From assembly GCA_973895155.1 (NCBI GenBank), contig OZ316894.1:19444805-19508804 (forward strand): DNA of 64,000 nucleotides, written 5' to 3'. Origin of the DNA: Marsupella aquatica. Lineage: Eukaryota > Plantae > Marchantiophyta. The notes under the pieces were generated by a model. That model had not been told where the DNA came from. It was given only the letters and a program-made list of their open reading frames with translations, and did not search any database. Numbering within the stretch: the stretch's first letter is position 1; each line of letters opens with the position of its first letter. The position numbers were made by a program, and so were the translations under genes. This document shows positions 1 through 64,000 of the stretch, one piece after another.

Positions 1-1694
1 TCGTCCACATCACTTCCGTGTATACCCTTGCAACGAAGAAGGCATCTGAACAAAGAGTAATCCTCTTCAGGACAAAACCATGTAGGCGACTCGATGACGA
101 GAGTGGGACGCAATTCTTCACTCTCGTGAAGTACATGCCCATACTGTTCATTCCATTCAGCCAAGTCCAAGTCTGCTGCATACAAAGCTCTTAGTGGCGG
201 ATGTAGGTTTTCCACTGCAAATTGTGAGCTGGGCACCAAGCCACAAACCTGACAACACAAGAAGCATCAACTTAATTAGGATCCACTAGAAAATATTTGC
301 CAAATGTTTCCACATAAAATGTTTGTACTTACAAATAATGTCAAAACTTCTCCACCTTACCCTAAATGCATTTGCCACGTCCTGTTTTTGACAATTTCCA
401 ATCCATGAAAGTGCCCATTCTGCCACCATCTTGGCAGTCGGAACTTTAGGGTTTCTTGCAGTTGTCTGCAAATTTGGATCAATTAAGGCATCTGCAATGT
501 AAGTGTCATATTGTGTTGCAAAATCTGCCTGATAGCTCCGGTTCACTGCAACATCAAGAGGCTGCAAGAGGGAGGTCAAATTCGCTGGTACAACCCGCAC
601 AAACACATTGTAGTCCTCCAGTACCTTTGCATGTGCCTTGGGCCACTTCAAGTGGGGTCCATATGCGTCAATGATGTATAGAGTGGGCTCCCGGTAGAAT
701 TGGGTCTCACCTCGCTTCATCACTATTTCATTGAAGTGTTCCCAACATATCTGTTCATTCCACATACCTGCATAGTATAAAACCCACGATTAGAAAAGAG
801 TTTGTTACTGGCAACCCTAAAAAAGTCATGAAAATTACAAAAGAGAAGCTTAGTTTGCAAGATAATAGATATTGAAAAAAATACACCTGTCTGGTTCACA
901 TCGACAAACACGCCCAACGGGACTTCAGGTTTATTCTTCTTCTTTGAGATGAGGATGTGTGGTCTCAAATGCTTGCCTTCTCCTGTGATGGAAAAAGCTA
1001 TGGTGAATCGTTTATGGTTGGTACCACCCTTTGTCATCATCACCGTCCGAATGCCTCTAGTAGCAATAGTTGACTTTGGCTCAGTCTCATAGTACCGCGG
1101 AACCTGATCCATGTTGATAATGTTTTTGGGCTTAATTTTGTTAGTGTCAATCAATTCTTGGCACTCTTGAATGAATGCCCGACACAAATCAACAGCATTC
1201 TCTGGTAGCTTGCGATCTGTTGCGTGTCTCCTTGACACCAGGTTGTGTCGCTTCTTGAACCTATCCAACCAACCTGTTGACGCTTTAAATGTTGCGAGCT
1301 CCTCATTTGTTGTGTTGGCAGCCATCCTCTCTGCAATCTTCAAGGCCATCTTGGCAATGTACATGTCCTTCACCCTCAATCCCTTCTCATTCCGTGCCAG
1401 GATCCAAGTGTGGAGCTCCTCCTCCATTCCGGGCAGCAATGGTCTCCGTCCACCTCCCCTTAACCGGCGTGATTTCCGTGTTAAGATCTTATCGTCCTTA
1501 AGAGAGGCTTGCAACTCTGCCCTCTTCTCGTACCACCCTCTCAAAGCAGACCGGGGCACTCCAATTTTTTTGCTGAGTGCCACAAAGCCTTGCCCTTTGA
1601 TGTTGGGGTTGTATTCCCGAATCACGTCCAGCTTGAACTTAAGAGAGTAAGTCCGTCGCTTCCCATTAGCTGTCCCACGAGGATGTCTTGCCAT
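1..1694 (-). CDS. pogo-family transposase (N-terminal HTH, CENP-B HTH, DDE_1), 3' end runs off the window
   Basis: Motifs RRTYSLKFKLDVI, FKASTGWLDRFKKRH, IINMDQVP, IIDAYGPH and LLQPLDVAVN. Predicted exons are 1694-887, 767-361 and 248-<1. GT-AG introns 886-768 and 360-249 restore the frame (NQTG|MWNE; AFR|VCGLVP). Confidence 0.85.
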
Positions 1695-1723
1695 AGCTCT
1701 CTAATTCCTGCAAAGGAAAATAA

Positions 1724-1787
1724 GGTCTGTCAATGAATACGGTCTGTCAATGAAATACGGTCTGTCGATGAATACGGTCTGTCAATG
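1724..1787. repeat. ~17-bp tandem repeat x4 (ACGGTCTGTCAATGAAT) just upstream of the pogo transposase ATG
   Basis: Seen directly in the sequence. Confidence 0.85.
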
Positions 1788-4700
1788 CCAGGGGTAGCAA
1801 CCTCCTTCACATAGCACTTTTAACCCTGGCTGCCTACAACAAAACACTCAACAAAGGCATGAAATGAAAGGTGGGAATGGTCGACCCTGGTTGCGACCAT
1901 ACAAGAAGAGGCAGGGGCCTTGAACTTCTCTATAGCAATCGGGACTCCCGGTGTCAATGGTCAAACAAGCAACTTCACAAAATAGTGTTTTTTACCTCGC
2001 CCGGTTTCCTACCGTGTCCGTTGCGATTTCTCCTACTGCCGGATGGACAGCAATTCTGTTAGGGAGAGCTGAATGTCTTCGTGTAATGCTTGTGCTATGG
2101 ACTCCGTGAACTGTATGATCAATTGAGTTATTTTTGGGGTCAGATCATCGTGTTTGGTCATGTACGATGTGTGTTTTTTTGCAGGCAGAGGCTGGAAAGC
2201 ATCTGAACTGAGACTAAAGTCGTGGGACGACCTGCACAAGCTATGGTACGTGTTTCTATAGGAAACGAACATGCTACTTTCACAAAAACAGATGTTGTTG
2301 TTGCAAAGCCTCCGAATGCCAAATCCAGAACGGATGTCAAAGGTAACGGTCTTCCTGTTCATTGGAGTAGTTCATGGAATAATTTCTTGTGTAGAATCTT
2401 GGATATAGATAATTTGGGAATGTAGACTCACCTTACAATGTCTGTCTGTTTCCAGTTGCGTAAGTCAATGTGCCGTTTGAAACAAGTCCTTACAGAAAGA
2501 GCGTTGCAGGTGGAAGATCGACAAAAGCGGAAAATTCTGAAAAAATGATCAATTTGATGTGAGCACTTTGTGCAAGACAACATCGATCACTAAAGGTTTT
2601 TTTTGGAATCCAGGGATTACAATAACCCTCAAGAAAATGGACAACCCTCATCTCCAATCTCCAGTTAGGACGGCCAATCTTTGTAAAATCAGGACACATG
2701 TTTCCTTGCTGCGAAGTTCCGAGATGGTTAATAAGCTCTATTTACAATAATTTGCTATCTTACAGACCATCCACACCTATGAGATTATGTTGCGGGTTCA
2801 AAGCAAAGTCCAACATCGACAGCAAAAGCTTCACCAATCTCAGCGCAAGCAACAACTTCAAGCGCAGCAGTCCGTCGAAGCACAGACGGTAAGAGCATGA
2901 TGAGCAGCTGCTTCTCGTCAACTTCTCGTGAACTTAAATTAACGTTCTTCCCAGAGTATCAGTTCGATGTGAGCACTTTGTGCAAGACAACATCGATCAC
3001 AAAAGGTTTTTTTTGGAATCTAGTTTCCTGTCACTCGTAAAGCTAGAAAGAAAGCAAATCACCATAAGCATATCAGGAGTTACTATGGAATACTACTGTC
3101 ATCCGGATCGGTCAAGTTCGTCATATACTATCGACTATCGATTGTGGGCTGTCGACCATGAAGAGAAATGAATGTAAGAAAGTGGCAGAGTCGACAGTCA
3201 ATGAGTATGATTCAATAGAATTGAAACTTTGCACAAGAATGAGTTGTCGTGCACTGACCCGTTTTCATCCTTCACTCTTAGTTGATGTTCTGAGCCAGGA
3301 AGGAGGAAGTCGAACGCGTGAGGAGCCAACGACAAGGACCTCAAGGCCTCTGATCCTTGCTGCAACAAAGAAATTCATGGAGGCATTAATCTCAATCAAG
3401 TAACCTTAACATGAGTGAGCTAACAATTGACAGTTTGTTTCTATTTGACTGAAGTTTCTTCACTTACCCTCCCGTTGCAGCTCTTTGGTTTGCCTTCTGT
3501 CCATAGCCAAAGCCTCCCGAGTTCCCAATGTTTGCTCAAGGCACCAACTCGATTTTGTGATGGACCGAGAATGGTGGGATGTTTTGTCTATTTTCATACT
3601 TTGTCTCTTTTGGAGCAATTTCCTAATTTGTAGCATAAATCGATCATAGTGCCCCTTCTAAAAGTGGCGGGGACAACTGTGCAAGGCGCGCCTCATTGTT
3701 CATTTCTCATCTTTTGTAAGGCTTTCTTGCTTGCTGGTAGCGATGGCAGAGAAGAGTTCAAAGGCAGAGATTGATGTGGTGGCAGAGATGGAGTCTGTGG
3801 CAGCCATAGAGTCATTGGTGGCAGACATTGAGTCCATTCATGAGAATGCGATTGAGGCGACCACTCAAATGGAGGAAAATTGCACTAAGCTGGAGCCAAA
3901 CGCTGAGGCAGACGTCAAAGCTGAGATGGATGCACTGACTCATGCACTTGCCAAGACTCGAGACACATTCGAGGGCATGTATGTACAGACTGTTGATTCC
4001 TGATGAATTCAGCCCAGGCCGATTTGATTTATTGAAGCGATGATTTGTCCAGTGTGGAGGTTCAATTTGTTACCGGTTTAGTTCAATGACGACTCATGTG
4101 ATTGCCAAGAATTGGCAGACGATTTTGGCAAAGTATGAATGGGGGACTGTGGAGTTTTACTACTGGAGTGGGAGAGTGAAGTTTGTCAGCTTTAATTGGG
4201 TCAGTGCATGTCTCTCTGTGAGGAAGCCGGTACCCACAGAAGATTTTGATTTGTATCTTTTGGATAGCTTCACGGAGTTCTCTCCATCACCACAGCCAAC
4301 CAAGAAAGCCAGGAGAATCAATGTTCTATTGCCAAAAGGCAAGGCTATCACAAATTTGGTAAATCGCTTTGCAGGAGATAAGTTAAAGTAAGAGAGTAGA
4401 TTGAGGATCATAGTTTGATTTGTGCCACAGTGCGATTGCGCCTGGATGTATTGATTTGCACACCTATATAAAGTTCCAAAGTGCCATGTAATTTAATGGA
4501 GTATGTCTGGGCCATACTATCGTTCGCAACATTTTTGAAAAGCTGTGAGAGTTGTCGAGAGCTTCTATTTGCTTCCACAGCGCCCTAACTGTCGAGACGT
4601 TTTTGTTGCTGTCACAGTGCCCTCACTCGAACATCCTGTCCACTATGAACACTTTGATTGTAAAGGAACTTACACGCGAAAATGGTCCCTCACTCGAACA

Positions 4701-5734
4701 TGCAACTTAGTCCCTCACTCAACATGAACGGTCCCCCGAACACCGCGACATCCCCCCCGAACATAGCGACATCCCCGAACACAGAGCCAAGTTCGAACAC
4801 AGCGCCCGGGCGTTGTGTAAAAGTGACGCTGTATTCGAATAAAATGAACTTTTTTACACCAGGACCCAAAAATTGAAACTTTCGAACACAGCGCCTGGGC
4901 GCTGTGTTTGGGGGAAGACGGTAGGTAAGTGTGGAGGGTTGTTTTTGCAAAGCAATGACACATTTTTGTTGGGGGTGTCTCTGTAGGGCTTCAATTGAAT
5001 GTTTTCTGCCCAACTCCCTTGCCATATAGCATACTCATCCTAGAACATGAAAAGTTATTTTGTCCTCTAGCAAAAAGGTTAAGTTTTTTAGTGAAATACA
5101 AGTGATCTATTTTTTTGTGGCAAATATAAATAGGACATTGATTAGGAAGCGTGACATTGAAAAGTTGTGCACATGATAAGGTACAAGAATAAAAGTACAC
5201 ATGTAAAGAAAAGTAATAATGAACAGGAAAAATTTAAGTCTATGGTATTGGATTCTTCACATACTATACACCAGTAAAGATACTTATGTACTTATGTACT
5301 TATCTTAGGTAATGACACTCAAATGAATTAAAACCATAAATTTAGGATACAAAACCATGAGTAGAACTTAAAGACATGAGAAGTGCACTTTAATTAGATC
5401 ATTTCTTCACTAAGGGCTAGAACTTCCGTGAGCTTTGTTAAAAGGTGGATGATCAAAAGTATATCAAAGATTGAAAAATTTAGAGGGGTGCCAGATTAAA
5501 TTCAAAATCTAAAGTATACAAGGGATGCACCTTGGTAAGACACATTGAATTAAAATACACAAGAAAAGAAATTCGAATAAGACAAAATACTGGAAGATGG
5601 ATTCACCATATAGCAGTCTCATTCTGGAAATACAGCAGTCTCATTCTGGAAATACTGAAGAATTCGGCTCCCTCACCATGGCAGCCTAGCTTCTAATAAT
5701 CTGAACTGCCCTTGCTCTAACTTTTCTAAGTTTG

Positions 5735-6023
5735 GCTCGTCCTTGCCCTCACTGTCTCCCCAACTAGCACCACCTGCCGGACCACTACTACTACTACTTA
5801 TGCATGTTCTTCAAGGAAGGACAGTATACGCTCGTCCTTGCCCTCACTGTCTCCCCAACTAGCACCACCTGCCGGACCACTACTACTACTACTACTTATG
5901 CATGTTCTTCAAGGAAGGACACTATACGCTCGTCCTTGCCCTCACTGTCTCCCCAACTAGCACCACCTACCGGACCACTACTACTACTACTTATGCATGT
6001 TCTTCAAGGAAGGACACTATACG
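5735..6023. repeat. ~95-bp tandem repeat x3 with an internal (CTA)n microsatellite
   Basis: Units start at ~5735, 5830 and 5928 (GCTCGTCCTTGCCCTCACTG...) and are near-identical. Confidence 0.9.
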
Positions 6024-6458
6024 AGGGACTGGGGGTCCCTACTGGGATAAACTGGTGGCACTAGCTGCGAGAATGGGGTCTACCAAGCAAAGGTTTAGAG
6101 TTTCCTTCCTTTTAGCTTTGTTTATCTTGTAACCAAGAGGGATTTAGTTGAAAATGAAGCCCAGATAGACCTCTAGATTTGTAAAAATTGTCTTTAACTC
6201 AGTAGATTGCCACCTTTCTTCCTCTGATATCACAACGTGCCATCATTTTTTGTTTATTAGCTACAATGCCACCTGTTTCAGCCTCTGGTTTACTTAACCA
6301 CCCCCTTAACCACAGGTCATCCAACTGTGCAGGGCAATACTTGGATGTGAATCGGGTGGCACACCTCGCCCCCAGTTCAAACCTCCATTGTCCCTCACCA
6401 AGGCTAACCCAGCCGCTGCCTACATACCTCCCTCCCAAGTCCTACCTGTCTGGTCTTA

Positions 6459-6758
6459 GGACTGTCTTGCATGTGCAAGAGTCCTGAAAACTGCGGCCCT
6501 TACCAAGCCACAGATGTCGGGGAAAAGTTAAAACCAAATGTTTTGTTTTATTACATTTTAAAGGTTCGGGACCTCAAGGGCCTGAAATTTTCCGGCCCTT
6601 GCCCTAGGCTTGTATCTCCACAAAAGAAGCCATCAGGACTGCCGCCCTCTCGCTGCCTCAACTCATGACACGACTGCCGCCCTCTCGCTGCCTCAACTCA
6701 TGACACGAGTTCATTTTAGGGCCGACGTGCAAAGGACCAAAGACATGCAAGACAGCCC
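6459..6758. mobile_element. PIF/Harbinger (Tourist-like) MITE, 300 bp
   Basis: 16-bp TIR GGACTGTCTTGCATGT / ACATGCAAGACAGCCC (1 mismatch) with TTA on both sides (6456-6458, 6759-6761). Internal 35-bp duplication at ~6637-6706. Confidence 0.8.
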
Positions 6759-7328
6759 TTAAGCCCTCCACATTGAGCCTCAATTTCCTATGAGAAAACA
6801 AGGCCCAATGTTCCAGCTTTTTTTACTTCTTCGGATGTGCTTAAGACATTGTGCCCTTTCCCCTCTTTTTCTCCCCTTCATTGGGGGTTGCTTTTCCTTC
6901 TTCGGCGTTTTTTTGCCCTTGGGCACTGTGATATATACCTCATTGCTGCCCAAAGTGGACATACCTCATTGTTGCCCAAAGTCGACGTGACCTCCCCCAC
7001 TTGCAGGAGGTCGATCGACCTTGCTGCTCCCTTGATCAGCCTCACGTACTGCTCCCTCGATCGACATTGCTGCGCCCTGGATGGACCTCGCTGCTCCCTT
7101 GATCGAGAAGAGGAAGTATCTAGAAGGAGGACAAACCCCCCTCCATTTTGTCGACTGTCTGGTTCCTTTTCCAGTTTATTTTGGTCTCTTCCTTGCTTTG
7201 GTTCCTTCCAGTCCTCAGTTTCGTTTCGGGGTTTTGCCTGTGTGGCGTCACCTTGGAGCGTGCTTAACCTGTCTCCATTGCATTAGACAGTCTACGTTTC
7301 TCACCTCACCTTGCATTGGAGTCTATCA

Positions 7329-7616
7329 TGTTGGAGTTCTATTGTCGTTAGGACATTACGCCCACCTTCTCTTGCTCTGATTACTGCATAAATTTAGGAG
7401 TAATTACTAGCCGTATATGACACTGTCGTCCTTGCTTTAGTAGTATGGGACAAGGTCTGAGTTGGCCCTTGTCACGTTGCATTGACCTTGTGTGTGATAG
7501 ACCATATTATCAGGAGCTTATCTCCGCTTGGACTCATGCGGGCTGTGTGCCGGTCTCTCTCATGTATTTATCTCCCTCTCCTCTGTGAGATTATCAAGTT
7601 GTTTAAAACTTCAACA
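7329..7616 (+). repeat. 5' LTR of copia element 1
   Basis: Direct repeat of 13260-13547, followed by a tRNA-iMet PBS. Confidence 0.97.
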
Positions 7617-7660
7617 TGGTATCAGAGCCATAATCTAATACCTAGTAGAAGCCAGTCACC

Positions 7661-10600
7661 ATGTCTTCTAATGTTACCAAAATCTCATTCCTTGAGAGTG
7701 ACAAGCTAGTGGGTGCTGCGAACTACATGGTTTGGGCATTCCTGGTAGAACAGATCCTTCGTGAGAAAGGTCTATGGGAAATCGTTCGACCTCTGATTGT
7801 TCAGGTAACTTCTCAGACATCACAGGCTGGCTCTGCTGCTGCCAACGTAGGTGGTACACCTCAGGCCGGTGCAAGCTTGTCTAGCACCTCAGTCAACAGC
7901 GGATCTGGATCTCAACCAGTCTCTCGGGCTCCAAGCCAGAAAGACAAAGACCGAGCCATCATCATCATCTCTAAGACTGTAAGTGCTCCAATTGTTCCAA
8001 TCGTCATGCGTCTACGTGAAGATCCCGCGAAGCTGTGGGTCACACTCAAGAAAAAATACGAATCTGCAGCTCTCTCACGTAAGCTTGCTCTCAAGACTGC
8101 TCTTGCTGCATCAAAAATGAAAGAAGGGACCTCCGTTCAGGAATACCTACACAGCATTGAACGCCAGGTTGCTCAGCTCGGCTGCGTAGGAGAGTCAGTC
8201 CCTGATAAGGAACTAATCACGATTGTGCTCAGGAATTTTCCCGACAGTTGGTATAACTTTGTTGCTGTCTACGGAGTCATGTTTTCAAAGGAAACCCCAG
8301 ATGCTAGTTTTGCAGACCTGGAGGAATACTTGCATGCGGAAGATGCACGCCAAAGAGCTCGCTCGGAAGAGCACTCATTCACTGCTATAGCATACGAACG
8401 ACGGCCTATTCAGACTACTAGATACACTCGTGGAAGGGGTCGAGGACGCAGCACCCGTGGGCGACACCAACACGGACCTGACAGGCGCATCAAACCATGC
8501 AGCCACTGTGGAAGACGAGGGCACCTTGAGTTAGACTGCTTTATTAAGCATGCCGACACAGGGATGCGGTCCCTGACAGTCTCCCAGCAATGAGAAATCA
8601 CTCAGCGCATCAAAGATCTCCAAGCAGACAGCTCCAAGGCATATGCAGCTGAAGAAGAACCTGATGACGGCGAATACCTTACAGGCTTAGATAGTGAGAA
8701 CAAATCTGGTCTCACTATGGAGGCTATGCTCAGCGAATTTGAACCTTGAGAATCCGAGCGTCAAACCTGGATCCTGGATAGCGGCGCATCTACTCATATG
8801 AGTCATGATGTGAAAAACTTTTCTACCATTAAAGGCAATTCTCCCACCTCCAATGTTGTTACCGCTAGCGGCACAAAAATGCCAGTGTCTGGATCAGGAT
8901 GTATTCCTATTTCTCGCAATAAAACAATTTCTGATGTTTTGTACATCCCGAGTATCACTAGAAATCTACTATCTATCGGCAAACTTGCCGATCAGGGTCA
9001 TTCTGTGCTGTTCGACTCTAAGTGCTGTTACATAATGGACAATCGTAGTCCTAAATTAGTTCTTCTCAGAGGATACCGTGATCCAGCCAATAAGCTATAC
9101 AAGCTTACTGTTCCCAACATTTTGCCAGACACTAGTCTCCGACGCACTTCTGTGCTACCACATCCCAACATCGCCGCTCAGTGTCACATAGTCGAAGGTC
9201 CCCACTCGGTGGCACAATGGTGGCATCAACGACTGGGGCACTCCAGCTACCAGCGTCTCAGCCACATGACAAAGCATGGACTTGTTCTTGGAGTTCCACA
9301 CCTATCATCGTCGAAGGATATTTGTGAAATTTGTGTCAAAGGCAAACAAACTCGAAACCGCATTCCAAAAGTAGCAATTCACCGTGCAACTCGACCACTG
9401 CAGCTAGTTCATACGGACCTCTGCGGTCCACTCCCTACTTCCTCCTTGTTTGGTTCCAGGTATTTCATTACATTCACCGATGATTATTCCCGGTACTCCT
9501 GGGTCTACTTCCTCAAGTACAAGAGTGAAGCCCTGGAAAAATTTAAGTTCTTCAAAACTCAGACTGAGACAGCACTGCGTTGCAAAATTGCTTGTCTTCG
9601 GAGCGACCGAGGGGGAGAATATGTGTCTGCTCTATTCAACCAATTTTGTCAAGACAACGGCATCAGGCGACAACTCACGGTCGCCAAAACTCCTCACCAA
9701 AATGGTGTCTCAGAAAGGAAAAACCGTACCCTTCTAGACATGGTGCGTAGCATGTCCATTGGATCTAATGCTCCAGAATTTCTTTGGGAAGAATACGTTT
9801 GGGCTGCAAACTTCATCAACAACAGGTGCAGCACTCGTGCTCTAAATTTGGCTACTCCATTTGAATGTATAACCAGAAACAAACCAAACGTAGGGCATTT
9901 TTGAGTGATAGGTTGTACTGCTTACATTCATGTTCCCAAAGATATGCGGAATAAACTAGAAGAAATCTATCAAGACAGTTCTTGTTGGCTACGATGATCA
10001 AAGCAAGGCCTATAGATGCTTTGATCCCACAACTCGAAAAATCATCATCTCTAGAGATGTAATATTTGACGAAGGTACTCTAGGAGATTTCTTGTCTCCA
10101 TCTACTTCTACACAAGAAACACTCTTTGATCTATTTTCTGATGACGATCACATGGAGACACAGTCCCAACCTGACACATCAGATCCAACCGCTTACCCTC
10201 TTGATGACTTTCTCGATCAAGAGGCCGTGACTCAAGCACCCAGGGATCCTGATCCAAGCTCCCCCGGAGAACTCACGGCACCAATTATCGCTTCAGTACC
10301 AGAGGATCAACCTCCACTGTCAGTACCGAGGCAAGTTTGCAGAGCTCGTCAAAGACTTCTTCAATGCACCAGGCCTTCCTCAGGGAGACTTACTTCTCAT
10401 CCATACAAATACTCTGATTTTCACGTGACTTATTCTGCTGAAAAGATAGAGTTTTGTACAGCACTACTTGCGAACTCTGCTACAGACGTTCAGCTTCAAC
10501 AGGCACTATCAGATCCTCTTTGGCTTGCTGCCATGCAAACCGAGATGAACGCTCATGACAAGAATCACACATGGGATCTTGTACCTCTTCCCTCCGGGGA

Positions 10601-12559
10601 GAAGCACTATCTGCTCGATGGGTCCTTCGGGAAAAAATTGACCATGCAGGCAACAACAAGCTTAAAGCTAGAGTCGTGGCTAGAGGGAATGAGCAACGAG
10701 AAGGGATTGACTACGAAGAAACCTTTGCGCCAGTGGTAAAGTGGTCCACTGTTCGGCTGATCGTAGCTCTCGCTGCCACCTTTGGTTGGAGCTTAACTCA
10801 CATGGATGTTGTTACAGTCTTCTTAAATGGAACTCTAAAAGAGACCATTTTTATGCACCAGCCACCGGGTTTCTCAAAGATTGGTCAAGAAGACTTGGTT
10901 TGCAAACTTCGTAAGTCGATATACGGGCTCAAACAAAGTCCACGTCCCGGGTATGCAACTCCCCTTTTTATAAGACAAGTTTTTAATTCCTTATAATGGC
11001 CTTATATCCAATTGACCATCTTAGATTTCATTTTAGTCTACTAAAGTCTTGTACCTCTCAACTCAACAAATCCAAAAATGTAACTTAAAAAAATAAACAA
11101 ACATGATTTGATGTAAAAAAGTTGATCAAAACCAAATTATATGGGTTTTTTTTAATACAGGGGTCTACAGCCAAACTAGCCAGCTTTTTAAGATTTTTAT
11201 TAAGATTTTTATTTTATTTTAATAAAAATTACAACATGTATAGGAATATTTTTTAATTTCATATGGAAAAAGAAGAAAACCAAACCTTTTATATGACTTG
11301 AAAATTTTTAAACGTGTAAAATTTTAATTATTTTGTATAGCCAACTTTTTAGTCCATATAAAAATGTAGACCCATGTCTATTATATAAGAGTTGCGTACC
11401 CGGGTCCACGTGCGTGGTATGAGGAAGTAGATTCCTTCCTGAGGTCCATTGGATGTAGGCGCAGCGCTCTTGATCCCAACTTATACCTGAAGCAGGAAAA
11501 TGGTAAAACGGCCATTATCCTTCTATTTGTTGATGACTTGCTAATCACTGGAGATGGCTCCAACCTGATTACTGATTTACAGCTGCAGCTCAAATCTAAG
11601 TACGAGATGAAGGACCTGGGAACTGTCAAACGCTACCTTGGAATTGACTTCGTCACCACCAATCAAGGCATATTGCTTCATCAAAAGCCCTATGCAGATC
11701 AACTTGTACTCGACTACGGCATGGATAATTGCCGACCCATAAGCACTCCACTGCCCGAAGGACTGGAACTCTCCTCGGAGACCCACACTCTCAGTGTAGA
11801 CGTTACCACTTACTGCCAACTGGTAGGCAAGCTCATTTATCTCACAAATACTCGGCCAGATATTTTATTTTCTGTTGGTCTAGTAAGTCGATTTATGACA
11901 CATCCTCAGCAAGCACATTTTGATGCTGCTATGCATATTGTTCGATACACTAGCAGTACAACCGACCTGGGCATATTCTATAGACGTGGAGCATCACTAC
12001 AACTCCATGGATTTACCGACTCCGATTGGGGGAATTCCTGCCCCGACACAAGAAGATCCACTGGAGGATACGTCTACAAATTGGCAGACGGCCCAATAAC
12101 TTGGAGCAGCAAACGGCAACCAACGGTATCTCGATCTACCACCGAAAATACAAGGCATTATCTGATGGTGCCCAAGAAGGAGTCTACCTTAAACGTCTAA
12201 TACAGGAACTGCAGCAAGTCGACATCCCTGCATCTATCCTCAAGTGCACCAGCCTGCAAATCGCCACCGACCTCAGCGAAGCATTAATGCCTACTCAACA
12301 AGACCTTCACCTTCACTACGATAACATGAGTGCCATTACGCTTGCCAAAAATCCAGTATTTCATGCACGCACTAAACACTTGGAAATTCACCATCACTTT
12401 GTTCGGGAGAGAGTTCTAGAGGGGGAATTATCAATTCGACACGTCAAGTCTGAAGATCAGACGGCAGACATCTTCACAAAAGTCCTTACTCGGCACAAAT
12501 TTGAGAGAAATAGAGCACAACTAGGTATGAAATCTGTGATGCAACTGCAATCACTTTGA
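7661..12559 (+). pseudogene. copia gag-pol polyprotein with stops, frameshifts and a MITE insertion
   Basis: gag with zinc knuckle CSHCGRRGHLELDC; protease WILDSGASTHM; integrase HQRLGH..CEIC, VHTDLCGP, LRSDRGGEY; RT KARVVARG, YGLKQSPR|AWY, LFVDDLLI; RNase H FTDSDW, KHLEIHHHFVRE. In-frame TGA at 9902 (expected Arg) and several frameshifts. Confidence 0.93.
10946..11404. mobile_element. AT-rich MITE (~459 bp) inserted in the copia RT
   Basis: TIR CCCGGGTATGCAACTC / GAGTTGCGTACCCGGG and duplicated target TCCACGT (10939-10945, 11405-11411). Removing it restores the RT motif KQSPRAWY. Confidence 0.9.
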
Positions 12560-12644
12560 TCCTCGTTCTTATAACGGTGAATACATCGTAATCAGTTTCC
12601 CATACAATAGAGTAAGGAGTCCTACTCAACTAGTCTGCTACACC

Positions 12645-13019
12645 TCAACGAAGTCTAACACTTTCACGGACTAGATAAATCTCTGCCTCCTGACGTGACC
12701 GAAAGGATTTAAATCGGTTTCCTCTAAAACCGCTTACTAGTGGCTCCACTTCTTCCCATGTAGTGTATATCCCAGGACGGCGCCCTCGAGCAATGGCATA
12801 GTAACGACGAGGCGGCTCTATGCTGCTCCTCACCACATCGTCTGCATATGCTCGAACCACGTTATACTCACTGCCTCCACTGGAGACTGGTACTCCCAGT
12901 GCTACAGGACCGATCGGTCTCTCATCAACTTCACTCACGTGACCATCTGCTACATCAAGCATTGTTGCGTCTGCAGTAGGTCCTCTCTGTCGACCTCGGT
13001 GCAATACATCACGCAACAT
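12645..13019 (-). CDS. Antisense ORF in the copia 3' region encoding an RNase H1 N-terminal hybrid-binding (caulimovirus viroplasmin VI-like) domain
   Basis: RRYYAIARGRRPGIYTTWEEVEPLVSGFRGNRFKSFRSRQEAEIYL matches the YYAVxxGRxxGIYxxWxExxxxVxGFxGxxFKSFxxxxEAxxYL signature. It lies between the RNase H stop and the PPT. Confidence 0.8.
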   Translation of the reverse strand: MLRDVLHRGRQRGPTADATMLDVADGHVSEVDERPIGPVALGVPVSSGGSEYNVVRAYADDVVRSSIEPPRRYYAIARGRRPGIYTTWEEVEPLVSGFRGNRFKSFRSRQEAEIYLVRESVRLR

Positions 13020-13259
13020 TCATGCAAAGGAGGCAAATGAAGTCCAACATTGCCAACAGCAGCACCAGTCCCGACTCACGTAGTGTCATGGCGTTCTGAT
13101 CCATCACGATCTCTAACTCTTCGGGATCTCACGTTCTTGTTGCATGACACTCACCTTGGCTTCCGCTCCAGTCATAGACCTACCTGATATATGTTCGTTC
13201 ACATCTTGCGTGTCTCTGATCAGATTGTCTCATCTGAGTAAGATGTGGTCGAGAGGGGG

Positions 13260-13547
13260 TGTTGGAGTTCTATTGTCGTTAGGACATTACGCCCACCTTC
13301 TCTTGCTCTGATTACTACATAAATTTAGGAGTAATTACTAGCCGTATATGACACTGCCGTCCTTGCTTTAGTAGTATGGGACAAGGTCTGAGTTGGCCCT
13401 TGTCACGTTGCATTGACCTTGTGTGTGATAGACCATATTATCAGGAGCTTATCTCAGCTTGGACTCATGCGGGCTGTGTGCCGGTCTCTCTCATGTATTT
13501 ATCTCCCTCTCCTCTGTGAGATTATCAAGTTGTTTAAAACTTCAACA
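13260..13547 (+). repeat. 3' LTR of copia element 1
   Basis: Direct repeat of 7329-7616, preceded by the PPT and followed by the TSD. Confidence 0.97.
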
Positions 13548-14244
13548 TATCACTCCGCTCCTTTCGTTTAGTCTCCATATCTCTGGTCTATCTCGGCCTT
13601 TTCGGCCGTCTGTTTTATGTTTTTCGATGTTCTAAAATTAATTGCCCAACCCATCCCGCCAGTGGCACAGCGTTCTGCCTGGGCTGAGTTTCGCTTTCGC
13701 TCTCGCTCTCGCCCCACCCCACCCCGCCCGGCCCGGCCCGGCCCCCGTCCAAAACGAACGAACCGTCCAATGTCTAGCATGATTGAAGAGTAGCCTTTCA
13801 GTTGAATAGATATCTCAAATCTAGCTTGATCTTGGAATGTTTAGATATGGCAAATTTAATTGAATAGCAACCCATGCAGAGATGGGAATTTGTAGTGAAG
13901 CTATTGACGCATCAGTATTCTCAACAGTTTGTTAAGCTCGATCCTGACGGCCGAGATCAGGACCGCTCTCAATTATGATCAGAATCCAGACAACCCGAAT
14001 GCATGCACATGCTAATTAAGGGTTTCTGAATACCCTGGCAAACGAAGTCCGGCCATGCAATTGTCATCACTTGCCTATGGATCCTAATGACAAAATTAAC
14101 CACCAGGCAATCGCAGCATTAGGAGGCCACAACGCTCACCTTCCATCGAATGACTAGACTTTTTGTACAGGCGAAAGCCTTTGGAACTAAGACGAAGTAT
14201 ATGATCAGGTTGAGGATCCCCATGCCATCGTGATGGTTATCTTC

Positions 14245-17200
14245 CTAATAATCCTCCTTCAGACAGTAATGCCCTTCCTTTACAACACTCATCTCCACCC
14301 ACAGGTTCTTAAGCTCATGGTCATCATCCTCAGTGGTAGACTGAATAACGTCTAAGTTCCTTACACCAGACAGCTCCACCCACAACATCTGAAGCTCCGT
14401 CCACACCTCATTCATTGTAGGCCTAGATTTAGCCCGCATGTTCACACATTTCATCGCCAATCTTCCAACATTCAAGATGGACTCCCTCCCGTGGCCAGCT
14501 GGGTCATTATAGGTCTCCATAAGCGTTGGATCAATAATTTCTTGCAGATCTCCTGCTGTTATTTTCGGACTAGCTAAGTTCACAAGGCTGCTATCATCGC
14601 CACTCCTGCTCAATTCTAGCGCAAGCTTTGCTGATATGAGCTCCAGCAGCACCACACCAAAGCTAAATACATCACTTTTATCAGTCAGTCTATAGGAGGT
14701 ATAGTACTCAGGATCTATATAACCCATGGTACCTTGAACTGCAATTGTTGAGACATGTGTGGCTTGCAAAGGAGCCAATTTCGAGATTCCGAAATCTGCC
14801 ACTTTAGCGTTAAGGTCCTCATCTAATAAGATGTTTGCTGATTTGACATCTCTATGATATATTGGGAATGCAGTTGCGGTATGAAGATACGTCAACGCAT
14901 TGGCAGTTTGAACGGCAATGTTAAGGCTTGTTGCCAGCTCAAGCGATCAGCTCCCAATTTGCCACGAAGACGATCTTGGAGTGTGCCATTTGAAACAAAC
15001 TCAAAGACGAGCACAGCAGCCTTGTTTTCCATACAGCAACCAAGCAACTTCACAAGATTGCGGTGGTTCACTTGGGACAAGATCCTCACCTCGTTCAAGA
15101 ATTGCTCCTTATCCTTCTCTGAACCCTCTCGCTTGCTTCTCTTGATGGCTACGATAGTTCCATCGCTGAGTTTGCCGGCGTATACTGTCCCGAAGCCTCC
15201 TTCTCCTATTTGTGCACCCTCTGCGAAGTTGTCGGTGGCTTTCTTGAGCTCCCGAAGTGGCATGAGTGTTGCCGAATCCCTCTCCAACAGAGTGCTGATC
15301 AGATCCGCGTCTTGTTGGTGCTTCTTCTGGTACACTCTCCACCGCCAGGTTGCCGCCAAACAACTTCCCATAGCTACAGTTAGAGCGCCTCCGATTAAGA
15401 GAAACAACTCCCACCATGGTACACGTGGTCCTCGTGAGAAAACTTGAGGACTATGACGGGGACACGGATTTAGAGGAAGACCACAAAGTTCAACATTTCC
15501 AGCAAAGATGTCTGGATTATAGAAGCTACTGTTTGGTGGGATTGTTGGAAGCGATCCTGATAAATTGTTATGTGAGAGATCGAGCTGTCTTAGATTGGGA
15601 AGCATCAACATATCTGGGGGAAGAGGCCCACTTATATCATTCCCAGAAAGCATCAAAACCTGGAGAGATGGCAAACACGAGCTGTTGAAAGTTGACCCCA
15701 AAATCTCCCCGTCCAAGTGACTGTTGCTGAAATCCAAAACTTGGAGCACAGATAGGTTAAGAAAGCATGCATGAAGAACAGGCGTTCCCGAAAAGTTGTT
15801 GCCTCCAACCCGGAACTCTGTGAGCCGCTTGCTATAACTATTCAGTGTCTCCAGCGTCGCCGATATGGGGTCAGGAATGGCTTCCGACGTACTCCATCCA
15901 AGATTGTTGTTGCGAAGGTCTATGTATCGTAGACTATTGAATGGAGTACTCTTTGCAACTCTCGTGAGGTCTCCCGTAAACAGATTATTTGCAAGTCGAC
16001 ATTCGATTGTGAACATAAAACCAGAACTCCCCACCAGGACATCGACTATGTCTCCAGAAAGGCGGTTATTTTGAACCCGCAAAACGGAGATATAGGAACC
16101 GTTGCTAAATATGTTTGACGGAATGGGTCCACTAAGATCATTGTAACTAAGATCAAGAACACCAAAACACGTATAGGTGGCACCATCGATAGAGATACTA
16201 CCATTAAGGAGATTGTGTGATAAATTAACTGTAGGACACACATATGTATTATTGTCTGCAGCCCAACGCTGTAAGAGATCGGACGGGATTTTTCCCACAA
16301 AACGGTTTTGAGATAAATCTAAGGTAACGTACGGTAACTCGGAAAATCCCAAAGGGATAGTCCCTGTCAATCGATTGGAGGAGAGGTCTAGGAACTGCAA
16401 GCTCTTCAAATCCATCATACCAGACGGAATCACGCCCGTTAGCTGATTGAAGGAGACGGACAAGCTCGATAGACTGCTATTTGCGCCAACGAACCAAGGC
16501 TCGTGGAAGCCATTAAAGTTGTTATTGTCGAGCTTCAACTGGACAAGGTTTGCCGCGTTTGGAAGAGCAGGGATGGTGCCGCTGAGAGAATTATTAGAAA
16601 GATCGACAAAGAAAATGTTACTCAGTCCATCCAGCCCTTTTGGAAATGGGCCAGAAAGTTGATTGTGAGCTAGATAAAGAACCTGCAAATTCACCAGGGC
16701 ACCCACAGTCGGGATCTCACCGGAGAAGTTATTTTGCTGAAGAGAAATATACTGTAGGTTCCGGCTGGCAGAAAAACAGGGTGGTATAGGGCCAGAAATG
16801 CTGTTGAATGAGAGATCCAGCCAGGTGAGTTTCGTCAAATTGCAAATCTGGAACTCGGGAAAATACACCAAGCGAGACCCCAAGTGGTTGGATGAGATAT
16901 CCAGCCGAGTGAGCCCTGTCAAGCGGTAGACACCACTTACAGCATACAATTGGTTTGATGAGAGATCCAACTCACGAAGATCTTGAAGGTTAGATAACGC
17001 TTTCAGTTCCATGGAGTCAGTGAGCGCCTGTTGGGTATTTACCCAAGCCGAAAGATCAAGCCCTGATACAGTAGAATTGTTGATGCATCTTACACCAATC
17101 CAATCACACGGCTTCTCGTCAGTTTCTTTCCAGTTGTCCCAATATACGGGTCCTGGTCCCCAAACACGCTTGTTGTCTGCCCTGAATTGAAGAAGGGCCG

Positions 17201-17321
17201 TCGCATCGGTGCTTCGATTCAGAGAATCCACTCCACCTAGAAGCCGGATCCAGACTAGCAATACTGAGATAAGCTGGAAGTATGCTGAGAATGCAGGGAA
17301 TGATGAATAACTGGACGCCAT
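14245..17321 (-). pseudogene. Intronless LRR receptor-like kinase with a WAK/WAKL-type kinase domain (copy 1), 1-bp frameshift in the kinase
   Basis: Signal peptide, LRRNT cap (PCDWIGVRC), ~18-20 plant LRRs, LCGxPL cap, TM, then kinase GEGGFGTVY, VAIK, HRDVKSANILLD, DFG, GYIDPEY. One G is missing at ~14927 relative to copy 2 (AAGGCTTG vs AAGGCGTTG), which splits the ORF; this could also be a sequencing error. Confidence 0.9.
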
Positions 17322-18919
17322 TTTTGCACTGTGTAGAACTTGTCCTGACAAATATACTCTCAAGTTTAGACACAGCCTATGTACTCAATTTGTACAGATA
17401 GCCTAGATCTCAACCACTAGTAGAGATACTGTCGGAAGTGCGCAAGTTTTGCTGAAATTCCGCAAGAACGACTGGACATGGGAAGTGCGAACTCTGTTTC
17501 TTCAATTGTGTTGTCCAGGGTGACTTCAAGTCCCCTCTCGACAGCGCTGGTTTATCAATCAGGCCCGCTAGTATCGTAGGCATCAGGAATATCTAGATCT
17601 GGTAGGACGACCAATTCAAACCACGTAATCGTAAATGGCAGCGTCATTATCAGAGGAGATAGAAAACTGAGTCGCTGAAAGAGCTGCGTCTCAGTCGTAA
17701 GACAGTGGAGAATTATGGAAAAGCTGGATGGTACGTTGTCTAGAGAAGAGGGTGATGCAGTCTATTCCCGGTGCTCTCGATTACGAGATTGCTAATATGG
17801 TGTGTTAACACCGATGATCAAAATGAAAGGATCAGAAGCTATTACTCTATATCGGAACTAATCAAATAGAACAAAAGGATATCGAAAAACCCGCGCATTA
17901 AGATTCTGAACATTGTCGTTCTATCCGGGATCCGCCATGCCAGAATGACATATGCTACTTCCTCCTCAGACTTCCCAAGAATCTCCCCCTTGAATAATTC
18001 TATTAAACCCGTCACATTCATTGTTTAGAATTATTTAGAATTAAAGAATCAATCAGAAGTTGAAAAATGTATCTCTCGTTGTTGTCTTCTCCACGTAGTG
18101 TGTCGGGTGATGTTCCTTTGTCAATTTCTATTTGACTGCAATATTGTGACCGATCGGAAAGATCAGGGTCTACGTTAATTGGAGATTCTTCTTATAGTGT
18201 CACATGGTTGTATCCATCCTGGTCATCCCAACAAACGTGTGTGTCCATGAGGGCTTTAAGTTCAATCTATCACGGTTGTCTGAAGTAGATGACAAAATAA
18301 TCTGAAAAGCGGGAGGAGCAGTGTGGTGAAGAACAGTACTGTTCCAGAAGTCCTGTACTGTTCCAGAAGTCCTAGTACTGAAGTCCATGATAGTACTGTT
18401 CCACAAATGTGGGACAGAAAGGTTCCAAAACTGACGCACTTTACAAGCCACCAAGTCTCTCTCATTCTGGGCGCCATGGAGAATAGTTTGCTTGCCCCTC
18501 CCTGCCGTGCATCAACCCCAACCCACACCCGTAAGTAAGTCTTTCCACAGTCAGTCTAATTTGCAATTTATTCCAGCCCACTGTGGCTTTTTGGCGATTA
18601 CTGTTCGGTGAAGTAGTTTTGCTTCCCCGCCAAGCTCTTCCCTGCCCTGCTCCCTGCCCTGCCTGTACAGCATGGCAACGATAAGTAGCAGACAAGGATG
18701 AGATCGGACTAGTGATTCATTTTGAGCTTCAAGGAACAGAGCATCCACTGCCACTTAACGGTGCATCTCCATATCTGCTACAGCTCCCTAGTTCAATCCA
18801 TTCCCGAGCTGCATGGTTCGTATACTTGCTGTTTCCCCTAGATTTGTAGTGAGGGGAAGAGGAATGGGGAGGTTTCATTTAGTCAGGTGACTGGGCGGGC
18901 GGTCTATGAGAACAGACTT

Positions 18920-21900
18920 ATGGAGGAGCACTTTATTCTGAGGGTGCCGGCTTCCGTGGCAGAGCGCTTGAATCGGCTGCTGAACGAGAACCCAGCATCA
19001 CCTTCAGACAACTTGATTGATCTGAAGGCCTCTGGGTGGTGGGGAAGGTGGACCTTAACTGTGGTGATGTGGCAAATTGTCGGACCCAAAGGGAATCCAC
19101 ATTGCAAAAACCAAGCTTGGAAGCAATAGTTTGCTAGGCTACTATCACACTTTCAGGTGGATGGAGGTGGTGACTGACTAACTTTTCTAGGTTTGTCAGT
19201 CACCACGCCAATTCCTTTTTCCCAAGTTTTGTCGAGTGCACACTGTTGTTTCCCACTAGATCGTTGAGTTTCATCCAATGTTGGATGACTCTTTTATTGA
19301 ATTTCCTCCAATTTGCCTATGAAGGAATTTTGTCTCGGTTTATTATCCTTAAAGTATCGGGCGTGGCATATTACTTGTGGCTCTGTCTGGAGCGCTTGTT
19401 GCAGAGGATGGGCGGACTGGGAACATTGTAATTGGCAGTGGCACGACAATAAGCTTATAAAAACTGCGGATGTGGGGCAGGTGTCTCCAGCTATCCATTT
19501 CACTCCACAGCGTTGGCGTTTAATTTCATCAAAGATAGCACTTTAAATGAACCGAAGCAGTCCTGGTCTTCATATGCCGTCAAAGATTCTGATGCCACAT
19601 TGGCAACTTCATGGACTTATGAGAAGTTTAGAATTTCCAAAATCACTAAACAATTGTTGGAAAGATTGCTATCGGCATGTCAAATTGGCAATTTGTGGAC
19701 TTACAGAAGAAATTCAGACTTTGCTAAATCACTAAACAGTGTGGAAACCAATGTTATCGCAAGACTGTGGACACCCATAGGCGGCTATCAGGCATCAGTG
19801 CCCAATTTGAGCCATGTTGGTCCGAAGGAGAGAAGTACCCAAGCCTGTCGGCCGACTTCGGTTCCCTCTTTCTTCGATTGTGCTTTATTTGAAGGTCTTC
19901 CGTTTTTGGTATGGTAGTCAAGGTGCATTCTTAACTATTCTCGATTTCTCAACGAGAAGGGTCTTACTTCATTGGTTGGTTTGTCACAATGCAAAGGCTT
20001 AAGCAACTAATTGGTTTTGCGTTGGTTGACGTGTACATATATATCCTCATTGAGTGCAAGAGATGTAGATGTCCTCATTGAGTCCTATTGTTGGCACGGC
20101 TTTACTATCTAGTGTACATTAACTCCTATAAAGAAGGGTTGTGTCGTTTCTTGAAGTGGTGGTCATTCAAAAATTACAGTTTCTGGTGTCAAGTGAGATA
20201 ACTCAAATATGCAAAGCAAAAGTGAGATAACTCAAATATGCAAAGCAAAACTAAGAGGACAAATAAAAATAAAGCCAAGGCAAAAAATTAAGGGAGAAGT
20301 ATCCTTCTTGATATTCCTCATCACTTTAGCTTTCCTTTTGATGTCCTCATTGTACTTGCAAGTATACACTTTATCCAATCCCTCCCTGTCCGTTGTCTTA
20401 TTAATTTGTCCCAATGTACTCTAGATGTCCATGCAATGCCCTGGGCCCTCAGTTTATGAAATAATGAAACATACATGCAAATGTCTGACGGGCATTTTAA
20501 ATCTATTTTGAAAATAATATTAGAACAAGGTTAGCATGAACTAGGGCACCATATATGCGTAGTCTAGGTTAGAAGAAATGAAGATTGTCATAAATTTGGT
20601 TGCCCATTACATTAGTTGGTGGGGTATGTAAATACTCCATGATAGATGTTAGCATTTTATTGGTCCACGTGTTTTAGTCTCATTGGTTTAGGGTATGTGA
20701 TAGGGTCAGTCTCTCATACCAATTCTCACACAAGAACCCTAAACCCCCTCCCCAACCCTCTCGTATTTGGGTGTAACCTGGGTTTTGGGTTTTTGGAGCC
20801 ATTCAATGGGAGGTTGCCCTAGAATGGACGGCCCAATGTGAGTAAGATGCAGCTTATATGCAGCCCCTAAACCTGGCTTGTTTCTATAACAAATGAAGGG
20901 TATTTTAAATACTCAAATATCAAAGATTATAATAACCTAAGAATATTTTATATAGGACTGAAATTTCTTTTTAGAACGAACAAAATAGATTTAAATGTTC
21001 ATCCAAAATATAACAAGGGGTACATACTTGGGGAGGCTTTGGTCACAAGTATATCTCATTACATTTCCCTTAGTGAGGGCCCAGGGATGCAATACAAGGA
21101 GAATGTACATACCCATTCCGCTTGGTACTCATATGAAATCATTTTATGAAAACAAATATAATCAGTAAAATTCAATACATATATTGATGAGATAACAAGG
21201 GGTTAGGGGCCAAAGTACTCTTGGCTGGGGTAACAGGGTTTAGGGATACATATATAAAGTGACAACCACATTATCTTGACAACACCAAAAACTATAATAA
21301 AATGTTGCAGCACCTTTTTTGCCGTGCTTGTCTTTTGAATTTGCAGGACCAAAAAATAAAGAAAATGAGAATGAGAAAGGAAAACCAAAAAAACATTTAC
21401 ATTTAGTGTGAAGGAAAGAGTGACACCTAAGCATGAAAAAGGATCTGCCATATATGATGCACAAGAATGAAGTCACCATCCATGCATATGAAATGTTACT
21501 CCCCCTACCATTCTTTACCACTATAATACCTATCCGGGATTGTCCCTTTACAAACTAATTAAAAATCACGAACCAATCTTTGACCCTTCATCAAAATATT
21601 GTTTTTTAACACAATCAAATCTATCCATACACACCATCTTAAATGAATCATGTCTGTCTAAACTGCCTTTTAGCTTGCCTACACCTGTCTTGTAAAGATT
21701 TTAGGGCAGTTCTTTTTCCTTGCCTTGTCATTTTTTTTTCATCTTGACATCTTTTCTTATACTGACAACTTTATTTTACCATGAAATTTTTTCTCACTCT
21801 CAACATCTTTTCTCTTTTCAATATATTTTTATCACCTTGCCATCTTTTTTCTCCTTGACATAGTTTCTCAACTCCATTTCATTTCCTCACCTCAACGTTT

Positions 21901-22530
21901 TTTTCTTCTATCAACATCTTTTTCAGGACATCTTGGCGTCATGATATTTTTTTTTCTTAAGAACATCATGGATCACAAGACATTTTTTTCTCAAGAATAT
22001 CTTCGGCAACACAACATATTGTTCCTTAATGACATCTTGGGAGACATGAGCCACATAATTTTTCTTGAGGACAGATTTTTTTCTTATCAATCTTGGGAGA
22101 CATGAGCCACCTATTTTTTCTTGAGGACAGAATTTTTCTTATCGATATCGTGGCTGACACGACATATTATTTTTCACTACACCTTTTGTGCAACGCACCC
22201 GTATGGAACTAGTTCTATATTTCCCGGTAGTTTCTGGGTACCAAAATATTTTCTTTTTGAGTTTGGAATCTTCAATCTCTTTCGCTGTCACCCGAAGTTA
22301 TTTGAGTGTTCTTTAGCAGCACATGTGGAGGTCGTAGGGGAGGAAGAGATGCAGATGCTGACGGTGACACACAAGACCCACCCACTGCTGCAGCATCCGT
22401 AGCTGACTCCCAAACAATTTCGCAAAAACATGATGTCGCAACAGCCGATCAGCCAATGGCAGACGACGAATCAGCAGAGCACGACCTTCATGATGCCATG
22501 GAGGAAAATGAAGATAACGATGGCTCCTGA
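18920..22530 (+). pseudogene. TAF7: TAF7 (TFIID subunit, TAFII55 family) disrupted copy
   Basis: MEEHFILRVPASVAERLNRLL at 18920 is the TAF7 N-terminus. An exon remnant at ~19404-19480 has EDGRTGNIVIG fused to DNKLIKTADVGQ|GT with the intervening conserved block missing. A probable acidic last exon ends at 22530. Confidence 0.7.
20108..22212 (+). mobile_element. Probable non-autonomous Helitron inside the TAF7 pseudogene
   Basis: The 3' end has the hairpin GTGCAACGCAC, then CCGTATGGAA, then CTAG|T at 22209-22213, the canonical Helitron terminus. The 5' A|TC at 20108 is a candidate only. The interior is AT-rich and non-coding. Confidence 0.5.
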
Positions 22531-22828
22531 CGGGACCAAGTCTGCTCTCAATTATGATTAGAATCATGACCAGCCGAATTAAGGACTTCTGAATACCCTG
22601 GAACACGAAAGTCCATGCTATTGTCGTCACTTGCCTATGGATCCTAAGATGAAACTTAACGACCAGGCAACGGTGGCATTGGAGGCCACAACGTTCACCT
22701 GACAGGGAACCACTAGACTGTAGTACAAGCGAAAGCTTTGGAAAGAAGAGGTACACGATCAGGTTGAGCATCCCCATTGCCATGGTGATGATTATCTTCC
22801 TAATAATACTCCTTCAGTGAGTAATGCC

Positions 22829-25119
22829 CTACCTTATAACACTCATCTCCACCCACAGGTTCGGAAGGTCATGGTCATCTTCCTCATCGTCTTCAATGAT
22901 AGATTTAATAACATCCAATTTCATTGTGCAAGTCAGCTCCACCCACAAGATCTGAAGCTCTGTCCACACCTCATTCATTGTAGGCCTAGCTTTAGATCGC
23001 AGGTTCACACATTTCATCGCCAATCTTCCGACATTCAAGATGGACTCCCTCCCATGGTCATTGTATGTCTCTATAAGCGTTGGATCAATAATTTCTTGCA
23101 GATCTCCTGCTGTTATCTTCGGACTAGCTAAGTTCACAAGACTGCTGTCATCGCCACTCCTGCTCAAGTCTAGCGCAAGCTTTGCTGAGATGAGCTCCAG
23201 CAGAACCACACCAAAGCTAAATACATCACTTTTATCAGTCAGTCTATAGGAGGTATAGTACTCAGGATCTATATAGCCCATGGTACCTTGAACTGCAATT
23301 GTTGAGACATGAGTGGCTTGCAAAGGAGCCAATTTCGAGATTCCAAAATCTGCCACTTTAGCGTTAAGGTCCTCATCTAATAAGATGTTTGCTGACTTGA
23401 CATCTCTATGATATATTGGGAATGCAGTTGCGGTATGAAGATACGTCAACGCATTGGCAGTTTGAACGGCAATGTTAAGGCGTTGTTGCCAGGTCAAACG
23501 ATTAGCCCCAAATTTGCCATGAAGATGATCTTGGAGAGTGCCATTTGAAACAAACTCGAACACAAGAACAGCAGCCTTGTTTTCCATACAGCAACCAAGC
23601 AGCTTCACAAGGTTGCGGTGGTTCACTTGGGACAAGATCCTCACCTCATTCAAGAATTGTTCCTTATCCTTGTCAGAACCCTCTCGCTTGCTTCGCTTGA
23701 TAGCTACGATGGTTCCATCGTGGAGTTTGCCTGCGTATACTGTCCCAAAGCCTCCTTCTCCTATTTGTGCACTCTCGGCAAAGTTGTCCGTGGCTTTCTT
23801 AAGCTCCCGAAGCGGCATTAGTGTTGCCGAATCCCGCTCCAACAGAGTCTTGATCAGATCCGCATCTTGTTGGTGCCTTTTCTGGTACACTCTCCACCGC
23901 CAGGTTGCCGCCAGACAACTTCCCATAGCTACCGTGAGAGCTCCTCCGATTATGAGAAACAACTCCCACCATGGTACACGTGATCGAGCAAAAATCTGGG
24001 GAAGGCCCTGAATGGGGCATGCCTCTAGGGGAAGACCACAAAGTCCAGCATTTCCAGCAAAGATGTCCGGATTATAGAAGCTACTGTTTGGTGGGATTGT
24101 TGGAAGAGATCCTGATAATTTGTTATCTGACAAATCGAGCCCCCGTAGATTTGGAAGCATCAATATATCTGGGGGAACAGGCCCACTTATATCATTGCCA
24201 GAAAGCTTCAAGACCTGGAGTGATGGCAAACATGAGCTGTTGAAAGTTGAACCCAAAATCTCCCCTGTCAAGTGACTGTTGCTGAGATCCAGAACTTGGA
24301 GCAGAGTTAGAGTAACAAAGCATGCACTAGGAACAGGAGTTCCGGAAAAATTGTTGCCTCCAACTCGGACGTCCGTGATAGACTTCCAGCTCTGGAGCGT
24401 AGCCGATATGGGGTCAGGAATGGCTTCCGACGTAGTCCATCTTAGATTGTTGTTCTGAAGGTTTATGTATTGAAGACCGTAGTATCCAGGATCACTATTC
24501 GCAAGCTTTGTGAGGTCCCCTGTGAAGAGATTATTTTCAAGTCGACAGTCCGTTGTGAACCCAAAACCGAGACCTCCAAAAAGGACGTCGACTATGTCTC
24601 CTGAAAGGCGATTATTTTGAAGCCACAGATAGTTGATGGAAGAACCTGAGCTACTAAAGATATTTGATGTGATAGGTCCACTCAATTTATTGTAACTGAG
24701 ATCAAGAACAATAAAACAAAGAAAGGTTGCACCATCAAGAGGGATGCTACCAGTAAGGAGATTGTGCGATAGATTAAGTGTAGGACAAGTCTCAGAATTA
24801 AGTCCAAGCGAATTCACTAGGAGATCGGACGGGATTTCTCCCACGAAACGGTTCTGCGATAAATCTAAGGCAACATATTGTAGCTTCGAAAATCCCTTGG
24901 GAATAGTCCCTGCCAATTGATTGGAGGAGAGGTTTAGGAGCTGCAAGTTCAGCAAATGCATCATACCAGACGGAATCCCTCCCGTTAGCTGATTGTAAGC
25001 GGCGGACAAGCTCAATAGACTGCTATTTGTGCCGACGAACCAAGGCTCCTCGAAGCCTGTAAAGTTGTTGTTGTCGAGCTTCAACTGGACAAGGTTTGTT
25101 CCCTTTGGAAGAGCAGGGA
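22829..25119 (-). pseudogene. LRR-RLK with WAK-type kinase (copy 2), 5'-truncated
   Basis: Paralog of 14245-17321 with an intact kinase frame. Homology to copy 1 stops at 25119 (...GGAAGAGCAGGGA), so the signal peptide and first LRRs are absent. The ORF-track start at 25228 is a TTG in unrelated DNA. Confidence 0.88.
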
Positions 25120-25344
25120 ACAAACTCTTGTCCAGTTTGTTCTCTTTTAGTTGATATTTTGTTTTTTGAAATTCCCAAACAAGACCACTCACACTAGGGA
25201 CATTCTCAAAATGCCAAACTTCTTTCAATATGATTCATGAATTCATGAATTCATCATTCACAACATTTATGGTTTGCCATGAACTCAAATAATAATAAAT
25301 TGCAAATACTAATGTTTGACAAAATTGCCAAAGATTGGTAAATC

Positions 25345-28300
25345 TCAATTCCTACCATTCATTTCTAGAGTAACTTCCATTGAAGTTTCTTCTTGATAAT
25401 TTCTTACTATGCTACCTTCACCTTCTTGGTCTTTCTCCTCCTTGAGAAATTCTGAGAGTCGGATTTTAATACGATCTATTGTTTTCTTGTAAAGAGTATC
25501 AGACCTTGTTAGCATAAAATTATATGCAAACACCGTAGTTGAAGACAGATCAAGGTCTTGATGAAACCAAACTGGTTTCAAGGTTCCCTTGCCTCGTCCA
25601 CTTTTTTTCTTCTCGTAACTCAATACTTCTGGCAGATATTTTCCTTTCCAAGGGTCAGATCCTTTCTTTGCTGCATGCCACAAAACTGAGATAATCTTTG
25701 GGATGTGAGCCTCATCGCGAAGAACAATTTTTTCCACTTTAGCCACCCAAAATGATTGAGACTTCTCTCCGGCCACAGAAATAAATGTGTTGATTTCCAA
25801 ATCCGAAAAATCACCTTCCATATTCTCCTTCTCTGCATCTATCTTTTCTTGATTTCGATATGGACCAACATAAATATCTCTAGTTGGACCGTACACTCTC
25901 TCTTCAATTTCTTCCTCATTCAATATAGTTGTAAGAGGTTCAGCTCCAAGATCAGCTTCAACATTTGTATCCCCTTTCGCCTTGGGCCATTCAAATGGAG
26001 AGATCAAAGGTCTTTCTTCAAGCAAGAGAGATTGATTGAATTCTCTTTGTTCCTCAAAAAAAGAAGTCCACCAAACAACTTCTTCTTCAGAGAATAATAT
26101 CTGAGCTGCAAATATACCTTTCTGAATTTCATTCAAACAATCATCCATTTCGGACAGGGTCATTTTTCCCGAAGATGATATGTGAGCTTGATTTCCAGCC
26201 CTTCCTTCATCTCGTTTCTTGTCTCCTTTCTTCACAAGTGGCATCCCATCCGAGCAACCAATCACCTTTAGTGGCAAGTCTTCTTTCAACAATTTAACAC
26301 CTCCTTCTGGTTTCCAAATAGTGTCGGTGGAAATTTTCTTCCCCCATTGTGTTGGAACTTGATCATCTTCACAAGCAAAAGAAATTTTGTACTGGTGATG
26401 GAATGTAACATTTCGTATCCTTTCTCTGATCATAGCAGGCTCTGAGAAAGCAAATTTTCGGAAATCGTATGTCTCATTTAAAAGGGTAATTTCAGGGTGA
26501 GGTTGGTAAGACTCTCGAATAATCTTACATAAACTATCATAGGTAAAGGCCTTAAATCTTCCAAGCCTTTTTGAAAACCTACTGAACATCTGATCTATTT
26601 GATCATGGGTATGTCCAACTAAGAGGAATCCAAGTTTGATTTTTCGAAATACCTTTTTTTGTACCAGCATGTGAAGATATGTGAAAAGTAAATTGTTTTT
26701 GTTTTCCCTACTTGTATTGTCAAGCTGAAGGTAAAAAACAGGTGGAAGGCCCCCATACTTCTCTTGATATTCTAGGAATACTCTTTGTAAAATAGTAATG
26801 GTAAGATTTCCATCATTATGGAGAATTGGATAATTAAGGAAAACCCTAGAAAATAGTGCTCCGTGGAAAAGAAGACAACCAACCACATGCATTTGGATTA
26901 AGCAGGACTCATCGACGGATTTTGGAGGACGTGGCCAATGGGGTAATCTAGTCATTTTTTGATCCATTCCATCAATCACAACTCCCAAATATTTTTCTGG
27001 GTTTGTGAAACACTTCTTTCGATGCTTTGCCAGTTTTTCCCGCTCTTTTGATTGTTGCTCTCGATGTTTTTGTAACATTATTTCTCCTCTCCCTGCAATC
27101 AATCCAAAAATGGTCGAGCAAAGTTGTTAACTTGAAATTCATTCCTAATGTTTAGCCATTCCTCAATTGATTTCCTGACAATTATCTAATACAAAGACAT
27201 GTTCAAAACAACAAAATAAAAATGACTTACGTTTTTCAGTTTCGGAGACTCCTTTGTCTTGAATGGTTTTGAATTCTTCACAGTCCGCACAAGCACTAAA
27301 ACGATTCACAGGAGGAATCTTCACGTGCCCAAAGTCTTGTGACCATACTTTCAAAAATTGCCGATATGATATTTTGGATGACTCGTCAGTGATCACATAG
27401 CTTGAATCATATATTTTCCGAACTTCTAGCTTGGAATAATTATCAGGCAAATGTGAAACATCTTTATTTGGTAGAGTCTCCACACGAGTCTCAAAAAACG
27501 ACTTCAACCAAGAACTCAACACTAATGTTCTCACAGATTGAGGTCGACCAACCGGTCTAGGATAAGCAAGATCTTGATTGCCTAGCTTCTTGATCCTATT
27601 CAATCTTTCATTTCCTACACAAAAGACCATCTTGAAAGATTTTCGACACACGTCTCTTTGTCCAATCATGTATGTGACATTGGACCTCCCCTCTTCATTT
27701 CCGTCTTGCTTGACGAGCCACTGCAAAGATAAAGATCGATCCTGAGATTTTTGCCTCAAAAACTTTGAGCGTGCTTCACGAATTTGTTTTGGTGAAAGAC
27801 TCAGGAGACAATGACGTTGACAACAATACTTACGATTTGTCTTCTTGATATCCTCGTCTGTCATCTTTGTTTCACACAAGCGGAGATTTGACGGTCGTTT
27901 ATTAGCCATCATAGGTCTCTCTGCATGCTCTCCTTCACTCTCAGACGAAGATTCTTCGATTGAAGATGATATCTCCACAAGTTTATCGAGTTGGTATGCA
28001 GACAAGCCCCTCCTCACCCGCCCGCGAGGACTCAATGGCTCCTCCTTCACTCTCAAAAGGAGTGAGTTTGATCGATTTCCATCTGAATCCCCAAAGAAAC
28101 CACCTTGGGTTGACTCTCTTGCCCTCTTGTTTGGAATCTCTTCAAAGATCTTCTTCTTGCCCTTGTTGTATCCTAACTTAGATCCACTTCCAACCTCAGC
28201 CAAACGATCAAAGTTCCCTGGAGATCTTCTCAAATTGATCCTCTCCTTGTTCGAATTCATCTCATTTCCAAGAGGCCTCCTTGTTTCCGCTCTCACTCCT

Positions 28301-28806
28301 TCTTGAAATCTGAAGGATGTAGGACGAGAATACTCAATCTCTTTCATTGGTGCATGTTGCACACCACGACTTTCCCGTAGTGCACAAAAATCCACTTTCG
28401 GGGTTTGACTGGGCCTGTTTGGCACATCTCCAGATCTGGCCTTCATGAATTCATGAGTCCTCTTTTTCACATCTCCACTATGTTGAGGGCCTACAGAATG
28501 CACCCCCAAATTAACCCCCTTTTGAGAAGGATTCGATAATACTTGACGGCCAGGGGGACTTGTACTCTCAGATGAGTCTGAAGACTCAGAAGGATCACTC
28601 ACACAAGGACCAAATAATTTTTGCTTCATATTTGGTACACTAAGAGCCTTGACTTTCAGCTTACTCATTGGAGTTGGGGGAGGCATCTCCAAAATAGTGG
28701 TTTTGCTAGGAGCATCTGGAGAAGTAACAGGACAGGGACAGTTCGGGAAGGAAACATCATCCGAAATACCATCAGAATAATCGTCCGACTCATAACAGGC
28801 TGCCAT
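25345..28806 (-). CDS. Sola-like DDD/E transposase, spliced, ~1107 aa
   Basis: Exons 28806-27231 and 27092-25345; the GTAAGT...TTGCAG intron joins them in frame (EKR|RGEIM). Cys motifs CCQRHC, VCRKSF, RFSACADC. Catalytic-type motifs VIDGMDQ, YLQLDNTSRENKN and FLLVGHTHDQIDQMFS. No stop in the spliced frame. The superfamily call is from motif recall (DUF7869-like), not an HMM search. Confidence 0.8.
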
Positions 28807-29883
28807 TTCAAAATATGCACAAAACTCACAAGGGAACACCTAAAACACCAAATGAACTCAAACTGAAAAATTGAAATGAGATAGAGTCATGAATAAGAAG
28901 CCCCTTTTATAGGTTTTTGAAAATAACTCAAAATATTAATTAGCAATAAAATTAAGAAATGTGCCACACTGTTTATTAGGAAGTAGTGACAAGGAAAGAA
29001 ATCTTTCATGAGAAAATAATTTATTGTTTCTCCAAATCTCACAGGTTAACTTATGTTTTCAGGTTTCTAATACTCATAGAGTTCTTGGAGACTTGGATAA
29101 CTCATTGCTGAAGTCTTCTCCTGAAATATTGTCAACAAAGGTGTCATAATTTTATTTTTTACTAAAAGCATATGTTTTCATGCCAACATCTTAAGATAGT
29201 GTATCAGTAATGCATTGGTCATTTTTACCCCACTTTTTTGTTCATGTTTTTGCATACTATTCAATTGCAAGCAAAAATGTCTTAGATGACCCCTGTTTTA
29301 GGCATTTTCTTGGTTTTTACTTGTATTTCTTTTCCCCGTTGTATTGGTTATTTTGGGCACAAATTTTGACTTTTTACTAGATTCTTTCAAAATGATACTT
29401 GATTCCCTTTCATGAATTCATGAAGGGTTACGACCTTCCTGGATTCGTGAAGTGGAGGTGGCAAAAGGTTCATGAATTCATGAACCCAAAAATTGGAAAT
29501 TGCTAAGTTTGGGACAAATTGGACTGTCAGCTGCTGGGAGTATGGGCGTGCATCTGCAAAGCGTGACGGGAAAGGAAGCTCGGCAAAGAGCTATGGTGGC
29601 CTGATGTTTGGTGCTGTGGAAAGTGCTTCCCTCAGTGATTGGTACGTTCTGAATAGGAATTGAATTGAGTCTTTGATTGAATCCCTAAACTGGAACCGAA
29701 AATCAGGGCCGGACCAACATCTGGTGCAACTATCTAATCTCGGAGTGGAATGGAAGCTCGAATGGAAGCTTGCAGTGGACTGGAATAGCGTGACTGTTCA
29801 GGCGCACATCAATCGTGGAAGGGAGGGGAAGAGTTGGCTTGCGAGTTGGGGAGAGTTTTGAGTGAGCGCAGCAGGCGAGGCAG

Positions 29884-30335
29884 CCGACAATTGTTTTCGG
29901 GGAAGAGAAATTGTCAAGCTGGGGAGGGAGGCGAAATTGTCGAAGGCCAAGGAGTGAGGCAAAATTGTCGAAGGCCAGGGGAGTGAGGGATTGTCGAAGG
30001 CCTGGGAGAAGCAATTGTTTTCGGGGAAGAGAAATTTTCGAAGGCTAGGGAGGGAGGAAAAATTGTCGAAGGCTGGGGAGGGAGGCAAAATTGTCGAAGG
30101 CCAAGGAGTGAGCAGAAATTGTCGAAGGCCGGGGGAGTGAGCGGAAATTGTCGAAGGCGCCCGGGGGAGAAATTGTCGAAGCGTCAAGGGAGAAGCGATT
30201 ATCAAAGGCCGGGGGAGAGAAAGAGTAAAATGCTAGGGCGAGAGAAATAGTCGAAGGCCAGGGGAGAGAAATAGTCGAAGGCGCAGCGAGGAGAAATAGT
30301 AGAAGGCACAGGGAGGAGAAATTGGTGAAGGTCGG
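29884..30335. repeat. Array of ~15 AAATTGTCGAAGGC-like motifs, period ~23-29 bp, purine-rich spacers
   Basis: Seen directly. It lies between the divergent transposase and methyltransferase start codons. Confidence 0.9.
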
Positions 30336-30755
30336 GGGAGGGAACAAGAGTCACCGGCCGAGGGAGCGACCAACGGAGGTGGAAGGGAAGAGCCGTCGGT
30401 AGAAGGGAGGCGTGCAGAGAAAGGAGAATTAGAAGGGGGAGAGACGATCGGGAGGCCTTTGGAGTCGGGACCAAGAGAGGGACAAACTACATTAAGTTGG
30501 GAGGGATCGATCGGCTCGGGCATCGGCTAGGGAGGTGGAGGAGATAAGCTAAGCCAAATCAGGGAGAAAAATACCTAAGACACACTTCTGAGCGGGAATA
30601 ACCATCTAGGCTCGGGCGCTGCAAATTCAACTTCTGACTCCACTGTTAAGGTAAGAACCTTGCTTCATGAAATCATGAACATAAATTCTACAACTGAACT
30701 TGCCAAACGAACAGGGCTAACTTTGAAATGTTGGACTTGATTTCAGGAAGTCAAG

Positions 30756-33700
30756 ATGGTTGAACCAAAATCACAGGAGAAGGTGTTAGACTCAATTTTT
30801 GTTGAGCATCCTTTGACAGATTTTGGAAACTCTTCTTGGACAATATCATTGGGGACAGAATCGTGGAAGAAACCTTTTTTGATGTTGTGCATCTACGAGA
30901 CCTTGCCTTCTGGAGGTCTTGGTTGGGTGAATTATGGCCGGATTGATGTCTTTTGATGAGGGGGCGATGTACTCAATATGATTATCACAACAAAGGAGAC
31001 GTCTACACTGATTGCAGTTGACATTGAGAGATTTTCTGGAAGAGCTGCGCATTGTTACTTGGCTGATGACATTGAGATGATTATTGAGAAGGTGAAGAAT
31101 CTGTCGGCAGAAGAAAGCTATGATGAGATTGCACAGCTCATTGCTGGTTATGTGTTTGAACATCACGCCAGCACACTGAAGAGTGCAATTCGAAAGTCTA
31201 GGGAGATTCTTCGAAAAGCAACAGAGAAGAGTGCCAGTGCCCGTCCACCAAAGTCTGGTCCTTCTTCTGCTCCTTCTGGATCTCGTCTGAGCTCTGTCCC
31301 GGCAAGAAAGATGGTTGTTACATCTCCAATATCTGGTGGTGGTTCACAAAATGTAAGATCGCAAGAGGGGACAACCGTGACTGGAGGATCAGCACAGGGC
31401 ACTGCCGGTACTCGGACTTCATCAAAGAAACGTGGACCAGAGGGTTCTCAAGGTGCAGGACCAACTCCACCAAAATCCAAGAAGCAGACATTGGAAAAAG
31501 TCCCCACTCATTTGGAGCAGAAGGCTCAATCTATGTCCATGGATGCTCGGGTGATCTACCAGGAAGGGATTTTGATGAGGTGTGGAGTTCAAGAGGAGAC
31601 AGTCACTATTGACATTGGACAACTTCACCCACCTGTCCGTGAGAAATCTTTGGAGTTGCCAGTGTACCAAGTAAGGCATATCCAGCCCTACTTTCTTACA
31701 CAATTGACCACAAGGATGAAAGCAACTGGAGCTAGTCCACTAGCAGCACCTTTTGTTCTCTTGGTTGATCCCAAGGAGTGCCCAACTCGAGGTGATTTTG
31801 ATTTCTCAAAAAAGAATGAGTACCACTATTACGTGATTGGGGGAAATCATTTTGCTTGTGCAAAGGCAGACCTGGCATTACAATTTCCCAACAACAAGTC
31901 CTACAGGAGAGTGCAATCTTGGATCTTTGCAGGCTTATCTATCCAGGAAGCAAGGAACTTAGCTTGGAGTCATAATATAGACTCTGAATTTCGTCAACAG
32001 ATGAGCACCATCCAAAGAGTGAATTACATTCACATGCGATTTGTGGAGAATGGATCTTCATCAAATGTTGATTTCAAGAAGGAGTGTGCCACTGAAATCA
32101 ATCTAAAGGACTGGGGTGTACGTAAAGATTCTGAGGTTCTGAATGCCAATGATAATTTATTTCAGTTGGCATTTCGTAAGGATCTTGTTTGGTCTTTCAT
32201 ACGACAGATCTTTGACAGATGGGAGAATTGTGAAATAAAAGGACAGAAAGGAGATAAGACCAAGAAAAAGATATCCAAGTCTAGAGATGCTAGAATGTTG
32301 TGTGAGGATATGAAGTTGACTGAGTGGAGACACATGCAGGCATTGAAAGATCCAGACATGATCTGTCCAGTGTTACAAAGGGTTTTGGCAAAGGAACTAT
32401 CTCTTCAAGAGATGGGACAGGAATTTCAACGACACAAATTCCAAATGCAAGTGCAAAAAGCATTTCTTACCTGCCTTCATGAAGAGAGTTGGAAGAATTG
32501 CAAAACCAAGTACCCAGAACACTGCACTGATAATGTGCTGAAGAACTTTGTTCCTGTCTCCCAGACTTGGGTAAGTTTATTTGAGATAATTGATTGTGCA
32601 TGTTTATTTGAGATAATTTATTGTGCATTTGTTTTACAATTTTATTCTTGAGTATGTAGGAATCTAATACCCAAATTGCTTCTCTCAGAAAGACAGCAGC
32701 TCCCGGAAAAAGAAAGGAGAGAGTGAAGAAAGCAAAGAGTTGAAGTCCTTCCCAGATAAGTTCAATGCGCATATTGCACAAGCACAGAACTGGTGGGCAA
32801 TGAAGACATCTTGCCGAGAGACCCAGGGAAGTGAACTCCACCCTAATGCTTTTGAGCATCCACAGTTTGGGGATGTATACTATGATATCTTTATACATGA
32901 TGCTCAACGGTTGCACGAGGTAGTCCCATCACGAGCTTACACATTGGCTTTGGCAGATATTCCTTATGGGTTTGGAATGACTGCTTGTCTTCACGAAGAC
33001 AATGTTGGATGGGGTGTGGAAGAGGTGACCAAGATGGTTCAGTGTTTCAAGGTTGTCACCAAGGCCAATCTTTGGCGAATTATCATTCATCATAGTATTG
33101 ACCAGTACGATGCTATCAAGACTGTCTTGAAAGCTGAGTGTAATGGTGGTTTCCAGAATTGCATTTGGTAAGAAATATTTCAAAACATGAATATTTTTTT
33201 TTGGTATTCATGATTTCATGATGTTGGATTTTGAAATAAATTCATAATGAAAGTTTTGGTTTTTGTAGGGTGAAAGACAATGTTAAGAATGCAGGAGGTG
33301 CAAGGCTTAACAACAACTTTGAGTGTTTTACCATCGGCTTTCACAATCAGGATGGGAAACGATCTTTGGAGCATTTCAATTTTGAGACTAATGAGTCTCG
33401 AAATAATGTGGTTGTGTGTCCAGCTGTGACCAATAAGTTGAAACACAATGGGGACAATAAGATGGTGAACTTTTACCAGAAGCCAAGAGTATTATTGGAT
33501 TGGGAAGTTACCCATTTTAGCCAGGTTGGAGACTGGGTGCTAGATATTTGTTCAGGGTCAGGCACAGGATTGTCTTCCTCTTTGGCACAAGGAAGACATT
33601 GTGTTGCTGTAGAGATTGATGAGCGCCAGAGCAGTGTCTTGAAAGGGAGGATTCTAAACCTGGTGGACAACATTGAGGAAGATGACGGCAAGGGCATGGT

Positions 33701-33827
33701 GGATTCAGATGTTGATGTTGAAGAGACCATTCTACCAATACCAGAGATAGGAGTTGAAGAGGAGGAAATCATTGGACTTGACTCTTCAGGAGTTGTAGCA
33801 AGTGTTGAGGAAACAAGAGATGCTTAG
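30756..33827 (+). CDS. ParB/Srx-like domain fused to a beta-class N6-adenine/N4-cytosine DNA methyltransferase, spliced, ~950 codons (two in-frame TGA at 30954-30959, possibly pseudogenised)
   Basis: Exons 30756-32570, 32689-33167 and 33269-33827 with GT-AG introns in matching phase (QTW|KDSS; NCIW|VKDN). ParB-like motifs: IDIGQLHPP..YQVR, PFVLLV, YYVIGGNHFACA, EARNLAWSHN. MTase motifs: IV LALADIPYG, CIWVK...E, X QKPRVLL, I VLDICSGSGTG, GRHCVAVEID. The order IV before X-I is the beta class. Confidence 0.8.
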
Positions 33828-35260
33828 ATGAGGATATTTTTGTAAGACTTTTTACTGTTGTTTTAGCTACAAAGAACTAGACTTTAATGGCAAGTTTTGA
33901 GATGTCAATGGCCTTTGAGCCTAGACTATGATATTTATACTTGTTTTGAGAGGTCTATTCTATTAAAATCAGGTTTTGAATATATTTTGTCTCAAACATT
34001 GCTGTAAACTCTAGTTTAAAAATTCAAAGGATGAATGTCAATAAAATATGCTGATTTTAGTGCCTATTTTAGGACTCTATTTCTCAAAATCATGATTATT
34101 TTGAAAAAGGAATTAAGGCCTTAGACCCATCCTTTAAGGCTTTGTGTTTATATGACTGCTGTGTTTAATGACCATACTTATCTCTGAGTATATAGTTAAG
34201 ACTTAGGTTTGTCTGTGTTTGCAATCCATGACTAATTCGTGATAAGTATCGATCAATGGCTTAACTAGATAAAGTGAATGACTTGGTATATGTGTATTTA
34301 AAGAGGCCTGCACATTTTGTTACCATACTCGACGTTGTACAGACTTCACTTATGTATGCTATGACATTGGCCTTGAATGGGTGTTTTTCCTATGAATTTA
34401 TCTCTCTTGTCTTTTGTAGGGTTAGAATTTGTGATCTTGGGGATGTGGTTGTTGCAGGTCCTACTAGTGTTAACAATGTAACGGTTGTTACCCATGCATC
34501 AAGTCACGGTGTTAGGCAAAGCAGCCTGGCTCAAGAAGGAGGCATAATTGCTACCCTCTGGATTTGGTTTCCCCCCTTCCTTTGGAGGTCAATGGGGCCT
34601 TACATCCTGTCTTTGACCAACACGGACATGCATGTGCAGTCCTTTAGATCTGAAGAGGACGGTCTAATCCCACATTATTTTCCATACCTTCTGTAGATGG
34701 TGGATGTCTGACACAGTACAAAGGGCTCAAGCATTCAAAGGGCTCAAGCATTTACTAGTCTTTGAGAGCTTGGAGCTGTTAGTTTTAGGGCTTCAAGAAA
34801 TCTTTGTGACCCTCTTAGACACATTACAGAGGGCTCAAGTCAAGGCTGTTAGTTTTAGGGCTTCTAGATCTTCTGGTCCCCTCTTAATATGTGGATTTTT
34901 CCAGAGCTTCACCAAGCTTTTCGGCTTGCGGCTTAATTCTACTTTAGAGCCAATTCCCATGTGACTGCCCTGAAGGATGTGGCCCTTAGTACTAGCTAAA
35001 CCCTAGGCAAAAAGCAAATCTAGATTTAAAACTGGATCTGCTTAAGTGCAAAGTCTTTGCTTTTGTTCTATTCTGAATGCAAAGGTCAGGACCTTAAGCT
35101 GCTGGAAAGTCTGGCCTTTGCCCTTGAAAGTCCACAATCTTTGTCCTCAGGCCTGGCACAGGAGGGGGTTCAGGCATGTAAATGGTGTCTATTATATGCA
35201 GCCATGAGTCAAGTTGAGAGCCACATTCTTCAGGACTCAGTACATGCAAGTTGGGCCTTA

Positions 35261-35621
35261 GGGCCACTTTACAAGACGGGCGCGGCAATTTGAGTGCTTT
35301 CTACCAGGGCTGTGACAGAGCCCAACTTTAGTGGTACGGTAGGACTCTAGACCAATCCAAGGCAGGAATCCTAGGAGGAAGCGGGCTGCCCATTTTTGCA
35401 CCTCCGGAGGTCTGATAGTCTAGTGCCCGGATGAGAGTCCCAAGCCGGCTGGCCCGAGCTGATCCATACCAGAATGCAGGTTCGGTTATTCCCGCAGCTC
35501 AACTTGCCGTGCCAGTCTTCTAAAGCAAGGAGCGCCCGGGCAGGCTGAAATAACGGTTGTGATTGATTCGATCATGAAAAAAGAGGGACTAAATTGCCGC
35601 GCCCGTCTTGTAAAGTGGCCC
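35261..35621. mobile_element. PIF/Harbinger (Tourist-like) MITE, 361 bp
   Basis: Perfect 31-bp TIR GGGCCACTTTACAAGACGGGCGCGGCAATTT and a TTA TSD at 35258-35260 and 35622-35624. Confidence 0.92.
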
Positions 35622-36112
35622 TTAGTTCCTTTGCTAACTCGTTGCTCTTGGCTCTTCCACTAGTTTTCCCCTCTTGTAGGGGACTGTGGGGCTGGCCTGG
35701 GTTTTCCCTTGTGCACACTTCTTCTTGGGACTAGTCTTGTGCACACTTCTTCTTCGGATGAAGCTGATGACTTAGATAAAATGGATTATCAAAGAATTTA
35801 TGGTTGCATGAGATCTCATCTTTAACAACATATTTGAACATTTATTTGTTTAAAATTCACTCGAAGGTTAACTCCATCGGGTTTAGATGAAGATCTTCAT
35901 GGTGGTAACCTTTTTGCTATTGTTGGGCGTTTTCTTGGACAAAACTTTGGTATTGATGGTAAATTGGTGGTGAACTATGCTTGCACCGTGGCCTGGGGAT
36001 AAAACCGATGGACAGCAAAGATGAAGGTCTAAATACACAGCAGTGCGGCATGCACTTGTGAAGAAGTAGATTGGGTGAGGATCGCAGTCCAAGGTTGTTG
36101 ATTCAAGTCATT

Positions 36113-36820
36113 CAATATGCCATCATCAACTTGATCCAATAGTGCTTTTGGAGTTCCGTGTTCGGTCTCAGGGGTTCTGTGTCGGGACCTTTCATTGTTA
36201 ACATTATTTTCCACTCCACCGTCCTCACTACCTGCCTTTGTCAATGTTTGACTCAGGATTCCTTATGGGGTCAATGCCAAAAAATCATACGAGTACCATC
36301 CTACCAAAATTACAGACTTACAGTGTTTAATTGCATTCCCACCTTGCTGCAATCTGAACAAGACTTTACTCCTGAAATGGTGGAGAAGATCATAGTTATG
36401 GTGTTGTTTCCACAGGTATTCAAAGCTAAGGTACTATCGAGGTCATACACCAGATTCCAGCCACTTTTTGTACTAAATGATAAAGAAGAACAGTGCCTTC
36501 CAACAAGGTTTTAGAGACAGGTGCTTGAGGAGTCTAAGAATTGGGGTGTCTTCGGCTCTCTGTTCCAGATTGCAGTAGGGTTGGGATGCAGTTCAACAGT
36601 GTCAATTTACAGTTCTGGTAGAACGATACTCACATGATTTTTCGACATTGACCCCCCAAGAAATCCCGAATCAAACACCGGCAGAAGCAAGTAGCGAGAG
36701 CAATGGAGTGAAAGATGATATTAACAATACTATGAACAATGAGAGGTACCGACACAGAACTCTTAAAGTCAAACACAAAACCCCGAAAGCACCATTGGAT
36801 CAACGTGATGATAGCATATA
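36113..36820. repeat. Diverged inverted repeat (~250-bp arms, ~200-bp spacer)
   Basis: 36113-36360 is the diverged reverse complement of 36562-36820. Shared blocks include CAGATTGCAG, CATTGACCCC, CCGACACAGAAC and TTGGATCAA. Confidence 0.7.
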
Positions 36821-37071
36821 CCAAAGCTACTACTTACCAGTACAAAGCATTTACCAAAGCTGCCACTTACCGGTACCGTAGCGGAGACTTGGGATGCCTC
36901 TCCAAATCTGCTACAGCTCTCGTGCTTCAATCCAATGCAAGCCGATTCAATTCAACCCATTCCCGAGCTGTAGTGTTCATATATTTTCTGTTTCCCATAA
37001 TTTTGTTGTGACAGAAAGTAGAGGTTTAATTCAGTCAGGTGACTGGGCAGGCAATCCCCGAGACTAGAAGG

Positions 37072-37125
37072 ATGGAGGAGCAGTTTATTTTGAGGGTGCC
37101 GCCTTCCGTGGCAGAGCACTTGAAT
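37072..37125 (+). pseudogene. TAF7: TAF7 5' fragment (second copy)
   Basis: MEEQFILRVPPSVAEHLN. The upstream region ~36890-37070 is homologous to ~18763-18920. Confidence 0.75.
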
Positions 37126-37126
37126 A

Positions 37127-37434
37127 AGCACCATGAAAAGATGCATTGTGTTTCTCGTGGTAGCCATTGATACCAGGAATCTGAAAACAGCACCATGAAA
37201 AGACGCATTGTGTTTCTCGTGGTAGCCATTGATACCAGGAATCTGAAAACAGCACCATGAAAAGACGCATTGTGTTTCTCGTGGTAGCCATTGATACCAG
37301 GAATCTGAAAACAGCACCATGAAAAGACGCATTGTGTTTCTCGTGGTAGCCATTGATACCAGGAATCTGAAAACAGCACCATGAAAAGACCCATTGTGTT
37401 TCTCGTGGTAGCCATTGATACCAGGAATCTGAAA
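37127..37434. repeat. 62-bp minisatellite x5
   Basis: Unit AGCACCATGAAAAGACGCATTGTGTTTCTCGTGGTAGCCATTGATACCAGGAATCTGAAAAC, near-identical copies. Confidence 0.95.
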
Positions 37435-38507
37435 TGACGCTTTGGTTCTTTTAGGGATTTGTTTTACTTCCGAGACTGTAGATCGAGAATTAATTGCAGC
37501 TACAGCAGTTCAAGTCACACTGACGAATAGGGACTGCCATAACATCGAATTCGATGCAATAACGAATCAACTGTCCTCTCCGTGTACTACTCCGTATCAA
37601 TGGTCATTTCTGTCGATGGACGGATTTCAAGCCATCCTGGTAGTCGACCACAGCTTGGGAGGCATGATCCTAACTTACTAGTAGAAGCATATATCTTCCG
37701 AAGAACATGTCTGTACACAAACAATACTCGACTGTTTCCAAGAGTGGAAACTACCGGAATGATCACTGGGAGAAAAATTTCATGGGATATCTTCCTCAGC
37801 TTCAATTGGGATCCCTAGTCACCTAAGGAAGTTATATGACTCAATTAACAAGCCGTGCTGGTAATGTCCAGCAAAGGCTTACAAACACGCACTTGCACCT
37901 GCTTTGCCATTTCACTTGAAGCATACGTGCCCTCGTTGTACTGTCCCAAAATTCTTGAAAGTTGTACCTTCCAGTTGATTGTTATATGAACTCCATGAAC
38001 ATCATACTTTTTCACTCTGAACGAACCTCAAGCGAGTTCTTTGACAATTCACCTGACAGTCGTCCTTTGATGCTGGCCCAATTCGCAAAGCAAACGAAGG
38101 CTTTGTCGAGGACAATCACCTTTCCTCACTAATCAGTGGGCACATGCAACCAACTGTTGCGATAAACATTGGCGTGGGTTTTCGTTTGTTGTAGCCCACA
38201 TCTCACCGTTTCCGCTCATCAATGGAATCGTGTCAATGAGTTGCGGGACTACCAAATGCTCCGGATCATTTGGTCCTTGGCTGAAGTCTTCACAACGGAA
38301 TAATTCATAATTAGTTGGGCTGTGTGAACAAATCGAATGGCCAGATCTGTCCTCAACCTTGTCCTACAATAGCTTTCAACCACGCCAGTCTTACTGAATT
38401 TGTTACCAATTAGCGGCCTCTATTTTCAACAGCTGTTCAGGACCTTCGCGAAATTCGACACTTCTCCGTCATTTCCTTTTCTCACTTCGTTTCACGGTTT
38501 CTTTTTG

Positions 38508-40252
38508 CTACCCACCTGAGACGTCCCTTTCCAATTCTTCACCTGTTCGTAAGTGCCCACACATATTGCACTCCATGGTCGCATTTTCAGCAGCTGCAAG
38601 GGGGGATGCAAGAGGAGCCATGGTTCCTCCGCAACCGTCGATCGGGCAGAGGTACTTCAAGAAAAATAAGGCGTGCTCTAATTCGTCGTCGCCAATATCT
38701 TCTGGAACTTCCGCTATTCCCTTTCCTTTCCGTTCTTCTCCTTTCCCCTTTTGCCCTTCTTCTTCTTCTTCTTCGTCGTCATCGTCATCATCTCCATTCC
38801 CAGATGTAGAGAAGCCATTTTCATGAATTTCTTCAGGCCCTGCGGTCTCTGAAGGAATCACGCCATACTCATCTTCGTCCTCACCTTCGCTCTCACTTTC
38901 GGTCCAACTTTCCTCCAACAGACATCTTTTACATCCACAAGCGAATCCGTACTCTTCGGATAATCTTTCCACCCTATCTTTGAGCGACCAGTTGATAGGA
39001 AAGTAGCTTATTGTCACCTCAGTATTCTCGGGAATGGAATGCAGTGCCCTTATATAAATATCCGTATTGAAATTACTAGGCCCATCTAAAAAATCGAATC
39101 TGCAACCAACAAAGAGGCAGACTTAAGATTCATAAAAAGCATAGCATCAGAAACCAGTATGGGAATGTACACGGTGATGAATCTTGATTCTCCAGACTCT
39201 TAAAAGCCGATCAACATGTGACATAATAGGCGTTGAGCTGTGACTCTCTCCAATGTATATCGATCACTAACCAATGAGAAAGCTCCAAGTGGGGGCTGAA
39301 GCTGAAGAGGTAAAGAGACTATTACTTTACCGGAATTATTAAATCTACTCTCTCTATCTTCCTCTAAACCCTAAACCCTGTCCCTACATTTGGGAACCAG
39401 CAGCCTTTATAGGTCCTTCCATTCATTCTTCTCTGATTCTTAATTCTGTCCAAGCCAGAACTTGGTCAGCGAAAGCCACAGATCAATCTGTTACAATTTC
39501 CAGTTTATTAGATGTGAGCGGAGAGGAACTCGAGTTTAGGGTTCAGAGCAGAAGACCAATAAGTAAACCATTTACCTGCACGAATTGGGAAGGCAGTCAT
39601 GGTTGATGAACGAAGCAGTCTGATAAACTCCAAATCCTCGAACAGAGCGTTCCCCATCGACCTGAAAAGGAGCCATGTATCCAAAAGTATTGCGCGCATC
39701 TTTGGCCAGCAGGTCAGCCGTCACTCCCACACACACAACCTGCTTCTCCCCCTCGTCTAAGCTGCTCCAGGGCCAACCACGAACGGCGTCCTCCACAAAA
39801 GCGTGCAATTCACTCACACCACCATCCACAACTCCAACGCCTTCGAGCAGCATCAGGCGCTCGAACTCCGACCGTGAGCCGAGGGCCAAAAGGTACGCAG
39901 CGAGGAGAAACCTCGCCTGATCAGCCCGATCGCCATCAACAAATCCTGCTTTCTTGAATTTAGCCAGAGCAGAGCACAGGTGAGGAGAATGGCATTGGCT
40001 GCAGACCGAGGAACAGAAGGTGACGGCTCCGCAGCCAGTACACGGATTGGCATCAGGAGGACACCTTCGGAGACAATTGCCGCAGTAGGTGAGGGCACTG
40101 GAGTCACTGACGTAGAGAAGTGCTGGAGACTCTCGGAGCAAAACTTCTCCACCATAGATCGCTCTCGTGGTCACGAGTCCACGCCCTCGTCCTGGAAGCT
40201 CCACGCACTTGATGAGTAGCTCCTCTTCGCTCTTCGTCATCTCCATCGCCAT
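38508..40252 (-). CDS. ASHR2: SET/MYND-type (SMYD) lysine methyltransferase, ASHR2/SDG39-like
   Basis: GRGRGLV, MYND-like CGNC..CTGC..FCSSVC, FINHDCLPNSCR|FD, ISYF, post-SET FACGCKRC and C-terminal CPIDGCGGTM..MECNMCG. Exons 40252-39576 and 39099-38508 with one GT-AG intron. Confidence 0.9.
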
Positions 40253-40386
40253 CTCCACGGGACTGCAATTCTCCGCTCTCACTCCGGAGAGGAGAGGAGA
40301 GGAGAGGAGAGAGATTTCTGCTCTAGCAGAACGAAGCGCTTACGAAACATGTACATTAGTCACTCCAGTCACTAATCAATAATTTG

Positions 40387-40406
40387 CCCTAAACCCTAAA
40401 CCCTAA
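40387..40406. promoter_or_regulatory. Telo-box / short plant telomere-type repeat (CCCTAAA)x~3 upstream of the ASHR2-like gene
   Basis: CCCTAAACCCTAAACCCTAA, ~135 bp upstream of the ATG. Confidence 0.45.
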
Positions 40407-40414
40407 GACAGTAG

Positions 40415-40850
40415 TCTCGCTCTAAGTGCACACTCCTGCGAAGAAGAAAGATCCTGTGTGCACTAAACGGGGGTCCCTAAGCAATAATTTAATGTCTTGA
40501 ACTAATACAGTCATCTGTCTCTAAGTGGACACTCCTTCAAAGAAGCATCCTATGTGCACTAACCGGGGGTCACTACTCAAGAAGTTAGTGTCTTGAGCCC
40601 ATATGATCGTGTCTCTAAGTGCACACTCCAGAAGAGAAGCATCCTCTGTGCACTAAATGGGGGTCACCAATCAATAATTTACTGTATAACTACTACGAAC
40701 GTCTCTATCTAAGTACACACTCCTGCAAAGAAGCATGCTGTGTGCACTAAAGGGGGCCACTAATCAATAATTTAGTATCTCTAACTCATACAATCGTGTC
40801 TGTAAGTGCACACTCTTGGGAAGAAGCATCCTGTTTGCATTAAACAGGGG
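40415..40850. repeat. ~95-bp diverged tandem repeat x5, each unit with an internal inverted GTGCAC pair
   Basis: Unit TCTAAGTGCACACTCC...GAAGCATCCTGTGTGCACTAAACGGGGGTC. Confidence 0.85.
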
Positions 40851-41804
40851 TTTGAATTTATGTGATAAGAGTTGTGTACTCATCAATAAGTGCCAATGAT
40901 TTACATCTCTTTGTTCACTATGTAATTATCTCCGGTAGTGAACAGTGTAGTGACTTCCACCCTAAATTGTACCCCTACCCCTTAAGTGCAATTTTACTTC
41001 ACTAAAAGATTTACTGTACTTGTCAGTAATTTGATTGGATTGTGCATCATACCACAAGTGTTCATGTACCTTATCAAGGGTTTGCACTTATAAAGTTGTT
41101 TGTCCAGTGACAAACGTTCAAAGCCTATTTGCACTCACAGAAGGTACACAAAAAGTGTAAACTACATGTAAATAAAAGGGAAGAATGGGATGCCTTGCAA
41201 TTAGCTAGTTTTTGCACTTATGGAGTGTGCACTAGGGAGAAGACCATAAAAGGACCAATTTACTTTGTCTGGTATTTTTTAGTAAACTAGCCCAAATAGC
41301 TGTGAGTTGCACTAAGCTAGGTTTAACTAAAGTGTTGTCTAACATAAATGAGATGGCCAGGAAAATTAAACATTGGAGACTTAGTCAGCCACTGGAGTTC
41401 AAGGAATGTGCAAACTATGGATAGAGTGATGTGTTAGGCACAGAGAAGGTCCACAGTGGCACCTTAGAGGCCTATCTGATGGTCAATATGCACAATCTAA
41501 TAGCTAGGGAGGCTTCCAACCACAATGACATTTGGTAAACAAACCATGAAAATGAAAAAAAGAAAAGAGCAAGAAAGAACGTAAAAAGGATGTGTTTCCG
41601 ACCTGTGAATAAAGATGTGGGTCACCACGTCGGGTTGTAATACTATGTTCGAGTAGTGCATATTATAGATGTTAGCCGGTGGTCACAGGTCATTTGGTAA
41701 ACACCCATGAAAAAGAAAGAGCAAGATGTATATCACACTGCACAATGGCAGAAAAAGCAGGCAGAAAAAGCTTAACATGCTCCGAAAGGCAAAGCAACCT
41801 AATA

Positions 41805-41985
41805 AAAGGGAGGAAAAGAGGGTGGAGAGATGATCCCAAAGGCATAGCAACCAAATGAAGGGGAGGAAAAGAGGGTGGAGACATGATCCCAAAGGCATAG
41901 CAACCCAATGAAGGGGAGGAAAAGAGGGTGGAAACATGATCCCAAAGGCATAGGAGCCCAATGAAGGGGAGGAAAAGAGGGGAAA
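41805..41985. repeat. ~61-bp tandem repeat x3
   Basis: Unit GGGGAGGAAAAGAGGGTGGAGACATGATCCCAAAGGCATAGCAACCCAATGAA. Confidence 0.85.
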
Positions 41986-44607
41986 GGGCCCCAAGCAAGA
42001 AGGAATAGGATTACATATTATAGATGTTAGCAGGTCAGGTTTCTTCACATTCTGGTGGTCACAGGTGGTCACAGGCTAGTAACCCTAGACCAGACCTGCA
42101 CTATCCCAGACCTCCATATTTCCCATACCTCCATATTCGTTGCCGGATACCTTGCATGGCTAACTGGTGCGAATACTCTAAGCCATAGGAGTAATCGGTG
42201 CCCAGAGAGTTTCCCAACGTTGAGAGGTTCCTCAAAGGGCCACATGCGAAATTAGAATTCGGAGATTTCGACGGCATAGGTGCTGCAAGATCCTATTCTG
42301 AACATTTCTTGGGAAATCTAAATTACTGGGTACAGTGCCATCGCCACACCAGACGGGAGAGGCCATGGACCACTTGTGAGATCCAGAGAAAAGGTTGTGT
42401 TTTCGATGTTGCATTAGACTAATGGCGCAAGGAGCAGGATAAGATAACCCTTTCGAGGCTTCAACTGGGACAATGAATGTCAGTTGCTCCTGAAATTGCA
42501 GCTACTGTGACTACAATTCCCAATGGCCAACATGATAACAAAAGGCAAAGATAGCTTACAATGCAGTATAAGTACAGTAGTCTTCATTGATTTGAACTTG
42601 TGAAATTCTCTTTTACCGATGTGGACGAGAGGGGTATAGTATGACGTTGTGGGAGGTATTGTCCTTTCACGGGGAATCCTGTCAGTGTTGGAACAGACTA
42701 CCAAGATATTCTCCATGATATTGCACGGGGCTCTAGGGCGAGTTCCTGACGAGTCGTAGAACACTTGGTCAGGTGGGCAGTTGATTGTAGCACACCAGTT
42801 CACTGAACGTTCCTGCCCTAAACCCCAAAACTCAACGGTTTGGCAGACCTCTAGTGTCTAGACTTTTCTTGCTTTGTTGTCATGAGAGACTCCAAGAGTT
42901 CAATTTTCACATCGATCCCCTTCAAGTCCACAGCGCAAGGATCTCTTCGATGACGAAGTCAGCAGGATTCTTCTAAGCTGCAGTTTTGTAGATTACTCAA
43001 GAGTTCTGAAAAGCTTGGATCCAGATTATTGTGCAACAGCTGAGCTTTTGGTCTCCCCAGTTCTCATCTGCTATTTTGAGCGGATTAAAATAACATTGAG
43101 CAGATTATAATGAGTCCGGTTAGAATTTTGTGCAGCACTCAGGAATTGTCATATGGATACAGCAGACATGAAAGAAACTGTCTCAGTGGATTATAGGTGT
43201 TGGATAGGGAGGGGCGAGGAAGAAATCCATTGTCTTACTCTTCCAGAGCTTGCTTTGACCCAATGCCAATGTATTGCACATACAGTTGCATAATCTTTTG
43301 CTTGCATGAGCTTGCATTTTTTTGTTAGATTTTATCTACGCAGTACCTTCAACGTGCAGTGCCTGACAGATTTCGGTCAGTCAATTTTAGATCTGTCTTG
43401 ATTTGTCTTGTGAATTTAGTCGTGGGGAAGTGCAATATTGTCGCTCAAAGTTAGTAAATCTGCTTTAGTGCACTGACGGTGACCATCACTATAAGGCGAA
43501 ACCAGAAGAGATGAGTTGGCAAAAAATGAGCCAATAACTTTGTGATTCATTCGAGATGGCAATTGCACAACCTGTTCAGAGTCGAGCTACATTATGCTCA
43601 GGTCTTGGAGCACGTGTCCACAGCACAAACATGTAGATTTGTCACCAGCCTGACGAGTTTGCATCAAGACAGGTTTCTTCCACAAGCTGCCAGATGAAAA
43701 CAGAAGCATACACCCACACAGATCAATCGACGAAGTTCGTTACAAGCACATTGGGTGCACACAGTAATAAACAAAGCAGTTGCATTTCTTGGGCAATAGG
43801 TGCCCCTGAACAGTCCCTTTACTAACCTCATGGACTCTCCCGAGCCAGTAACTGGCGGAAGGGACAACAATGTGAGCCCAGCTGAGAGAATTCCAAGACT
43901 CCCGTGGGAAAAATGCGAAACACAGGTCAAGTGTTTCCAAATAATTGCGTGCCGCCAAAATTTCTTCTGGATTCGATCTTGTGCAGGGCAAGACTCACTA
44001 ATTTGAAGGTCAGAAATATTTTGCACATCCGAAGCAATCCGTTATGCCCTAATTTTATAGTTGAAACTCCGGGAGTAAAACGTGCATTGCATGCATCACT
44101 TTCCCCTCAAGGGGTCTATACAATCTTCTTCAGCCGAGGGATCTTCTGTGCGAACTTACATGGCATGCTATTGTACAATCCGAGGCCGACTGATCGGCTT
44201 CAATCGGTCACTTTCTGTGGCAAAATGCAAAACAAGCAAATGTCTCAAGTCCATTTGTAGACTGCAACAACTTCCGAAATTCTCCCAGCCCAGAACTTGA
44301 TTCAACATCCGGCATTCATTCTCCACTGCAAGGGACTTCCACCTTGCAAGAACTCCCTTCACAATTTCAATTTTCGAGAGGCCTAACACCTCCAACTAGT
44401 TTGAGTGGGGTATAGTCTCAAATCTGTTTTTCTTGAATACTCCCTTTGCCCTCCTTTCTTCTCTCCCTGTAAGCCACCTCAAACTGGCCGATGTCAGATT
44501 TCTCGATAAATTCCTTAGCAGCAGAAGATCTCTTGCGGAGTCTTGTGCTTGCTATGCCGTGGATCACAAAAGTTTGTAAACGTTCAATAAAATGTGGGCA
44601 TAGTCTC

Positions 44608-46212
44608 TCAAAACTCCTTCATTCTGTTACCAGTGCGTCTGGTCAACAGATATATCACCGTTACCAACAACGTGAAAATTATAAATACCCACAAGATAGT
44701 GAGCCCCCAGATGGCTTGTAATGATTCCCAGTTGTAAGTAAACCTATAACTGTCTCGCAAACCCTCCCTTGAGAAATCGACATCCCCTCGAGATATCTGG
44801 ACTTGTTTCAAGAAATGGAAATTTCCATCTTGAAGGAATTTCTGCTGCTGTCGAAAGAGAGCTTCAGCATAGGCGTAAAGCTCGGCATCGAGCAAATTGA
44901 AACCTGCAGCCTTGTCCAAGACATAATCAGGGATAAGTTTTCTCATTTCCCGAGAGAATTTGATAGGTTTCACCATCTGCAGCGAAAGTGACCTCCTCTG
45001 CACCTGAGTCCTTCTGAGATCCTTCACACAGAGCTTGTAAGACGCCAACATTTCCTCGATCACCTCCTCTTCCGTAAACTCATCTAGGCTCGTGAAATTC
45101 GCCTGCAATCTCGGTTTGGTCCCGCTCGGCACCCCCGTCTCTAATCTCTTCCTATCTCTTTGACTAGACAATATACTGTGCATCAAATGCTCAATCGAAA
45201 CCTGTTCCCCGAGAGCCTTAGCAAAAAACACCACTGAATCATTCTGCCGCTCCGTTAAACCCACGTACACCATCATGTCCAACCTCTTCTTAGCTACTTT
45301 TAGCACGAGCTCCCCCAGGCGCGGAAATCTAATCACACATTGGCGAATCGCCCCTGCGTCGGCTGAGTAGGAAGTGTTCGTCAGCCCGGCCACCTGAAAA
45401 GTTGCCCCGTTGTGCACAAGCTCATGCGCAGCCGGATGATCGATGAATTCCTCAAAAGGCATCGCAATTGGAGCTGCGTCATATGAATCGTCCGCCGAAA
45501 GGCTGGTCACATTCATTTCCATAGCCTCCCGCGTCTCTCGACGTGCGAACAAGTCCGTTTCCATCGTCGGAACGAGGTATTTCCACGGCCAAATGTCGAG
45601 CGTGTTCATGAAATGGCCTCCTTTCGCGGGACCCGGCTTGGATCTATTCGAGGCCAGTGGGATTCCCCTCCCCAGCCTTTTGAGCGATCTCGCGGCGACC
45701 TCGATGGAAAATTCATACGCACTGAGAACTCTGTCGACAGGTTCGCGGAGGGTTGTCACAACGGAGGTCATTTCGAGGGGGAGGTTCTCCAGAAGGCTGT
45801 AGTCGTCGTGTGTGGAGATGAGACGGCATCCGGGTTGAGAGCGGTCAATTCTGAGCCTGTCGTAGCTCCGAGGGCATCGTTGATCGGATGGTAAGAGGTG
45901 CTTGAGGAAGCACTGGTGGAAAGTACGGCCTCCCGTTCGAGGAATGTGGAGGAAGAACAGCAAATCCCGCAGCTTGACGCGGTCTAGAGCCGACTCCGGC
46001 GGCAGGGATGACAATTGGTGGAGTTGCTCGTCCGACCACGAGCTCACCGTCTCAAAACAACTATGTTTGTCTGCCTCAAGAGCCCTATTGAACAATTCCC
46101 CTCTCACCACCGGCAATCCGGCATTTACAACAAGGAGAAGAACAACCAGGAACATCTCTATGGATGATGATTGACGCCGCCCTAACAGACGGGGTGGGGC
46201 GCCTCCTGCCAT
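44608..46212 (-). CDS. TPST: Plant tyrosylprotein sulfotransferase, single exon
   Basis: N-terminal hydrophobic segment, LLFFLHIPRTGGRT (PAPS-binding), CPRSYD, THDDYS, LREPVDRVLSAYEFSIEVAAR, TLDIWPWKYLVP, HNGATFQVAGLTN, YVGLTE, and a C-terminal TM (type I topology as in plant TPST). Confidence 0.92.
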   Translation of the reverse strand: MAGGAPPRLLGRRQSSSIEMFLVVLLLVVNAGLPVVRGELFNRALEADKHSCFETVSSWSDEQLHQLSSLPPESALDRVKLRDLLFFLHIPRTGGRTFHQCFLKHLLPSDQRCPRSYDRLRIDRSQPGCRLISTHDDYSLLENLPLEMTSVVTTLREPVDRVLSAYEFSIEVAARSLKRLGRGIPLASNRSKPGPAKGGHFMNTLDIWPWKYLVPTMETDLFARRETREAMEMNVTSLSADDSYDAAPIAMPFEEFIDHPAAHELVHNGATFQVAGLTNTSYSADAGAIRQCVIRFPRLGELVLKVAKKRLDMMVYVGLTERQNDSVVFFAKALGEQVSIEHLMHSILSSQRDRKRLETGVPSGTKPRLQANFTSLDEFTEEEVIEEMLASYKLCVKDLRRTQVQRRSLSLQMVKPIKFSREMRKLIPDYVLDKAAGFNLLDAELYAYAEALFRQQQKFLQDGNFHFLKQVQISRGDVDFSREGLRDSYRFTYNWESLQAIWGLTILWVFIIFTLLVTVIYLLTRRTGNRMKEF

Positions 46213-46899
46213 GACCGTGATGATCAATTCGCCAGTAAAAGAGGTTGAACGAAGCCACCCTCCTTCAGGAAACCGATAGATGGTCTCAACACATGAAAAG
46301 ATTCAATTCACGAATTATGCACACTAGCGGCTAGCTTGATTTCTCCAATGTCTATCTCTCAGCATGATTTCCCGGCCGCTAGGATTGCTCCACTAGAACC
46401 TCTGTACCAGCCACTGCTCATGGTCACCGATTCAATAGTGAGTAAAACGGTCGACAGGAGCACCTCCTCATCCTAAAATGTCCTCTTTCCCGATCCAATA
46501 GTGGCGATACAATCTACTCAAAATGACGACGAGAACAAACCAGAGCAAAGCACAGACAATCAAAGAGTGTAATTGACAGAAAGGATGGGAGCGTTGAGAA
46601 CGGACTGAGAGAAAGGAACAGATTTTTCCCAATGCAAGAGAACGCCTTCACGTTTAAAGTTCAGTATAATCTTCCGCTTCTGAAAGACCAACGGGATGAA
46701 GAGGATTGTGGCACGGATGCGTCAGCTGGCTTAAAGGGATGTCTCGTCTGTATCCTTCTCCGGCTGCCTGCTGCTGCCACAAGAAGGGCGCATGCGCACC
46801 ACCAGCATCGGCAGCATACGGAGCGGCCAGTACCCGAGGGGGGATTAGAGGAAGGTGCTATTCATGAACGAAAATGATGCATGAATGGGACGCGCACTT

Positions 46900-48130
46900 G
46901 CACAGGCCGGGACCGGAAAGGAAGGAAGGAACCCATGTCTAGACAGGGAAAGACGGCTGAAGGAATGCATTCACATGGTGGGGCCTACTGGAGGAAAGCA
47001 AGGAAGGAAGTCAAGCAACGAACTCAAAACCGGAAGTAGAAATAAACTCAAGGCGGAAGGAAACGAACAAATTGATGAGGGAAATTGCGCGATGTTGAAA
47101 AGGAAGGAACAAATAACTACTGTACTTCAAAGGGATTGCGCAAGACGGAAAGAAAGGGATTTCATTCACGAGGCGGAAACACCGGAAGGACTTACCAGGG
47201 GGAGGTTCACAGGAGTGAAAGGACGGGACGGCTGAAGGAATTCCTTCACATGGGGCCTGCAAGGGGGGTGGAGGAAGGAAGCAAGGAAAGCAACGAACTC
47301 GATAGCGGAAGAACCAATCTTCACCAGGCGGAAAGAAACAAATGACTTGATGAGCGCAACGCAGAAAAGAAGGCAACAACTACTGTACTGGAAATGGACA
47401 AGATTGCTCAAGGTGGACAGTAACGAACGACTCGAGAGGGAGGTTGAGAAAAGGAAGGAACAACTACTGTACTTAACAAGGACAGGATTACGCAGGGCGG
47501 AAAGCAAGGGACGACTGATGGTGGGGTTCGATTGCACAGTGTGGAAAGAAACGAACCACTTCACGAGAGAAATTGCGAGACGCAGAAAAGCAATGAAGGC
47601 CCACTGTACTGCAAAAGGAAAAGACTTTGGAAAGAAGGAGACGGCTGATGATGGGATTTGACCAAAAAGGTGGAAAGAAACAAAAACGACTTGAGAGGGG
47701 GAAACTGCGAAACGCAGAAAAGGAAGGAACAACTACTGTACTTCAAGAGGACAGATTTCGGAAAGAAAAAGACAACTGATGATAGGATTTGTTTCACAGA
47801 GTAGAAATTTCTCTCCGCGCACAGGAATAAACGACGACTTGCCGGAGGAAGATTCGCGAGGCAGAAAGGAAGGAACAACGACTCTGAAAGCGGAAGATTC
47901 GCAGAGGGAAAAAGGGAGAGCGACTCATGGGAATAATATTTTATTCGACAAGGATGAAAGGAAAGTGAAGCGAACGGACAACTGATGGGATTGATTATTC
48001 CACAAGGAGGAAAGGAAACGAAAGGAAACGAAAGGAAAGGACGAAAGGAACGGACGACTGATGGGATTCAGACGAAGGACACGAAGCTCGAAGCTCGAAG
48101 ACCGAAGACGATGAGCGAAGGGAGAGCGCA
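46900..48130. repeat. Purine-rich degenerate repeat region with a recurring CAACTACTGTACT motif
   Basis: Motif at ~47113, 47377, 47461, 47601 and 47731 within GA-rich related blocks. Probably a TE remnant. Confidence 0.55.
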
Positions 48131-49607
48131 CTGACGATTTCATGAGTATGAAGGAAACAAATGGCTCGTTTTATACTCTTCACAGAAACCGTCACGATTC
48201 CCAAGGGGACGTTTTCTAGTTATATCAATGGTGGAAATAAATGGCAAATTGAAATGGAAACCCAACACTCCTTGGAAATGATATATGGAGGAGTATGAGC
48301 AAATTTAAAAGTGAGCGGATGAGGGAGACTAGGTTGTTGATAGATGTCAAGATTTGCAAGGGAACGTTTTCTAGTCATATGAATGGTGGAAGTAAATAGC
48401 AAATCAAATGGAAACCCTACACTCCTTCAGTTGGAAATTATATTACACGAGTATTAAAGGAGTATGGGCAAATTTAATGGTGATTGGTTGATGGAACACA
48501 AAATAGAACATCAAGTAAGCACAAGTTTGATATTATGAACTAGCTCATAATCTGTGACCTACCTCATGGGGTTATGATTTCACATGTGCCTTACATGGAT
48601 TAGCTGCTAAAATCAACCAAGCATAGGTTCTTGGCTATTAGCCTCAGCAAGGGGGGGAATAACCAGGCACAAATCAGATGTGAACATTACTCAAGCATGG
48701 GACGGATGCAAAAACTATACGAGTATGGACCCACTACCAAAATTACTTCAGCATGGGTCCTCTTATAAATTAGCTAGTGTACTGTACTGACCGGCTAATA
48801 AAAGAGCTGAGCAAAGGTTAGCATGCTAACATAGACCGAGCAAGGGTTTGTTTCTTAGATGAGTTGCTCCCTAAAATTAGCTGAGCAAAGGTCACCATGC
48901 TACTGGAGTTACATCAACCGAGCATATGTTTGTTTCTAAAATGAGTTGCTCAATAGTAGCTATCATTTTGGATCACAATTTATCATTGTTATACAGCTTT
49001 ATTACATTCTAGGCCCCTTGGCCATACAAGATCTGTTTGGGATATGGTGTGCAACCTAATTAACCTAACCTAGTTTGCGACTGAGGTCAGCCCTAACTAT
49101 GGTTACAATTGTAATCCTAGTCCTAAGAGTAAATGCCTAACAGTAGCATTCTTGTCACTTGACATGATGCCTAACATCTCATGACGCACAAATGATGGCC
49201 CAAAGGTGGCATGGGAAGGGCTACTTCTATAGAGACTCCCATGCCCGTCTTCCCTGATCACAAGCATAAACTAAGTATCAAAATTGCCCAATGCAGTGCA
49301 TTGCAATGTTGATAGGAGTTGATCTTGAGTGGAAGTGTTGTCGAGCATAAATGAAATAATCAGGCAATTTGACGTTATGGGGAATTGGATTTGGAGGAGT
49401 GTGAATTGTGGTGAGAGTGACGGGTTGGCCATGCCACCTTGAGGTCCATCTCATGGTTAGTGAAAATTCTTGCCTTAATCAAATGGTCAAGGAGGTTTCC
49501 TGCCAAAATGTGAACCATGAGAAAGGTGAGTGAGATTATATATTACTAGCCCAACTACTACTAGCCCAACTACCTGTTGTTTGAACTTGGAATAAAGGTG
49601 ATGGTGA

Positions 49608-49847
49608 AAAAGTGTCAACCCTTGATGATAGCAACTGACCAAAGCTTTTTTCGAGCAATTGAAAGAGAGCTGGCCATTCCACCATAGCCCTTGACAGTCA
49701 ATGACAGCAGCTGACCTCCTCACAGGCAAAGTGTCAACCTTTGATAGCAGTTGACCAAAGCTTTTTCAAGCAATTGAAGAAGAGCTGGCCATTTCACCAT
49801 AGCCCTTGACCATCAATGACAGCAAATGACCTCTTCTTCACAGGCAG
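49608..49847. repeat. ~120-bp tandem duplication
   Basis: AAAGTGTCAACC...GACCAAAGCTTTTT...CACCATAGCCCTTGAC...TCACAGGC occurs twice. Confidence 0.85.
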
Positions 49848-50810
49848 CCTCTCTAATCCATCGACTCTCTTCACATATGACCCCTATGTCACCTACTCTC
49901 TTCACAGGCGGCCTTATTCTCAAATGCAGCGCACTAATCCTGACACTACTCGACCTCCATACCCATTTTTCACCCCTACCCCTAATTCTATTATCACCCC
50001 CCTAAGTCACGGTACCGGCTTCACTCTAGATGGAGGCCTTCATAGTAACTTTGAATAGCAATTTAATAATGGATAGAATTGACCTGTGTACTGCCTTCGC
50101 CAAATTGTAGGGGTAATTTTGGGTAACTTTCTCAAGATACAAGGACGCAAGCGAGAAGACACTCTATCTCCACAGATCCAAAGAGAATCCACAATTCCTC
50201 ACACGAAACCGAAAGCTTTTCCAATCTCTTCGTTGTCCGGCTCCTTCGCCGTCTTGACCTGGGCTTCGTGAACTATTATTGGGTCTCTTCTCTCTGATCC
50301 GGCTTTGCAACTCTGGGGATCTCTGTTCCTCCCTTCCCTCCAATCTCCACCCCTTCCCTTCTTCCCCAGTTTGTTGCCTTCGCGGCTCTCCACTACGTTT
50401 TGAGTCTCAGAGACAACGATGTAGAAAAGTGCAAAAGGTGAGGAAGAAAGAGATCGGCACAGCTCTCATCTGCAGTTTATTCCGCAAGCTCGCTCTCGGT
50501 TTTATCTCCTCTCGAAGAAAATTGCGGGCTTTTGTTTGTGTAGAATTTTTCCGTTTGGGAGAACATCGTCTCTTGGGTTTCGCTGTATTTGCTGTTTCTG
50601 GGGTTTTGATTTGATTTGATTTGATTCCCGTTGCCCGACGAAGCTGCTGGGTCTTGCGCTTGAGCTCGGATCTTGTACAGTAGTCTCGCACTGCAGTCGC
50701 GTATTGAGGCGGCATCGGTTCCTGAATTAGGTCGACTTTCTTCAACCCGCTCCCTCCTGACGAGGTTATTCTGTTTGTGAGCGTCTAGGGCTGCAGCTGC
50801 TGCGGTGAAG

Positions 50811-52200
50811 ATGTCTTTGATGGGGTCTGCCCTTGGCAGCGAGGTGGGACTTCGGTTGCTGCTTTCCCCCGCTGCATCCAATGTGATCGTGCGCTCGGCG
50901 TGTACGATTGTCGGAGTAGGGTTTCCGATCTACGCCACGCATCAGGCAATTGAGCGCAAAGATCCGGTCGAGCAGGAAATGTGGCTCGTCTATTGGGCTG
51001 CTTATGGCTGCTTTAGCGTCACGGAAATGTTTACGGATAAATTGCTCGCCTGGTTTCCAATGTATTACCACGCGAAGTTTCTGTTCCTTGTGTGGCTTCA
51101 ACTCCCAAATAATTATGTAATGTATCCATGACTCTTCTCATCTGCATTGTTTCTTTCGCTCTCTTGTATTCTGAAGTTTGTCAATGTGTTCCATTTTCAC
51201 TTCCTACTTTCCGTCGGCAAACCGTAGTCTCTTGCTCAGGTTCCAAATTCGTAGAGCGTGCCCGGCGACGTCTTGTGTTACATTATGCTTTATCCTGAAG
51301 TATTCTGCTGATTTGGTCGAGTTTTTTTCCAGCATTGTGGGTCGTTGTTAGATTAACCAAGTCTAATATTTCTTTGGGCGTCTGCAGGGAGCACGAAAAA
51401 TCTATCTCTCGTTACTCAGGCCTTTTCTGCTAAAGCATCATGCTAGGTTGGACCGTATTGTAAATGGCACCCGGAAAGACATGGTAAGGAACTTTGTTTA
51501 CGATTGTTCTGACCAAATTTCCATTGAGGGCGATAATAGTGATAGGCTAGGGCTGGCTAGTGCTTGCACGACTCACTTAATTGCGAACGTTTTCGCATAG
51601 ATTACAGTTGGTTGTCTTTGCAATAACTCTAATATGTCGGTATAGGATACGATTGTAGGCATGCAGACTCAACGCCAATGCTGAAACAAAGTGCATCATG
51701 TTACGAAGAGTTGTCTCTGCATGCAATTGAGCTGCTCAGCCTTTGTTTTTATTCGCAGGAGAAGTTTATTGTATCTCATAAGCACGAGCTTCTAGCAGTC
51801 AGAAATATGCTTCAGAAGGTGGCTGTTACAGGTGAGTTCTTCTCTTTTCTCTGCATCTGTGCAGTTATTATATTTGTATGAGAACTTTTCAGATAGGATC
51901 ATTGTTTTTCATCAGTAGGGTTACTTTGAATATCTTCCAGATTGGACACAAGTTTTGGGATTGTAAGTGATTTTGCAAAACTGATGAACAGCTTATGGGG
52001 CTGTGGAGGAAGCATTGCGAAGTGCTCGAATTGAGGGCCCAAGACCTGATCCACCGTCCAGCACTGACGGTACCTCTCCACAATCTGAAGACGACAGCTC
52101 TCTCTCTGGGTTTGAATCAGTTGCTGGACATCCGATTGAGGATCCAAGCTGGGTTGAAGTTCCCAGAGCCGATTTGAGAGATAGAAGTCGGCGTTCATAA
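50811..52200 (+). CDS. HVA22/TB2-DP1 family protein (HVA22k-like)
   Basis: VGFPIYATHQAIE, WLVYWAAYGCFS, WFPMYYHAKFLFLVWLQLP|GARKIY. Predicted exons 50811-51116, 51388-51483, 51759-51831 and 51992-52200 with GT-AG introns in phase. Confidence 0.88.
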
Positions 52201-54807
52201 GAATATATCACGAAATTGTGGGTTTTCATGTGCTGTATTGGATGCTAGCCTGATTCATCCGTTAGGGTCTTCAAAGTAATCGAAGAGAAAATCCAGATCA
52301 GAGAATCAGTGAGTGCAACCTGAAGCACGAAAACCTAGTTGTAGCATAGCCATTGTAGTTGATTGAAGTCAGAATTTAGTGATGTTCACTTTGTTCCATA
52401 TTAGAACTGTAATTAATAGGATAATCGGATTACGTTTAGAGGAGCGGAAACAACTATCATGTGAACAAGGCGCCCCCACCTTCGTTATTAATAAGAAGTT
52501 CAGTCGTGATTCATCTTGCCAGGGAAGTTGTAAAGTTATCATCAGGATGTGGATCCCCGAAAAGGCACATGTAGTGAGGAGCACAGGTCTTTAGGGGATT
52601 TTTCTTTCGCAAAATTTCTATGTTTCCAAGATTGGTTGTGTCCTCTGTTGTGGCCTATAGGAGCCCCTACAGTCCCCGACCAGAATTACGTCTATTTCCG
52701 TCTCCAGTCGGGAACAATACCGTCTTTCTGTTGTGTGAAGGAGCTGAAACAGGATTGTAAGGTGATCATTATGTTGATTCTCTTGAGGGCTTGAGTCATA
52801 CAATCAAACGCAGAAACCTGCTCTCTTGTATTACACCTTGAAGAAGGACAAGCGACTGAGTCGATGCTTCCAAAGTACAGCCCACACTATGAATGTATGT
52901 GTTAACAATGGTGTCCACTGACCTCGCCCTTGGCAAGACGGCACTTTCATTCCTACTTGTTCTCAATTCTTTGGATTGAAATGTCTACAGCTTCAACGTG
53001 TGCCCCGATTGTGATCTCCACTGGCAACCTCCCCCTTGGCAAGACGGCACTTTCCTTCCTAATTTTTCTCATTTCTTGGATTGAAGTGTCTACATAGAAT
53101 ACCCCTCTAGATTTCAATATTAGACCTGTAAGTCCACTTGAAAAACGCCCATTGTCTCATAATTTTAATGTTTATGTTTGACACACTTATTCTATCCAAT
53201 AAGTAGGAAAATGATGCTCCCATGGACCACATGAAAATGATGCTCTTTTGACACCCCCATGGCTCACAATTCCCAAAATTTGAGGTTATTTATAATAAGT
53301 TGATGTTCAGAAGTGCAAGTATTTTGCAGATTTGAGTATTTGCTAGAGGAATAGGTAAGTTACACTTCCATCAATGCCAAAATGGCCATTTTAATTGAGT
53401 TATTCAGCTTGGAATGTGGAGGGGTAAATTGTTATTCAGCATGGAATGCAAATGGGTAAATTCTATTAGATTAATTTCCATTGTGTTAATATGAAAATTG
53501 AGGTATTTTGTTTTTTTTTGGTCTCCTCCTTCTCTGGTTGCCTTGCAGGTGAAGAACTAAAAATTACTTTAGGACTCAATAATAATTAAGTTAGAAACCC
53601 AAAACTCACATGGACCACCAAAATGTGGTCCACAGGAGCACTTTTTCCAAAATGGAGGTCCATCCGGGCTTTGGTTTCAATAACAAGGCCACATGAAAAA
53701 GACATGTCTCAAACTTTTAATGTTATCTTTGACACATAATTATCTATCCAATAACCCGCATGACCAAACATTTTGCCTTGTTACTCCTACCCTTGAAGTC
53801 CTTTGTGAGCCTCACATCCAACCATGATTCCTTATCACATACGCCATATTAGTCTTGGAAATAAAACGAATTCTATGATGAACTATCACTATGGTATCCT
53901 GGGTCACTTGGCATTTTCCTTGGCGACAAATAGCCAGAAGGAAGGAAGGAACTAATGTTCATCTTAGAGCCTCACTAGCTCAGGATCCGGCTCAGGAATG
54001 AAAGGGATCCCTTGAGGAATTTTGGGAGGTCAAATCCAGTCAGTCAGTTTCAACCTAAATTTGAACGCATTTGAGCTTGGAAGTGGAGGAGAGCATATAA
54101 TTAAATTGCTAATGTTTACTGTCACAGGCATGTCAAGAAATTATAATATTTCTGATGATTGGGTCTTGTGGTTGAACCAGAGGCTGTAAAGTACAAACAA
54201 AATCCAATGAATGGGAAAAAGTATATGATATGAACTACCAAATTAACCCTAATTACCCACTTAGTTCAGTTGATATGAAGATGCAAGTTACTCTTGATCT
54301 ATATCTAAAGTAATGTGTAAATCTGCACTTTACACTTTGTCGAACCCCAAACGTGGTCCTTTGTCAAAGCAAACTGCAAACTCCATCGCATCCCATTCCA
54401 TTCCAAGCCCTTGCTCTAGAAACCAGACGAAAAGTTAATGGGGAACCATTCTTTGTGATTAAATGCAAATTCAAGATATAAAAACCTTTGGAGGCACCTT
54501 AAATGTTTGGTCAACCTGCCACCCCAAGTCATTTAATGATTCCCACGCAGTACATCTGCAACCAAAGCCAAAATGGATGATAGTTTTATCTAAAGCCAAA
54601 ATTTGCAATAATATAAAAATTTAAAGTGTGTTTTAATGATTTACTCCTGGGTCTAGAATAATTATTGTAATCATAAGCAAATATTTGGTTGGGTAGTCTA
54701 CTGCATACTATAGACACGAATAGTGTTAGCCTGTGAAGGAGTAACTCGGGCTCATTGTCACTTGTAAGCCAAAGTGACATGGAGAGCTCTTGATGACTTG
54801 GCATGGC

Positions 54808-54921
54808 TCACAGAACTAGAATTTAGTAAAGCTCTCAAGTGTACCTGTGAAAGTGAACCATATATCACAGAACTAGAATTTAGTAAAGCTCTCAAGTGTA
54901 CTTGTGAAAGTGAACCATATA
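54808..54921. repeat. ~57-bp tandem duplication
   Basis: CACAGAACTAGAATTTAGTAAAGCTCTCAAGTGTAC(C/T)TGTGAAAGTGAACCATATAT x2. Confidence 0.85.
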
Positions 54922-56817
54922 TCTCTCTTGTGTTGACGACATGTTTGTTGTAGCATCTATGTAGACGTTGTGATGCTGTCGTACTCAACAAATGAAATCC
55001 AAGCATGACTAGGAGATCACTGTTAGACTCTACCTCTGACCGGATGACCGGACCAGCCGGTCATCCGACTACCCTATATGTACTCTCATTCATGACTATA
55101 CACTGACTCATTCTCATTCAGACTTTGACACGTTATCAGCACGAAGCCTCAACCAGCAGAGCCAAGAAGAAAGGAGGGAACAGACCATGGAAGATTAGAG
55201 AAAAAAAAAGTTATGCCGAATGGACAATGCGTGATTGACGAAAGCAAACATGGAGCCCATAAGATCTCCCGAAAAACGATGGCGAAAGGGAGAAAACATT
55301 GAATAGTAAAAGAGAAGATAAGGACAGAGGGAAGAAAAGACAATCGATGCAGCACCGAACGGGGAGCATCGATAAAGACATCGATTAGGAATTATGCAGA
55401 ACATTGCATAATAAAACAGGGGCTTATGCAAGAAGAGAGAATTGAAGCAACAGAAGGATAGGGAGGCGTTGACAAAGCGAACTTATGAGGAACGCCCTCA
55501 AGAGAAATAGAAAGATCATTAGATAAGGACAGCAAAGAGGCACTAACAGAGAGCACAGCACAGGCAATACAGCAAATTCATAAGCATAGATTGAAAACGA
55601 TAGGCCTGTGAAAAGAGGCGAAGAGGCAATCAGTATAGAGAAAGAGACGATTTAGATCAAGTACAGCCAGCGATCGAGAAAGAAGACGATCTGGAGAACA
55701 ACAGAAAATCGAAGAGAAAAATCACCACATCAGAGAGTATAGAGCTTCGATGTTCTGTTGACCTCGCCCTTGAAGAAAGAGCAGCATCTGCTACGGGGAA
55801 GCAGATCGCACAGCAGAATCAGGAGAGAAAGAATCGGAGAGGCGCATTACAAGACGCAGCCAAAGAAAGCAGCGCACAAGGGGCGCAACTGCAATCAAAT
55901 CCCACCACATTGAGACTGCAAAACGTCGAAAAAACGTCGAAAACGGCTGCTAAGTGCATAACCCTCCTTAACTGCAAAATCCATAAAAAGATTTCAATTA
56001 CAAAGGAAAAGTTGCACTTAACCAAATAAGCGCACATAACCGCAAAACCTCCATAACTGCATTTCATAACAAAGAAAATTAACCTTACAAAGATGCATGT
56101 GCACTTAACCAGGGCACGAGTAAATAACCACCCATAACTACACAAACTGCAAAACTTCATTACTGCATAGTTTAACAAAGGAAAGAACAAATACAAAGGA
56201 AACTTTGCAGTTAACCAAATACCAAGGAAAACCTAAATCCTAAATGCAAACCCTAAAATCGAATTCCGGATTTGCATGCTCTCTCCACACAGCCCCACCT
56301 TGCATGCCGCAGAAATGTGCTTTGTCATTTCCTACTATACTTACTAGTATATAAGCCTCAACCACCATTAAAAGGAATCAAGCCATCACCCCAATGACCA
56401 ACCTAGAGAAATTAACATTTCCAGCCCTAGACATATGGTAGCAACTACCTGGAATGGTCAATGAACCTCAGAGAGAACCTTACCTCGCTAACCCTACTCC
56501 CAGCTATAGGGATGACTCAACCTATACTAGCTGGCGAACCCCAACCAGACCCGTTAACTAAAGCCAACGAATCTAAGGTCGTTGTATTCCTTAGACGCCA
56601 TATCCATAGATTCCTACAAAGACAATACATGCACCTCTCAACCCCTCGTGAACTTTGGACAACGCTCCAAACCCGATTCGACCACCAAAAACTGGTCGAA
56701 CTACCTAAAGCCAGGCAAGACTGGCTAAACTTGCGAGTCCAGAACTTTACCTCTATTTCAGCCCACAATAGCAAACTCTTTAGAATAACCTCAACCCTCG
56801 CACTATGTGGCGAGCCG

Positions 56818-57161
56818 TGTTGAGCATAGACGACATTCGCAATGGCAAGCCCATGAACCATCCAACGCACAATAGTCGACACAGAGAGATACGTGGTTCA
56901 CCTCCACATGAGGCTACGTCCACGGGAACACACAAGAGCTTTACTGCACTCTAGGCCGACCGGCCATACCAAGCATCCACAGCACAAGCTCTCCCTATCT
57001 CTCAACTAGCTCCGTAACAATGAGCCTAAGTTCCACCAGGGTCTGGCATCAGCCCTGGCTATATGCACAACAGCACTACCGCTAACCTTAGCTAGGTCCT
57101 AACCCGAGTTAGCCTAACTGTGGTTAGCACAAGAGTCACAAGACTAGAGCAATATCTAACA
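56818..57161 (-). repeat. 3' LTR of copia element 2
   Basis: Direct repeat of 63143-63486. Confidence 0.96.
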
Positions 57162-57380
57162 AACTCCCCCTTGACTCTTGTCTTGGGGACTGGACTAAAT
57201 GCTACCATATGGAATCCTCAGCGGGAAGTTCTAGACAAACACCAAACCAGGTCTCCCCCTAAAAACCACAAGGGTTAACTAAGGGTTAACTAGAACTAAG
57301 CCGTAGCCAAACAGGAATGAGTAATCCATATACAAATAGTCACACATTGCTAAATAACCGAGTAAATAACTCTACTTGTA

Positions 57381-60300
57381 TTACAACTGCAAAACCTGCA
57401 AAGTAGCACGGTGTCTTGAGAAACTCTCCAAAAGAATCACTTTGGTAAAGGCATCAGCGGCATTGAGCTTTCCATCAATCTTGACTAGCTCAAAAGTTTT
57501 ATCAGACACTGCTTGCCTGATAAAATGGTACCTGATATCAATGTGCTTCACCCTGCTATCCATCACCTGGTTAGCAGCCAAGTGAAGAGCACTCTGACTA
57601 TCACAGTTTAGAGTCATTTTTCCATGCTCTAAACCCATCTCCGCGATCAACTTATCCAACCAAATTGCTTCCTTTGCAGCTGCAACATACTCTACTTCTG
57701 TAGTAGACTGAGATATGCACTTCTGCAAGGTAGATTTCCAACTGATACATCCTCCTCCAAGAGTGTATACAAACCCAGTTGTAGATCTTCTTGTATCCAG
57801 ACAGCCTCCATAGTCAGAATCTACATAGCCAACTAACGTTCTATTTGATCTGTTATCAAATAGTAATCTATAGTCCTCTGTTCCCTTCACATACCTGAGA
57901 ATCCATTTCACAGCTTCCCAATGTACCTTCCCTGGATTTGACATGAATCTGCTAACCTTGCCCATCGCTAGGGCCAAGTCAGGCCTAGTACAAGTCATCA
58001 AATACATCAGACTGTCTACTGCCTTCTCATAAGGAATCTTAGCCATCAGACCTTTCTCCACAGTATCCGTAGGAGAGAAAGCTGATGATAACTTGAAATG
58101 TGAAGCTAAAGGAATACTCACTGGCTTACAGTTCTCCATGTTGAATCGTGCAAGTACTTTCCTCGCATACTGGCCTTGACTCAAGCACAACTGTCCAGTC
58201 TCAAAGTTCCTAAAAATCTCCATCCCTAAGATCCTCTTGGCCTTACCAAGATCCTTCATCCTGAATTCAGCGCTCAATTTTGCCTTGAGACTGTCAACCT
58301 CAGATTGATCTTTAGCCACAATTAGCATGTCATCCACATAGATCACCAGAATGATGAAATCAAATACATCATTCTTGACTGATTTCGTATACACACAAGG
58401 ATCATACACCATCCTTGTAAAACCTTGAGCAAGCATGAAATCATCAAACCGCTTGTTCCACTGTCTGGGAGACTGCTTCAATCCATACAAGGACTTGAGC
58501 AATCTGTAAACTAAGTTCTCTTGGCCCTTCTTCATAAAGCCTAGTGGCTATCTCATGAAGATCATCTATTCCAAGTTGCCATAGAGAAAAGTAGTAACAA
58601 CATCCATCTGATTCATCACCAGACCAAAAAACACACAAGATCCGAATTATGGAATACTTAGCAACCGGTGAAAAGACCTCATTGTAATCCACTCCTTTCT
58701 CCTGAGTGAATCCCTTGGCAACAAGCCTTGCCTTGTAGATCTTGTCTCCACCCTCTGAAGGACTATCCTTCAACTTGTAAATCCACTTGCTGTCCACCAC
58801 TTGCTGACCTCTAAGAAGCTCCACCAGCTCCCATGTCTTGTTATCACTCAAAGATTGCAACTCCCTCCGCATTGCTGCATTCCACTCATGCTTCTGCTCT
58901 GAAGCACAAGCCTCACTATACGAAGAAGGCTCTCCTTCTTCCAAGATCAAAGCCATATCATCTTCATCAGGTGCAATGTCAATATCATCTAGCTTAGATG
59001 AGTCTGCCCATTGACCATACCTGGTAGGAGCTCTAGTAGAACGACTGGAAGTTCTTCTAGTAGATGACTCAGGCTGATCTGCTGCTGTTGCTGGTTGAAT
59101 TTGAGGTACCCCAGCAACAATCTGCTCCTCTTGTTCCATCACAGGAACCAGCTCCAAGCCCGGAGCTTCTCCATCTCTCCTGTCATGAACATCATCATGA
59201 CTAATCTCCCCCTCAACCTCGTCCGGGATGGGAGATTTCCCCTTGTCAGTATGGGAGTCCTGAGAACTCTCCCCCTCCTTTGATGATCTGGATTCATTAA
59301 AGGACACATCTCTACTGACAATTAGCTTACAGGTTACTGGATCCTATAACCTATAACCCTTCACACCTTTCTGATAACCAAGGAAAATGACTTCTTTGAC
59401 TTGGACTCCAGCTTGGATCGAAGCTGGGAAGGTGTAAGCACATAAGCATCACATCCAAAAATCCTCAGATGTGAGTAATCTGCTGGACAGCCGTACCTCA
59501 TTTCAAATGGCGTCTTGAATCCAATAGAACTGGATGGAGAAAAATTTACCAAATAAGCTGCAGTGTTGACAACTTCAGCCCAAAACTCATGTGGTAAGCA
59601 TGATTGACTCAACATACTCCTCGAGCGGTCCAATAGTGTTCGATTGAGTCTCTCAGAAATACCATTCTGCTGAGGAGTATAGCTTGTTGTGAAATGGTGG
59701 GTAATCCCCTGCTCCTTACAATACGTTCCAAATTCACCGGAACTGTATTCATCGCCGTTATCCGATCGAAGATATCTCACCTTATTACCAGTCTGATTTT
59801 CAACTTGGGCTTTCCACTCCTTAAAAGTGGCAAAAATATCAGACTTATTGTGTAGAAAGTATATCCACACATATCTTGAGTAATCGTCAATGAACGTGAC
59901 ATAGTATAACCGTCCAGAATGTGATGGAGTAGGGGCGGGACCCCACACATCACTATGTACATACTCAAGTACCTCCTTGCTGGTGTGAGTTCTAACTCCG
60001 AAGGGTTTCCTTTGCTGCTTCCCTAGCACACAGTGCTCACAAAATTCCAACTTACAAGATTGCAAATTAGAAAGTAATCCTTTCTTCTGAAGAATAACCA
60101 AACCTTTTTCACTCATGTGGCCCAAACGGAAGTGCCACAGCCGGGCCGTCTCCTCATGAGATAAGGTTACATTGGCTTCATCATAGACTACACTGCCCTC
60201 CATAACGTATAGATTGCAATGTCTCTTTCCCTTCAATACAACTTTAGTACCAGTTGAAACCTGAAGGACACCATTAGCAGAACTCCACTGATGGCCATTT

Positions 60301-61643
60301 GCCTCTAAAACTCCAAGTGAAATGAGATTTTTCATCATGCTGGGAATATGTCTCACATTCCTCAATGTTCTCACAGCACCATCAAACATCTAAAATCTTA
60401 CAGATCCAAGTCCAACAACTTGACATGGGATTCCATTTCCCATCAACACTGACCCGTTGGAAACCGTGTAAGAACTGAAACAATCTTTTCTAGAGCAAAT
60501 GTGAAAAGTACATGCACTATCTAGAATCCAGTCATCACTACCTGGATTTGACACTACGTTGAGAGCATAACCTTGACATCACAATATGTCATCATCATCG
60601 AGTAAATCTACCTCATGCGAGCTCGAAGCTGCGTTAGCAGAGGCAGTAGGGACCTTTACTCGACAATCCCTTTTCATGTGGCCTGGCTTGCCACAATTCC
60701 AACATGCAAGAGGCTTCCTCTCTTGCAATTTTCCTCTGGATTTAGATCTCCCCCGTGATGTAGATCTAACCCTGTTCTGCCCATTCGTGCGCTGCGTTGC
60801 TCTTCCCCTGTTCACATTGAGCGCAGTGCCAGAAGAAGATGCTGTCTGTGATTGACCCAGCTTCTTCTGAGCATCATCAGACAGTAAAGAGCTTACCACC
60901 TCATTATATGAAATGGACTTCAGATCTTTGTACAAGAGCACCTGTTTCAAGCCCTGATATGATGGCGGTAAGGAGCTTAGCAGAAGCAAGGCCTTATCCT
61001 CATCTTCAACTCCTTTTCCCAGGTTTGACAAATCAACCGCTAGACTGTCAAACTCATCCAGGTGATCCTGCATCTTGCTCCCTTCCTTGAGTCTGAGGCT
61101 CATCAAGAGAGACTTCTTGTATAGCCGGTCTGACGTATCTTCCCGGTAGTACTTCTCTCTTAGAGCCTTGAACAGTGACGCGCAATCCGCATAATCATCC
61201 AGCTACTTGATGATGTGCGGCTTGAGATATAGCATCACTGCATTGACAGCAATCACCTGCTCCTATCTCCATTGCCTCACTCAAATCTCCTCCTCTCCAT
61301 CATACTGCTCTCGCGATGAAAGCAGATGAGCTAAGCCCATGGCCCATAGAACACCCTTCACTTGCTTCTTCCAGAGCAAGTAATCAGTACGACCATCGTA
61401 CTTCTCCACCTCAAACTTCACTCCTCCAAATCTAGCCATCTCCCTCTTCTTCCCTACTACCGACAGCTCTGGTAGTAACACAGCTTCCTCCACTGCACGC
61501 CGCACCGGTGATCGTACCGGTGTTATAAGTTCCTCCTCAAACGGTAGCAGCTCCTCCTCAGACTCTCCGTCTAACCGTCGCGATCCTGAAGCTCCACCGA
61601 CGCCAATTCTTCCAGTATCCTCCAAGTCACTCATATGAAACAA
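57381..61643 (-). pseudogene. copia gag-pol of element 2 with stops and frameshifts
   Basis: KFEVEKYDG, CWNCGKPGHMKRDC, WILDSACTFH, LWHFRLGHMSEKG, YVHSDVWGP, YKARLVAKGFTQ, YGLKQSPRQW, YVDDMLI, KHIDIRYHFIR. Confidence 0.93.
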
Positions 61644-63142
61644 TCATGAAAAAACATCTTTTTTCGAAACTTCTCATAAAACTCAAAACTCAACACCGCC
61701 GCGTAGCCCACGAAGCTAGGAGTCCAATACTGAAATCCGAAATCAAAATCGAAATTCGACGGAAAAGTTATTCAAATTTTGGTCGGGGTGGGTAAAACCT
61801 TGGGAAACTCCCCCGTTTTGACCACCTTGGAGAATAACCGAAATACCAAGTACAACCTGTCGTCGGAATCGCGATGTGATCAGTGCGTCGCGTTGCTAAC
61901 TCCAGTGGCAACGTCCTCACCAAAAAAGAACCAAAAAAGTTATAGTGCGGCGGACGGAATCTTTGTGTGACGGCCAAAAAATAGCTCTCTGTTTTTTGGG
62001 AATATTCCCGCACAGTCCAACAGGGCTCACAGGGGGCCGTTCCCCCTGTCGGAGCGGTTAAAACGGAGGGTCACAGGGCCCGGGATGAGGCACAACCAAT
62101 TTGGAGAGAAAAAATAATAATTCAGAAAAACACACTCTAAAGGGGTCTTAAAGCCCCTGGAAAAAGGCGCTCGTATTCGCGGCCAGAATTGCGTATAAAC
62201 AGCAAAAAATGTGAAAAAAACGGGTTTAAAGGGGTCAAAACACGCGTATTTTCGCGTTTTTGGGCTGTATATGGGCGTTTTTGGCCGTATTTGGGCCCAA
62301 AAAAGCATGTTTTCACGCTTAAAGGGGTGTGGGAGGCCGGTGTGCGCGCCGGGGGTATGGCAAACCTGGTTTGTCGGGTATTGGGGCCGTATTGGGGCAA
62401 AAAATGCCCTAAACTAACCTTAAAAATGTGCCCAAAATGACACAAAGGCCGTGTTACAAACCTCAGCCGCCTCCGCTTTGGTTTCCAATGAGAAAAGTGA
62501 TGACCGCCGACATGAAAATGTTTCTGAATTGCATCGGCACGTCTGAAGCTCCACCAGAGAAAGAACTTTTATTGCGTCGCCTTCACTCCGCGTCAAGTGC
62601 CAATCTCGGACTCAAAACGACCGTCTCGCCACGATCTCTCCGTTGAGCCTCAGCACTTCGCGTTTCTTCCTCCGAGTCAAGCGTCACGGCGAGTAATCCG
62701 GTTCAGGGAAAAACAAGCACCATAGCTTGTCAAAAAACCAGAATGCCTCCTTCACTCGTCACGACGCACTCGTTCCACAAACGTCAGCAAACTAGATACC
62801 AAAACGACCAGCACGCTCCAACCTTCAACTTGAACTATCACATGCGACGCCCCGCACACCGCACAGCTCACACCGTTGAAGAAACGATCTCTGGTTTCTC
62901 CCCCGAAATACCGTCGAACATGAATAAACCCTGAACGACGCAAACTTCAATTCCTCCGCACCACGGATACCGATCAGCGAGCTCTAACCACCATTAGAAT
63001 GCCCTCTCACTAACCTATCCGCTCAGTCACACACAATCGAGTTTCATGCGATAAAACTCTGAATGTACCATCGACAATGAACGCTGAAAAAAACCTGTCA
63101 CGAAAAAACCTCGTCACCTCCCAGGCATGCTCTGATACCACT

Positions 63143-63486
63143 TGTTGAGCATAGACGACATTCGCAACAGCAAGCCCATGAACCATCCAATGCACAATAG
63201 TCGACACAGAGAGATACGTGGTTCACCTCCACATGAGGCTACGTCCACCGGAACACACAAGAGCTTTACTGCACTCTAGGCCGACCGATCATACCAAGCA
63301 TCCACAACACAAGCTCTCCCTATCTCTCAACTAGCTCCATAACAATGAGCCTAAGTTCCACCAGGGTCTGGCATCAGCCCTGGCTATATGCACAATAGTA
63401 CTACCGCTAACCTTAGCTAGGTCCTAACCCGAGTTAGCCTAATTATGGTTAGCACAAGAGTCACAAGACTAGAGCAATATCTAACA
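63143..63486 (-). repeat. 5' LTR of copia element 2
   Basis: Direct repeat of 56818-57161, adjacent to the PBS. Confidence 0.96.
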
Positions 63487-64000
63487 AGCCGGTCACAGAC
63501 AAGGATCTGCTAGAGAAGACCTTGTCGATATTTCATTCATCGAATGTGTTGCTATCAACACAGTATCGAAACATGAAGTTCGGGCAATACTCCGAGCTCA
63601 TAGCCCACTTCCTAGTCACCGAAAGAAACCAAGAGCTTCTTTTAGTAATCTCTAGAAAATGCCCTGCGGGCACACTACCCTCAGGACAACAGAATGAAAC
63701 CCATAACATAGAAAATGCTGAACCCTCCATATCGAGGCAAGGCATTAAACGCACTAAGAATAGCAACCGGAGAAACACCCACAACAGGGGAAGTTTCTAT
63801 AACCAATGTCCACAATATAACTCCCAATGGACCTTTAGAGGACGTGGTGGACGAGAAGGACGAGGAGGACGCGGCGGTGGAAGAACATACACCAAAAACC
63901 GCAGAAATGATTGGTCACAATCCCGACAACAAAGGGAACGACCGAAATGCCATGAATGTGGCATGACAAACCACCTAGCGAGAAACTGTAGAATCCCGCA

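What the first reader, a model, noticed from the sequence alone, without database searches (positions are those of the whole stretch)
25138..34100. Candidate new system: a Sola-like DNA transposon carrying its own prokaryote-type amino-DNA-methyltransferase
Seen: two divergent intron-containing genes ~2 kb apart, a ~1107-aa DDD transposase (minus strand) and a ParB-like+MTase gene (plus strand). They share a repeat array and a recurrent palindrome, and occupy the place of the missing 5' end of RLK copy 2. Established: plant DNA methylation is normally 5mC from MET1/CMT/DRM. Amino-MTases are rare in eukaryotes, but bacterial-derived 4mC enzymes are described in bdelloid rotifers (N4CMT) and Marchantia (DN4MT1). 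Some TEs carry chromatin or DNA-modifying cargo (VANDAL VANC proteins, fungal KDZ elements with TET/JBP). Inference: this is a mobile unit that marks its own DNA with 6mA/4mC, for self-recognition, control of transposition or anti-silencing. It could also be a vehicle by which amino-MTases enter plant genomes. I do not know of this pairing being described, but could not search.
Basis: partly seen in the sequence, partly recalled or inferred. Interest (0 to 1): 0.92.

Follow-up and report, generated by a model that had tools for sequence, protein, structure and literature searches.

The report
Plant Sola transposon carrying ParB-methylase
This is a damaged copy of a multi-copy DNA transposon, probably from a liverwort, that carries a bacterial-style DNA-binding-plus-methylase gene which likely binds and marks a conserved 14-letter palindrome in the element's own DNA, a design already reported in seaweeds and seen here in land plants.

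Summary
25142-34148 is a ~9-kb repeated element. An intact 1107-aa DDD (DUF7869) transposase and a divergent ParB-fold + beta-class amino-methyltransferase gene lie under one read-depth plateau in 3 of 4 runs laid. The pairing recurs elsewhere: consecutive Riccia sorocarpa genes, and, more weakly, metagenome locus L001 and one JGI contig. The same design (Sola1-1_Ec32) and the self-marking idea were published for Ectocarpus in 2025. New here, as far as my searches reach: the land-plant range, and a candidate operator, TCATG-N4-CATGA. It occurs 6 times in the element (0.02 expected), 0 times in the other 55 kb, and in all 3 related loci, including the same intron. This copy is damaged: the methylase gene has two stops, and the left end is replaced by a fold-back junction where the RLK is cut. 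Likely mechanism: the ParB part binds the palindromes and the methylase writes 6mA there, setting the shared promoter. No activity, expression or TSD is shown. DN4MT1 kinship is not supported.

The parts
25142..34148 (.). Sola-like DNA transposon copy, left end missing (about 41 bp, inferred)
   Evidence: Depth plateau over both genes in X1, X2, X3; drop to single-copy depth after about 34148
25116..25141 (.). Fold-back filler: inverted copy of RLK bases 25084-25105 at the RLK/element junction
25345..27092 (-). Transposase exon 2 (DGMDQ 26973, QLDN 26727, GHTH-x3-D 26616-26593)
   Evidence: DUF7869 E 2.5e-50; D566, D569, D650, H686, H688, D692 at least 97% conserved among 98 homologs
27231..28806 (-). 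Transposase exon 1 (low-complexity N-terminus, then Cys-rich region)
   Evidence: Open frame; residues from about 250-310 onward align with full-length homologs
28807..30755 (.). Shared divergent intergenic region with two palindromes and the array
29888..30350 (+). Tandem array, 25-28-bp unit (core AAATTGTCGAAGGC); its core is absent from the L001 and L002 upstream regions
   Evidence: low depth here
30756..32570 (+). Accessory gene exon 1: N-terminal domain (two stops at 30954-30959), linker, ParB fold (GGNH at 31839)
32689..33167 (+). Accessory gene exon 2, methylase motif IV DIPY at 32956-32967
   Evidence: spliced form matches annotated C. fissa P0001
33269..33827 (+). Accessory gene exon 3: QKP 33477, motif I DICSGSG 33543, VEID 33609
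25235..25248 (.). Palindrome TCATG-N4-CATGA, site 1 (near left end)
28443..28456 (.). Palindrome site 2 (transposase 5' coding region)
   Evidence: same placement in L001 (346)
29410..29483 (.). Palindrome sites 3 and 4 (29410, 29470), intergenic pair
   Evidence: pairs 40 and 42 bp apart in L001 and L002
30665..30678 (.). Palindrome site 5 (probable 5'-UTR intron of the accessory gene)
33208..33221 (.). Palindrome site 6 (last intron); also at this place in L001, L002, L003
34110..34148 (.). Inferred right terminal repeat, ending ...GTGTT; next four bases TATA (TSD candidate, untested)
   Evidence: depth peak, contig ends, loose ends
22832..25119 (-). LRR receptor-like kinase copy 2, 5' part (about 250 codons) missing; host gene, not part of the element

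Best explanation
This is a damaged copy of a repeated Sola-like DNA transposon that carries, opposite its transposase, a ParB-fold plus beta-class methyltransferase gene, whose protein likely binds the element's TCATG-N4-CATGA palindromes and would write 6mA there to set the activity of the shared promoter. Shown: both genes in one repeated unit, the fold and motifs, purifying selection, the conserved palindrome and its layout. Inferred: a dimer reads the palindrome through the ParB helix-turn-helix part; the adenine marked lies in or beside the CATG halves; the mark helps keep the element's own genes on, or times them, against host 5mC silencing; intact copies supply the protein in trans to broken ones like this. 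Odds: accessory gene is true element cargo 0.93; palindrome is this protein's site 0.7; it methylates there, as 6mA, 0.55.
For: Depth in X1 is mostly 160-270 over both genes against 21-24 for single-copy contigs; X2 and X3 show the same plateau; X6 (another organism) is high only over the transposase core, the ParB core and methylase exon 3. R1sor_010795 (DUF7869) and R1sor_010796 (ParB + N6_N4_Mtase) are consecutive tags on one contig. L001 has a divergent ORF with the transposase's N-terminus 1.0 kb upstream of the gene (23 of 52 identical from Met1, E 0.009). Eight related C. fissa proteins lie on 7 contigs. Model pLDDT 91; Foldseek best ParB/Noc E 4e-5; VIA PadC Z 9.3, rmsd 3.2, 99 aligned. 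Beta-class motif order; best solved relative CcrM E 0.006. pN 0.18-0.31 against pS 0.75-0.85. Palindrome: 6 in the element, 0 in the other 54,993 bp, 4, 3 and 1 in L001-L003; of spacers 0-12 only 4 is enriched; L002 changes both inner bases and stays palindromic.
Against: No binding, methylation or expression data. This copy has two stops, L001 has one in the ParB exon, and some relatives have decayed motif IV (DIPS in 3 C. fissa proteins, DFPC, DIPH), so catalysis may be dispensable. Motif IV is DIPY, not DPPY. The match of the helical part to ParB DNA-binding domains is weak (Z 3.8-4.2). Of 7 other named Riccia, Chara and Adiantum ParB proteins with tags and 2, none is next to a transposase tag seen (an incomplete list). 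CpG is strongly depleted in the gene (O/E 0.32 against 0.60 for the window) and the stops sit where L002 has Arg codons CGA-CGG, so host 5mC reached this family. The widened motif was drawn after seeing L002. Contig depth is no copy number.
Confidence: 0.55

Rival explanations
1. The protein is a sequence-specific binding partner of the element (like the DNA-binding partners of Harbinger or CACTA transposases, recalled), and its methylase part is a binding or dimerising module whose catalysis does not matter.
For: Non-canonical DIPY; relatives with DIPS on 3 C. fissa contigs and DFPC; N6_N4_Mtase found in only 10 of 45 longer relatives at E<=0.01, though many are partial gene models.
Against: Motifs IV, X, I and II are kept in the window, L002, P0001 and Chara-like relatives; D-x-P-Y in most and DPPY in P0314; methylase exon 3 has the lowest pN (0.18); 5 of 6 sites are internal, not in terminal arrays.
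Confidence: 0.25
2. The palindrome is bound by the transposase or a host factor; the ParB-methylase acts on another target, for instance methylating CATG or the TCGA array broadly.
For: One site is near the left end; 11 TCGA lie in the array; no experiment ties the protein to the motif.
Against: The site is kept inside this gene's own last intron in all 4 loci; there is none near the right end; a spaced 14-16-bp palindrome suits a ParB-type dimer (recalled); the array core is not conserved in L001 or L002.
Confidence: 0.13
3. The methylase gene is a host gene or a chance passenger beside an ordinary Sola copy.
For: Only one copy is in hand; no TSD; most named homologs could not be tied to a transposase.
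Against: Shared depth plateau and right terminus; pairing in Riccia and L001; the same design in Ectocarpus; scattered multi-copy homologs.
Confidence: 0.07

Closest known systems
Sola1-1_Ec32 of Ectocarpus (PMC12477816; passages; supplement rows; figures not seen)
   Same: Sola transposase plus an opposite-strand gene for a ParB-like + 4mC/6mA methyltransferase (1104 aa there, 950 here); self-binding and self-modification already proposed; its end CGGTT resembles ...GTGTT here.
   Different: 21.5 kb with 282-bp TIRs against about 9 kb; brown alga against land plant; no binding motif in the passages read; sequence homology to it not tested.
Plavaka (EnSpm) elements of Bostrychia (bioRxiv 10.1101/2025.02.11.637652; passages; supplements not seen)
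   Same: Accessory N6-adenine methylase (PF01555) and ParB-like genes; inverted-repeat arrays proposed as ParB sites.
   Different: Other transposase superfamily; methylase fused to SET and ParB fused to a 2OG oxygenase, in separate genes.
Beta-class bacterial and phage methyltransferases (CcrM, M.MboIIA, M.RsrI, M1.HpyAVI)
   Same: Circularly permuted motif order; best sequence and fold matches.
   Different: DIPY, fused behind a ParB fold, with introns, in a eukaryotic transposon; target unknown. The fold match came from a low-confidence model (pLDDT 48).
ParB/Noc/KorB proteins
   Same: ParB N-terminal fold followed by a helical domain, aligned over about 280 columns.
   Different: GGNH in place of the arginine patch (recalled as GxxR); CTP use unknown.
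MpDN4MT1 (bioRxiv 10.1101/2021.02.12.428880; passages) and bdelloid N4CMT (search listing only)
   Same: Prokaryote-type amino-methyltransferase in a eukaryote; DN4MT1 is also in a liverwort.
   Different: DN4MT1 has TSPPY and is a host gene pair; no SPPY/F among the 155 proteins P0177-P0331.

Membership tests
Sola superfamily | DDD transposase | tested here: met
   Conserved D566/D569, D650, D692 among 98 homologs; feature from PMC10741241. Which three are catalytic is inferred.
Sola superfamily | Sequence kinship with a curated Sola (Sola1/2/3) transposase | not testable with these tools
   No curated Sola sequence was held; DUF7869 = Sola-like rests on recalled motifs; no paper holds DUF7869 or PF25273.
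Sola superfamily | 4-bp target-site duplication | not testable with these tools
   Left end missing; TATA follows the inferred right end; no genome held.
Sola superfamily | Terminal inverted repeats (11-1124 bp) | tested here: inconclusive
   Right terminus inferred at 34148; no partner in the window at up to 9 mismatches of 30; a deep contig has 41 unseen letters before 25142.
Sola1-1_Ec32-type element | Accessory gene on the strand opposite the transposase | tested here: met
Sola1-1_Ec32-type element | ParB-like domain fused to an N4/N6 methyltransferase | tested here: met
   the fusion is one annotated protein in P0145, P0178, P0179
Sola1-1_Ec32-type element | Direct homology to the Ectocarpus proteins | not tested
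   Their sequences were not among tool results.
Beta-class amino-methyltransferase | Motif IV before motifs X, I, II | tested here: met
   DIPY 695, QKP 835, DICSGSG 857, VEID 879
Beta-class amino-methyltransferase | [DNSH]PP[YFW] catalytic motif (PMC4738411) | tested here: inconclusive
   DIPY; family varies D-[ILFAP]-P-Y; tolerance of the change untested
Beta-class amino-methyltransferase | Methylation activity and target | not testable with these tools
   Needs assay or kinetics data
DN4MT1/N4CMT-type 4mC enzymes | SPPY motif | tested here: not met
ParB/Srx superfamily | ParB N-terminal fold | tested here: met
   PadC Z 9.3, rmsd 3.2, 99 aligned; the 9 rows with Z >= 5 are ParB/Srx-fold proteins
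ParB CTPase clamps | Arginine patch (recalled) | tested here: not met
   GGNH with conserved His (H365, 95%) in 46 sequences
ParB CTPase clamps | Helix-turn-helix DNA-binding domain | tested here: inconclusive
   KorB, ParB, SopB DNA-binding domains at Z 3.8-4.2, among unrelated helical rows

The most novel reading that the evidence does not exclude
A lineage of Sola-like transposons spread over charophytes, liverworts, ferns, Ginkgo, an amoeba and marine animals runs its own bacterial-style epigenetic circuit: a ParB-type clamp loads at a family-specific palindrome, spreads, and lays 6mA over the element's promoter. It would be a sequence-specific source of 6mA in land-plant genomes and an anti-silencing route separate from VANC.
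Probability: 0.25. Interest if true: 0.85.

Novelty: new member of a known kind. Interest (0 to 1): 0.55.

Why it matters
The published idea that such transposons bind and mark their own DNA had no named target in the passages I read. A palindrome kept at the same places across four loci about 55-65% alike in protein gives a concrete substrate, so the idea can be tested with existing long-read data and a simple enzyme assay. The family reaches land plants (Calypogeia, Riccia, Adiantum, Ginkgo by name), where DNA methylation is mostly discussed as 5mC, so it could explain local 6mA over repeats and offer a small site-specific methylase.

Tried and rejected
No genome held, so copies, TIRs and TSD could not be aligned. 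No RNA holder listed. No relative in viral contigs: 61 pattern matches, 0 confirmed. Metagenome scan: 382 matches, 3 loci, none long enough for the transposase core. Clean insertion into the RLK: rejected; a 182-bp, 78% match between RLK1's upstream region and 36951-37125 may be a dispersed repeat. DN4MT1 kinship: rejected on the motif. Right end at 34469: rejected; depth is single-copy at 34160-34345 in X1 and the 34362-34469 peaks have their own loose ends. One X3 contig aligns to 34151, so the end is 34148 give or take 3. ParB domain: no Pfam, PHROG or NCBIfam hit and no PDB sequence hit; only the fold shows it. First model (P0145) was poor. Tree congruence: only three tentative pairs, confounded with host kinship, so not claimed; the transposase tree used 50 of 98 sequences, the ParB tree 46 of 65. 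The two L002 exon-3 rows were out of frame and dropped. A shuffle control timed out and was replaced by a Markov expectation and a spacer control. Bao 2009 not held; Iyer 2011 (ref 50 of the Ectocarpus paper, green-algal cases) not seen; Repbase entries such as Sola1-1_PPa not searchable and may already note a second gene in moss. Paper searches that showed no land-plant report in their listings. Sequence look-ups in earlier findings were blank.
Full report
Observation. The two genes are there as described. The minus-strand gene splices to an open 1107-aa protein with DUF7869 and acidic and histidine residues conserved in at least 97% of 98 homologs. The plus-strand gene has three coding exons and 950 codons; its splicing matches an annotated Calypogeia fissa protein, 67% identical over the last exon, and the same introns appear in L001 and L002. 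It has two adjacent stops at 30954-30959 in a region that is coding in P0008, L001 and L002, so this copy is probably dead unless a later ATG is used. The host is probably a liverwort, inferred from the nearest named homologs only.

One repeated unit. Four runs were laid on 23500-38500. In X1, depth is mostly 160-270 from 25.0 to 34.1 kb against 21-24 for single-copy contigs; X2 and X3 show the same plateau; all dip over the tandem array. X6, from another organism, is deep only over the conserved cores of both genes. Depth is no copy number, but both genes are repeated alike. At the right, X1 falls to 22.9 after the 34129-34159 bin; a deep X1 contig ends 7 letters past 34141, an X2 loose end reads CCATGTT-A there, and an X3 contig leaves the window after 34148. 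I infer the terminus at 34148 (...GTGTT, then TATA), like the CGGTT end of the Ectocarpus element. At the left, a deep X3 contig has 41 letters before 25142 that the window lacks, no TIR partner exists, and 25116-25141 is an inverted copy of nearby RLK bases. The RLK's 5' part is absent from the window. The junction is best read as a deletion repaired by fold-back synthesis that took the left terminus and the RLK's 5' part. A TSD cannot be read.

Pairing elsewhere. R1sor_010795 (DUF7869) and R1sor_010796 (ParB + N6_N4_Mtase) are consecutive on one Riccia sorocarpa contig. L001 has a divergent ORF starting MAACYE like the window's transposase, 1.0 kb upstream of its accessory gene; this match is short (E 0.009). 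A transposase and a ParB-methylase share a JGI contig length of 8915 and both sit nearest Chara proteins; sameness of contig is inferred. Nine other tagged proteins had no adjacent transposase tag in my incomplete list. A profile found 752 clusters at E <= 0.001; of 20 looked up, named members are from Chara (3), Riccia (4), Adiantum (2), Ginkgo, Clastostelium, Holothuria, Ptychodera and Actinia. Transposase homologs are named from Riccia, ferns, Chara, corals, urchins and amphioxus.

The accessory protein. A confident model of residues 259-604 (pLDDT 91) matches ParB and Noc (Foldseek E 4e-5) and PadC (Z 9.3, rmsd 3.2, 99 aligned); the helical half matches ParB DNA-binding domains only weakly. 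GGNH replaces the arginine patch. The C-terminal part is a beta-class amino-methyltransferase by motif order and by its best matches, CcrM, MboIIA and phage methylases. Asp at the first place of motif IV favours 6mA over 4mC (PMC4738411); no SPPY relative was found. Both parts are under purifying selection (pN 0.18-0.31, pS 0.75-0.85). Some relatives have decayed motifs.

The palindrome. TCATG-N4-CATGA occurs 6 times in 9007 bp (0.017 expected) and 0 times in the other 54,993 bp; 4 times in L001, 3 in L002, 1 in L003; among CATG-Nk-CATG with k 0-12 only k = 4 is enriched. The layout is kept: a site in the transposase's 5' coding region (window, L001), an intergenic pair (window, L001, L002) and a site in the last intron (all 4). 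L002 reads TCATGCTAGCATGA, changed on both sides and still symmetric. The narrower window motif predicted L001 and L003; the wider form was drawn after seeing L002.

Mechanism. Shown: cargo status, fold, motifs, selection, conserved sites. Inferred: a dimer binds the palindrome by its ParB part and methylates adenine in or beside CATG, around the shared promoter and the 5' parts of both genes, which fits control of transcription better than end recognition. In green algae 6mA at ApT lies near transcription starts (PMC12636532, passages), so a promoter-licensing role is my first choice; replication-timed transposition through hemimethylation, as with Dam and IS10 (recalled), is the alternative. 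CpG loss in the gene (O/E 0.32) shows that any protection from host 5mC is incomplete. Rivals: binding without catalysis (0.25), another binder (0.13), passenger (0.07).

Known. [quoted passage not shown] Bostrychia Plavaka elements carry such domains with inverted-repeat arrays. I read passages and one paper's supplement rows, no figures; Iyer 2011, Bao 2009 and Repbase were not seen and may bear on the land-plant claim. Seven paper searches listed no land-plant case.

Verdict. Real, and a new member of a recently described kind. It works like Sola1-1_Ec32; formal Sola membership (TSD, curated kin) is untested. The gain is the range and a testable target. Interest 0.55.

Noticed in passing
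window 35261-35621: MITE-like element: 35-bp inverted ends starting GGGCC, TTA on both sides, high depth in X1-X3; PIF/Harbinger (Tourist) type by recalled features.
   Followed up: partly
window 31530-32567: The ParB exon's best atlas look-alikes are fungal DUF3723 clusters (0.96). DUF3723 occurs in Starship papers (search listing only); it may be a ParB-fold accessory of those elements. Lead only.
   Followed up: partly
P0183 (Ginkgo Gb_37443): ParB + N6_N4_Mtase (E 7.6e-18) in a seed plant, motif IV DIPH; genomic context unknown.
   Followed up: no
P0013, P0144, P0145 (C. fissa): A second, divergent subfamily with motif IV DIPS on three contigs: spread despite a decayed catalytic motif.
   Followed up: partly
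P0178 (Chara CBR_g41648): 1825-aa model with two ParB-methylase units in tandem.
   Followed up: no
window 34362-34469: Short repeated segments with their own loose ends, ending ...CCTACTAGTG; probably ends of other elements.
   Followed up: partly
window 13942-17321: RLK copy 1 has a frame break near 14895-14946 in its kinase domain, so both RLK copies look damaged.
   Followed up: no
window 7329-13548 and 56818-63487: Two LTR retroelements (copia-like by eye) with LTRs 99% and 96.5% identical.
   Followed up: no
window 289-1700: Pogo/Tigger-like transposase remnant in two frames, judged by eye.
   Followed up: no
window 37065-37436 and 18792-18973: Five-copy 62-bp tandem repeat beside a 182-bp stretch 78% like RLK1's upstream region.
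   Followed up: no
L001 2851: In-frame stop in the ParB exon; L001 is also a decayed copy.
   Followed up: no

What the first reader, a model, noticed from the sequence alone, without database searches (positions are those of the whole stretch)
30756..33827. Spliced ParB/Srx-like + beta-class N6A/N4C methyltransferase fusion hidden across four ORF-track fragments
Seen: the fragments at 30756, 30978, 32740 and 33270 join into one frame through two GT-AG introns (32571-32688, 33168-33268). The product has a ParB-like core (YYVIGGNH..A, A..HN), a helical region, then motif IV DIPY followed by X (QKP) and I (DICSGSGT). Established: this motif order defines beta-class amino-MTases (PF01555-type, e.g. 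M.RsrI). ParB-MTase fusions are common in phages and bacterial mobile elements. Inference: a prokaryote- or virus-derived enzyme has acquired spliceosomal introns. DIPY is nearer DPPY (usually 6mA) than SPPY (usually 4mC), but specificity cannot be read from this. The ParB GxHR arginine is replaced (GNHF), so the domain may be non-catalytic.
Basis: partly seen in the sequence, partly recalled or inferred. Interest (0 to 1): 0.85.

Follow-up and report, generated by a model that had tools for sequence, protein, structure and literature searches.

The report
Plant transposon carrying ParB-methyltransferase fusion
A broken copy of a plant jumping gene carries, beside its predicted transposase, an intron-containing fusion of two bacterial-type domains that likely binds a short palindrome scattered through the element and likely methylates the element's own DNA, a self-marking idea proposed before for algal transposons.

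Summary
The observation largely holds. Both GT-AG introns sit at the same codon positions in three homologous loci with saturated synonymous sites and in a liverwort gene model. The ParB/Srx fold and the beta-class amino-methyltransferase domain are confirmed. (1) This copy has TGA TGA at codons 67-68 and a private Ser-to-Phe after GGNH, so it is probably dead. (2) The gene is cargo of a ~9 kb multicopy DNA transposon, head-to-head with a DUF7869 transposase-like gene; the layout recurs in L001. (3) The element holds six copies of the palindrome TCATG-N4-CATGA (0.21 expected), one inside intron 2 in 4 of 4 loci. Homologs occur in Chara, liverworts, a fern and Ginkgo, and degenerate ones in hemichordates. 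Best reading: an accessory protein that binds the palindrome and methylates its own element, probably 6mA (closest solved relative CcrM). The same architecture is in print for Ectocarpus Sola1-1, so this is a new member of a barely studied kind; the candidate binding site is the new, testable part. Activity, base, expression and superfamily were not shown.

The parts
25142..34142 (.). Multicopy DNA transposon-like element, about 9.0 kb; left end lost in this copy, right end approximate
   Evidence: Contig depth rises across both genes and falls at the flanks in 4 of 4 runs; high-depth contigs end at 34142 and low-depth ones start at 34113-34119; other copies run on beyond 25142 with different letters
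27231..28806 (-). Transposase-like gene, exon 1 (ATG at 28806; Cys-rich motifs)
   Evidence: Stop-free; N-terminus MAACYE shared with the divergent ORF of L001
27093..27230 (-). Predicted intron of the transposase-like gene (GT-AG, phase 1)
   Evidence: Sequence only; joining gives a stop-free 1107-aa frame
25345..27092 (-). Transposase-like gene, exon 2: DUF7869 domain with acidic motifs DGMDQ, LDNTSRENKN, GHTHDQID
   Evidence: PF25273 E 2.5e-50; DDE/DDD-transposase reading is recalled plus context, not tested
30651..30746 (+). Predicted 5' UTR intron of the ParB-MTase gene (96 nt), holding one palindrome
   Evidence: Sequence only: AAG|GTAAG ... TTTCAG|GAAG; inferred
30756..32570 (+). ParB-MTase exon 1: N-terminal domain of unknown fold (about residues 1-165), low-complexity linker, ParB/Srx-fold domain, helical region
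30954..30959 (+). Two in-frame stop codons (TGA TGA, codons 67-68)
   Evidence: homologs align on both sides
31575..31985 (+). ParB/Srx-fold core (residues 274-410) with R307, GGNH 362-365, private F366, HN 406-407
   Evidence: VIA-align model range 32-168 vs PadC; conservation
32571..32688 (+). Intron 1, phase 0
   Evidence: 13 of the 13 homolog ORFs that reach this point read W-V into the intron
32689..33167 (+). Exon 2: linker and MTase motif IV DIPY (32956-32967)
33168..33268 (+). Intron 2, phase 2, with a conserved palindrome
33269..33827 (+). Exon 3: CcrM-like loop, QKP (33477), motif I DICSGSGT (33543-33566), acidic tail, stop
25235..25248 (.). Palindrome TCATG-N4-CATGA, downstream of the transposase-like gene
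28443..28456 (.). Palindrome, inside transposase exon 1 (L001 has one, 346-359, in the matching ORF)
29410..29483 (.). Two palindromes (29410, 29470) between the two genes
30665..30678 (.). Palindrome in the predicted 5' UTR intron
33208..33221 (.). Palindrome in intron 2 (present in 4 of 4 loci)
29888..30322 (+). Purine-rich 25-28 bp tandem repeats between the two genes
25115..25141 (.). Inverted-duplication filler at the broken left junction with a 5'-truncated LRR receptor kinase copy

Best explanation
This is a disrupted copy of an accessory gene on a multicopy plant repeat that is likely a DNA transposon, and the intact protein likely binds the element's own TCATG-N4-CATGA palindromes through its ParB-like half and likely methylates the element's DNA, probably at adenine. 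Shown: gene structure, both folds, fusion in annotated homologs, purifying selection on all three regions, co-amplification with a DUF7869 gene, and palindrome enrichment and conservation. Inferred: that DUF7869 is the transposase; that the ParB-like and helical region is what reads the palindrome, as a dimer, as ParB reads parS; that the product is 6mA; and that the mark keeps the element expressed or shields it from host 5mC silencing, a role like that of the VANC proteins of Arabidopsis VANDAL elements. This copy would need another copy to supply the protein.
For: Head-to-head layout with a DUF7869 gene in the window and with a homologous ORF start in L001. Depth over both genes several-fold to more than tenfold above the flanks in 4 of 4 runs (depth is not a copy number). 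Palindrome: 6 in the window, all within the 9 kb element, 0.21 expected, 0 of 100 shuffles reach 6; 4 in L001, 3 in L002, 1 in L003, 0 in L004-L005. One lies in intron 2 in 4 of 4 loci although synonymous sites between the window and the loci are saturated (pS 0.72-0.90) and the window's intron 2 is only 58-60% alike to the others. In L002 all three sites have changed symmetrically to a CTAG centre, which keeps the inverted symmetry but not the direct repeat. dN 0.25-0.32 against dS of 2.5 or more for the window vs the loci. Motif IV begins with Asp in all 13 rows that cover it; it reads D-x-P-Y in 7 of them. A family profile ranks CcrM (E 1.7e-10), MboIIA, DpnA and RsrI above rotifer N4CMT (E 6e-5). 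The top structural look-alike in the Atlas is a phage ParB_N plus N6_N4_Mtase cluster. Precedent: Ectocarpus Sola1-1_Ec32 and inverted-repeat arrays beside the ParB-like PAG3 gene in Bostrychia.
Against: No binding, activity or expression data. The pattern was first noticed in the window, so only L001-L003 test it independently, and L002-L003 do not reach a transposase gene. The transposase or a host factor could equally be the binder; a 2026 preprint reports that transposases act as sequence-specific regulators (abstract). The ParB arginine of the GERR box is missing family-wide, and no canonical HTH was assigned in the helical region (only Z 4.4 or lower). Motif IV has a hydrophobic residue in place of the first Pro, is altered in 6 of 13 rows (PH, PC, LY or truncated), and is degenerate in hemichordate homologs. 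The element is CpG-depleted (o/e 0.47; MTase coding part 0.26; intact neighbouring kinase gene 0.72), so any protection from 5mC is incomplete. TIRs and a target-site duplication could not be found because the left end is lost.
Confidence: 0.55

Rival explanations
1. The gene is transposon cargo and an active MTase, but the palindrome is read by the transposase or a host factor, and the fusion protein targets something else (for example the transposition intermediate or the insertion site).
For: Transposases bind repeated sites in their elements (established knowledge; preprint abstract). The transposase ORF is intact in this copy and so are the palindromes, while the MTase gene is broken.
Against: The sites are internal, including inside MTase introns, not clustered at the surviving right end: none lies between 33221 and 34142. 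A 14-20 bp palindrome is the kind of site ParB proteins bind (established knowledge; stated).
Confidence: 0.2
2. Same targeting, but the product is 4mC, or the substrate is single-stranded DNA or RNA.
For: PF01555 covers both specificities. Land plants have a 4mC precedent in Marchantia. Eukaryotic amino-MTases have often shifted to RNA (Iyer 2016 passages). DpnA, a single-strand enzyme by those passages, ranks third.
Against: Motif IV starts with Asp, not the Ser of DN4MT1 and N4CMT. The CcrM match extends over a loop after the W-K motif. The ParB-like partner points to DNA.
Confidence: 0.13
3. The MTase domain is a catalytically dead binding module, as reported for DIRS1 MTase domains, and the protein acts only by occupying the element.
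For: Non-canonical motif IV; degenerate motifs in Ptychodera; DIRS1 precedent.
Against: Motifs IV, X and I are retained from Chara to Ginkgo, and the MTase region is as constrained as the ParB region.
Confidence: 0.09
4. It is a domesticated host gene or part of an endogenous virus rather than transposon cargo.
For: ParB-MTase fusions are common in phages; ParB-like folds also occur in giant viruses.
Against: Multicopy together with a DUF7869 gene, disrupted copies (window; L001 has a stop too), no other viral genes seen in the window's ORF list, and no relatives found in viral contigs, phages or plasmids at the sensitivity used.
Confidence: 0.03

Closest known systems
Ectocarpus Sola1-1_Ec32 accessory protein (PMC12477816; passages and one supplement row seen)
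   Same: ParB-like plus N4/N6 MTase in one chain, on the strand opposite the transposase; self-modification proposed. Its transposase's best hit is a Physcomitrium Sola1 element.
   Different: 21.5 kb element in a brown alga, 1104 aa; the passages seen name no binding site. Here about 9 kb, two genes, land plant, with a defined palindrome. Sequence homology to it was not tested, and none of the 30 hits looked up was named as an alga other than Chara.
Bostrychia Plavaka accessory genes PAG2 and PAG3 (bioRxiv 10.1101/2025.02.11.637652; passages seen)
   Same: ParB-like protein beside inverted repeats in its own transposon; a PF01555 MTase on the same element.
   Different: There ParB is fused to a 2OG oxygenase and the MTase to a SET domain, on an EnSpm-type element, and the repeats are tandem arrays. 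Here ParB and MTase are one chain and the palindromes are dispersed.
Caulobacter CcrM and phage ParB_N-N6_N4_Mtase fusions
   Same: Beta motif order IV-X-I; best PDB sequence match; top Atlas structural cluster has the same two domains.
   Different: D-hydrophobic-P-Y instead of DPPY; extra N-terminal domain and a long helical region; introns; PDB matches are distant (E 1e-10 by profile only).
Marchantia MpDN4MT1 and rotifer N4CMT
   Same: Prokaryote-type beta-class amino-MTases in eukaryotes.
   Different: They carry SPPY and make 4mC as host enzymes; the passages seen mention no ParB domain. This one has Asp at motif IV and rides a repeat.
Arabidopsis VANDAL VANC proteins (PMC5735166; abstract and outline seen)
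   Same: Element-encoded protein acting on short motifs in non-coding parts of its own element, with motifs that differ between families.
   Different: VANC removes 5mC and no sequence relationship was tested; here the inferred action is adding an amino-methyl mark.

Membership tests
Beta-class amino-MTase (PF01555) | Motif IV before motifs X and I | tested here: met
   DIPY 695, QKP 835, DICSGSGT 857
Beta-class amino-MTase (PF01555) | Pfam score above the curated cut-off | tested here: met
   31.5 bits on exon 3 and 32.7 on P0016 vs 26.7
Beta-class amino-MTase (PF01555) | Canonical (D/N/S)PP(Y/F) motif | tested here: not met
   First Pro replaced in all 13 rows covering the motif; Asp kept in 13, D-x-P-Y in 7
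Beta-class amino-MTase (PF01555) | SAM-dependent methyl transfer to N6-A or N4-C | not testable with these tools
   needs an assay
ParB/Srx superfamily | ParB/Srx core fold | tested here: met
   Foldseek E 8e-6 to Noc/ParB, 12 matches at E<=0.001; VIA Z 8.9 to PadC, and the 8 chains with Z>=5 are named as ParB-like, KorB, sulfiredoxin, serine kinase, SbnI or Atu1540
Canonical ParB CTPase | GERRxRA box | tested here: not met
   GGNH followed by S 15, T 5, G 3, C 2, F 1 of 27; equivalence to the box is from position at the strand-helix junction and recalled knowledge
Canonical ParB CTPase | HTH that binds a 16-bp palindrome | tested here: inconclusive
   Foldseek alignments extend past the core, but HTH matches are Z 4.4 or lower; a palindrome exists, binding untested
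DN4MT1 / N4CMT 4mC enzymes | SPPY motif IV | tested here: not met
Transposon ParB-MTase accessory proteins (Sola1-1_Ec32 type) | ParB-like and N4/N6 MTase in one chain | tested here: met
   6 of 33 proteins scanned hold the ParB core and PF01555 above cut-off in one predicted chain
Transposon ParB-MTase accessory proteins (Sola1-1_Ec32 type) | Gene on the strand opposite a transposase within a repeat | tested here: met
   transposase identity of DUF7869 is inferred
Transposon ParB-MTase accessory proteins (Sola1-1_Ec32 type) | Sequence homology to the algal proteins | not testable with these tools
   the algal sequences were not among any tool results
Sola1 DNA transposons | Terminal inverted repeats and 4-bp target-site duplication | tested here: inconclusive
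   left end lost; no terminal inverted repeat among the 25 longest listed
Sola1 DNA transposons | Transposase homology to Sola1 | not tested
   motif resemblance is recalled only; no paper in the library holds 'DUF7869'; no PDB match

The most novel reading that the evidence does not exclude
A eukaryotic transposon family has kept a working ParB-parS-style system: the fusion loads as a clamp at its own palindromes, slides along the 9 kb element and lays down 6mA, giving land-plant transposons a private epigenetic mark in hosts that lost the canonical 6mA pathway, with site and protein co-evolving between families.
Probability: 0.2. Interest if true: 0.9.

Novelty: new member of a known kind. 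Interest (0 to 1): 0.6.

Why it matters
This locus extends the architecture to streptophytes (Chara, liverworts, a fern, Ginkgo) and supplies a specific candidate site, with a natural variant (L002) that allows a specificity-swap test. If the enzyme makes 6mA, it would be a localized source of 6mA in plants whose lineage is reported to have lost the AMT1 pathway, and a possible tool for site-anchored methylation.

Tried and rejected
No whole genome is held, so copies could not be compared directly. No RNA holder was listed; this says nothing on expression. A search for longer homologs of the ParB region found none among 784 candidates, but the profile search later did. No relatives in viral contigs, phages or plasmids; only two weak motif-I matches in archaeal genomes (L004-L005, E 9e-5 and 3e-4), not taken as donors. 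The model of P0016 was unusable (pLDDT 41.9) and was not searched. The homodimer prediction gave no verdict. A ParB-region profile found no PDB relative by sequence; Pfam and PHROGs do not detect the ParB domain. The N-terminal domain had no usable Atlas hit. The hairpin at the right end (34115-34143) folds no better than shuffles (z -0.37; L003 z -1.70), so a Helitron-type end was not pursued. An alternative acceptor for intron 1 at 32659 was rejected: it shifts the frame, and homologs use the W|K junction. Whether other copies lack the TGA TGA was not resolved: a high-depth contig covers 30873-31175 with 15 differences and no gaps, but the places were not listed. Literature searches; none listed a paper describing this family in land plants or this palindrome, but the library lacks most subscription papers, including the 2011 review cited for green algal examples, and supplements of the bioRxiv preprints were not seen.

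Full report
Observation. The introns are 118 and 101 nt, 73-78% AT, with canonical ends. They are real features of the family: L001, L002 and L003 have introns after the same Trp codon (phase 0) and inside the same Trp codon (phase 2), while their synonymous sites are saturated against the window. All 13 homolog ORFs that reach the end of exon 1 read W-V into the intron (13 of 15 hits; two end earlier; two of the 13 appear to be the L001 and L002 proteins). The Calypogeia fissa model P0016 crosses both junctions at 65% identity. These are gene predictions; no RNA run was available.

Domains. Exon 3 scores above the PF01555 cut-off. An AlphaFold model of residues 243-605 (pLDDT 75) matches Noc and ParB by Foldseek (best E 8e-6), PadC by VIA-align (Z 8.9) and phage ParB-like proteins in BFVD (best E 2e-5). 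Pfam and PHROGs miss this domain. In 27 diverse members N407 is invariant, H365 is in 26, and the residue after GGNH is S in 15, T 5, G 3, C 2 and F only in the window. So the arginine is gone family-wide, the Phe is private, and the pocket is conserved rather than decayed. Motif IV starts with Asp in all 13 rows that cover it and reads D-x-P-Y in 7. A family profile ranks CcrM (E 1.7e-10), MboIIA, DpnA and RsrI above rotifer N4CMT (E 6e-5); DN4MT1 and N4CMT carry SPPY (passages). This favours 6mA without proving it. The N-terminal 165 residues are conserved in close homologs but have no assigned fold.

Family. A profile search found 435 representatives at E<=0.001. Of 30 looked up, the named ones were Chara braunii, Riccia sorocarpa, Adiantum nelumboides, Ginkgo biloba, Ptychodera flava and Saccoglossus kowalevskii; the rest were unnamed. 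Of the 33 longer proteins scanned, 8 exceed the PF01555 cut-off and 6 of these also hold the ParB core in the same predicted chain (Chara twice, Riccia, Ginkgo, Adiantum, one unnamed). The hemichordate proteins keep the ParB and helical parts but have degenerate MTase motifs. The closest named relatives are liverwort proteins; the host is a land plant by its neighbouring genes and was not identified further.

Context. Upstream on the other strand lies a DUF7869 gene (E 2.5e-50) that is stop-free over 1107 codons once one GT-AG intron is removed. L001 has a divergent ORF with the same start (MAACYE) upstream of its ParB-MTase gene. Contigs of four public runs show depth several-fold to more than tenfold above the flanks from about 25142 to 34142, covering both genes; junction contigs match the window without differences. 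Depth is not a copy number, but the step is clear. At 25142 other copies continue with different sequence, and the neighbouring LRR receptor kinase copy lacks its first ~260 codons and ends in an inverted-duplication filler: this copy lost its left end in a deletion, so terminal repeats and target duplication cannot be read. That DUF7869 is a DDE/DDD transposase, perhaps Sola-like, is my recall of its motifs plus this context; it was not tested.

Palindrome. TCATG-N4-CATGA occurs 6 times in the window, all inside the element, against 0.21 expected, and 4, 3 and 1 times in L001-L003. CATG alone is not enriched, and among CATG pairs only the 4-base spacing is (16 in the element plus loci, at most 1 at the 12 other spacings). 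One copy is in intron 2 in 4 of 4 loci and none in intron 1. The centre is AWWT in the window, L001 and L003 but CTAG in all three L002 sites, two of which sit in 32-bp perfect palindromes. A symmetric change at dispersed sites is what a dimeric binder would select. I noticed the motif in the window first; the three loci are the independent test.

Mechanism. The simplest model joins the parts: the ParB-like and helical region recognises the palindrome, and the MTase marks the element, probably with 6mA, to favour its expression or counter 5mC silencing. All three regions are under purifying selection (dN 0.25-0.32, dS 2.5 or more or saturated, window vs loci). The element is CpG-depleted, consistent with host methylation and with imperfect protection. 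Binding, activity, dimer state and sliding are inferred. The main rival is that the transposase reads the palindrome.

Prior art. The Ectocarpus paper describes a 1104-aa ParB-like plus N4/N6 MTase gene opposite the transposase of Sola1-1_Ec32 and proposes self-modification (passages; supplement row). The Bostrychia preprint reports inverted-repeat arrays beside a ParB-2OG gene and a separate PF01555-SET gene (passages). Iyer 2016 lists a ParB-HTH-fused Dam clade in chlorophytes and chytrids, of another structural group (passages). A 2026 preprint covers Dam-type enzymes in retrotransposons and does not mention ParB (first fifth and passages). VANC was seen as abstract and outline. Ten searches listed no description of this family in land plants or of this motif, within the limits of the library.

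Verdict. A real, spliced, now disrupted ParB-MTase cargo gene; new member of a recently named and untested kind; interest 0.6, mostly for the candidate site that makes the self-methylation idea directly testable.

Noticed in passing
window 22829-25119 (-) and 14895-17384 (-): Two tandem LRR receptor kinase genes, 85% identical in DNA; the right-hand copy lacks its first ~260 codons where the element begins.
   Followed up: partly
window 22485-22504: A near-match to the extended palindrome (CCTTCATG-ATGC-CATGGAGG) outside the element; no other similarity to the element was found nearby by blastn.
   Followed up: partly
L002 307-338 and 349-380: Two of the sites are extended into 32-bp perfect palindromes with different arms (region z -9.9 as folded DNA).
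   Followed up: partly
L001 1540-1560 and L002 380-400: A shared motif GGTTGTGTGTATACAC upstream of the ParB-MTase gene, next to a palindrome or a degenerate one; not seen by eye in the window.
   Followed up: no
L001 2102-2310: Apparent extra intron in the N-terminal domain that the window's copy lacks.
   Followed up: no
P0127, P0149, P0172 (hemichordates): Animal homologs with ParB and helical regions but degenerate MTase motifs; transposon context unknown.
   Followed up: partly
P0020 (Chara): One predicted chain holds two tandem ParB-MTase units; may be a merged gene model.
   Followed up: no
window 34262-34470: Short remnant resembling a hAT transposase C-terminus (recalled motif DLVYV) just right of the element.
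   Followed up: no
window 286-1700 (-): Pogo/Tigger-like transposase fragments, by eye.
   Followed up: no
window 7329-13548 and 56818-63442: Two Copia-like LTR retrotransposons with LTR pairs 99% and 97% identical.
   Followed up: no
window 37065-37436: Tandem array of a 62-bp unit, copies 97-99% identical.
   Followed up: no
window 38508-40339 (-): SET/MYND (SMYD-like) gene in two large exons.
   Followed up: no
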